Shown here: piece by piece, positions 1 through 64,000 of the stretch | Position numbering within the stretch: the stretch's first letter is position 1 | Layout: every line of letters begins with the position of its first letter | Assembly: GCA_964016885.1 (NCBI GenBank) | Contig: OZ024743.1 | Coordinates: forward strand, 16,988,001 to 17,052,000 | Reading direction: 5' to 3' | Source of the DNA: Eledone cirrhosa | Taxonomy: Eukaryota | DNA: 64,000 nt | The notes under the pieces: generated by a model | Told to the model about the DNA's origin: nothing | Database searches by the model: none | Seen by the model: only the letters and a program-made list of their open reading frames with translations | Made by a program: the position numbers and the translations under genes

Positions 1-1541
1 TCATTATGTTTAACTTCCTGCTCCCATATTCCTCTCCAGAATTTTTTAGTTTGTTCCGCCTCAGGGATAAAGTCGTTGCCTCTTTCTTTCCCTTCAAGCT
101 GTCCAAACAGCATCTTCTGGTTGCTGTCGAACATGCGGTTCTGTCTATACTGACTGACTCTGTTCTCGTATCGCCTGATGTTTGCACTCTTTGCTACAAT
201 GCGTTGCTTCAGTTCCTCTATGATAATATTTAGCTTTTTCCTACTAGTTTTGTACTTTATTTCCAGTCTATTTTTAGTGTCTATGTTTTTTAGTGTCCCA
301 TTCAGTAGGGACTCAAGCTTTCCAATGTCATTTCTCATTTCCCTGATTTGAACACTCAGTCGTTTCTTCCACCAAGGCTCTGCTCTTTCTTGTCTGTTGT
401 TTCCTCTCGCTTTTATACCAAGTGGTTTCAGCACCGTATTTGCTGTTGCTTTGAGGATAGTGTTGCACTGTTGAAGGCTTCTCGCCTCAAGGTATGGGAT
501 GACTTTGTTTACATTAACAGTTGTTTCTTTTAACTTTTTCCTGTTTACAAATCTTAGGTTCATAGGTCTCCCACTATCATTGTTCAATTCTTCTACCACT
601 AAGTTTAGGATATCAACCAAATCTTGTCCTAGCCTATCAGCATTCATCTCCTCAGTGGCCGTATCACTGTTCCAGTTATTATTTATCTCAGCATTCAGAT
701 CATTGTCTGCTTCGGGTGGTTCCTCCGTTCTCTCGACCTCTTCACCTTCATTTCCCACTGGCTCGTTTGCCTGGCATACTCCACTCTCCATATCCAAGCT
801 AATCTCTCTGCTCAGTTCCTCCAGTTCCAGCTCGCTTATCCACCCATTAGTTCTTATTACCCGAGCCTGCCCGGCCAATTTTTGTTCATCTAATTTAAAT
901 AGACCAATCTCGTTCCAGATGTTATGCATCCTTTTCCTATAGCCTTTCTCCTTGGGATTACTCTTCAGGTAACATTGCATAACAGTTATATTCAATTCTT
1001 TCGTCCAGTTGGTTCTGGTCCCTTTCCTTCTTCTTCTTCCTCCGACACCAGCAGTATTTGGTTGACAGCCAGGTCCCTGCTGCTGAGCCAAGGAGCACCT
1101 GTTGGGTGAGAGTCTGTCACATGGCATTCCAGTCTCCATTTCAACGTTATTCGAACTGTTTAGGTTCGACATTTAAACACTCTTATCGAGGATTGGCGAA
1201 TGTATGGTTACATAACCACCGGTGAATTCATCGTCTCCGGTGGTTCCCTCACTCCACGTGATTTTTCTGTGGCATTATCACGCTGTAGACGAACATAAAT
1301 AAACAAACAAACAGGCAAAAAAAAACCCAAAAATGAATAAGCATAAATTTCATTGCAATGTAGTGTTTGAATGTCTGACTTAGTTTTTCCCTTCCCTTCT
1401 CTGTCTGTCTGTTTGTTTTTGTCTTCATTCTTATTTTCTTTACGTTTTTCGTTGTTGCTGTGCTGCTTTGATTTTGATTTTTGTTTTTTTGATTTTGACC
1501 GGGTCATCAATTCAGTTTATTTATATATTTTGATGCCTTCC
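1..1541 (-). mobile_element. R4/Dong-like RLE non-LTR retrotransposon, family A copy 1 (5' part; runs off window start)
   Basis: Near-identical to 49220-50742, which carries RT and RLE domains. ORF start ATG TCG AAC at 1172. The leader may extend to about 1680. Confidence 0.9.
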
Positions 1542-1797
1542 TCTTTTAGTGGGTGTTCTACGATGTAGCAGGGGGTAGCGGGAGAGAATAACGACGGTAG
1601 TGATAATGAGGCAGTGGTGGTGGTGGTGGTGGTGGCGGTGCTGTGCTAGCAGCAACTAGCAGGAGGTAGTGGGAGATAATAGTGTTTATAAGGTCACCAA
1701 ATTTGCTTTCGGAAAAGGACCCTCAAACAGATTGGGGCCTTGAGCCCAACATTTAAACTTTTATAATTATCAAACACAAAATTAGTTTCAAAAAAAC

Positions 1798-3688
1798 ATG
1801 GACGACTCACAGCTACACCAGGCTGACAGCCTTCCTCACAAACTAACAGCTCACACCAACACCACTATTGTAAATATTACTACCTTTGCCAACACTAACT
1901 ATATAAGCAGTAGTATTAATTTAGATTTATCTCCTGCAGACATTCATTTCCCGCCATTAACAATGACTGCAGGTGTTGAAGCTGCCACCCCCACCACCAC
2001 CACAGCGACAACAGAAAAAAAAATTATCTCGTGACATCGAAATGGATTCACTCATAATCAACTCTTCCACACCGGACACCACTGACGCCACCACCACCAC
2101 CACCACGACTGAAACTAAAAATAACAATAACAAAAACAGCAACAACAACAATGAGATTAACAACAAAAACATCAACACCACCGTAAATGTGTCATTTGCC
2201 AAAGCAGCCAAAAAATGCGAAACAATCCAGGTAACTCAGGAGAAATTAGATGAAGCCAAGAGAATGGTAAATAAAGATGGGTACATGGTCAGCCTACCCT
2301 CCCCCCCCCCCCAATAATAAAATGGAGCATCGGTGCCTACGCACCGTGCCTTATCGGAAGAATAACATAAATCGCGCCGAGTGGAACGGGCATCCGAGTC
2401 CCAAATCCAAAAAGCTTTGGGATATGTGTGGGTTAAAAACCTCACATCAGACGTGGGCAGAATTATGGAACCGTGGACGTGTTCTTTGGGACACCACAAG
2501 AGGCCAGAGAGCAATCCATGGCCCCATTAAGAAGCGACGACTTCACACTCGTCCCAAGCTATTGAGTACAGAGACTCGTAAAGATCAGGGTGACCCACGT
2601 TCCAGTGGCCATAGAAATTCACTGGCTAATGGCTGCCGTCCTCGCCGGCATCAAGGCCAACACCAAAATAATCGAAATAGCTAAAGAAAAGTAGGAGAAC
2701 TGGTCCGGATCTGGGATAGATCTCCTGATCCAAGCGGACCAAAAAAGCATTGAGGAGATCCCAAAGGTAATAGACCTCACTGACGGCAGCCACCTCACCG
2801 TAATCCTCGAGGGTAGAAGGTCTAGGTGTGTCGTTTGTGGTGAAGGAACCCACCTAAGAGTTTTCTGCCCTCAGGGTAAAAAGTTGAGGCCACCTATCTT
2901 ACACACCCCAGTGACTCAACCATCATCACCACCAGCAGCAGAAATGGCTGCAACAACAGAAGCAGCTGCAACAACAACAACCTACACCACCCAACGAGCC
3001 AGAACTAGCACCAGCGCCTACACCATCCACCGCGCCACAACCAAAACCAACCTGTGGAGGATTTTCCACTCCCCGACCTATCGCAACTGGAAACAGATTG
3101 TGACGACGAGGATTGGGAAACGGTACCAGGAAAAAAGAAAAAAAAGAAAAAATCGCCTTCCTTCCCCCTCCAGAAACAAAATACAAAGTGAAACAAATAA
3201 ACTATGAAACAAAAAAGTTAGGACAGCTATGCCACCACCACACCAGCATCACCAACAAATCACCACAAACACCAACACCATCACCATCATTAATCCCAAC
3301 ACCACCATCACCAACACCACAACAGTCACCAAAAAGCGAAACAGAAACAGACCCACAACAAACGCAAACAAAGCAAAACAACCAAAACAATACACACTAC
3401 ACAGCATTAAATTTGAACAACAACCAATTATTACACTACATGCAACACAACACCAGCATCACAGAAAAAGACTACACAACAACCTAAAAGTTCACACCAC
3501 CCCCACACATACAAATCACTCGCATCACACAGAAAACGTACACGACACTAAAACAAAAATTCCCCAAAGACATCGAAGACTTCCGACAAGCACTCTCCAG
3601 GATGACTTATAAGGACATCCTTCCGGAGGAGGGTGCAAGCAGTTAAAAGATTGGAGAAACCATGCTTCCTCTACGAGAAGTTAGGTAA
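1798..3688 (+). pseudogene. Tx1 ORF1 (T/N-rich N-terminus, RRM-like region, single zinc knuckle), disrupted
   Basis: CVVCGEGTHLRVFC knuckle at about 2827-2868. C-terminus LKQKFPKDI...LPLREVR*. Frameshifts and stops present. Confidence 0.8.
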
Positions 3689-3722
3689 GTTGTCTTTCCC
3701 ATCTTTTCCACTCCATTTCAAC

Positions 3723-6700
3723 ATGCGCGTGGCTTGGGTTCGTCATGGAGGCAGGGTCACCTGCTCAACGACCTCAGGTCACTAAACATAGATGTAGTAG
3801 CCATCAGCGAGACCAGTATCTCCGAAGCACGGGCCTTCGCACCGATATTCGACGGCTACGATGTGTACGCATCTCCCAGCCGTCCGGGATCGGGGGGTGG
3901 AGTTGCTGTGCTTTTTCGGAGAGGTTTGGATCTTGCCATACGGGCCATCTTCCTGGACCCAGAAGGTAAGTTGGTGGAGCTGGACGTGACCAGCGGAGAC
4001 GGGCAAGGTTTCAGGTTAGTGGCCGTCTATGCCCCGACAGGAGCAGGGCGGCCTGATTTCTTCCGGTGTCTAGAGACCTTTCTTGGAACGTCTCGCTCTT
4101 TAGTGTTAGTGGGCGACTGGAACGGGATCTGAGATGCACGCTGGGATTGTGTGGGATTAGTGGATAGTGAAGAAGGGTGCAAGAGTCTCACCAACCTGCT
4201 CAGGCGTTTTGAACTGTCTGACAGGTACCGATTGGATTTCCGGAATGTACCAATGTGGACTTGGACAAATCGCATAGGGTCATCCAGATCATATCTAGAT
4301 AGAGTATTTTGTAGGGAAATCGATAGGTCTAGCATAGGCTGTCCATAATTCAAGATAGTCAGCTACACGGACCACAAATTCGTGATCTGTGTGCTTGACT
4401 TAGATAGGCTTCATAGACGAGGACCCGGCGACTGGAAGCTAAACGCGTCCTTTCCAGCGCGCAAGGCCTACAGTGACCGGATTAGCGAACTAGTTAAGCG
4501 GGCGTTGACGGGGGCCATCGTCAACAACAAGTTGTGGTTTGCTCTGAAAAGAGCAATTAGAATAGAGTCCATTAGGTTTAGTAAGGCTTTAGCAATAGTG
4601 AAAAATAAAGCAGAGGGAGAATTAGTTAGAAAATTAGACGAGGCGCTTTGCAAAGGCATAGCGACCGACGTACTTGCGGCGTAATTGGCCCTTGACCAAT
4701 TCTTCAATGCAATGATTAAGGCTGCGTTGTCAGAGCTAGGGTGGGTGCTCTCAGACACGAGGGGACGAAAGCTGTTCGATGGGCCCGAGTGGTGGAGGCG
4801 CGTCGTCGCAACAAAGCCACGATCCGGTCTTTGGTGGACCACGACGGGCGCATGCTACTTGATCCCGGGCAAATGTGTGAAGATGTTCAGCGACACTTCG
4901 CTCAGCTGTTCGGGGGCAGTGGCGTGCCGGATCGAGGGATGGACTTAAGTGTCTACCTCCACGGACTGCCGCGGCTCTCGGCCACTGAGACGGAGTGTTG
5001 CGAAAAGCCGATAACAGCCGCTGAAGTACGGGAGGCATTGACTGGCTGCACAAGGGGTAAATCGCCTGGTTTGGATGGTCTGCTCTATGAACTTTACGTA
5101 CAAATGCCAGACTTGTTCGGAGGCCTCTTGGCGGACGTCTATTGCAAGTGGCAACAGAACGGGAGAATTCCCAGCTCTGTGAGCCGAGGAGCGGTGGCGC
5201 TGCTGAGAAAGGATCCGAACAAGGGGGATAACATAGATAATTTTAGGCCCATTATTCTGCTAAACACAGAGTTAAAGATTTTGGCCAAGGTGCTAGCAAA
5301 GAGGTAGGCGCTTGTCGTTGGTGGTCTGGTGGGAGAGGCGCAGACATGCGCCATTCCCGACAGATCCATCCACGACAACCTCCACCCCATGCGATACTTC
5401 GTAGAGAGGGTAGCTAGGGAACCTGGCACGGGTGGGTCCTTGATCAATTTAGATCAGTCGAAAGCCTTCGATAGGGTCGACCATCGTTACCTAGCGGCAG
5501 TCCTGAGGGCGGCTGGCTTTGGGCCCGTCTTCAGAGGCTGGATCGCTGCCATACACAGCGACATCTGCTCTGTGGTGAGAGTGAACGGTCACCTGTCGGA
5601 ACCGTTCAACATCATGCGCTCGGTCCGCCAAGGATGTCCCCTCTCGTCCCTCTTGTACGTATTGACTCTCGAGCCATTACTTCACAAACTGGAGACGTTG
5701 AGGGGGGTCCCGCGCGAACTAGGATGCGGAAGGTCCGTGTGGACGATGTCACCGTAGTGGTGTCGAACGCCAAACACATCGAGGCTATCGGCACTACACT
5801 AAGTGAATACGAAGCGGTGACAGGAGCAATGATCAACCAGGAAAAGTCTGTGGGCCTACAGCTCGGCACCTGGAGAGGCAGTTCCATGCCGTCCAACATC
5901 GTCGTCGGGTGCTGGACGGACGGACCGGTAAAATTGCTGGGGTCTGGTTCGGTCTGGACCTCCAGACGGACAAAAACTGGGACGAGGTGACGAGCAGGGT
6001 GACTTCTCTTACCCATAAATGGGCCGAGAGGAAGCTATCCGTGAAAAGTCGAGCGGAGGTGGCTAACGCGTACATCGCGTCCGTCATCTACTACCGCCTG
6101 ACCGTCGTACCTTGTCGTAAGCCCCGCCTGACTGCGCTGGAGCGTTTGCTCTTTCGCTTTTTGTGGAAGGGACGCGCTCCGATTGTCAGGCGGTCCATCT
6201 GTTTCAACACCCGCTACGTGGAGGGCTGGGCATGCCGTGGCTGATGATGCGCAGACACGCGCTCAGGCTACGACATCTCCACCTCTTCCTCGACTGTGAT
6301 CAGGTGTGGTCGCCGTTTGCTAGACACGTCTTTCCCCAGCTCGTCTCCTTGACGGAGCTGCAGTCCTGGGTCAAGCGAAGACCGAGTGGGAGCGCTTGGA
6401 GACCGGAATGTCTTCAGACGCTCACAGCCCTCGACCAATCGGGCAATGTGATCGGTGGAAACTCCACCTTGGCGTTCTATTTAGGATTAGTGGAGGGGAA
6501 GAGCGACGACGTACTTGGAGAAAATCCAGGCGTCGACGAAAATCAACTAGCCAATCTCTTCGGAAGGACTTTCGGGCCAGGGCCTATGGACAACTTCCAG
6601 AAATCCCTGGCCTGGCAGTGCTACCGGGGAGCTTTGCCAGTTCGGGATAAACTCTACAGGCATGGAGGTGCCGTCAGCCGGGCATGTCTGATTGCGCGCA

Positions 6701-7101
6701 GGCCGACGAAACCGTCCTGCACGCACTCGTCCAGTGTCCGAGCATTGCTGACTTGTGGGTTTATGTCGAACACCTGCTGTCAAGTGTAGGACGGATCCAT
6801 CTATCAGCTGAGTCCATCGTGAGGATTGCACCGCCCTCTTCCTTTAGCCGGGAAGGGTAGGACATTTTTTATCTGTCTGGTGGCCATGGCGAAAGAGATA
6901 GTATGGTGGATACGTTTGAAAGGGCTGAAGACGAGCACTTATCTCTTCGGTGATGCCCTGATTAACTTTTTCAAATTTCATTTGAAAAGGAAAATCAGGG
7001 TAGAGAGGGAAGTGCTCTCTTCCCAGCATTTTGTTGAAAGATGGGTGAGAGAAGCAAGTATGGCCCGAATGAATGGGCCTACTCTGAGTATCTGTCTGTA
7101 A
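3723..7101 (+). pseudogene. Tx1 ORF2 (APE endonuclease, RT, zinc finger), disrupted
   Basis: ISET, GDWN, SYLDRVF, TDH, KSPGLDG, FRPI, DQSKAFD, RQGCPLS motifs. YADD region partly deleted. Confidence 0.9.
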
Positions 7102-7348
7102 ATTAAAGGTGGAAAACTGGGAGAGGGCACTTGCCCTCGTGGTCAGGGTCACTGTGGTCTTTTAATGGGCTTTCACCACAAATGTCCCTCGGAAGTCTCC
7201 CCCCCTATTGGGGAATTTTTCTTTGTTATTTTATTACATCCTCTGTTTTTTTTTTTACACGCAGAAATGCCCATTTGTACCGTCCTGTATTGTCCTGTAC
7301 TGTCCTTAATGTCTACTTTATGTGAACCCTTGTGGTTAATAAAGAAAA

Positions 7349-7350
<2 letters not shown>

Positions 7351-7401
<51 letters not shown>

Positions 7402-7410
7402 TATTGTTGT
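7351..7410. repeat. (TTA)n microsatellite between Tx1 3' end and Dong 3' end
   Basis: Direct reading. Confidence 0.95.
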
Positions 7411-10400
7411 TGTTCTTTGAGTCTCAGTCATTGATGTTTTTTTAACTGGAAAGTTTGTTGAAATGTATATCAAGCCGCTACCTGCAGCCTCAGGTATTCA
7501 GGACGTATTGGAGGCTTCTTGCTTCTCCCAGCACGCATGGCTTTTGAAATGTTCCATTAGCCTTCATTCTGTAGCTTTTTATGGTCTCCTCTTTTTAACC
7601 AGTTCCATGTCTGTGGAGCTCTAAATTCAGTTTTCTTAAGGAAGGTACTATGAAGGGAATTTTTATGAAGGTTGCTCTTCCACCTTGTTGTTATTTCCTC
7701 CTTGGACTATCTCCTGGTCTATTGTCTTCTCCTTCAGTACAATTTTGAGCATTTGCACAGTACTGTCATTCACATATTGGTGTAGGTTCTTTTTTCTCCA
7801 TCTGAACACAATCCTCTAAGCTGATAAATCCCCCTTACACCTTCAGATCTCTTTAAGTAGAGTATATCGAGATCACTCCACTTGTGGAACATGTTGTAGA
7901 TAGTCAAATAGCTTCCTAGACTTTCTATCCATTTCTTTTTGTTCAGCAACATTCCATTTCATAATTCCCGCACTGTACCTAATAATAGACACAGCTCGGG
8001 AATTTACTGCACTTATGACATTCCTACTAATTAGATGTGATTGTAATACGCTCCTTACTCTCCTAATGTACTCAGATCATATCACTTCCTTCATTCTTTT
8101 GTTCTTGATGTCATCTGCCCCATTCAGTGTCAATTTACTTCATCATCTCTCCTGTTGATACCTGGATTCCGTTGCTTCTGCTCGATTTACACATTTTCAG
8201 GACTAAGACTCCACACTTATTTATACCAAATTCAATACATATATCATTGCTGAAAATACGGACAGTGTCAACAAGTACATGCAACTCCTTCTCACTCTTT
8301 CCAAAGAGTTTAAATCGTCCACGAAGAGGAGGTGGTTGATGGTAAGCTCTAATTTTCCCAACGTGTATCCTACTCTCATTTTCGCAATATAATGTTCAAT
8401 GGTATCAGGGGAAGGACAAACAGCAGAGGGGACAAACTATCTCCCTGGAAGATACCTCTCTTCATCTTCACGCCTCCCAAGATTCTTCACCAGATGTTAT
8501 CTCTCTTTCCCAGGACTTCATACTTTTCCTCAACAACTGTCTCATGTTATCTGCCACCTTGAAGATCTCTACGCTTTTGGTTATCCAAGAATGAGGTACC
8601 ACGTCGAATACCTTTTTGTAATCTATCCATCTCATGGACCCATGGAAAGACGAGTGTATCTCCTCTTGCAATTCTTCATTACCATCTTATCAATAAGTAA
8701 CTGGTCTATTGTACCAGGGGGCTTCTTTCGGCATCCTTTCTGTTCGTCCGGTAACAAGTTGCTTATGTGGAGGTGATGATAGATTTTCTCAGACACGATG
8801 CTTGTTTACAGTTTCCCCATTAAGGACAGACATGTGATAGGCCTATAGTTGATAACATCATTACCCTTGATTCAGTCTTTCATTACCAGAACTGTGGTAC
8901 CTTTTACCAACCACTCTGTTACTTCACCCGACATCAAGCAGTCATTGAAGATGGTTGTCAGTTTCAGGTGGATAGATGTTATATGTTTAATCCAATACCC
9001 CCGCACACCATCTGGGCCTGGTGATTTCCAGTTGGTTAGTATTTTGGCCTGCCCTTTAAGAGTTTCAACTGTGATACTCAAATCAGTTTGATGGTGTGCA
9101 TGTTCACTAAACTCCTTTTGTACTGTCTCCATCCACATTGCCTGACTATTATGTTTAACATCCTGCTCCTATGTTCCTCTCCAGAATGTCTTAGTTAGTT
9201 CCGCCTCAGGGATCACTTCGTTGCCTCTTTCTTTCCCTTCCAGCTCTCCAAACAATATATTCTGGCTGTTGTCAAACATGCCGTTCTGTCTACACTGACT
9301 GACTTTCTTCTCATACCGCCTAATCTTTGCACTTTTTGCTGCAAATCGTTGCTTCAGTTCCTGTATGATAATATTTAGCTTTTCTCCCCAGTTTTATATT
9401 TTATTTTCAATCTATCTTTAGTGTCTATGTTTTGTAATGTCCCATTTGGTAAGGACTTAAGCCTTCCAATGTCTTTTCTCATTTCCTTGATTTGACCATT
9501 CAATCGTTTCTTCCACCACGGTTCTGATTTTCTTGTTTGTCGTTTCCTCTCGTTTTTATGCCAAGTAATTTTTTCACCAGACTTGCGGTTGCTTTGAGGG
9601 TATTGTTGCAATGGTGAAGGTTCCTCGCCTCAAGGTTTGGGATGACTTTGTTTACCTTAGCTGTTGCTTCTTTTAACTTTTTCCTGTCTATACATCTTAG
9701 GTTCATAGGTTTTCCACTATCATTTTTCATTTCATCTACCACTAAGTTCAGGATATCAACCAAATCTTGTCCTAGCCCGTCAGCATTCATTTCCTCAATA
9801 GCCGTATCTTTGTTCCATATGCTATTTATTTCAGCATTCAGATCATTGTCTGCTTCGGATGCTTCCTCAGGTATCTCAACCTCTTCACCTTCATTTCCCA
9901 CTGGCTCGTTTGCCTGGCATACTCCACTCTCCATTTCCAACTTAATCTCTCTGCTCAGCTCCTCCAGTTCCAACTCGGCTATCCATCCATTATTTTTTAT
10001 TACCCAAGCCTGCTCCGCCAATTTTTGTTCATCTAATTTAAATAGAGCAATCTCGTTCCAGATGTTATGCATCAGTCTCCTATAGACTTTTTCTATGGGG
10101 TTACTCTTCAGGTAACATTCCATGACAGTTCTATTCAATTCTTTCGTCCAGTTGGTTCTTGACCCTTTCCTTATTCTTCTTCCCCCAACACCAGCAGTAT
10201 TTGGATGACAGCCAGGTCCCTGTTGCTGGGTTAGGTAGCATTTGCTGGGTGAGAGTCCTTCGCATGACGTTCCAGTCTCCTTTTCCCCGTTATTCGAACT
10301 GTTTAGGTTCGACATTTAAACACTCATATCCAGGGTTGTTGAATGTATGGTTACGTAACCACCGGTTATTTCTTCACCCCCGGTGATTTTAGCGTGGCAC

Positions 10401-10470
10401 CTTCACGCTGTAGACGAACATGAATAAATAAACAAATAAATAAATAAAAACATAACAAATAAACATAAGT
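7411..10470 (-). mobile_element. R4/Dong-like element, family A-related copy 2 (decayed; CCHC/RLE region deleted)
   Basis: ORF starts at 10315 (MSNLNSSNN). Motifs WKSPGPDG, WIDYKKVFD, QGDSLSP. About 0.6 kb missing near 7555 versus the 47030-47610 segment of copy 3. Flanked by (TTA)n on both sides. Confidence 0.9.
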
Positions 10471-10682
10471 TATTATTATTATTATTCTGCGGGGGAAAAG
10501 GTTCGTAACTTTAAGCTGTTTTAAAGTGTCATTATTTGTATTTTCTTGTCGTTAACGAAGCTTAAGGTACACATCTTGAATTAAAGAAAGGGATACCTCT
10601 CAATATTCGGGCTTTGAGCCCGAATATTCAAATTTATTTTTAAAAACTTCGAAAAAAATCACTTCCCCACCAAAAGAAAATT

Positions 10683-11439
10683 ATGGAAATGTTCGACCTT
10701 GAAACGGTAAACAACGTTCAGGTCAAAAGTTTAACGGCAGCCATTGTAGATTTCACCACGACTACGACGGCTACAGTCATGCCTGTCATCCACTCTACTG
10801 AATGTGAGGGCAAAACTCAACCTTCTGTGATAGCAGCAGTATCATCTGAAATCGACATCACCACCACCACCACCACCATCACCACCACAATAACAACTCA
10901 GAGCAATAACGACAATAACGACAATAACACCTCCAAGATCCCCGAAACGCAAACAACCTAAACAAACACAAGTACAAATAAACACACAAATACCTGAAAT
11001 TGCAGACACCACACCTACAACAGACATAGATATACCCGAATCAACACCACCAAAACCATCGCCACCACCTTCACCAAAACGAAAACAAATAAAACCGCAC
11101 CAACAAAATGTTAAAAACTTCGTGCTTGTCAGAAGGGCCAACGATAAACTGATGGCCCTCTTAGCGCGAAGCGAGGAAATTCAAGCAGGGGGGGGGGGGG
11201 GGATTTTTGAAATGAGCACATTTTGCGTGCCAGAAGATTTGCTTCTGGTCCGAATGTCACTCAATTCCTTCAAAGAAATTCGAGAGAGCTTTCCTCAAGA
11301 CGTGGGAACCCCGAATGTGAAACCCACATCAAGACTTTTAAAGGGGTTCCCAAAAGAAACCCCACTAACCATGGAGGTCGAACCACCCGACCTTCACAAG
11401 TACCGGGAGGTAAGTAAACCTTCCCTCTCTCTCTCTTAG
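10683..11439 (+). pseudogene. Tx1 family 2 ORF1 (short; no knuckle visible)
   Basis: T-rich N-terminus. C-terminus IRESFPQDVG...YREV aligns to family 1 KFPKDIG...LREV. Confidence 0.6.
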
Positions 11440-11448
11440 CTTACCAAT

Positions 11449-14400
11449 ATGGCCATATTAAGAGTAGGAAGTTTAAATGTTCGCGGCCTGGGGTCACCCT
11501 GGAAGCAGGGTCGCCTGCTCAACGACCTCCGTTCGCTGGAAACGGATGTGATTGCCGTAAGCGAGACCAGAATTTCCGACACGTCGTACTAGCTCCCATT
11601 TTCGACGACTATCAGATCTTCGCATCTGTTAGCAGGCCGGGAATGAGGGGTGGGGTGGCAGTACTGTTTAGGAAAGGACTGGATCTCGAGGTAAGGTCGA
11701 TCTTCCGGGACCCGGACGGTAAGTTGGTGGTCTTGGATGGGAGCAGTAGCGAAGGTGGTGCCTTTAGACTGCTGGCTGTCTACGCCCCTACAGGGGCCGG
11801 ACGACCTGTCTTCTTTAGGCGCCTGGAGACCTTTCTGGGTACGTCTCGCCCTTTACTGTTAGCGGGGGACTGGAATGGCATCTTAGACGCACGCTGGGAT
11901 TGTGTGGGAGTATCCGATAGGAGCGGGGAGTGCAAAATCCTCAAGGACCTACTCAGCCAGTTCCAACTGTCTGACAGTTATCGACTAGATTTCTCCAATG
12001 TGCCAGTATGGACATGGACCAACCGATGGGGTCATCTAGATCGTATATAGACAGGATCTGCATTAGGAAAATAGATAGAAATAGTGTGGGCTGTCCACTT
12101 TTTAAAACGGTCGCCTATTCAGCTCACAAATTTGTGATCTGTACGGTCGACCTAAATAAAACGCGTAGGTTAGGACCGGGTTACTGGAAGCTGAACATGT
12201 CATTTCCGGCACGTAAGGCTTACAGGGACCGAGTCAACAATTTAGTTAAGCAAAAGTTGACAGAGGGGATCATCAACAACAGATGGTGGGTGGCTCTCAA
12301 AAGATAGATTAGAGTAACTTCGATAGAGTTCAGCAAAGAACTAGCGTTAGAGAAAAATAGAAAGGCGGGGGAGCTGGTAGATAAGTTAGACGAGGCTATT
12401 TGTAGTGGCATCGCAACTGATGTGCTAGCGGCGAGAATGGCATTAGATCACTTCTTCAATGCAAAACACGCGTGCGCTGAGAAACGAGGGAACTAAAGCT
12501 GTTCGATGGGCCCGCGTGGCGGAGGCGCAGCGTGGTAATAAAACAACAATTCGGTCTTTGGCGGACCAAGAAGGACACGAGATAAGCGATTCCAAGCGGA
12601 TGTGTGAGGCCTTTCGCCAGCACTTTCCTCGGCTGTTCAGAGAGAGTGGCGAGTCAGAGAGAGTAGCGGATTTCAGTCCCTACCTTGACGGCTTGCCGCG
12701 CATCTCGACGGTCGACGCTGAGCGCTGCGAAAGGCCGATTACTTCAGCCGAAATTCAGGACGCCCTTGTCGGCTGCATGAGGCGCAAGTCACCCGGTTTG
12801 GATGGCCTGCCCTACGAGCTTTACGTAAATATGCCAGACTTGTTCTCTGAACTCCTCGAAGCACTCTACTGCAACTGGAAGCAGAATGGGAGTATTCCCA
12901 GTTCTGTGAGCAGGGTAGTGGTGACGCTGATAAGGAAAGACGAGAACAAGAGGGATACATTAGACAACTTCAGGCCCATAACTCTGCTCGACACAGATTT
13001 TAAGATTTTGGCCCAGGTGTTAGCAGAGATTGGCGCTTGTCGTCGAGGATTTGGTTGGGGAGGCGCAAACTTGCGCAATCCCAGCCAGATCCATACACGA
13101 CAATCTCCACCTCATGCAATACATCATAGAGAGGGTAGGGTGTAAACCTGGCTTCGGCCCTGTCTTTAGAAGCTGGATCGTTCCAATGCACAGCGGGACC
13201 TGCTCGATGGTCAAGTTTAATGGCCACCTCTCGGAACCATTTCGGCTCTCCCGATCGGTCCGTCAAGGGTGTCCTCTCTCTTCCCTTCTGTACGTATTGA
13301 CTCTCGAGCCTTTACTGCGGAAGCTGGAGCTGTTGCAGGGCATCCCGCTCGAACCGGGACGTGGAAAGGCGGTGTCGGTTTATGCGGACGACATCACCGT
13401 GATGGTGTCGAACACCTCAGAAATCGAGGTGGTTGGCACCTTATTGAAGGAATATGAAATCTTGACAGGAGCCTAACTTAACCCGGAAAAGTCAGTGGGC
13501 TTGCAACTCGAAACCTGGGGAGGCAAGCCCATGCCGTTCAACAGCATCATGGGGCGCTGGACGGACGGACCGGTAAAGTTGCTCGGGGTTTGGTTCGGAC
13601 CAGACCTCCAGGTGGAAAAGAATTGAGACGAGGTAACGAGCAGAGTAGCCAGTCTCACCCAAAAATGGGCTGGGAGGAAGCTATCACTGAAAGGTCGAGC
13701 GGAGGTGGCGAATGCGTACATCGTATCCGTCATCTACTACCGCCTGACCGTCGTGCCTTGCCCCCGTCCGCGCCTCGTCAAGTTGGAACGGCTCCTCTTC
13801 AAATTCTTGTGGAGGGGACAAGTTCCGTTGGTGAGGCGGTCCATCTGCTGCCAGCACCCTCTACGCGGAGGGCTGAGCATGCCTTGGCTAATGATGCGCA
13901 GACATGCGTTGAGGCTGCGACATCTCCAGAAATTCTGCCTCAACGGTGAACAGGTGTGGTCGACGTTTATCAGACGGGTCTTTCCGCAGCTCATTTCTTT
14001 GACCGAGCTGCAGTCCTGGGTCAAGAAGAGACCGAGACTGGGTGACTGGCACCTGGAATGTTGCCAGGCACTCACTGCCCTCTACCAAGCGGGCAATGCG
14101 ATCAGTGGAACTTCCACTCTCGAGTTCTATAGAGGATTAGTGGTGGGCAAGTGCGATGACGCACTCGGATGAGCTTTGGGCCTCGACGAAGTCGAACTGA
14201 CCAGTCTGTACCGGAGGACTTTTGAGCCGGTGACGATGGACAATTTCCAGAAATCCCTCGCTTGGCAGTGCTACCGGGGCGCACTGGCGGTTCGGGATAA
14301 ACTCTACAGGCACGGACGTGCTGTCAGACGGACCTGCCCAATATGCGCACAGAACGACGAAACCCTTCTGCACGCACTTGTCCAATGTCCGTGCATTACT

Positions 14401-14751
14401 GACTTGTGGAGTGATGTCGAACAGCTACTGTCGCGTGTGGAACGAATCCGGCTATCGGCCGAGTCCATAGTGAAGATCGATCCACCGCCTTCCTTAGGTC
14501 AGGAAGAGCAGGAAATTTCCCTCTGCCTGGTGGCAGTTGCGAAAGAGATTATATGGTGGACCAGGTTGAAAGGACTAAAGACAGACACTGTTCTCTTCGG
14601 CCAATCCCTCATCAACTTCTTCAAGTTTCACCTGGAAAGGAAGGCGAGGGTGGAGAGAGAAGTGCTGCTCCACAGTACATTTGCTAAAAGGTGGGTGAAT
14701 GTGGCGAGAATGGCTCGTGTGAATGGGCCTACTCTGACCATGCGCCTATAG
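11449..14751 (+). pseudogene. Tx1 family 2 ORF2 (APE-RT-CCHC), frameshifted
   Basis: MAILRVGSLNVRG, GDWN, KSPGLDG, RQGCPLS, YADD, CPICAQNDETLLHALVQC. Confidence 0.9.
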
Positions 14752-15067
14752 GCTGGCTAACTTGAGGAGAGGGGTGCTCTCCCTGGGTGCCCTAGAAGCG
14801 CAGGTTGGTTCAGGATTGGTGGGGTACCTGAAGCACCCCAGGGTAGTACACCTCCTATCGGGGAATATATTTTCTTATATTTATGCATAGTTTATTTTAT
14901 ATTTTTATATTTTCATTGTTAAATTAGTCTTGCCATTGTGCACTTTTACTCCACCTTATTGTAAACCCCCACTGTCCCTGTCTTTGTATTTTCCCCTACA
15001 TATCGACCTTGGTGGCTAATAAATGAAATCGTTATTATTATTATTATTATTTTTATTTTATTTCATT

Positions 15068-17158
15068 ATTGTTTCTGAGATGTATGCCGAGTGTCTTCCT
15101 GACACCTAGGTCAAATAAAATCATAGTGTGCATTGGTAAGCCATTTAATACAGCACATTGATTATAATTTAAAAAAAAAAAAAACTATGCACATATACAC
15201 ATGTGCATATGCATATATAAATACAGGAGGGATATCAATCTTACAGAGATAGTACTGTTCTCAATACGTGTGCAGTACCAGTCAAAACAATTTTTTGCAC
15301 GACGTGCAGAGAGGGTAAACCAGGAATCATTCGCAATTATTGTTCTGTTCCTTTCTTGATCATTCCCAGAACGTCCCACAATCACTGGTATTGTAACGGC
15401 CTTCAGGTGCCACATTTTCTCAATTTCAATAGGCAGATCTTTATACTTTCGTAGCTTGTCAAATTTTTGCCGCGATATTGTGAACACATGGGATGCTCAT
15501 ATCTATATATAAACAGACCTTGTAATGTTAATCTTTTACAATGATATCTGGTATATTTGCTTTTATGGTCCTGTCAGTATGTACGAGAAAGTCCCAGAGA
15601 ATTGTTGCTTTTCCTCCTTCAGTTACAGCCTCAGTGATGATTGTACCACTTGTCTTCAGCTTTGATATTGTAATGCCGACATAATACCCAGTGTAGATAT
15701 TGGCCAACTCTTTCATGTCTATATTTGTCTTCTACTGGTGCTAAAACTTTATAACCAGAGACTAAGTGATCCACTGTTTCAGACTCAGCATTGCAGAATC
15801 GTCACTTTGGGTTTATTCTGTTACTCATCACATTGGTCTGGTAATTACGAGTCAATAAGCTTTGATCTTGGGCAGCTAAGATGAAGCCTTCACTCTCCGT
15901 CTTTAGCCCTGAACTACGTAGCCACTGATGGGTGTGCTTTTGGTCAACATCAGCTTGTTTGCTACGGGCCACATATTTACCATGTCGAGGTTTCTGTTCC
16001 CAGTTTGATGCTAATTGTCGTTGCGCCATTGCTTTTGCCAGTGATTTTATGTGCCTAGCAGCATCAGTTGCAACAGTCTCTTTAGTCTGTTCAGCCTGGG
16101 TATCAAGCAGTAGATCAGTAGCATAAGTTTTGCTCTCCTTCAAGATTTAATGAAGCTTCTTACTTCTCTCATGCTTTTCAACAAGCTTCAACATACAGTC
16201 GTTAATTGCTTCAAGGTATTTGGCCAGTCAAATGATGGTTGTCTTGTAAGCCAGTTCAAATTGGATCAGGACGCGGTATCCTTCAGTTCTAGGAAGGTAA
16301 AGACGATCCATATCTGCTTTCGGGTGGTGCATCCTATTACAAGTCAGTAGCTTACGGACATTTGTGTCGATTCTTTTGATTTCACTCATATTCCAGGTCA
16401 ACACACCGCAGCTCTAAGTGACAACTGGGACTGCCAAGGAATTTATGCCTAGCATCTTGTTACAAGCGTTTAGTTCTGATCTCAGAACTGCACGTACTCT
16501 CCTGTAACATTCTTTCCTTATCCCCTCTTTCATACCTGCATGCTGTATGCCAGAGCAGTCATTAATCCCTAAGTATTTATAGGTTTGTTCCTCCTCAAGT
16601 TCCTTCATGATTGATTCAGCATCCAATTCAACTGAGTCTGAGTTAACAATATTCCTCTTCTTGAAAGTGGCTTTTGCACTCTTGTCAAGTCCAAACTCCA
16701 TCCTGATGTCATCGCTAAACGTTTTACTGTCCGCAAAAGGCCTCCAGTTCGTCATTATCTTTGCAATATAGCTTCAAATCATCCATATAAAATAAGTGGC
16801 TTATTTTTTTATTGTCAGTTCTATAACCATACCCTGTTCTATTAAGTTCGGATGTAATGGGTATTAAAGCTATGAAGAAAAGCAAGGGTGAAAGTGAGTC
16901 ACCCTCGAATATAACACAGTTGATGTTTATATTCCTAGAGCACAGTACCCCAGGGGAATGAGACAATTGGAGATTTGTGTTACATAATGACATATTTTGT
17001 TTCAGGAAGTTTGAGATCACAGGTGAGCTTTTGAAGATATCCAGTGATTTCATAATACATGAGTGTGGTATGCTGTCAAAGGCTTTTTTTTATAATCGAT
17101 CCATGCAGAACTGAGATTTCTGTGTTTATTATGACAGTTCTCAAGGATCATACAATTA
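15068..17158 (-). mobile_element. R4/Dong-like element, family B (5' truncated, decayed)
   Basis: WIDYKKAFD, EGDSLSP, YMDDLKL, YKYLG, AAQDQ, and RLE motifs IPDIIVKD and KYKDL. 3' end abuts TTA-rich tract. Confidence 0.88.
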
Positions 17159-17159
17159 A

Positions 17160-18040
17160 TCAAAAGATGATCTTTGCAACCATATGAACCTCGTCGGCAC
17201 CCTTTTTGTTCAATAGGGAAAAAAGATTGTCATCCTCCAAAAACACGTATGCTTCAGAGTAAAACTCGGGTATTCTTCTGCTAAGCATATGAATGCCTAC
17301 ATCACCAACAGTCCTAAGAGCGGCACCCCACCAGGATGCTCTTGCCAAAAGCCTGAAGCTTGTCCCCTTCAACAGCAATGCAACCCTCTGAAGTTTATGA
17401 CGTTCTGGTCACTTCCAACCAACCAACCAGATCAACCACAGGAGGTCAAATCCTATGTGGGTATGGTGGAAGGCAGTTTTAAGGAAAGCTTCCTGAACCA
17501 TAAGTCGATCTTTAAGTACCCGGACAAACGATCATCCACGAAGGACTCATGTATAGACTACTCCATTCAATGGAAAGCCATCACTAAGTCCAAGCCATAC
17601 GCAAGGGGAAATCCGTCTTGTGGAGTGTGTATTGAAGAAAGGATAAATATCCTAAGGATATTACGCAAGAGCAATTGCCTAAACCAAATAATGATATCTC
17701 CTCACGTTGTCCACATGTCTGGAAACACATGTTGCATAACTATAAATCTCCGGATTGAATAACAACCACATTCTAATTTTCTAATCAACTTGAGCATATT
17801 TTCCGGACATTCGCAGTTATCTCCCATATACTTTTCACCTTGGCTTTGTATCGCTTAGGTGAAGTGACCGTTTCTGCGTATCCACGTTCATACGGTTGTT
17901 CTTCCAGTCCTAGCTCAAGATCCGCTAGGGTGAAACAATTGTTCTCGGAATGGTGAAATAAGTGTTGTGTTACTTCTTCTACCAAACTCGTCCCATGGAC
18001 TGAGTGCTCTATCACTAGGGATATCATCTTACAGTATTCT
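17160..18040 (+). mobile_element. Penelope-like element 3' fragment (GIY-YIG, Hydra-type Cys linker) with pLTR remnant
   Basis: CSCQKPEACPL, YVGMVEGSFK, IQWKAI, CGVCIEE. Hammerhead-like motif at 17911-17947. Confidence 0.75.
17911..17947 (+). ncRNA. Minimal type I hammerhead ribozyme motif, core mutated (CUCAAGA)
   Basis: ag CTCAAGA tccgctagggt GAAA caattg TT ct. The paralog at 44186-44221 has an intact CTGAGGA. Confidence 0.6.
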
Positions 18041-18094
18041 ACCTCTCCGTATCTTTCTCTCCCTCTCTCTCTCTCTATCTATCTATCTATAAAT

Positions 18095-18146
<52 letters not shown>

Positions 18147-18537
18147 ATGTTAGTGTGTGTGTGTGTGTGTGTGTGTGTATTTTTATATATATATATATTT
18201 ATAAATAAACGCAAAAAATAGATCACAATGTTTCAACAAATAATACATCATTCTTTTCTGTAGACGTTTCATTCTCGAAACAATAGGAGAAACTTTTTTT
18301 ATTATCTTAAATACCTTTGTAGGGAGATCACCAGAATGAATTATATACAGCATATGAGAGTCATGTATTCACCGACCACTGGTGATAGGCACAAACATAT
18401 TCGGTCAATTATCTTGTACATAATAGATTCTGCTGATTTCTCTTCAAATGTATTGAGTAATATTTTTTGGAGAACGAAATATGTAAATCAAATAAGTAAT
18501 GTATTAAGTAATATATATATATATATATATATATATG

Positions 18538-18990
<453 letters not shown>

Positions 18991-19203
18991 TATTACTATA
19001 TATATATATAGAGAGAGAGAGATAGATAGATAGATAGATAGATAGATAAATATACACGGGTGTGTATGATTGTGTATAGATGATTATAATAATAAAATGA
19101 TTTCCGACTTTGTCTGATTTACTCGTTTTATTTACAATCCTTTAACATTTTAATGGTATTAGAATGAAATAGTATGGTAGAATATGAAATTTTAAGTGTT
19201 AAT

Positions 19204-19242
19204 TGAACAAGTACTTTCATGCTTTCGCAATCTTGAAGTTCA
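19204..19242 (-). ncRNA. Hammerhead motif in 3' pLTR of PLE A, core mutated (UUCAAGA)
   Basis: Paralog of 23308-23346 with two core substitutions. Confidence 0.6.
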
Positions 19243-19622
19243 AAATGTGTGGTGACAGTCAAGTTTGTAATTTTCAACTGTAATGAGACGGGTAACATTT
19301 GAGCCTTATATACAGTGAAAAGTGCCTCCAGAATGCTAAATCTTGCAAACTGTATTTCGACCAATCGGTGTGTAATTTCACTGGATTACTAAAGCTGATT
19401 GGTTTAAGCGTCACGGTTGGTTGAGCATGTCTAATGACTACTATTTGACCCTATCCAAAGCATCAATTGTTTTGATATTTTTAGAAATGGTGAAAATAGC
19501 ATTTTCTAGTAATCATCAGCATCAACATCACTTTTTTTATTATTATTATTGTTGTTGTTGTTGTTAGTGGTCGTAGTCGACATGGTCCTAGTCATAGTCA
19601 TAGTAGGAGTAATCCCCCATTA

Positions 19623-21894
19623 TTATTGTTCATTTAGCTTGGGTGTGAATTCATCAATAACGTTCTTTGCTTTTATTTGTCTCTTGATTTCACTTGGGCT
19701 GTGTAATTTGTAGAATGGGAATATTATAAATATTCCCTGACCACATGTTGCTAGATGGTTACTTAGGGGTATCTGACGGACATTTGGGTCTCTGATTTGC
19801 TGTCGCTGTACCCGTGCACGTTCCGATGGTGCATTTCCAGTTTGACTGACATATAGTTCTTCACAATTCGGGCATTTAATGCAGTAAATTAGATTTCTGC
19901 TTTTGCAGTTTATATTTGCATTTGGGAATATTTTTCCAGTTTTTGTTTTCATATATTGGCCGGCGTGTATGGATTGACATGTACCACATCGACTATCATT
20001 GCATTTAGATAGAGTGAATGATTGGTCTTTGTTGGTAAGGGCAAATTTTGCTTTTGTTGGTAGTTGCTTCACATTTTTCGGCTGTCTTTTACTAAGAGTC
20101 AAAGATCGATCTGTGATTAAGCCTTTTAATTCATTACTTTGAGCAATGATCGGTAGGTTTGCTTTGGCAATGTTGAAGATATTCTGGTGACATGGGTTGT
20201 GTATCATTATAAATGGTATGACCAGTTCTTGGTTTCTTCTTCCTTGGGTTGTCCTAAGTTGTTGTATAGGTATTTTTATAGCCCGCTGTATGCAATTTAT
20301 AAATAAGTAGAGATGGGTATTTTTGTTTGAGCAAATATTCTCTTAGTTCTGTGAGGCGTTTGTACCTGATATTCGTATCTTCTACAATGGTACAAATTCT
20401 TCTGGCTAGGCAGTATGGGATGTTAAAATTCAGATATTGATGGGTGTCTGTGTGTTTATAATATATATCCGTGGTAATGCTGGCGTCGTTTTTGATTATC
20501 ATTATATCTAGGAATGGTTATTTGGTACTACTCATCTCTTTTGTGAATTGGAGAGATGGGTGTAGGTTATTCAGGAGGATATTGAACTCATCCAGAGTAT
20601 CTAGAGATTCTGTCCAGTTGATGAAACAGTCGTCATGGTATCTCTTCCAAGATTTTTCAATGTTTTTTTCTAAAGTCAGTACTATATTTTCCCTTTTTTT
20701 CTTGGTAGAATTGTTGTTCTAAGTATCCCATTACAGAGTTCGCGTAAACGGGAGCAAACTTCGTTCCCATCGCTGTACCTCTAATTTGAATGTAATTCTT
20801 TCCATTGAAGAAGAAAGTGTTGTTTTCCAGAATAAGTTTAACTGCGTGTAATACAAATGGCGCTGTAAATCTGATGGGAATCACTTCTCTATGTTTTTCC
20901 ACCCAGTATTTAACGATCTTTATTCCTAAATCACGTGTAATGTTGGTGTAAAGGCTTACCATATCAAAACTAAGTAGAAGTGAATTCGTTTCCGTGGTTT
21001 TGGGAAGAAGGGACAGGAAGTCGATATCATCCTGGATGAAACTGGTTATGTGAATACATAGTGGTTTCAAAATAATGTCAACAAAATTGCTTAGACGGAG
21101 GGTGGGGCATGTTGGACCAGCGATAATAGGTCTAAGTTTTAAGTCTTTTAGGTGTAGTAATTTAATGTACTCACTGTTTAGTTCTCTTACTGCCAGTTGT
21201 ATTTCTTTTGACTTATGAACTTTCGGTAGGCCATACAGGTTGCTGGGTTTGGGCTCAAAATTGGTGATGTAGTCTCTTTCCCTAGTGAGCTGTGGTATGT
21301 TGAAGCCAGGTTGTTGATTTTCTTCATGATGTTGGGGTCTATATTTGACGGTATTTCATGATAGAATGTTGTGTCTTTCAGTTGTTCCTCAACCAAATCC
21401 TTGTAGTATTCAGCAGCCATTATAACAACTGCACCCCCTTTATCTGCTTGTTTAATTATTATTGTTTTATCATTTTGTATACGTTTAAGTGCAGATATTT
21501 GTGATTTGTTAATGGTTGGCCTGGCATTAGTATTACGTTTAAGAAAAAATTTAGACACGATGTCAATGTATTGGTCGAGATAGATATTTCTTCCTTTTGG
21601 CGGAGTGAAATTTTATTTATTCTTTACTAGTGATTCATCACTCTCATTACTTCTATCAGTGAAGAATTCAAAAAGTCGTAATTTTCGACAGAATTCTTGG
21701 GTATCCTCCTTCAGTTCTTGGTGGTTGACTGTTGGAGTCGGTGTGAATTTCAGTCCTTATGACAGAATTTACATTTCATCATTGTCAAGATCAATTTTGG
21801 ATAAATTAATTATTTTAGGATCTACGTGTACAGTTGTTTTGGGTATGTTTCCTCCGGGAGTTTTTCTTTTTCCGGTTTTTGTTGTCCTGACGTT
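19623..21894 (-). pseudogene. PLE A RT-GIY-YIG ORF, frameshifted
   Basis: KIINLS, IKQADKGGAVV, RPIIAG, SFDMVSLYTNI, GTAMG, GIY-YIG. Confidence 0.88.
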
Positions 21895-23108
21895 AACAAA
21901 TGGATCTTGCTCTGTTCAGGATTTATATTCCTGTAGGTGTTTGCTTGATGAACTTTTGGACGTGATATTATATTTGGTTTCGTTATGTATTTTGTCCTAT
22001 TTTTGGTATTATGTATATTATTTCTCCATTTCTTGTTAGCATTACTTTTAACAATCTGGGGAAATGATCTAGGTTTGCTTTCAGCTTTAGATCGTTTTTT
22101 CGCCCAGTTTCATGTGGGTAATCTCTGTTGAGATCTTGAGAATGATCTCCTGGTTTTACTACTTCTGATGGTCTGGTCAAAGGAATATCTATCGTGTTTG
22201 TGCTTTTTGTTCATGTTGTGCGCGTTAAGGTGTTTTTGTAGAAAAAGCGAAGAGTTACTACCGTAGTTCTTCTTTGATTCAAGGAAAGGTGAGTGTTTGT
22301 GCTCGCACGTGTTCTGGCGTATGTTGTGTTGGTGAGATTGTCCACTTTTAATGCTTTTTCTCAGGGTTCCAGAGTCTTTACCGTAATTTGCAGCAGATTC
22401 GTCGAGAAATAATTGTTTCTGCTGCCATACCATTCTTGATTTGTTTTCTTCTTTTGAGATATCTCTGATCGATAGTTCTCGTTGTTTTTCAGCTATAATA
22501 CCAGTCGTTAGCTTTGAAATTTCAACTTCAATTTGGTCATCGATAGCTTCATATTTGGCTTTGTAGCGGGATTGTTTACATTGAGAAATGGAGATGTCGG
22601 TCCGGAATGTTGTCAATGTAAGTTCCCACCGGAGTTTTGTTTCTTCTTCTGGTTCTCCTGCAATTTCTGTAATTAGGTATGTACGAAGAACTATGGGTGC
22701 CGTTAGAGAGAGCCATTTCGAATTTGTTTCGACATATTTTTCGCATTTGTATGCTTTCCAGAAGTTTTGTTTTCTTATGTTAAGAAATATTTTGCAGATC
22801 TTCCACATTTCTTTTCTTATTCGATGTGTTTTGTTTTCCAAATTTCTATCGTTTAGTTCTGACATCCAAGGGGGTTGTGGTAGGCTTTCTCTTGTATTTT
22901 TGATAACTGTTGGTATAATTTCAGCTAAATTCTTAATTTCAGAGTTTATATGTTCAGTTATAAGTTTTCCGTCTGTAGATTGTTTTTCTATTTCCTTTAA
23001 AATAGAGGATTGTGTGTCAATCATAGTGATAAGTGTTGATAATTTCGATGATATCTCCTTTAGAATTCTTTCTGATTATGATGATTTCATTTGTTGCTTT
23101 CCAGACAT
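21822..23108 (-). pseudogene. PLE A ORF1 (uncharacterised helical N-terminal protein), two in-frame stops
   Basis: Single frame from ATG 23108 through TAA (about 23077) and TGA (22110) to TAG at 21822. Homologous to the N-terminus of 25611-28349. Confidence 0.7.
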
Positions 23109-23307
23109 GTTGGCATATACACAAGAGGAATATATATATTGATAGATAGATAAATATACACGGGTGTGTATGATTGTGTATATAAGATTATATTAATAAA
23201 AAGAATTCCAACTTTGTCTGATTTACTCGTTTTATTTACATTCTTTAAAATTTATAATGGTATTAGAATGAAATAGTATAGTAAAATATTAAATGTTAAG
23301 TGTTAAT

Positions 23308-23346
23308 TGAACAAGTACTTTCATGCTTTCGCAATCTTCAGGTTCA
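23308..23346 (-). ncRNA. Minimal type I hammerhead ribozyme, canonical core, 5' pLTR of PLE A
   Basis: tgaac CTGAAGA ttgc gaaa gcat GAAA gtac TT gttca. Perfect 5-bp stem I and palindromic stem III loop. Confidence 0.85.
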
Positions 23347-23556
23347 TAATGTGTCGCGACAGTCAAGTTTGCAATTTTTAACTGTAATGAGATGGGTAAA
23401 TTTCGTGCCTTATATATAGTGAAAAGTGGCTCCAGAATGCTAAATCTTGCAAACTGTATTTCGACCAATCGGTGTGTAATTTCACTGGATTGGTAAAGCT
23501 GATTGGTTTAGACGTCACGGTTGGTTGAGCATGTCTAATGACTATTATTTGACCCT

Positions 23557-23627
<71 letters not shown>

Positions 23628-23634
23628 ATGTATG

Positions 23635-23701
<67 letters not shown>

Positions 23702-23839
23702 AGTGTAATTTTCTACACAAAACGAAGGTTATAGAGAAAATTGAGGTTGGTAATGGCACATGGAATATATAAGAGATAGAATACTTTTTTGTGAAAAAAC
23801 ATACAATTTTATAAGGTAAGGAAATAATAAAGGGTATAA

Positions 23840-23888
23840 AAAATGACCGGTTTCGATGGGTCTGCAAAAGCCATCTTTTCAAATGTTG
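23840..23888 (-). ncRNA. Variant minimal hammerhead (U3-A8 core) in 3' pLTR of PLE B
   Basis: TTGAAAA gatgg-11nt-ccatc GAAA ccgg TC. Confidence 0.7.
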
Positions 23889-24249
23889 ATTAATATTAAG
23901 AAAAATTAATAATACGAAGAGTTAAAATTTGAGATTTGAAAATTCAAGTATAAAATTCATTGTGGGATTTCATAGTAGTTTTCATCTAGGTAGCAACAAC
24001 AGGTTGACTGCTGTGTCCCTTTCTGGTAGTGAATGAGGGTTTCTTTGGGGTGTGGGTTATTTTATAAAGGTCAGATTTAGCAATGGCCAAATGTCCAGCT
24101 GCTGGTCAGTGAGGGGGTGGATGCAATATACATACACATATCTTCCTGTGGTGGGTAGGAGAGTGGAGCGTGATAGAAAGGGATTTAGTGCACTTACACC
24201 TATATATACACACATACCTTCATCCACACATACATACATATACATATAC

Positions 24250-24286
<37 letters not shown>

Positions 24287-24834
24287 CACACATACATACA
24301 CACACACATACAAATACATACACACATACACATACACACACATATATACACATACACACACACACATATATATATACACATATATATATATATATATATA
24401 CACACACACCCCCACACATACATACACACACACACACACATATATATACATACACACATACAAACATACACACACACACACATATATATACACATACACA
24501 CACACACACGCATATATATATATATATATATATATACATACAGACACATATTTTTTTCCATAATATAAGAAGTTGGGACAGTGAAATTAAAATACAAGTC
24601 ATTCTGATCACATTGAGTTCTTCATGTAGATTGGGCCCCGCAACCGACAGTGGTGAATTATGTGTGCGCATATATATATAGATATATGTGTGTGCACGTG
24701 CAGGGTTTAACATGGATGTGTTGGTCACACAAAGGCATGGTCTGTCAACGAATAAACCTGATTCTACAGAATTGGTCTCTGGTCTTTAATAGTAGTGATT
24801 CCGTGCGTATGTGTGTTTATATTTTATGACAATT

Positions 24835-27800
24835 CTATTGGGGTGATAACCCGTTTAGTTTTGGTTTAAATTTGTTAAGGAATAGATTTTCTTTGTTTAT
24901 TCTTTGTTGTTGTGTGAACGAATCTGAGCACTTGTAGAAGGGGAAGATTTTAAAGTTGGGTAGTGTCATTCCTGCGCAGTTCGCAATATGGCTGCTCAAG
25001 GGGATTTTTCTTGTGTTAGCGTCCCGGATTTGTTGGCGGTGGATGGTCATTCTTTTGCGTAATGAGGTGCCCGTCTGTCCTATGTAGTTGTGTTTGCAAC
25101 CACCGCAAGTTATTGCGTAAATCAAGTTCTCCGAGTTGCAGGTGAAATTGTTTTTTACTGTAAATGTTTGGCCATCTTTGAATGTAAATGTTTGTCCTTC
25201 AGTGAGGTAGAGGCACGTTCCACAGTTTGTTCTACCACATTTGGTAACTGTAGGGTTGAGGATTGGTTTGGGTATATTTGGTCCAGTGAGAATGCGTTTA
25301 AGTGATTTGGGTTGTCTTTTACTTTTAAGGATCTTGTGTGTTTCAAGAATAGACTTCATTTTTACATCTTTAAGTTGGATGGGGAGGTTTTTGTGTAGGT
25401 GATCAAACATTTCGGTATTTCTGGGGTTGACAGTGGATACATATGGCAGGGTGTTGAGTGTGGCTTTCTGTTTTGGATTGTTAAGTTGATGGGGATTTAG
25501 GTGTTTTGCCCTGTCTATTCCATTGTTGATTATTTCAAGTGGAAAGGCTCTTAAGATAAGGGTGTATTTTAGTTCCTTTAGTATTTGCTCCCGTTTAGGT
25601 GGATCTGATACTATGGTACATATACGCTGGCCAAATTGTAAGGAATGTTAAGTTTGGTATGTTTTGGGTGACTTGATGTGAAAAAGAGGTATTGCTTGGA
25701 ATCTGTGGGTTTATAGAATATATCTGTATCTAATTTCCCGTCTATTACAGAGATGAGAATATCCAAGAAGGCTAATTCCTTAGGATTGGATTCCATTGTG
25801 AATTGTATGTTATTATCTATGTTGTTTATCATGTTTTTAAACGTAGTAAGTGAGTTCATGTCTTCTTGCCATAGGATAAAGCAGTCGTCTAGATATCTTT
25901 TCCAATTGGCTTTGAGGTGTGTGTGGAAAGAGTCTCCAAATAAGAGAAGGGACTGACTGTATATTTGTTGTTCATGGAATCCCATGACTAGGTTGGCATA
26001 TGTGGGTGCTACTTTCGTGCCCATTGCCGTACCTGATACTTGTCTGTATGTTGAACCATTGAATGTGAAGTAGTTATATTGTAGGATAAAGCGGAGTCCG
26101 TCAGTGATAAAATCTGTGTTGATGCCTGTCGGTATTTCTGATGGGTGTGTGTTAAGCCAGTATTGGACTGCTGTTATTTCATAGTTGTGAGGTATGTTTG
26201 TGTAGAGGTTTATTACGTCAAAGGAGACAAGAATTGTATTTGCACTTACTGTTTTAGGGAGGTGTTTCAGCATGTCAAGGTCATCTTTTATGTAGCTCTG
26301 TATATGTTGTAGAAAGGGTTTCAGTAGGATATCCAGAAAGTTGCTAAGTCTGTGGGTTTCACATGTAGGGCCTGCTATAATTGGCCTGAGTTTTAGGTCT
26401 TCTGGTGGTGTTAGTTCAATGTAATTGTTGGTTGAGGTGTCACATGCATCGTTTATGGGTTTACATTTGTGGAGTTTCGGTAAGCCGTAAAAAGAGCTTG
26501 TATTGCATTTGAAGTGGCTTATATAGTTAAACTCTTTTGTGGTTAAGCTGTTGCGGTATTTATTCAGTAAGGTCAAAAGGTTCCCCATTGTTTTGGTGTG
26601 TTTGTAGTTTTCTGTTTTTTCATAGTATGTGTTGTTTTCTAAAACGTTAAGTGCGAGGGTCCTATAGTAGTCCGTATTCATAATGACAACAGTACTGCCT
26701 TTATCGGCTTCTTTGATAGTTATCTCAGGGTTGTTTCTAAGTGAGAATAATTCTTCCCATTCGTGTGTAGATAGGTTTGATTTCGTGTGTTTATTTGTAA
26801 TTTTTTCATAGGGAAAGTTGGTGATGTGTTCGCAGTACGTGTCCAGTGCTTTATTTCTTCCCTTTTGTGGGCAGAAATTGCTTTTATTTCTAACCAGTGA
26901 TTCGTCTTCAGTGTTGGTGTCGTTGTGGAAGAATTCCGTTAGTCGCAGCTTTCGGCAGTATTCCATGATGTCATCCTTCATTTCGGGGAAGTTTGGTTTG
27001 CGTGGTGTAGGTGTAAATTTCAGGCCCTTTCTTAAAATGTTGATTTGTGTGTTGGTTAGAGGTGTCTTTGAGAGGTTGATTATTTTTGGTTTCTCCTGAG
27101 GGGGGGGGGGGCATCGAGTATCCTGGTATTTCAGGCTTTTCCCTAAAAAAGGAATGTAGTTTTGTGTGTGATTATAATTTGTTGGTCTGTTGCGTGTGGG
27201 TCTGTAGCTTGTTGCTTCATGAGGGTGAATGTGATGGTGGGGGTGGTATGTGTTGTGGTTGTTGATGAGCAAGGGTTCTGTTGTTGGTTCATGTGGTCTG
27301 GGTGCGTTATTTCTGTGGTACAGAGTGTTGAGGTTGGGGGGTTGTCTTTTGTTGGATTGAGGGTGATGTCTGGTGTGGTTGTAGGTAAGTTCTGTTGTGA
27401 TTTCAAGTGGTCTGGGTGGATTTCTTCTGAGGAATGTGGTGTGTGTGTTGTGAGTTGGATCTATGTTATTTCGTCGTTGGTTTATGTAGGGGGCATTTCT
27501 ACGGAAACCTGTGTTGTGGTGGTTGGGTGTGTTTCTTTTGGTGTAGTTGGTCGTATTTGGTTTGTGTTGGTGGGGGATGTGCCTGTGGTTAGTGTGTGTT
27601 GGGTTTGGTGGTGTAAATGTGTCTGTTGTAGTTCTTGTTATGTTCAAATGCTTTATAAAGGGGTTACCTGTTTGGTGCGTCCTTTTAAAGTCTTCTTCAT
27701 ATTCGAGGAACCAGTTTTCGGATTTTTCCCACCGTTTAAGGGAAATAGTTTCTGTATTCTCGCAGTCCTGTTTCCACGATTTGATTAAATTTTGTAGAGT

Positions 27801-28349
27801 TGTTCCCTCGGCCTTTTTAGTGCATTCTTCCTCCATATGTTTATCAGTATCCTTATACTCTTGATCGTTTGAGGTGGCCCTTAATTTTAGGAGTTCTATT
27901 TCCATGTTTATCCTGATGAGTGATATTTGTTCACGGAGTTTTCTTTCTGGTTCAGGTTCGTTTGTAATATGCTTTATTTGGAATTTACGTGGTAAAACTA
28001 TCGGTGTTGAGTTAATCCATTTTTGGTAAATTCCAGCTTTGTTGAGGTTTTTTATCATATTCCAGAAAGTGAATTTTCTGGTTTTTAGATGTTTTTTCCA
28101 GAGGTGTCCCATTTGGTTTTTTATATGGAGCAATTTCGTTTGTTCTGTGTTGGTATTCATAAGTTTTTCGATGGAGTTGCATACGTTTTGAACGTTTAAA
28201 TAAATTCGCTTGTCAGTCGGTGTGGTGGTTTGGGGTATATCCTGTTTTTTTGTCAGAATGGTGAGTTTTCCATTTATCTCTTTTAGGATTTTCAGGATTT
28301 CCTCATTTATATTGGAGTTTGAAGTTGTGTTGTCTTGTTCCAGTGCCAT
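24835..28349 (-). CDS. PLE B polyprotein: N-terminal domain, RT, GIY-YIG endonuclease (one frameshift near 25628)
   Basis: 912-aa ORF with IKEADKG, SFDVINLYTNI, GTAMG, KRYLDD. Continues in another frame to CGRTNCGTC...LIYAITCGGCKHNYIGQT. Confidence 0.9.
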
Positions 28350-28520
28350 TTTCCGGATTTGCGTAGGTTAGTATATATGAAAAGTGTAATTTTCTACACA
28401 AAACAAAGGTTATAGAGAAAATTGAAGTTGGTAATGGCACATGGAATATATAAGAGACAGAATACTTTTTTGTGAAAAAACATATAATTTTATAAGGTAA
28501 GGAAATAATAAAGGGTATAA

Positions 28521-28569
28521 AAAATGACCGGTTTCGATGGGTCTGCAAAAGCCATCTTTTCAAATGTTG
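28521..28569 (-). ncRNA. Variant minimal hammerhead (U3-A8 core) in 5' pLTR of PLE B
   Basis: Identical to 23840-23888. Confidence 0.7.
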
Positions 28570-29115
28570 ATTAATATTAAGAAAAATTAATAATACGAAG
28601 AGTTAAAATTTGAGATTTGAAAATTCAAGTATAAAATTCATTGTGGGATTTCATAGTAGTTTTCATCTAGGTAGCAACAACAGGTTGACTGCTGTGTCCC
28701 TTTCTGGTAGTGAATGAGAAGTTATTTGGGGTGTGGGTTATTTTATAAAGGTCAGATTTAGCAATGGCCAACTGGCCAGCTGCTGTTCAGTGAGGGGGTG
28801 GAAGCAATATACATACACATATCTTCCTGTGGTGGGTAGGGGAGTGGAGCGTGATAGAAAGATATGTGTATGTATATTGCTTCCACCCCCTCACTGACCA
28901 GCAGCTGGCCAGTTGGCCATTGCTAAATATGACCTTTATAAAATAACCCACACCCCAAATAACTTCTTATTCACTACCAGAAAGGGTCACAGCAGTCAAC
29001 CTGTTGTTGCTACCTAGATGAAAACTACTATGAAATCCCACAATGAATTTTATACTTGAATTTTCAAATCTCAAATTTTAACTCTTCGTATTATTAATTT
29101 TTCTTAATATTAATC

Positions 29116-29164
29116 AACATTTGAAAAGATGGCTTTTGCAGACCCATCGAAACCGGTCATTTTT
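29116..29164 (+). ncRNA. Variant minimal hammerhead in inverted pLTR tail of PLE B
   Basis: aacat TTGAAAA GATGG cttttgcagac CCATC GAAA CCGG TC atttt. Confidence 0.7.
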
Positions 29165-29262
29165 TATACCCTTTATTATTTCCTTACCTTATAAAATTAT
29201 ATGTTTTTTCACAAAAAAGTATTCTGTCTCTTATATATTCCATGTGCCATTACCAACCTCAA

Positions 29263-32060
<2,798 letters not shown>

Positions 32061-32306
32061 ATGTAGTAGTTGATGGAAAGTACTGCGCTTCACTTGATAT
32101 AGGTTGCCAGATTTGTCGGAATGGAATTGCTCCTATTCCGAAATTTGATACTCCGTATGAGTTCCAAGACATCATTTTCGAAGCGTAACAATGGTGGGAT
32201 ACACAGATGGTTATTATAGGTTTTAAACCCAACTTATCCTGTCTGTTGTTTGCTTTTCGCTGATTATCGAAATAAATGGCACGCCAACGCAACCTTTTAA
32301 TATATC

Positions 32307-32426
<120 letters not shown>

Positions 32427-32467
32427 TATACATATGTATACATATATATATATATATATACATATGT

Positions 32468-32539
<72 letters not shown>

Positions 32540-32649
32540 GTATATATATATATACATATATATATATACATATGTATATATATATATATAAATATATATA
32601 TATATATGATAATAAGGGCGCTGCGGAGTTGCAAATGGGTTACATATGA

Positions 32650-32785
32650 AAAATGTTTGTCCTTCGTCAGTGATCTTCCAACCATCATAGGCATTTCATC
32701 GCTTTAAAGACCATATACCTCTAGTTGGTGGAAGCCACGGCTAAAAAAAGTCGTTGGGACACGTAAATAAAGGGGACGCGAGGGT
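32650..32785. repeat. Short (TA)n-embedded repeat, paralog at 34100-34230
   Basis: Shared cagtgatctt...taaaga.catatacc...ctaaaaaaagt..tgggacacgta. Confidence 0.65.
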
Positions 32786-32879
32786 AAACAAACAAAATGG
32801 TGAAGCAACAGAAAGTGAGGAAGAAAGAGACAAGTCCCAGATTTCTATGAATTTAAGTATATATATATATATACATATG

Positions 32880-33002
<123 letters not shown>

Positions 33003-33039
33003 ATGTATATATATTTATATATATATATATATATATTAA

Positions 33040-33110
<71 letters not shown>

Positions 33111-33464
33111 GTATATGTATATATGTATAGAGACGCACAGTAGCATGTATATATATATACATGCACACATATATATATATGTACGTATGGATTTACCGAA
33201 CATTCATTATAATGCTCGGTTTGTTTGTAAACAAACATCCAGAATTAAGCCGTACAGTGTTTAGCAACCATCGTTGCCCTTTTGTTCAACACTGGCAAAT
33301 GAACGACGTACTAGTTTCAAGCTTATTAGCTATCGTCAGCATCGAAAACCTTCCTGAAAGTATATACGTCTGAAAGTATATACTTTCCTTATGCATATTA
33401 ACGGCTGAGCAGCTTAATTTGTATATTTTGTGAGGTAAACGGCCGGGCGCACCGAAAACGATAA

Positions 33465-33512
<48 letters not shown>

Positions 33513-33515
33513 TTA

Positions 33516-33657
33516 TAGTCCAGAATTAGCCGTCGAAACGCCTTGAGATCTGCCGCCGGGGTCCTGCTCATTCCTATTACCCACTCTACTACACTAAGCA
33601 TTGAGTACTTTGGTGCGTTATGGTCCATCTGGTTCCTTAACAAATTTCCTTCGTTAT
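33516..33657 (+). repeat. Short (TA)n-embedded element family X, single arm
   Basis: Homologous to 42437-42654 and 43926-44125. Confidence 0.8.
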
Positions 33658-33688
33658 ATATATGTATATGTATATGTATATGTATATA

Positions 33689-33833
<145 letters not shown>

Positions 33834-34236
33834 GGCAACAGTTTAACGGGCAAACAAATATATAAATAAAAGTAATGCAAGAGATATATAAAAAAAATAA
33901 GGAAATATAGTTAGGGTATGTGTATATGTATGTATATACATTCACAAATGTACATATGTGTATATGTACAAATGCATGTGTATGGTGAAAGTGTGTGCGT
34001 AAGTACATATATCAGGGCAAGTATATTTGGGTATATGTGACCACAAATACGTGACCATATATATATATATATATATATATGAATAAAATTAGAGCGAGAA
34101 GACGTCCGTCATCAGTGATCTTTCAGTCGTCGTTGGTATTTCTTCGCATTAAAGATCATATACCACCGGCTGTTGCGAACAATAACTAAAAAAAGTTATT
34201 GGGACACGTAGAATAGGGTGAAGCGAACGATCATAT

Positions 34237-34237
34237 A

Positions 34238-34274
<37 letters not shown>

Positions 34275-34289
34275 GTATGGGTGTCGGTG

Positions 34290-34363
<74 letters not shown>

Positions 34364-34410
34364 CGTGCGCGTGCGTGTGTGCGTGTGTGTGTATGTGTGT
34401 GTGTGTGTGC
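34237..34410. repeat. (GT)n microsatellite
   Basis: Direct reading. Confidence 0.95.
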
Positions 34411-35078
34411 AGATACGTGTATGCTCTGCAAGTGTGTACGTTTGCGGCTATGCATAAAAGTATGCATATAAAATAGAGAAATCGTTATTATTTCACTCTT
34501 ATTACAAAAAATAGATATTTATACGTATATTTGCATACATGCGTGTATGAATTTTTTCTCTGATAACATTAAGAATTTCATGGCGAGTGCAATATCAGAA
34601 ATGGAAAATGATAAGAATGAAAAGAAACAACACTCAAACATATTAGTAATTTGTATAAATATATTTTGAAAACACAACATCAAAGACGTACATTTTTACG
34701 TACATCTATAAAATAAATGAGTAAACAAACAAAGAATATTTTCAACCATGAAATATAAAATTACATGATTTAAGAAATATAACACAAGTAGTCCGTGATC
34801 AAGTAGATGGTGATGCGTTGATTGTTCTGCAGAAACAATCTCTCAATTAAATGAAATTTACCAACGATTATATCATTGGTGTTCTTAAAAAAAATCGATT
34901 AGGTAAATAAAAAGAAATATATATATATATATATATATATAAGTAGAAGTGGTATTTAATTTGTTGGAAGTCCGACAAATATAAATGTTTATAACTGATT
35001 TAGAGCACTCAACAGTTACTGGAGTAAATATTCAATGATATTAAATTATATATATATATATATATATATAATGATACA

Positions 35079-36123
35079 ACTTGATATATCTCATATGAAA
35101 TAATACAGCCAATTTTCCACACCATACAATTAGTTAGCACCCCGAACGTTTAGTTAGGAATATACTCACTTACTTCCTAATGTTTGTTGAGTGAGTTGGG
35201 CTTTGGCCGGAGTATCGCTATTAGCTTTCTCCGATGATGTATTTATTTATTTACTCTTGGAGCAACGGTTATGAACTTCCCGATATAAGGTTTGAATCTC
35301 TTTGTTTATTTTTATATATGAATATTGATTGTTTCTTGTATCTCATTCTGTTATTTTGCCCGAGAAAATATGTATGTGTGTCATCAACTGATGTACAGAT
35401 ATGGGTATCTTTTCAATTTCCAATTGAGTACTAGCACGTGGCTTGAATTCCTTTTAGAATTCATTGTCCTGCGCATGTATTGTTTTTTGGCGGTAATTAT
35501 CCTTCCTCTTTCTTTGAGACAGTATGAGAATTTCTTTAGAACTGCTGTGCTAGCAACCTAACAGCTACCTCAAGCACTGATGGTGATTATCGCTAATATT
35601 GATGTTGATTTGACTATCAATATTAATGTTATTGGGCACCCACTGAAGTATTATAAGAGCCCACTTGAATAAGTATCTGTTGATCTTATACAAGCTTCTA
35701 CATAAATTGGTATAATTTCACCTAACTTATAGGAATCTTATAATGAAACGAGACGTCCGTCTGGGAAGAGATATACTTGATATATCTCATATGAAATAAT
35801 TGTTTCTACTCTTGGCACAAGGCCAGCAATTATTCCAGTGTATTACTGGTACTTTATTTTATCGACCCCGTAAGGATGAAAGGCAAAGTTAACCTCGGCG
35901 GGATTTGAACTCAGATCATAAAGGGCCGTAACTCTTTGCTGCAAAGACCCTCTACCGATACTGCCAATCCATTATGAAATAATACAGCCAAATTCTCCAC
36001 ACAATACAATTAGTTAGCACCCCGAACGTTTAATTAGGAATATACTCACTTATTTCCTAATGTTTGTTGAGTGAGTTGGGATTTGGCCGGAGTATCGCTA
36101 TTAGCTTTCTCCGATAATGTATT

Positions 36124-36128
<5 letters not shown>
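35079..36128. mobile_element. Unclassified element with about 170-nt direct terminal repeats (35079-35250; 35776-36128 interrupted by a SINE)
   Basis: Direct repeat offset 697 nt, (TA)n on both flanks, no recognisable ORF. Confidence 0.6.
35801..35972 (-). mobile_element. tRNA-derived SINE with 11-bp TSD (TATGAAATAAT)
   Basis: A-box-like TGGCAGTATCGG and B-box GAGTTCAAATCC. TSD at 35790-35800 and 35973-35983. Empty site in paralog near 35094. Confidence 0.88.
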
Positions 36129-36170
<42 letters not shown>

Positions 36171-37124
36171 AAAGTAATTAAACCAATGTATTAAAATAAC
36201 GTAGAGGAACGGAAGAGAAAAGGGTTAAATAAACAATGGAGAGGTGCACATTCTGCGTAGCTTGAGTTAATAAATGATAGACAGGCAGGCAATATACTGA
36301 TCTGATGATGAGGTCGCGTCCATGGTAAGGAACCTGGAGCTTCCACTTTTGCCAGAGTGGGACATCTAAAAGAATGTTGCCTGTAAGTACGATGCAGTGA
36401 CACATCGCGTCCGCCGGGGTTTCTCGCGTGCGGATGTCTTGGCACAGTGCACCATGCAGGGAAAGATTTGTAGAAGCGAAATATCAAACGTACATACAAC
36501 CCGAAGTGTTCCATATCGATAGAGCATAATCTGTCAGTCAACTCTAGCGAGTTAGGTTTCTTCGCCACCAACCGCTGAAGTAAATCTTAAAGCGGGGTAA
36601 AATAAACTGCAGTCTGGGTAGACGGAATACTTAATAGAGTCTCATTCATTTTCAGTTTGCAGTAAGTCACATTTATCACCAATACAATTACGAGTTTGTA
36701 TCTAATCCATGAGGTGCAAATTACAGAAAAATGATTGTGATCTTTGTGTTGTCAAACCCTAGCGGTCAGCGCAAAGAGGAATGATAAATTGGTCACCTTC
36801 CTTGTCAACTGTAGTGGATGTGATCCCATTGCAAGAAGCTATAGGAAAACTGTGAATCCAATATGATAGCATCGACAAAGTGTGTGCATAGATGGGCACT
36901 GTCCCTAAAACATCTTTAGTATATGATTAATAATAATTATATAAAAGAAGTTACGAATATTCTCCAACATTGGTGGTGCCAGTCTCATGAAATAACTGAC
37001 CGCATGTGTAACCTATGCGAAATTAACGACTCCTTCAAGTAGCATCAGGCACTTTTAATATTTTCGGCAATGACTGGCCTTGTGCCAAAAGTAGAAACAA
37101 ATATTTTTCGGCAATGATATATAT

Positions 37125-37550
<426 letters not shown>

Positions 37551-37706
37551 TGATATATGTTCTGAGAGAGTCAGCCGAGACGCAAACATTAAGAAGCAAA
37601 GCTAAGTGAAAAAGACAAAGAAAGAGATAAAGAAAAATATGAAGAAAGAGATCCGAAAGAAAAAGTGAAGTGACATGACCACACAATACACCAGTTATTA
37701 TAATTA

Positions 37707-39448
37707 CACTCTGTAACAAAACACTTTTTTTTCTCTCTTCCTGGCTTATAATCACTTTTTTTGTGTTGCTTAGATCCCAAATAAATAAAAAAAGTGCTAT
37801 TAAACAGTTAAATGTTTGGGTTTGTAAACATTCTAAGTTATTCACTACAACTATTTGTATGCTGCATTTTACGTTGTATGTAAGTTTAATTTGCTTATGT
37901 TAAATGATTTTTTTATATATCTTTCAGGTTAAATTAAAATTATAAAATAAAGAGTAATACCTAAAGAAAATTATAAAAGAGCAATAAAGTATAAACTTGT
38001 TAAAGAGTGGATTAAAGAGATTTATTGATACAGGATTTTCGCACCCTAAATAATGGGTAAGTTGTGTTTTAACCATTCGTCTCCAGGATGAAGCAGTGGA
38101 ACTTGGTCAAAGAGGAAGTGCAGGTGACAAGTCAGAGAAGTCGACACGAACCTTTCTCAGGTTTTTACAATCTTAGGGATAGCTTCTGCTTCTGCCATGA
38201 CGTGCCTGGACTATTTGACATTATTGGGGTGCCGTTTGTGCCCAAGGAGTGGCGGCTATTTATAGACAGCTCCACCACAAGTTTGAAGACTGTCCACCTC
38301 CACAATGGAAACAAGTTCTGGACCTTGTGCCTAGCTCATTCAGTCTGCCTGACGGAAGATTACTAGTGTGAAAGTCCTCTTGGAAGCTCTGCAATTCAAC
38401 CAATATAATTGGGAAATCACTGGAGACTTCAATATGGTGGCTTTCCTGCTTGGACTCCAAGGAGGGTTTATCACATTCCAATGCTTCCTCTGCCTTTGGG
38501 AGAGCAGAGCCAACTCTGACCTCTACAAAAGAAACATCTAGGAGCAGCGAACAGAATTTGTAGTTGGGACCCGGAACGTCATGTGGGAGCCACTGGTTGA
38601 TCCGAGGATTGTGCTCATGCCGCCACTTCCCATTAAGTTGGGGTTGATGAAACAGTTTGTGAAGGCTCTTAACCAAGAATCAGCTGCTTTTAAGTACCTT
38701 CTTGAGTTCTTCCCCAAGTTATCTGAGGCCAAAATCAAAGGTGAAGTTTCTGTTGAACCTCAGATAAAGAAGGTGATTGAGCTAACCGAGTTCTCCAATA
38801 AGCTCAATAGGATTGAGAGAACAGCATGGAACTGTTTCAAGGCAGTTGTTAAGGGGTTCCTGGGCAACTACAGAGCTGAAAACTACCAGCAACTGGTGCA
38901 GGATCTGATAAAGGATTTTGGAACCATGGGATGCAGGATGTCGCTTAAATTCCATATGCTGGACGCTCATCTGGAAAAATTCAAGGACAATATGGGCGCC
39001 TACGCAGAAGAACAAGACGAACGATTCGACCAAGATGTGATAGAGATAGAGCGTAGGGACCAGGACAACTACAATGAAAAAATGATGGGGGACAACATCT
39101 AGGGTCTAGTACGGGAATGCGACCTGGACTACAACGGCAAATCCAGAAATCAAGTCATTTCTGCCGTGTATAAGTTGCTTTATAAGTGTTATTTGTTTTT
39201 ACTTGTTTGCTTTTGATAAGCTTGAGTAATAAAATAAATATATACTCTGTTGATTTAATTATATGATTTGATAAATTCAAAAAAAATGTGTTTTTTCTTG
39301 AAAAATATGAAAATTTCGAAATATCAAATTCCTGACCACAATCCCAAACTTCTGATTACATAATAGTGTTTTTTTTTCATAATAATGGGATATAACAAAC
39401 CATGAAATGACACTTAGAACCGGGGAACAAAAAAAATGTTACACGGTG
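37707..39448 (+). mobile_element. Chapaev3 (CMC superfamily) DNA transposon, internally deleted
   Basis: Imperfect TIRs CACTCTGTAACA and TGTTACACGGTG, 3-bp TTA TSD on both sides, transposase remnant. Confidence 0.82.
38082..39160 (+). pseudogene. Chapaev3-type DDE transposase, C-terminal catalytic part
   Basis: WRLFIDSS, GDFNMVAFLLGLQGG, CFLCLW, PPLPIKLGLMKQFVKAL, MSLKFHML, EEQDERFDQD. Confidence 0.85.
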
Positions 39449-40412
39449 TTATTTCAATGGCTCTCTTATGCAATCTTGGTCTAATTAGAGCTTTTCTTGT
39501 TGTTATTATGAGAACGGTATCCTGAGATGAAATTGGATTTTGTGTTATGCCGCCGGTAGATAAAACACCTTCTTCTGCTCGTGCGCCCTAAATGGCCTGC
39601 CAGCCGTCGTGTTTTCTGGATTAAAGTGTTATCCATGTGTCAATTAGTGAAATCAGGACTCACGCAACCCCCACGGAATTTGGGTCGTAAATTATGAAGA
39701 ATGTAACCCATCAAGTGTGTTGTGTTGACCTGTACCAAACGATAGTATATGCGTAGCTAGAATCCAGCAGAGAGTGGAAGCAATAAACTTAAATCTGAGG
39801 GCGGGTGAGATACACATTTTGATGACAGCCACATTCAAGATAATGGTTAACTACAACAACAACAACAGCAACAACAATAACATCATCAACAACAACAGCA
39901 AACACCGACGAATATCACATACGTTGGTCGTTGTAGTCGCAGTGATACTAATGTGCAGCTAACAACGACAACAGCAACAACGACGACGACAACGACAACA
40001 AAAAACGGAACTCTGGGGTATGGTGATATACACACTTGAGAGCTCTACTTAATCAACAGCAACAGCAACGACAACGACAACAACAATACCATCAGCAACA
40101 CCACTCCATCGCCTACACTGGCTGTTGCAGTAATCGCGATATTAGTGCACGATAGCCAGGCAGCCTCAAAACTACAAGGCAGCAATAAAACCAGTAATGA
40201 ACCGGGTGCACGATGAGAAGGACGTGTTTTTCCTGCAGGCAGCATATCACAAAATCTAATTTTATCCGAGGATACCGTTTTCATAACAACAAATGCATGA
40301 ATTACACCTTGATTGTATGGGAGAACCGTTGAAAAAATTATAATGAATAAAACGATTTATGTAACATCAGCATCTTTCTTACTGTTATTATTTGCATCAT
40401 AGAGTTACAGTT

Positions 40413-40536
40413 GTTTACGGTCTGAGTTCAAATAACGCCTAGGTTAACTTTGCCTTTCATCCTTACGGGGTCGATAAAACTGAGTACCAGTAATGCACTG
40501 CATTAATTGCTGGACCTCTGCCAAACGTAGAAACAT
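40413..40536 (+). mobile_element. tRNA-derived SINE, 5' truncated
   Basis: ctgagttcaaat...ttaactttgcctttcatccttacggggtcgataaaa...gtagaaaca-ttatt. Confidence 0.82.
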
Positions 40537-40579
40537 TTATTATACATACACATACCTCCCCCCCTACAACACGCACGCA

Positions 40580-40645
<66 letters not shown>

Positions 40646-40647
40646 CA

Positions 40648-40692
<45 letters not shown>

Positions 40693-40955
40693 GTATGGCC
40701 ATGTAGCCAGTATTACCAATACAAACAAAAAACACAGACACCTTATAATGTTCACTTTATCTTTATTGTTCGTTATTCATATGTTCATCAAAGTTCTTTC
40801 GTTACACATTCCGTGACGTCTTCAAAGATTATCTGTTTTGTGCTTCCTCATTTTCTTGGTCTCAAACTTCTACTCCATCATGTCTTTGTTCTGTGTTGCA
40901 TATTAGGCAGCATGCACCTACACATATTTTTTATATAAATATATATATATATATA

Positions 40956-41497
40956 TATTAAGATAAGCAGAACAACCAACATTCAACCAATTTTTTAAAA
41001 TAAATTTAAAAATATAATATAAATATTGACCTCTTCTAATGGCCCTTACTGATCAGTTTCGCTTTGTAAAACCCCAGAAATCCGATGGATATCTGATGGA
41101 AAACCAAAGCTCATCAGAGAAGCATTTTCCTTTCCTAGGGCTAAAAGACCCAGGAACGATAAGATATATGACCTCCTGCCAGCTAACACAGGTCTGATAG
41201 GTCGTAAAGGTGACCCGTATGTAAACCGGTCTGAAGTAAAAGCGGGAAACCACAGACTTGCTGTCTATAATTACTACTAAAAAAAATAGCAGTTAAATAG
41301 AACAACAGATTTGTTCACTACATAGCGGAGAATAATGAATGAAGTTAATATGTCCAAGGATACTAAGTACCCCTAGAAATACATACGTTGTCTATGATTT
41401 AAGGTTGTTCAATGGTATTAATTTGATATACCAGAACTTTAATATTAAGATAAGCAGAACAAGCAAAATTCAACAAATTTTTTAAAATAAATTAAAA
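40956..41497 (-). mobile_element. Hammerhead-containing 487-nt unit with about 55-nt terminal redundancy (solo pLTR or retrozyme-like)
   Basis: Direct repeat attaagataagcagaac...ttttaaaataaatt at both ends. (TA)n flanks. Confidence 0.65.
41042..41123 (-). ncRNA. Type I hammerhead ribozyme, canonical core
   Basis: ttct CTGATGA gctttg...caaagc GAAA ctgatcag TA aggg. GUA cleavage triplet, palindromic stem III. Confidence 0.85.
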
Positions 41498-41516
41498 TAT
41501 ATATATATATATATAA

Positions 41517-42427
41517 TGGAAAATTTGAACAGGAACAAAACAGAGAGGCAGTACAACGAATGTTTATTAATTTCACGCTCTGGAGAGTGGGTTGGTGGTG
41601 GGGAACAACGTTTCGGGCATAAGCCCTTCCTCAGGTGAAAAGTGTGTGGGAAGAGAGTTCAACGGGTGTGTAGGGGAGTGGTGGAGAGACATATAGCGAA
41701 AAGGGGGTGGGAGAAAACGGTGCGAATGAAATTAAAGATAAAAATAAAAATAAAGCATGATCAAAATAAAATGAAATGAAATAAAAATAAAAGCATGATC
41801 AAAATAAACTGAAATTAAAAAGGGGTAAAACAGGTGGTTCGAAGGGTGTGGGGTGTGTAGGGGTGGTGGCGGGTGGAGTGGGGAGAGGGAGACGGGGTGT
41901 CCGAGCATGGAGGGCTGAAGGTGGTGTGTGTGTGTATGTGTACATGTGTGTGTGTGTGTGTATGTGAAAGCAAGGGTTGGGGGAAGAACGGGGTTGCATG
42001 TTCAGGAAGAGGTGTGTGTGGGGTGGGGTGTAGGTTGGAGTGATGTGCGTGTGTGGATAGAGGGGTGGGGGGATAGGAATCCGGAGGATGAAGGTGTAAA
42101 TATGTGGTGGAAAGCACGTGTGTGTGGGTTTTAAGCGTGTTGTGGGTGTAGGTGGCGTGTGGGAGAAAAACAAATGCTTGGGTGTGTGTGTGGGAGAGTT
42201 ATATAGGTGATTCCGTAAGAGGATGTGGTAGAAATGTTGGTAAACGCCTATGATGGTAGTAAATTCCACGGTCAAGCTCCACATGCGAGTATTCCATGAA
42301 GAGATGGTCGGAAGAGGAGAGATGTCGGGTGCGCGCGCAACAGGAAGTGGTCAAGGCGGTAGGAGTGCTGTGTGTCTGTGTGTGCGAGGAGGTGGTCAGA
42401 GGGAAAAGCAGCAGTCGGGTGGAAAGG
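41517..42427 (-). mobile_element. Probable PLE 3' end/pLTR remnant (C/A-rich sense strand)
   Basis: Hammerhead motif near its 3' end, (TA)n flanks. Coding identity not recognisable. Confidence 0.45.
41604..41638 (-). ncRNA. Minimal type I hammerhead motif
   Basis: ac CTGAGGA a gggc ttat gccc GAAA cg TT gt. Stem I is weak. Confidence 0.7.
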
Positions 42428-42436
42428 TATATATAT

Positions 42437-42654
42437 ATAACGAAGGAAATGTGGTAAGAAGCCATGTGGACCATAACGCACCAACGTACTCGATACTTAG
42501 GGTAGTAGAGTGGGTAATATGAACGAGTAGGACCCCGACGGCTGAGCTCAAACCGTTTCGACGGCTAATTCTGGACTAAATAGTCCAGAATTTAGTCCAG
42601 AATTAGCCGTCGAAACGGCTTGAGCTCAGCCATCGGCGTCCTACTCGTTCCTAT
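42437..42654 (-). repeat. Family X element with palindromic end
   Basis: Long arm 42437-42578, inverted short arm about 42593-42654. Confidence 0.8.
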
Positions 42655-43124
42655 ATATATATATATATATATGAATAAAAGTATGTATGTGCGTGTGCGT
42701 GCGTGTATATATATGTGTGTATGTGTACGTGCGTGTGTGCGTGTGTACGTGCGCATGCGTGTGTAAGTAAATAGATATAATAGATATATATATATATTGA
42801 GAGCGCGAGAGAAAGCAAGAGAGAGAAGAAAGGGACAGACAAAGTGTAAAGAGGAGTACAGAGAAAGATACGTAGTTACAAAAACATGTGAAGACTCTAG
42901 TGTCTTATATATAATCGATATGCTCTGTTCGGTTCGAAACTGATTCAGCATGTTTGTAATTACACTCTATATATCGCAGTCCTAGAAGGTAGTACGCTTT
43001 GGGATTACAGCTGTATTATCCATGGACTATGTATTTACAAATTTAAGTAATTAATCAATATATTAATTATATTTAAACCGTTTTTATAAACCATTCCGTT
43101 TAGCGTGTGAACTTATCAATGAAA

Positions 43125-43778
43125 TTGAACCACTCAATCGCTGCGGATCAATCGTGGACTCTTTCGGCCTCACCCGCTTTCCTGTCGCCACAGTGCCGGC
43201 CGCATTTCACGCCATACTTCCCTTAACGAGGTCATTAAGCATGGCTTGGACGCTGCAGGCTTCCCTTCCCAGCTCGAGCCGGTGGGGCTGGATCGAGGGA
43301 ACTGCAAAAGGCCATATGGCATGACCATCTTCTCATTCTGCGGTGGCAAACCCCTCGTCTGGGATGCCATTTGCACCGATATTTTCTGCAGCCGCAACCT
43401 GGTGCAGTCTGCGACTAACCCAGGTTCTGCTGCGCGTTGGGGTGAGGGGGCCGGCCAATCTCCTCAAATACCGGTCGCTCTCCGACAGGTTTGCGATCGT
43501 TCCCATGGCAGTGGAAACTTCTGGTGTCCTCGGCCCCAGGGCTACCACCTTACTCACCACTATAGGCGCTGAGCTGGCCAGCCGCAGGTGTGTGCTCCGC
43601 GAGTTGGAGTGGCTTTTCCAGCGCGTCTCCCTTACTGCCCCACGGGGAAACGCCTTCTCCATTCTGTCCGTCGGGGCTGTGGGTGGGCCCCATCGTGTAC
43701 CAATTAGTTAAATACCATTCTTTCATCTGATACAACACAATAAAGATTATCTCCAGCCTCCAAACAAAGAAAAAAAAA
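43125..43778 (+). mobile_element. CRE-like RLE non-LTR retrotransposon, 3' fragment with A-rich tail
   Basis: C.HSAGRISRHTSLNEVIK, LEPVGL, KRPYGMT (RPDG-like), LVWDA, VPMAVETSG, RGNA. AATAAA then A-run. Confidence 0.75.
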
Positions 43779-43863
43779 TTAATGAAGCATTCTTTTGTAT
43801 TCTTTTCTTAAAGTCAACCAGTTCTATCTTGATGCAAATATTGTATATATATATATATTTATT

Positions 43864-43925
<62 letters not shown>

Positions 43926-43931
<6 letters not shown>

Positions 43932-44121
43932 AATATGTATGACCCCGACGTTAGAGCTCAAGCCGTTTCGACGACTATTACTGGACTACAGAAATAGCCG
44001 TCGAAACGGCTTGAGCTCTGCGATCGAGGTCATACTTTTTCCTATTTCCCACTCTACTCACCTAAGTATTGAGTACTGTAGTGCGTCATGGTCCATCTGA
44101 TTCATTACCACAATTCCTTTG

Positions 44122-44125
<4 letters not shown>
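43926..44125 (+). repeat. Family X element with palindromic end
   Basis: Inverted short arm 43926-43988, long arm 43989-44125. Confidence 0.8.
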
Positions 44126-44155
<30 letters not shown>

Positions 44156-44185
44156 GTGGTTACACAACAATTAGTTCACCATACG

Positions 44186-44221
44186 GAGAACAATTGTTTC
44201 ACTTTGGCGGATCCTCAGCTC
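44186..44221 (-). ncRNA. Minimal hammerhead motif in a solo pLTR fragment (44152-44260), same family as 17911
   Basis: gag CTGAGGA tccgccaaagt GAAA caattg TT ctc. Stem II is degenerate. Confidence 0.6.
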
Positions 44222-44254
44222 TACCACTACGGATATTACCTTCCAGTGTTCTAC

Positions 44255-44291
<37 letters not shown>

Positions 44292-44296
44292 TATAA

Positions 44297-44331
<35 letters not shown>

Positions 44332-44332
44332 G

Positions 44333-44367
<35 letters not shown>

Positions 44368-44560
44368 TACTGTAATGTATAAGGTCACGATGTGTGAGAG
44401 GGAACTTATATGTAGGTGTATGGATATGAACAGCGAGATAAAAACGAATGTAATTCTAAAAATAGAGAACACATTAGACAACTAAAATCAAAGGAATGTA
44501 TAACAATAAAATATGTTAAAGGGATACACTTTTTTTGTAAAATAATGTATATCATAATTC

Positions 44561-44654
<94 letters not shown>

Positions 44655-45087
44655 CTCTCTTTCTGTATACATATAGAAAGATATATATATATATTGGCTT
44701 GTACAGACCTAGAGTTGTACCTCTGTAAGAGCCATACCTATATTACATAATGATGTTGACACTCTAGTATTGAGTACATTATTTAACACACACAGACGCA
44801 CACACACATACACACACACACAAACATATGTACATATACATTACTATATAATCACTCTGGATGTGTGTGACTGAGTGTGAGTGGGCGTGTGTATGTGAAC
44901 ACGATTAAGACATTTTTTTTCGATTCCTTTCACTTGGCCGATAATTCCTATAGAATCTGTTCATTCAAATTTAGATTTTCTCAATGTTTTTCTCTATTTT
45001 TAGACATCGGAGTTTATTTTTATTATCATTCTATCATCCTTGCATTCTCTGTTGTATACTTCGATACACAAACAAACACACATACAC

Positions 45088-45404
<317 letters not shown>

Positions 45405-45860
45405 TGTGTGCGGATGTGCTTGGTTGTGCGTAGTTGTGTTTTTTCAATTAGAGTTCTATTTCTGTAGGCAAAGTGTTTTACAATTTGCATAATTGGTATC
45501 GTGACAGGATTTATCACCGTGATTAGACCTCATATAAAACCGCAATATCCAAACGGTATCAGCAGCAGCGGAATGTCGATAAGGAGAACAACTATGCAAT
45601 TATAGTTCATTGATTGTTTCTTCTGTTTACTAGGCAACGTCGATATGAAATAGTTTACACATAGTAGAAGTAATTTATTATAGGTCCCCATTCAGTGTAT
45701 CTAAAATCTATTACTGAGTAATGAATGGGCTCGACATACATCTGTTTTGCAATCAACATTAAAATGTTAAAAAGACCCGAATTTCGCATATCGTTATAAA
45801 ACACGCATCAAAATATTCATTGTTTTCATGGAAAAATTATCTACGGAAAGATAGATATTT

Positions 45861-46029
45861 AGTATCGGTAGAGGGTCGGATGCCAGGCTTTAATGAGTTA
45901 CGGCCAATTATGGTCTGAGTCCAAATCCCGCTGAGGTTAACTTTGCCTTTCATTCTTACATGGTCGATAAGATAAAGTACCAGTAATACACTGGAATAAG
46001 TGTTGTCCTTGTGCCAAAAGTAGAAACAA
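45861..46029 (+). mobile_element. tRNA-derived SINE followed by (TTA)n
   Basis: Homologous to 35801-35972. Confidence 0.85.
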
Positions 46030-46067
46030 CTATTATTATTATTATTATTATTGTTTCTATTTTCTTT

Positions 46068-46249
46068 GTGGATTGGCAGTATCGGTAGAGGGTCGGACGT
46101 CATGCTTTCCAGCATAGTTACGTCCCTTTACGATCTGAGTTCAAATCCAGCCGAGGCTGACTTTGCCTTTCATCCTTACGGGGTCGATAAAATAAAGTAC
46201 CAGTAATGCACTGGGTAATTGCAGGCCTTGTGCCTAAAGTAGAAACAAT
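46068..46249 (+). mobile_element. tRNA-derived SINE, full length
   Basis: TGGCAGTATCGG A-box-like, GAGTTCAAATCC B-box, 3' ccttgtgcctaaagtagaaacaattatt. Confidence 0.88.
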
Positions 46250-46511
46250 TATTGTTTCTGAGATATATGCCGAGTCTCTTCCTGACACCTAGGGCAAATA
46301 AATTCACAGTGTGCATTGGTTATCCAGTTAATACAGCACATTGATTATAATTAAAACAACTAAACAAGACAAAAAAATACAGTATACATAAAAGTGTACA
46401 AAAAAACCCAGTACATATGTGCATATGCATATGTAAATACAAGGAGGGATATCAATCTTACAGAGATAGTGCTCTTCTCAATACGTGTGCAGTACCAGCC
46501 AAAACAATTTT
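46250..46511 (-). mobile_element. R4/Dong-like family B 3' fragment
   Basis: Homologous to 15068-15295. Confidence 0.85.
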
Positions 46512-46538
46512 ATTATTATTATTATTGTTATTATTATT

Positions 46539-46864
46539 AGCATTTTGTTGAAAGATGGGTGAGAGAAGCAAGAATGGCCCGAGTGAATGGGCCTACTCTG
46601 AGTATGTGTCTGTAAGTTTAAGGTGGAAAACTGGGAGAGGGCACTTGCCTTGGTGGTCAGGGTCACTGTGGCCTTTTAATGGGCTTTCTCCACAAATGTC
46701 CCTCCGAAGTCTCCCCCCTATTGGGGAATTTTTCATTGTTATTTTTTTGTTACATCCTCTGTTTTTGTTTTTTACACGCAGGAATGCCCATGTGTGCCGT
46801 CCTGTATTGTCCTGCACTGTCCTTAATGTCTACTTTATGTAAGCCCTTGTGGTTAATAAAGAAA
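46539..46864 (+). mobile_element. Tx1 family 1 3' fragment (5' truncated) within (TTA)n
   Basis: Homologous to 7025-7350. Confidence 0.9.
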
Positions 46865-46886
46865 TTATTTTTATTAGTATTATTAT

Positions 46887-49800
46887 TGTTCTTTGAGTAT
46901 CAGTCATTGATGTTAGTTAACTGGAAATTTTGTTGAAATGAATATCAAGCCACTACCTGCAGCCTCAGATATTCAGGATGTATCGGAGGGTTCTTGCTGT
47001 TCCCAGCAAGCATGCCTTTTGAAGCGTTCCAAAAAGCGTGAAGGGGCCAATTTTCTTTAACCATCCCTGGAAACTTGTTGAGATAGTCCCTAGTGCGCCT
47101 ATGACAATCGGGATCACTTTGACATCATGGCAGTTCCAAATACTTTTTAACTCCCACTTTAAGTCCTGGTATCGGTTAATTTTCTCCCTCTCCTTCTCTT
47201 GCACTCTAGTGTCGAATGGGCAGGCCACATCCACAATCAGGCACGATCTTCTTTCTTTGTCCACAACCACCAGGTCAGGTCTATTGTGTTCCAGTTTCTT
47301 GTCCGTCTGTATCCTAAAATCCCACAGCACATTCACCTGATCGTTTTCTATAACCGCCTCTGGCTTATGCTCATACCACTTCTCAGAATGTGGTAAATTG
47401 TTTACTTTGCATAGGTGCCAGTGGATCACCCTGCCCATCACATCATGTCTCCAGCCCTTATAGTGAGTCAGGGCTAGGTGTTTACACTCGGATACAATGT
47501 GAGCCACAGTCTCCTCTCTCTCTCCACAGATCATGCACAGTGGGCTAGCCTCCTCCTTGTAAGTATGGTGTTTCAACCACTTCGATTTGAGGGCCTGCTC
47601 CGGCGCAGCCATTAACATTAATTCTGTAGCCTTTTTAAGGTCTCCTCTTTTCAACCAGTTCCATGTCTGTGGATCTCTAAATTCAGTTTTCTGAAAGAAG
47701 GTACTATGAAGGGATGTTTCCTGAAGGCTGCTCTTTCTCCTTGATGTTATTTTCTCCTTAGACATCCCCTGGCCTATTGTCCCCTCCTTCAGTACAGTTC
47801 TGGGCATTGGCTCCTTACTATCAGTCACGTATTTGTGTAGGTTGTTTTTCTCCATCTGAACACAGTCCTCTATGCTGATAAGAGCTCTTCCACCTTCAGA
47901 TCTCCTTAAGTAGAGTCTATCGACATCACTCCTCTTGTGGAACATGTTGTAGATAGTCAATAGCTTCCTAGTTTTCCTATCCATTTCTTTCTGTTCAGCA
48001 ACATTCCATCTCAGAATTCCCGCACTGTACCTAATAATAGACACAACTGGGGAATTTACTGCACTTATGGCATTCCTACTGTTCAGATGTGACTTTAATA
48101 CGCTCCTTACTCTCCGAATGTATTCAGTTCTTATCAATTCCTTCATTTTTTTGTTCTTGATGTCATCAGCCTCCAGAACGCCCAAATACTTGTATCCTTC
48201 TTCAGAGTCGATTTACCTTATCATCGCACCCGTTGGTACCTGGATTCCGTCACCTCTGCTCAACTTACCCCTCTTCATCACAATGACTCCAGACTTTCTA
48301 ATACCAAATTGCATACATATATCATTGGTGAAAATACGGACAGTGTCAACAAACACAGCCAACTCCTTCTCACACTTCCCGAAGAGCTTAAGATCGTCCA
48401 TCAAGAGGAGGTGATTGATGGTAATCCCTCCCTTTCCCAACCTGTATCCTGCTATCACTTTTCGCAGTACACTGGTCAGGGGCATCAGGGCAAGGACAAA
48501 CAACAGAGGGGACAGACTATCTCCCTGGAAGATACCTCTCTTGATTATCACGCTTCCCAAGAATTCTCCAGTTGATGTTAACTCTGTTTCCCTGGACTTC
48601 ATACTTTTGCCCAACAACTGTCTGATGTTATCTCCCACCTTGAAGATCTCCAGGCTTTTAGTGATCCAAGAATCGGGCACCATGTCAAATACCTTTTTGT
48701 AGTCTATCCATCCCATGGCAAGATCAGTGTGTCTCCTCTTGCAATTCCTCATTACCATCTTATCAATAAGTAACTATCCTTTGTACCAAGTGACTACTTT
48801 CGGCATCCTTTCTCTTCGTCCGGTAACAAGTTGTTTGTATGGAGGTGATGGTAGATTTCCTCAGAAATAATGCTTGTCAACAGTTTCCACATTACGGACA
48901 GACATGTGATAGGTCTATAGTTGGTAACATCATTACCCTTGATTTGGTCTTTCATTATCAGAACTGTGGTACCTTTTGTCAACCACTCTGGTACCTCACC
49001 TGACATCAAGCAGTCATTGAACATGGTTGTCAGTTTCGGGTGGAGGGATGTCATATTTTTAATCCAATACCCCTGCACACCATCTGGGCCTGGTGATTTC
49101 CAGTTGGTTAGTTTTTTGGCCTGCCCCTTAAGAGTTTCAACTGTGATACTCAAATCAGTTTGTTGGTGTGCCTGTTCACTAATCTCCTTCTGCACTGTCT
49201 CAATCCACACTGCCTGGTCATTATGTTTATCATCCTGCTCCCATATTCCTCTCCAGAATGTTTTAGTTTGTTCCGCCTCAGGGATCAAGTCGTTGCCTCT
49301 TTATTTCCCTTCAAGCTGTCCAAACAGCATCTTCTGGTTGTTGTCGAACATGCGGTTCTGTCTATACTGGCTGACTCTTTTCTCGTATCGCCTGATTTTT
49401 GCGTTCTTTGCTACAATGCGTTGCTTCAGTTCCTCTATGATAATATTTAAATTTTTCCACCTAGTTTTGTACTTTATTTCCAGTCTATTTTTAGTGTCTA
49501 TGTTTTTTAGTGTCCCATTCAGTAGGGACTCAAGATTTCCAATGTCATTTCTCATTTCCCTGATTTGAACACTCGGTCGTTTCTTCCACCAAGGCTCTGC
49601 TCTTTCTTGTCTGTTGTTTCCTCTCGCTTTTATACCAAGTGGTTTTAGCACCGTATTTGCTGTTGCTTTGAGGATAGTGTTGCACTGTTGAAGGCTCCTC
49701 GCCTCAAGGTATGGGATGACTTTGTTTACCTTAGCTGTTGTTTCTTTTAACTTTTTCCTGTCTACAAATCTTAGGTTCATAGGTCTCCCACTATCATTGT

Positions 49801-50742
49801 TCAATTCTTCTACCACTAAGTTTAGGATATCAACCAAATCTTGTCCTAGCCTATCAGCATTCATCTCCTCAGTGGCCGTATCTCTGTTCCAGGTATTATT
49901 TATCTCAGCATTCAGATCGTTGTCTGCTTCGGGTGGTTCCTCCGTTCTCTCGACCTCTTCAGCTTCATTTCCCACTGGCTCGTTTGCCTGGCATACTCCA
50001 CCCTCCATCTCCAACCTAATCTCTCTGTTCAGTTCCTCCAGTTCCTGCTCGCTTATCCACCCATTAGTTCTTATTACCCGAGCCTGCCCGGCCAATTTTT
50101 GTTCATCTAATTTAAATAGAGCAATCTCGTTCAAGATGTCATGCATCCGTTTCCTATAGCCTTTCTCCTTGGGGTTACTCTTCAGGCAACATTGCATAAC
50201 AGTTCTATTCAATTCTTTCTTCCAGTTGGTTCTGTTCCCTTTCCTTCTTCTTCTTCCTCCGACACCAGCAGTATTTTGTTGACAGCCAGGTCCCTGCTGC
50301 TGAGCCAGGGAGCACCTGTTGGGTGAGAGTCTGTCACATGACATTCTAGTCTCCATTTCAACGTTATTCGAACTGTTTATGTTCGACATTGAAACACTCT
50401 TATCGAGGATTGGCGAATGTTTGGTTACATAACCACCGGTGAATTCATCGTCTCCGGTGGTTCCGTCACTCCACGTGATTTTTCTGTAGACGAACATAAA
50501 TAAACAAACAAACAGGCAAAAAAAAACAAAAAAATGAATAAGCATAAGTTTCATTGTAATGTAGTGTTTGAATGTCTTACTTAGTTTTTCCCTTCCCTTC
50601 TCTGTCCGTCTGTTTGTTTTTCTCTTCATTCTTATTTACTTTACGTTTTTCGTTGTTGCTGTGCTGCTTTTATTTTAATTTTTGTTTTTTTGATTTTGAC
50701 CGGGTCATCAATTCAGTCTATTTATATATTTTGCTGCCTTCC
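46887..50742 (-). mobile_element. R4/Dong-like element, family A copy 3 (most complete)
   Basis: (TTA)n on both flanks. RT, CCHC and RLE domains present. Confidence 0.93.
46965..50389 (-). pseudogene. Dong-like polyprotein: RT, CCHC finger, PD-(D/E)xK restriction-like endonuclease (few disruptions)
   Basis: WKSPGPDG, YRPITCL, QGDSLSP, LMDDLKL, CMICGEREETVAHIVSEC, RHD, NRPDLVVVD...VD...EKINRY. Confidence 0.92.

Positions 50743-50807
<65 letters not shown>
50743..50807. repeat. (TTA)n between Dong 5' end and Tx1 5' end
   Basis: Direct reading. Confidence 0.95.
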
Positions 50808-53800
50808 GGCGACCTACGTAGTATATCGTATCATCGTGAGCTCCGCAAAGGTTTGTTATTTCCGTTTGTTAAAAATTGCCATTTATGGAAAATTTTATTT
50901 TTGACTGTTTATAAGCGCACATACATTGTTTTCCGAAAAGGACACCCAAAAAGATTGGGGCTTTGTGCCCAAAATTTAAACTTTTATGATCATCCAAAAA
51001 ATTTCTTTGAAAAAAAATGGCTAATTCACCTCTGCACCAAGCAGCTGGTGAGCCTTCCTATCAAACTAACACCTCACACCGACACCACCATCGTAAATAT
51101 TACTACGTTTGCCAACACAAAAAATTTAAGCAGTAGCAATATTTTAAATTTGTCTCAGGCAGACATTAATTTCCCGCCATTACCAATGACTGCAGGTGTT
51201 AAAGCCACCACCACCACCACCGCGACAACAGAAACAAAAGAAGAAAAAATAAATTAACTCGAGGTGTCGAAATGAAATCAAGCAAAATGGACTCTTCTCC
51301 ACCGAACACCACTGACGTCACCAGCACCACAACTGAAACTAAAATTAATAATAACAAAAATAAGGATAACAACAACACCAACAATGACTTTAAAAAAACC
51401 ACCCTGAGTTTTGCCAGAGTAGCAAAACAGTGCGAAGCATTTCAGGTAACTCGGGAGGAATTAGAAAATGCCAAAAAAATGGTAAAGAAAGATGGGTACA
51501 GGGTCAGCCTCCCCCCCCCCCCCCCCCCCTACCTAATAAAATGGAGCATCGGCGCCTATGCACCGTGTCGTATCGAACAATTAATGTAAAATCGCGCCGA
51601 GTGGAACGGGCATCCGACTCCCAAATCCAAAAAGCTTTAGGAAATGTGTGGGCAAGAAAAACCCACATCAGACGTGGGCAGAAGTATGGAACCGTGGACG
51701 TGTTCTTTGAAACACCAGAGGAGGCTAGAGAACACTCCATAGCCCCATTAAGAAGTGACGACTTCACACTCGTCCCAAGCTATTGTGGCCAGAGACTCGT
51801 AAAGATCAGGGTGACCCACGTTCCACCGGTCATCGAAATTCCCTGGATAATAGCGGCCGTCCTGGCCGGCATCGAAGCCAACACAAAGATAATAGCAATA
51901 GCAAAAGAAAAGCAGGAGAACTGGTCCGGATCTGGGATGGAGCTCCTGATCGAAGCGGACCAAAAAAGCATTGAGGAGATCCCAGAGGTAATAGACCTCA
52001 CTGACGGCAGCCACCTCACCATAATTGTCGAGGGCAGAAGGCATAGGTGTGTCGTTTGTTGTGAAGAAACCCACCTAAGGGCTTTCTGCCCTCAGGCTAA
52101 AAGGTTGAGGCCACCTCTCCTACCCACGCCAGTGACTCAACCATCAACAGCACCAGTAGCAGAGATGGCAGCCACAACTGTAGCAGCAACAACAGAAGCA
52201 ACTATAACAGCAACAACCCCAGCAACAGTAGCAAAACCAACACCACCACCACCCACCGCTTCAGAACTAGCACCAGCGCCTACACCATCCACCGCGCCAC
52301 AACCAAATCCAACGCCTGTGGTGGATTTTCCACTCCCCGGGCTAACATAACTGGAGACAGATTGTGACGACGAGGAGTGGGAAACGATATCAGGAAAAAA
52401 AAAAAAAAAAAAAAATGCTCTTCCTTCCCCCTCCAAAAACAAAATACAGAGGGAAACAAATAAATTAACAAATAAAAAAGTTAGGACAGATATGCCACCA
52501 TCCACACCAGCATCACCAACCCCATCACCCCAAACACCAACACCATCACCATCATTAACCCCAACACCACCATCACCAACACCACAAAAGTCACCAAAAT
52601 GCGAAACAGAAACAAACCCACAACAAACGCAAACAAAACAATACAACCAAAACGATACACACTACACTGCATTAAATTTGAACAACAACCAATTATTACA
52701 CTACATCCAACACAACACCAACATCACAGAAAAAGACTACACAACAACCCCAAAATTCACACCACCTCCACACATACAAATCACTCGCATCACACAGAAA
52801 ACGTACATGACACAAAACAAAAATTCCCCAAAGACATCGGAGACTTCCGACAAGCACTCTCCAGGAGGATTTATAAGGACATCCTTCCTGAGGAGCCCAC
52901 AAGCAGTGAAAAAGTTGGAAAAACCGTCCTTCCTCTACGAGAAGTAAGGTAAGTGGTCTTTCCCATCTGTTCCACTCCTTTTCAACATGACCTCACTCAG
53001 AATAAGCCGCATAAATGCGCGTGGCTTGGGGTCGTCATGGAAGCAGGGCCATCTGCTCAACGACCTCAGGTCACTAAATATAGATGTAGTGGCCATCAGC
53101 GAGACCAGAATCTCCGAAGCACGGGCCTTTGCACAGATCTTCGGCTGCTACGATGTGTACGCATCTCCCAGCCGTCCGGGATCGGGGGGAGGAGTTGCTG
53201 TGCTTTTTCGGAGAGGTTTGGATCTTGCCATACGGGCCATCTTCCTGGACCCAGAAGGTAAGTTGGTGGTGCTGGACGTGACCAGCGGAGACGGGCAAGC
53301 TTTCAGGTTAGTGGCCGCCTATGCCCCGATAGGAGCAGGGCGGCCTGATTTCTTCCGGTGTCTGGAGACCATTCTAGGAATGTCCCGCTCTTTAGTGTTA
53401 GTGGTCGACTGGAACGGGGTCTTAGATGCACGTTGGGATTGTGTGGGATTAGTGGATAGGGGAGGAAGGTGCAAGAGTCTCACCAACCTGCTCAGGCGTT
53501 TTGAACTGTCTGACACGTACCGATTGGATTTCCCGAATGTACCAATGTGAACTTGGACAAATCGCATAGGGTCATCCAGATCATATCTAGATAGAGTATT
53601 TTGTAGGGAAATAGATAGGTCTAGCATAGGATGCCACAATTCAAGATAGTCAGCTACACGGACCATAAATTCGTGATCTGTGTGATTGACTTACATAGGC
53701 TTCATAGACGAGGACCCGGCTACTGGAAGCTAAACGCGTCCTTACCAGCGCGCAAGGCCTATAGAGACTAAATTAGCGAACTAGTTAAGCGGGCGTTGAC

Positions 53801-56334
53801 GGAGGCCATCGAAAAACGACAATTGGTGGTTTGCTCTGAAAAGAGCAATTAGAATAGAGTCCATTAGGTTTAGTAAGGCTTTAGCAATAGAGAAAAATAG
53901 AGCAGAGGGAGAATTAGTTAGAAAATTAGACGAGGCGCTTTGCAAAGGCATCGCGACCGACGTACCTGCGGCGAAATTGGCCCTTGACCAATTCTTCAAT
54001 GCAAAGCACGAAGGCTGCTTTGTCAGAGCTAAGGTGCGTGCTCTCAGACACGAGGGTACGAAAGCCGTTCAATGGGCCCGAGTGGCGGAGGCGCGTCGTC
54101 GCAACAAGCGACGATCCGGTCTTTGGTGAACCACGACGGGCGCATGCTACTCGATCCCGGGCAAATGTGTAAAGCTTTTCAGCCACACTTTGCTCAACTG
54201 TTCGGGGGCAGTGGCGTCCGGATCTTTAGTGTCTACTTAGACGGACTGCCGCGGCTCTCGGCCACTGAGGCGGAGTGATGCGAAAAGCCGATAACAGCCG
54301 CTGAAGTACGGGAGGCAATGACTGGTTGCACAAGGGGTAAATCGCCTGGTTTGGATGGTCTGCCCTATGAACTTTACGTTCAAATGCCAGACTTGTTCGG
54401 AGGCTTCTTGGCGGATGTCTACTGCAACTGGCAACAGAACGGGAGAATTTCCCAGCTCTGCGAGCCGAGGAGCGGTGGCGCTGCTGAGAAAGGATCCGAA
54501 CAAGGGGGATAACATAGATAATTTTAGGCCCATAACTCTGCTAATCACAGAGTTCAAGATTTTGGCCAAGGTGCTAGCAAAGAGGTTGGCGCTTGTCGTT
54601 GGTGGTCTCGTGGGAGAGGCGCAGACATGCGCCATTCCCGACAGATCCATCCACGACAACCTCCACCTCATGCGATACATCGTAGAGAGGGTAGCTAGGT
54701 AACCTGGCACGGGTGTGTCTTTGATAAATTTAAATCAGTCGAAAGCCTTCGATAGGGTCGACCATCGTTATCTAGCGGCAGTCCTGAGGGAGCCTGGCTT
54801 TGGGCCCGTCTTCAGAGGCTGGATCTGCCATGCACAGCGACATCTGCTCTGTGGTGAAAGTGAACGGTCACCTTTCGGAACCGTTCAACATCATGCGCTC
54901 GGTCCGCCAAGGATGTGCCCTCTCGTCCTTTTTGTACGTATGGAATCTCGAGCCATTACTGCACAAACCGGAGAGGCAGGTCCATGCCGTCCAACAGCGT
55001 CGACGGGCGCTGGACGGACGGACCGGTTAAATTGCTAGGGGTCTGGTTCGGTCCCGACCTCGAGACGGACAAAAACTGGGACGAGGTGACGAGCAGGGTG
55101 GCGTATCTCATCCAGTAATGGGCCGAGAAGAAGCTATCCCTGAAAGGTCGAGCGGAGGTGGCTAACGCGTACATTGCGTCCGTCATCTACTACCGCCTGA
55201 CCGTCGTACCTTGTCCTAAGCCCCGCCTGACTGCACTGGAGCGTTTGCTCTTTCGCTTTTTGTGAAAGGGACGTGCTCCGATGGTCAGGCGGTCCATCAG
55301 CTGTCAACATCCGCTACGGAGAGGTCTGGGCATGCCGTGGCTGATGATGCGCAGACAGGCGCTCAGGCTACGACATCACCTCTTCCTCGACGGTGATCAG
55401 GTGTGGTCGCCGTTTGCTAGTCACGTCTTTCCCCAGCTCGTCTCCTTGACGGAGCTGCAGTCCTGGGTCAAGCGAAGACCGAGAGGGAGCGCTTGGAGAC
55501 TGGAATGTCTTTAGGCGCTCACAGCCCTCGATGAATCGGGCAATGTGATCGGTGGAAACACCACCTTGGCGTTTATAGAGGATTAGTGGAGGGGAAGTGC
55601 GACGACGTACTTGGAGAAACTCTAGGCGTGTACGAAAATCAACTAGCCAATCTCTTCGGAAGGAACTTCGGGCCGGGGCCTATGGACAACTTCCAGAAAT
55701 CCCTGGCCTGGCAGTGCTAACGGGGATCTTTGCCAGTTCGGGATAACTCTACAGGCATGGAGGTGCAGTCAGCCGGGCAGGCCGAGATGCGCGCACTCGT
55801 CCAGTGTCCGAACATTGCTGACTTGTGGGTTTATGTCGAACACCTGCTGTCACGTGTAGGACGGATCCAGCTATCAGCTGAGTCCATCGTGAGGATTGCC
55901 CCACGCTCTTCCTTTTAGCAGTGAAGGGCAGGCTGTTTTTATCTGTCTGGTGGCCATGGCGAAAGAGATAGTATGGTGGACAGGTTTGAAAGGGCTGAAG
56001 ACGAGCACTTACCTCTTCGGTGATGCCCTGAATGGGTGAGAGAAGCACGTATGGCCCGAGTGAATGGGCCTACTCTGAGTATGTGTCTGTAAATTAAAGG
56101 TGGAAAACTGGGAGAGGGCACTTGCCCTGGTGGTCAGGGTCACTGTGGTCTTTTAATGGGCTTTCTCCACAAATGTCCCTCGGAAGTATCCCCCCTATTG
56201 GTGAATTTTTCTTTGTTATTTCATTACATCCTCTGTTTTTTTACACGCAGAAATGCCCATTTGTACCGTCCTGTATTGTCCTGTACTGTCCTTAATGTCT
56301 ACTTTATGTAAACCCTTGTGGTTAATAAAGAAAA

Positions 56335-56336
<2 letters not shown>
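50808..56336 (+). mobile_element. Tx1 family 1 copy 3, full length, decayed (ORF1 51017-52952, ORF2 52987-56092)
   Basis: 5' GGCGACCTACGTAG, knuckle CVVCCEETHLRAFC, APE and RT motifs. YADD region deleted near 54970. Confidence 0.93.
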
Positions 56337-56368
<32 letters not shown>

Positions 56369-56577
56369 GGCGACCTACGTAGTAAATCGTATCATCGTGA
56401 GCTCCGCAAAGGTTTGTTATTTCCGTTTGTTAAAAATTGCTATTTATGCAAAATTTTTATTGTTAACCATATATAAGCGCACATACATTGTTTTCCGAAT
56501 AGGACACCCAAAAAGATTGGGGCCTTGTGCCCAAAATTTAAACTTTTATTATTATCAAAAAATTTCTTGGAAAAAAA

Positions 56578-58557
56578 ATGGCTAATTCAGCTCTGCACCA
56601 AGCAGCTGAAAGCCTTCCTCACAAATTAACACCTCACACCGACACCACCATTGTAAATGTTACTACGTTTGCCAACGCTACAAAAAATTTAAGCACTAGC
56701 AATATTTTGAATTTGTCTCAGGCAGACATTAATTTCCCGCCATTACCAATGACTGCAGGTGTTAAAGCCTCCACCACCACCACCGCGACAACCACCACCC
56801 CCACCATCTTCGCGACAACAGAAACAAAAGAAGAAAAATATAAATTAACTTGTGATGTCGAAATGAAATCAAGCAAAATGGACTCTTCCCCACCAAAGAC
56901 GACTGACGTCACCACCACCACAACTGAAACTAAAATTAATATTAACACAAATAACGATAGCAACAACAACAACAATGACATTATAAAAACCACCCTCAGT
57001 TTCGCCAGAGTAGCAAAACAGTTCGAAGCATTTACGGTAACTCTGGAGGATTTAGAAAATGCCAAACAAATGGTAAAGAAAGATGGGTACAGGGTCAAAA
57101 CACCTAATAAAATGTAGCATCGGCGCCTATGCACCGTGTCGTATCGAACAATAAATATAAAATCGCGCCGAGTGGAACGGGCATCCGAGACCCAAATCCC
57201 AAAAGCTTTGGGACATGTGTGGGCAAGAAAAACCCACATCAGACGTGGGCAAAAGTATGGAACCGTGGACGTGTTCTTTGAAACTCCAGAGGAGGCTAGA
57301 GAACACTCCATGGCCCCATTAAGAAGTGACGACTTCACACTCGTCCCAAGCTATTGTGGCCAGAGTGTCGTAAAGATCAGGGTGACCCACGTTCCTCCGG
57401 CCATCGAAATTCCCTGGCTAATAGCGGCCGTCCTCGCCGGCATCGAAGCCAACACAAAAATAATAGCAATAGCAAAAGAAAAGCAGGAGAACTGGTCCGG
57501 ATCTGGGATGGAGCTCCTGATCCAAGCGGACCAAAAAAGCATTGAGGACATCCCAGAGGTAATAGACCTCACTGACGGCAGCCACCTCACGGTAATTGTC
57601 GAGGGCAGAAGACCTAGGTGTGTCGTTTGTGGTGAAGGAACCCACCTAAGAGCTTTCTGCCCTCTGGCTAAAACGTTGAGGCCACCTCTCCAACCCACCC
57701 CAGTGACACAACCATCAACACCACCAGTAGCAGAGATGGCAGCAACAACTGTAGCAGCAACAACAGAAGCAACTATAACAGCAACAACCCCAGCAACTGT
57801 AGCAAAACCAACACCACCACCACCACCAGCAAAACCAACACCACCACCACACAACGCTTCAGAACTAGCACCAGCGCCTACACCATCCACCACGCCACAA
57901 CCAAAACTAACGCCTGTGGAGGATTTTCCACTCACCGGCCTATCACAACTGGAGACAGATTGTGACGACGAGGAGAGGGAAACGATATCCAGAAAAAAAA
58001 AGAAACCAAAAAAGAAAAAATTCTCTTCCTTCCCCCTCCAAAAACAAAATACTGAGGGAAACAAATAAACTAAGAAACAAAAAAGTTAGGACAGATATGC
58101 CACCATCCACACAAACATCACCAACCCCATCAACCCAAACACCAACACCATCACCATCATTAACCGCAACACCACCATCACCTACACCACAAAAGTCACC
58201 AAAATGCGAAACAGAAACAAACCCACAACAAACGCAAACAAAACAATACAACCAAAACGATACACACTACACAGCATTAAATTTGAACAACAAGCAATTA
58301 TTACACTACATCCAACACAACACCAGCATCACAGAAAAAGACTACACAACAACCCCAAAATTCACACCACCTCCACACATACAAATCACTCGCATCACAC
58401 AGAAAACGTACATGACATTAAAAAAAAATTCCCCAAAGACATCGGAGACTTCCGACAAGCACTCTCCAGGAGGATTTATAAGGACATCCTTCCTGAGGAG
58501 GCCACAAGCAGTGAAAAGGATGGAAACACCGTCCTTCCCCTACGAGAAGTAAGGTAA
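56578..58557 (+). pseudogene. Tx1 ORF1 (RRM-like region plus zinc knuckle), disrupted
   Basis: GTVDVFF, KIRVTHVP, CVVCGEGTHLRAFC, ends LPLREVR*. Confidence 0.85.
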
Positions 58558-58591
58558 GTGGTCTTTCCCATCTTTTCCACTCCTTTTCAAC

Positions 58592-61500
58592 ATGATCTCA
58601 CTCAGAATAGGCAGCATAAATGCGCGTGGCTTGGGGTCGTCATGGAAGCAGGGCCACCTGCTCAACGACCTCTATTCACTAAACATAGATTTAGTGGCCA
58701 TCAGCGAGACCAGAATCTCCGAAGCACAGGTTTTCGCACCGATATTCGGCGTCTACGATGTGTACGCATCTCCCAGCCGTCCGGGATCGGGGGAGGAGTT
58801 GCTGTGCTTTTTCGGAGAGGTTTGGATCTTGCCATACGGGCCATCTTCCTGGACCCAGAAGGTAAGTTGGTGGTGCTGGACGTGACCAGCGGAGACGGGC
58901 AAGCTTTCAGGTTAGTGGCCGTCTATGCCCCGACAGGAGCAGGGCGGCCTGATTTCTTCCGGCGTCTGGAGACCTTTCTTGGAACGTCCCGCTCTTTAGT
59001 GTTAGTGGGTGACTGGAACGGTCTCTTAGATGCACGCTGGGATTGTGTGGGATTAGTGGATAGGGAAGGAGGGTGCACGAGTCTCACCAACCTGCTCAGA
59101 CGTTTTGAACTGTCTGCCAGGTACCGAATGGATTTCCCGAATGTACCAATGTGGACTTGGACAAATCGTATAGGGTCATCCAGATCATATCTAGATAGAA
59201 TATTTTGTAGGGAAATAGATAGGTCTAGCATAGGCTGTCCACAATTCAAGATAGTCAGCTACACGGACCACAAATTCGTGATCTGTGTGCTTCACTTAGA
59301 TAGGCTTCATAGACGAGGACCCGGCTACTGGAAGCTAAACGCGTCCTTACCAGCGCGCAAGACCTACAGAGACCGGATTAGCGAACTAGTTAAGCGGGCG
59401 TTGACGGGGGCCATCGTCAACAACAAGTGGTGGTTTGCTCTGAAAAGAGCAATTAGAATCGAGTCCATTAGGTTTAGTAAGACTTTAGCAATAGAGAAAA
59501 ATAGAGCAGAGGGAGAATTAGTTAGAAAATTAGATGAGGCGCTTAGCAAAGGCATCGCGACCGACGTACTTGCGGCGAAATTGGCCCTTGACCAATTCTT
59601 CAATGCAAAGCACGAAGGCTGCGTTGTCAGAGCTAGGGTGCGTGCTCTCAGACACGAGGGGACGAAAGCCGTTCAATGGGCCCGAGTGGCGGGGGCGCGT
59701 CATCGCAACAAAGCCACGATCCGGTCTTTGGTGGACCACGACGGGCGCATGCTACTCGATCCCGGGCAAATGTGTGAAGCTTTTCAGCGACACTTCGCTC
59801 AACTGTTCGGGGGCAGTGGCGGCCCGGATCGAGGGATGGACTTTAGTGTCTACCTCGACGGACTGCCGCGGCTTTCGGCCACTGAGGCGGAGTGTTGCGA
59901 AAACCGATAACAACCGCTGAAGTACGGGATGCAATGACTAGTTGCACAAGGGGTAAATCGCCTGGTTTGGATGGTCTGCCCTATGAACTTTACGTACAAA
60001 TGCCAAAATTGTTCGGAGGTCTCTTGGCGGACGTCTACTGCAACTGGCAACAGAACGGGAGAATTCCCAGCTCTGTGAGCCGAGGAGCGGTGGCGCTGCT
60101 GAGAAAGGATCCGAACAAGGGGGATAACATAGATAATTTTAGTCCCATAACTCTGCTAAACACAGAGTTCAAGATGTTGGCCAAGGTGCTAGCAAAGAGG
60201 TTGGCGCTTGTCGTTGGTGGTCTGGTGGGAGAGGCACAGACATGCGCCATTCCCGACAGATCCATCCAGGACAACCTCCACCTCATGCGATACATCGTAG
60301 AGAGGGTAGCTAGGGAACCTGGCACGGGTGGGTCTTTGATCAATTTAGATCAGTCGAAAGCCTTCGATAGGTTCGACCATCGTTACCTAGCGGCAGTCCT
60401 GAGGGCGGCTGGCTTTGGGCCCGTCTTCAGAGGCTGGATCGCTGCCTTGCACAGCGACATCTGCTCTGTAGTGAGAGTGAACGGTCACCTTTCGGAACCG
60501 TTCAACATCATGCGCTCGGTCCGCCAAGGATGTCCCCTCTCGTCCCTATTGTACGTATTGACTCTCGAGCCATTACTGCACAAACTGGAGACGTTGAAGG
60601 GGGTCCCGCGCGAACTAGGATGCGGAAGATCCGTGTCAGCATATGCCGACGATGTCACCGTAGTGGTGTCGAACGCCAAACACATCGAGGCGATCGTCAC
60701 TACACTAAGAGAATACGAAGCGGTGACAGGAGCAATGATCAACCAGGAAAAGTCAGTGGGCCTGCAGCTCGGCACCTGGAGAGGCAAGTCCATGCCGTCC
60801 AACAGCGTCGTCGGGCGCTGGACGGACGGACCGGTTAAATTGCTAGGGGTCTGGTTCGGTCCAGACCTCCAGACGGACAAAAACTGGGACGAGGTGACGA
60901 GCAGGGTGGCTTCTCTCACCCAGAAATGGGATGAGAGGAAGCTATCTCTGAAAGGTCGAGCGGAGGTGGCTAACGCGTACATCGCGTCCGTCATCTACTA
61001 CCGCCTGACCGTCGTACCTTGCCCTAAGCCCCGCCTGACTGCGCTCACAGCCCTCGACCAATCGGGCAATGTGATCGGTGGAAACTCCACCTTAGCGTTC
61101 TATAGGGGATTAGTGGAGGGGAAGAGCGACGACGTACTTGGAGAAACTCTGGGCGTCGACGAAAATCACTAGCCAATCACATCGGAAGGACTTTCGGACC
61201 AGGGCCTATGGACAACTTCCAGAAATCCCTGGCCTGGCAGTGCTACCGGGGTGCTTTGCCAGTTCGGGATAAACTTTACAGGCATGGAGGTGCCGTCAAC
61301 TGGGCATGTCCGAGATGCGCACAGGGCGACGAAACCGTCCTGCACGCACTCGTCCAGTGTCCAAGCATTGCTGACTTGTGGGTTTATGTCGAACACCTGC
61401 TGTCACGTGTAGGACGGATCCGGCTATCAGCTGAGTCCATCGTGAGGATTGCCCCGCCCTCTTCCTTTAGCCGGGAAGGGCAGGAAGTTTTTATCTGTCT

Positions 61501-61723
61501 GGTGGCCATGGCGAAAGAGATAGTATGGTGGACACGTTTGAAAGGTCTGAAGACGAGCACTTACCTCTTCGGTGATGCCCTGATTAACTTTTTCAAATTT
61601 CATCTGAAAAGGAAAATCAGGGTAGAGAGGGAAGTGCTCTCTTCCCAGCATTTTGTTGAGAGATGGGTGAGAGAAGCAAGTATGGCCCGAATGAATAGGC
61701 CTTCTCTGAGTATGTGTCTGTAA
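58592..61723 (+). pseudogene. Tx1 ORF2 APE-RT-CCHC, few frameshifts and one internal deletion near 61043
   Basis: GSINARG, SETR, GDWN, YLDRIF, TDH, GPGYWKLN, YADD, CPRCAQGDETVLHALVQC. Confidence 0.93.
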
Positions 61724-61967
61724 ATTAAAGGTGGAAAACTGGGAGAGGGCACTTGCCCTGGTGGTCAGGGCCACTGTGATCTTTTAATGGGCTTTCACCA
61801 CAAATGTCCCTCGGAAGTCTCCCCCCTATTGGGGAAATTTTCTTTGTTATTTTATTTCATCCTCTGTTTTTTTTTACACGCAGAAATGCCCATTTGTACC
61901 GTCCTGTATTGTCCTGTACTGTCCTTAATGTCTACTTTATGTAAACCCTTGTGGTTAATAAAGAAAA

Positions 61968-62007
<40 letters not shown>

Positions 62008-62015
62008 TTTATTAT

Positions 62016-64000
62016 AGCTGCATTTATCTTGCTTTATGTTCATACGAGTTATACCAATACACAACCAGTGACCTCAAGAGACAACAAGGTCCGCCATGTT
62101 CAAGTAAGAACATACATACTCACACATGCATCTTTAGGTGTTTAGACTTGTGATGTACTTATACTGACAGAATCTTCCTTAGTATATGGGCAGTTCCCAT
62201 TAGTACTATCTTTTGTATTTCTCCTATACGCGGGTTTCCTGGGATTTGCGATAAGTAATCATTAGACCCCTTAGGTATCATTCCTAGAGCGCCTACAACC
62301 ACTGGTATTCTTTAACTTCTCAACTTCCACATTTTTCAAATTTCTATCTCCAGGTCCTTATACTTGCTCAATTTTTTAAATGTTTTTATATATACATTCT
62401 TATCTATTAGAACGGACATATCAATTAGCAGGCATACCCTCTTTTTAAATCCTTCAATATTATATCAGGTCTATTTGCATCTAGTTTTCGGTCTGTTTGG
62501 ATGCTAAAGTTCTACAAGATTGAGATGTGATCTTTTTCAAGTATGGGGGGGGGGGGGATGATGCTCCCACCAATTCTTTTGATGGGGCAGGTCAAAATGC
62601 TTACACATTATCCAATGTATCTATTGTGCAGCTCTGTCATGCTTGTTTAGGTATTCGGTTGGAGCTATAGGACTGCACATTGAAATTATATAGTCAATGG
62701 TCTCTGGTTGTTTTTTACATACAGGGCATAATGGGCTGCATCCATTTTTTATTATGTTGGCTTGGTAATGTTTTGTTGGCAGACACTGATCTTGTGCTGA
62801 TATAATCAGTCCTTCAGTCTCCGATTTCAGTCCAGAGGATGCCAACCACTGATGGGTTAAAGTTTTGTCAACATCACGATTGTTAGCTCGTTCTGGGTAT
62901 TTTCCATACAGAGACTTTTCTTGCCATTTCTTAGCCAGTTTCTGTAGCAGTTCTTTCTTTGCAGTTACTTTTACCTGCTTTGCTTTTTCTGTGTTTTCCA
63001 TTTCAGCAGTAAATGGGACTTCTGAAATTTGTAGTCTATTACTGTATCTTTGTGCATCTTTTGTAATGGAGTATGATCTGTTGATGCTTTCGTGTTTCAA
63101 AACGAGTTTGATCATCCAATCATGTGATTCCCTTAGATATGTAGATAATGCAATTGTTGCAGTTTTCAACGCAATGTCTAACTGGATTAACCCACGTCCT
63201 CCTTCTTTCCTAGGGAGATATATTCTATCTGTATCTGCCTTAGGGTGATGCATTCTGTGCATGGTTAAGAATTTTCGAATTTTTGTATCGAGCCTTCGGA
63301 TCTCCGTGTTTGACCAGTTGATGACATTGTAACTGTAGGTTACTACTGGTATGGCAAGCGTGTTTATGGCATCGATCCTATTCCTTGCATTCAATTCCGT
63401 TCTTAAAATTGCTCTTACTCTGCGGTAACATTCCTTCCTTATCCTTTCCCTCATTGTCGAGTGCTTGATTCCGTCTCCTTCACAAACACCTAGATATTTG
63501 TTAAGTTTCATCTTGATCAAGCTCTCTTATCACATTCCCCCGATCAAGATTAATGTCTGAACTTTTCAGCAGCCTTCCTCTGGTGAACGTTGCTTCGGCG
63601 CATTCATCTATTCCAAACTCCATTTTAATGTCCTCACTGAACTACTCCACAGTGGATAATAGCCCTTGCAATTGTTCATCATTTTTTGCAAATAGTTTCA
63701 GGTCATCCATGTAGAACAAGTGATTAATGATTTTTTAATAGACTTTATATCCATGTTTTGTTTGATTGAGTATTTTACTTAATGGTATAAGTGCGATGCA
63801 TAATATAAACGGTGATAAAGAGTCACCCTGAACAATTCCACAATTAATATTAACTTCTCCAGCTTCCAGTGATTTTGTTTCACTATTGAAAAGGAGTGTC
63901 GTTTTCCATGTCTTCATCCTGAATGACAAAAACCTCCTGACAACGGGAGATATTTTGAAAATCTCTAAACATTTTTCAATCCAACTGTGTGGCAAACTAT
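62016..64000 (-). mobile_element. R4/Dong-like element, family C (3' part; runs off window end)
   Basis: QGDSLSP, YMDDLKL, KYLG, GGRGL, SAQDQ, CPVC, NRPDI. 3' end abuts (TTA)n. Confidence 0.9.

Follow-up and report, generated by a model that had tools for sequence, protein, structure and literature searches.

The window analysed here, 64,000 nucleotides of genomic DNA from Eledone cirrhosa, contains two Penelope-like elements (PLEs), PLE A and PLE B, arranged head to tail and separated by (TA)n. PLE A raises the question of how a reverse transcriptase (RT) is translated from a frame that has no start codon ahead of its N-terminal motif and that overlaps the end of another frame.

The ORF1/RT joint in the window copy of PLE A

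The features of PLE A are as follows:

21822 to 23108, minus strand: ORF1, decayed (reading frames; intact family copies encode 449 aa)
21894 to 21900, minus strand: position of the slippery site, T TTG TTA in the window copy (family alignment)
21916 to 21918, minus strand: TGA closing the RT (-1) frame (frame reading)
21822 to 21824, minus strand: ORF1 stop TAG (frame reading)
19623 to 21915, minus strand: RT-GIY-YIG frame (-1), with IINLS at 21813 and a CX4CX2C linker before the endonuclease (frame reading; intact copy L121)
23130 to 23560, minus strand: 5' pseudo-LTR, a direct repeat of the element's 3' end (23542-23130 matches the 3' end)
19040 to 19456, minus strand: 3' pseudo-LTR, with a hammerhead core that is degenerate in the window copy (sequence reading)
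23308 to 23346, minus strand: minimal hammerhead-like motif in the 5' pseudo-LTR (by eye: CTGAAGA core, short stem II, GAAA, palindromic stem III)

The ORF1 frame runs from ATG 23108, past premature stops at 23078-23076 (TAA) and 22112-22110 (TGA), through CAT TTG TTA at 21902-21894 to the TAG, which lies 69 nt (23 codons) past the heptamer. The RT frame, which reads TEQDPFVNVRTTK...DPKIINLS, is offset by -1 relative to ORF1, has no ATG ahead of IINLS and is closed by the TGA 15 nt (five codons) 5' of the heptamer. An earlier note on this DNA had described the two ORFs, the start at 23108, the heptamer site, the TAG, the -1 offset and an RT frame without ATG before IINLS and closed just 5' of the heptamer, and re-reading the minus strand reproduced all of these. 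The RT-GIY-YIG frame has stops or indels near 21285, 20669, 20424 and 20299, and the window copy is approximately 91-95% identical to an intact family copy. Because of the stops and indels in the RT this copy is dead, and copies elsewhere in the genome therefore had to be consulted. The window element is a decayed, endonuclease-bearing (EN+) Penelope-like retrotransposon from a lineage with two overlapping frames.

In PLE B, the pseudo-LTR copy at the 3' end is direct and that at the 5' end is inverted (28370-29260, 23700-24240). The window also contains a 386-codon frame at 30599-31756 (minus strand) that resembles the RT of another PLE type, and decayed frames resembling non-LTR retrotransposons, recognized by eye at 46968-50635 (minus strand) and at 2200-7000 and 51394-61720 (plus strand).

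The heptamer is conserved in family A

Family A was surveyed in the 3.0 Gb host genome at its 30 best loci, 29 of which were aligned. T TTT TTA is intact at 26 of the 29 aligned loci and, by translation, at the unaligned locus L028, i.e. at 27 of 30. The exceptions are the window copy and L002 (TTTGTTA) and L011 (CTTTTTA), and the G in the window heptamer is common only to the window and L002, which bears out the earlier reading of T TTG TTA as a degenerate U6A site. The distance from the heptamer to the GLKF motif is 144 nt in 25 of the 28 loci that could be resolved among 34 examined. In the intact copies L121 and L124, ORF1 encodes 449 aa and overlaps by 94 nt an RT-GIY-YIG frame of 775 codons, whose first Met lies 13 codons past IINL. 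Against Pfam, L121 matches RVT_1 under the cut-off (E 2.9e-6) and GIY-YIG over it (E 3.2e-6).

The hammerhead core CTGAAGA is present in 15 of the 16 family-A motif matches at loci of this genome (regular expression), and the core of family B is atypical. Rfam did not find a hammerhead ribozyme, and its only matches were microRNA-like chance matches on repeats. In many copies of family A, part of the ORF1 tail is duplicated in tandem without loss of frame, so that the SRSQQRLPTRN stretch occurs twice; this duplication marks a subfamily with fully open frames and is lacking in the window copy (22162-22113, compared with L121).

A variable poly-C run accounts for the single frame of PLE B

The features of PLE B are as follows:

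24838 to 28349, minus strand: coding region, with ATG 28349, ORF1 and RT to 25614 and the GIY-YIG part at 25647-24838 (frames, Pfam)
27144 to 27150, minus strand: intact T TTT TTA, then GGG (intact in 30/30 family-B loci)
27100 to 27111, minus strand: run of 12 C that fuses ORF1 and RT in the window copy (family alignment, short-read contigs)

That PLE B has T TTT TTA intact at 27150-27144 had been noted before; the point that had been missed is that window PLE B reads as one continuous frame, a single 918-codon stop-to-stop frame (28367-25614) that passes through the heptamer into the RT. Taken alone, this single frame would refute the two-ORF idea and would fit a true element with one ORF, in which the offset is due to decay or to an assembly indel; further observations of this kind come from family B, in which three loci have full fused frames of 1176-1181 codons and nine of 150 frames exceed 1000 codons. 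However, window PLE B is in one frame because its poly-C run, 33 nt past the heptamer, has expanded to 12 C, and across family B the length of this run varies whereas the heptamer is constant (30/30 loci). The commonest family-B allele, G plus seven C, gives the -1 two-ORF layout. For the matches of a protein search whose anchor lies 3' of the run, a manual count gives as the mode a separate RT frame that is exactly 777 codons long (44/150), and in DNA-type short-read contigs from three runs on one sample the depth of the G plus seven C allele is 405-483 compared to 830-985 for family B, or approximately half. The intact family-B copy L127 encodes an ORF1 of 421 aa with the RT in -1. Moreover, the fused loci have no derived alleles in common and look like the product of repeated slippage because they are not one lineage; assembly error in long C runs is a possible source of some of the alleles. 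Given that families A, C, D and E (see below) are in the -1 relation throughout, a single-ORF element is already refuted by the family censuses, and we regard it as the least credible of the explanations considered here.

The hypervariable run lies between the heptamer and IINL in the window copy (27111-27100, minus strand), L081, L088-L090 and other family-B loci. Among 50 distinct loci, in a sample biased towards the allele of the window, the run places 23 in -1, 14 in a fused frame and 13 in +1.

The same alignments bear on the proposal that some RNAs are in frame because slippage of RNA polymerase or RT on the T-run has added a base to them. The six-T run is invariant, and one contig of one short-read run (X4) has one added base there. 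Added bases would be inherited because RNA is the genome of the element; yet an inserted T is found at none of the 30 family-B loci and none of the 29 aligned family-A loci. In addition, the phase of the run would not matter for slippage of this type, whereas the phase is fixed. We consider this proposal very improbable.

Five families share the layout

Searching the genome with a DNA pattern that is blind to the heptamer, IINL[ST]...GLKF, gave 1413 places, with one in the control, and the first 30 matches in positional order fall into five families, A to E. In all five, T TTT TTA is in slip phase and precedes IINL by 63-87 nt; the RT frame is closed 26-35 codons upstream, and up to 450 codons of the ORF1 frame are open. 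The in-phase heptamer is intact in 21 of the 30 loci, and in the rest it has decayed by single changes or indels. Family A is 46-49% identical to the other four in the RT and 21-24% in ORF1; because D and E cluster together at 70% identity, four independent lineages is the safer count. The ORF1 tails of the five families are unalignable, and Phe-Leu are the only invariant residues at their ends.

The earlier note had named two outcomes that would speak against its proposal, a family consensus forming one continuous ORF and a heptamer that is not conserved. Instead, ORF1 and RT-EN occupy separate frames, offset by -1, in intact copies of A (L121, L124), B (L127) and D, and the heptamer is kept in five families and in distant relatives. 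The two-ORF layout, the -1 offset and the conservation and phase of the heptamer are thus established. Together they suggest that the RT is reached by programmed -1 frameshifting at the conserved U UUU UUA/G in the ORF1/RT overlap, and on this basis we consider the frameshift, which the note had already put forward, to be very probable and the best explanation of the data.

Relatives in metagenomes and the start of the RT frame

To look beyond this genome, 77 metagenome loci were fetched, of which 50 were usable, forming 28 RT clusters at 70% identity; the loci dropped had no N-terminal match (14), short upstream DNA (2), an unresolved frame (6) or fewer than 70 RT codons (5). An in-phase T6A (12) or T6G (3) is present in 15 of the 28 clusters, and in 13 of the 15 clusters that are at least 44% identical to A, compared to a background of 12 sites in 43,652 nt, or 0.023 expected per window and phase. 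Among 15 loci with a long upstream frame, 13 have the longer frame at the -1 offset and an RT frame that is closed within 47 codons. The site is absent in 13 of 28 clusters, nine of which have an RT frame that is open for 63-472 codons upstream with a Met. Most of these nine lie on one branch (support 99 in a quick tree of unnamed loci only) that also includes the site-bearing L189. Thus, two-ORF and single-ORF lineages coexist, and the slippery site is not present in all relatives. No relatives were found among viral contigs.

Several loci differ in their joint. L150, sister of a U6A cluster, has C CCU UUU in slip phase instead, and the ORF1 homologues P0109 and P0125 have no Phe-Leu before a tail similar to that of L150, hinting at a switch of slippery sequence. 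A T6C at 228 nt in L213 was treated as chance.

A rival reading is that the RT-EN protein is made separately, by internal initiation or by reinitiation after the ORF1 stop. In family B the RT frame contains an ATG nine codons ahead of IINL, and the decayed related locus L140 likewise has one near the ORF1 stop. In addition, ORF1 in L203 (2440-2500) and L206 is of a different type: it is 400 codons long and keeps the same frame relation but has no slippery heptamer, and its stop overlaps an ATG, which opens only a few codons. These loci illustrate another way of joining ORF1 and RT. Families A, C, D and E, on the other hand, have no Met before IINL, so that in four of five families no RT start codon precedes the N-terminal motif: the first Met of the RT frame is at +13 in A, at about +33 in D and E and at about +135 in C, where it lies past the DKG motif. 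Similarly, 16 of 17 metagenome loci with an in-phase T6A/T6G have no upstream RT-frame Met. Separate synthesis also leaves the heptamer unexplained, and we consider it improbable; internal initiation could apply to family B only.

ORF1 is a protein family of its own

A word-based search of proteins with ORF1 yielded a single relative, and a profile search was needed: a profile of the ORF1 core finds 973 clusters at E <= 0.001. ORF1 is called as a stand-alone protein, because none among the best 150 of these 973 clusters exceeds 706 aa. The ORF1 core was found inside none of 39 long single-ORF relatives (best E 0.06), no Pfam family matched ORF1 above cut-off, and a fold search with the ORF1 model gave no match in the PDB at E <= 0.001. 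The AlphaFold model of the L121 ORF1 has long helices to about residue 245 followed by a disordered basic tail (pLDDT mostly >85 at residues 90-240 and <50 at 247-449).

Because the ORF1 homologues come without DNA, Phe-Leu was used as a stand-in for the heptamer. Among 80 homologues of at least 330 aa, 67 have Phe-Leu in the last 47 residues, compared to 7.4 +/- 2.5 in shuffles; as controls, Phe-Leu occurs in seven in an upstream window, Leu-Phe in six and Phe-Phe in five.

These counts help to evaluate splicing, in which the T-run would be a polypyrimidine tract with a splice acceptor and removal of an intron would join an upstream start to the RT frame without any frameshift. Splicing is the most serious rival, given that a G usually comes after U6A: in 17 of the 25 DNA loci with the site the heptamer and this G make TTTTTTAG, which resembles a splice acceptor. 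Moreover, family A has CAG seven bases past the heptamer, and PLEs carry introns according to the available text of PMC8557442. Nevertheless, there is no AG at the heptamer end in eight of the 25 DNA loci, family A included, and the codon after Phe-Leu cannot begin with G in at least 23 of the 67 ORF1 homologues. Nor would splicing fix the phase of the T-run in ORF1 (67 Phe-Leu compared to six Leu-Phe and five Phe-Phe of 80) or the -1 relation. We therefore consider splicing unlikely, if slightly less so than separate synthesis of RT-EN.

Returning to programmed frameshifting, we suggest that a minority of ribosomes would slip back one base at the heptamer and produce an ORF1-RT-endonuclease fusion, whereas most would end at the ORF1 stop and release the helical, basic-tailed ORF1 protein, which is likely the RNA-packaging component. 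The slip would thereby set a gag-pol-like ratio of ORF1 to enzyme. Several observations count against a frameshift: the lack of a conserved fold (see below), the RT-frame ATG of family B, the fused family-B alleles, the resemblance of TTTTTTAG to a splice acceptor and the 13 of 28 clusters without the site.

What could stimulate the slip

In none of the five families is the folding downstream of the site stronger than that of shuffled sequences (z -1.45 to +1.31), and D and E have no fold at all in the 50 nt downstream. Among the metagenome slip loci z is below -2 in four of 20, and these folds are unlike each other. A conserved stem-loop or pseudoknot 5-9 nt downstream was not found when minimum-energy folds were compared with those of shuffled sequences and local stems were sought in a simple scan, tests that address local folds. 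That no conserved downstream structure is predicted is thus established at this level; with the classical stimulator missing from the sequences, slip efficiency could be low.

The position of the ORF1 stop follows a pattern. None of the 67 ORF1 homologues has fewer than 10 residues after Phe-Leu (about 29 expected from a geometric spread), and 22 of 67 have exactly 10. Nineteen of these 22 fall in one clade of 24 and are non-independent, and the other three are in another clade; the cores of the nineteen, however, have a median identity of just 36%, and their ten residues have no common sequence. Because the stop-to-IINL distance varies from 11 to 50 nt in DNA loci with a 30-nt spacing, the position of the ORF1 stop is tied to the heptamer rather than to the RT motif. 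Heptamer-to-stop spacing is 22-23 codons in A and its relatives, 19 in B and 20 in C, and many loci have 11-17. A rule of strict multiples of 10 codons in all lineages was rejected, in view of the 22-23 codons of A and relatives and of common values from 11 to 40. L147 (2-391) and L189 (569-2257) break the 10-codon floor, with stops four and two codons past U6A, respectively; L189 is 28% identical in the RT; its ORF1 is unrelated, 563 aa long and gives a faint NXPE-like match, and a short hairpin comes directly after its site.

In the available text of PMC7397865, the A sites of the two ribosomes of a disome are 30 nt apart, and no disomes were seen on stop codons in liver. Tentatively, and as a possibility rather than a probability, we suggest that -1 frameshifting is structure-free in a large EN+ PLE clade and that the roadblock is a ribosome that is terminating at the ORF1 stop or waiting in a queue behind it. 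With the ORF1 stop in the A site of a leading ribosome, UUA would occupy the P site of the one trailing it, which would collide while moving over the slippery site; the distance from U UUU UUA to the stop would be kept at one ribosome length (10 codons) or more, and at precisely that length in one whole subclade. The spacings in A (22-23), B (19), C (20), L147 (4) and L189 (2), the many spacings of 11-17 and the liver disome result count against this model.

Relation to known elements

An ORF1-RT frameshift is associated with the endonuclease-less Athena/Terminon PLEs. The elements described here have a GIY-YIG endonuclease: PF01541 is above cut-off in window PLE B and in the intact A copy L121, and it has no match in the decayed window A fragment. 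Their RT is of the PLE type, with the N-terminal motifs GLKF and DKG and the core motifs in alignment, and RVT_1 matches at E 1e-6 to 3e-6, just under the Pfam cut-off. Pseudo-LTR direct repeats are present in PLE A. The CX4CX2C linker of A, B and D fits the CX2-5CxxC of Neptune/Nematis; of the earlier label 'Neptune-like' only this linker stands, and it is common to Neptune and Nematis. The portions of PMC8557442 consulted describe for these two clades an arrangement like that found here, i.e. an RT followed by a C-terminal GIY-YIG, a Zn-finger-like CX2-5CxxC linker, pseudo-LTRs, a hammerhead-like motif, for which family A has a candidate, and (TA)n flanks.

In agreement with the earlier note, canonical EN+ PLEs are described as single-ORF in the available text of PMC8557442, PMC11167929, PMC6431247 and PMC6515669, and PMC6431247 sets them against two-ORF elements without endonuclease. 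By contrast, families A, B and D have a separate ORF1 that overlaps the RT in the -1 relation, with a conserved in-phase X XXY YYZ heptamer inside the overlap. A killifish Neptune (PMC12602865) is reported to have two ORFs that do not overlap, and the word 'frameshift' does not occur in the text available to us. The legend to Fig. 1 of PMC8557442 (Craig et al. 2021) mentions, for clades unnamed there, an 'ORF1 separated by a frameshift with a pseudoknot'; as far as this legend goes, those types resemble the present families in a coiled-coil-like ORF1 joined to the RT by a frameshift, whereas here an endonuclease is present and no conserved pseudoknot is predicted.

Among viruses, the U_UUU_UUA of HIV-1 gag-pol (excerpts of PMC5009743, where 'Penelope' does not occur in the first 300,000 of 449,034 characters) is alike in heptamer, phase, a frequent following GG and the order of a structural and then an enzyme ORF. 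Unlike HIV-1, the PLEs have no strong stem-loop after the site and are non-viral, and no protease, integrase or envelope gene was seen in them. For SARS-CoV-2 the available text of PMC8168617 likewise proposes that the distance from the slip site to the 0-frame stop matters via trailing ribosomes; there the stop is five codons away, which is proposed to let the pseudoknot refold, whereas nearly all PLE stops lie at a distance of 10 codons or more, and the PLEs have no conserved fold.

In the literature searched, we found no description of a U6A site in EN+ PLEs, and the available parts of PMC3846280, PMC5408684, PMC5718144 and a 2026 retrozyme preprint contain nothing on it; Fig. 1 or the supplements of PMC8557442 may show the layout. 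Priority for a U6A frameshift joint in EN+ PLEs is thus probable. The mechanism is known and the element class is known, and their combination is new as far as the literature, in the portions available, was searched.

Implications

The ORF1 described here is a missed protein family with 973 clusters and no Pfam entry. The picture of a widespread group of retrotransposons shifts from single-ORF to gag-pol-like, and a 'frameshift' in the consensus sequences of such elements is not damage. For enzyme purification and annotation, the true N-terminus likely includes ORF1. The 10-codon floor provides a natural, easily tested case of whether ribosomes at termination can promote -1 frameshifting in the absence of an RNA structure and, if the roadblock model were true, enzyme output would scale with ribosome load.
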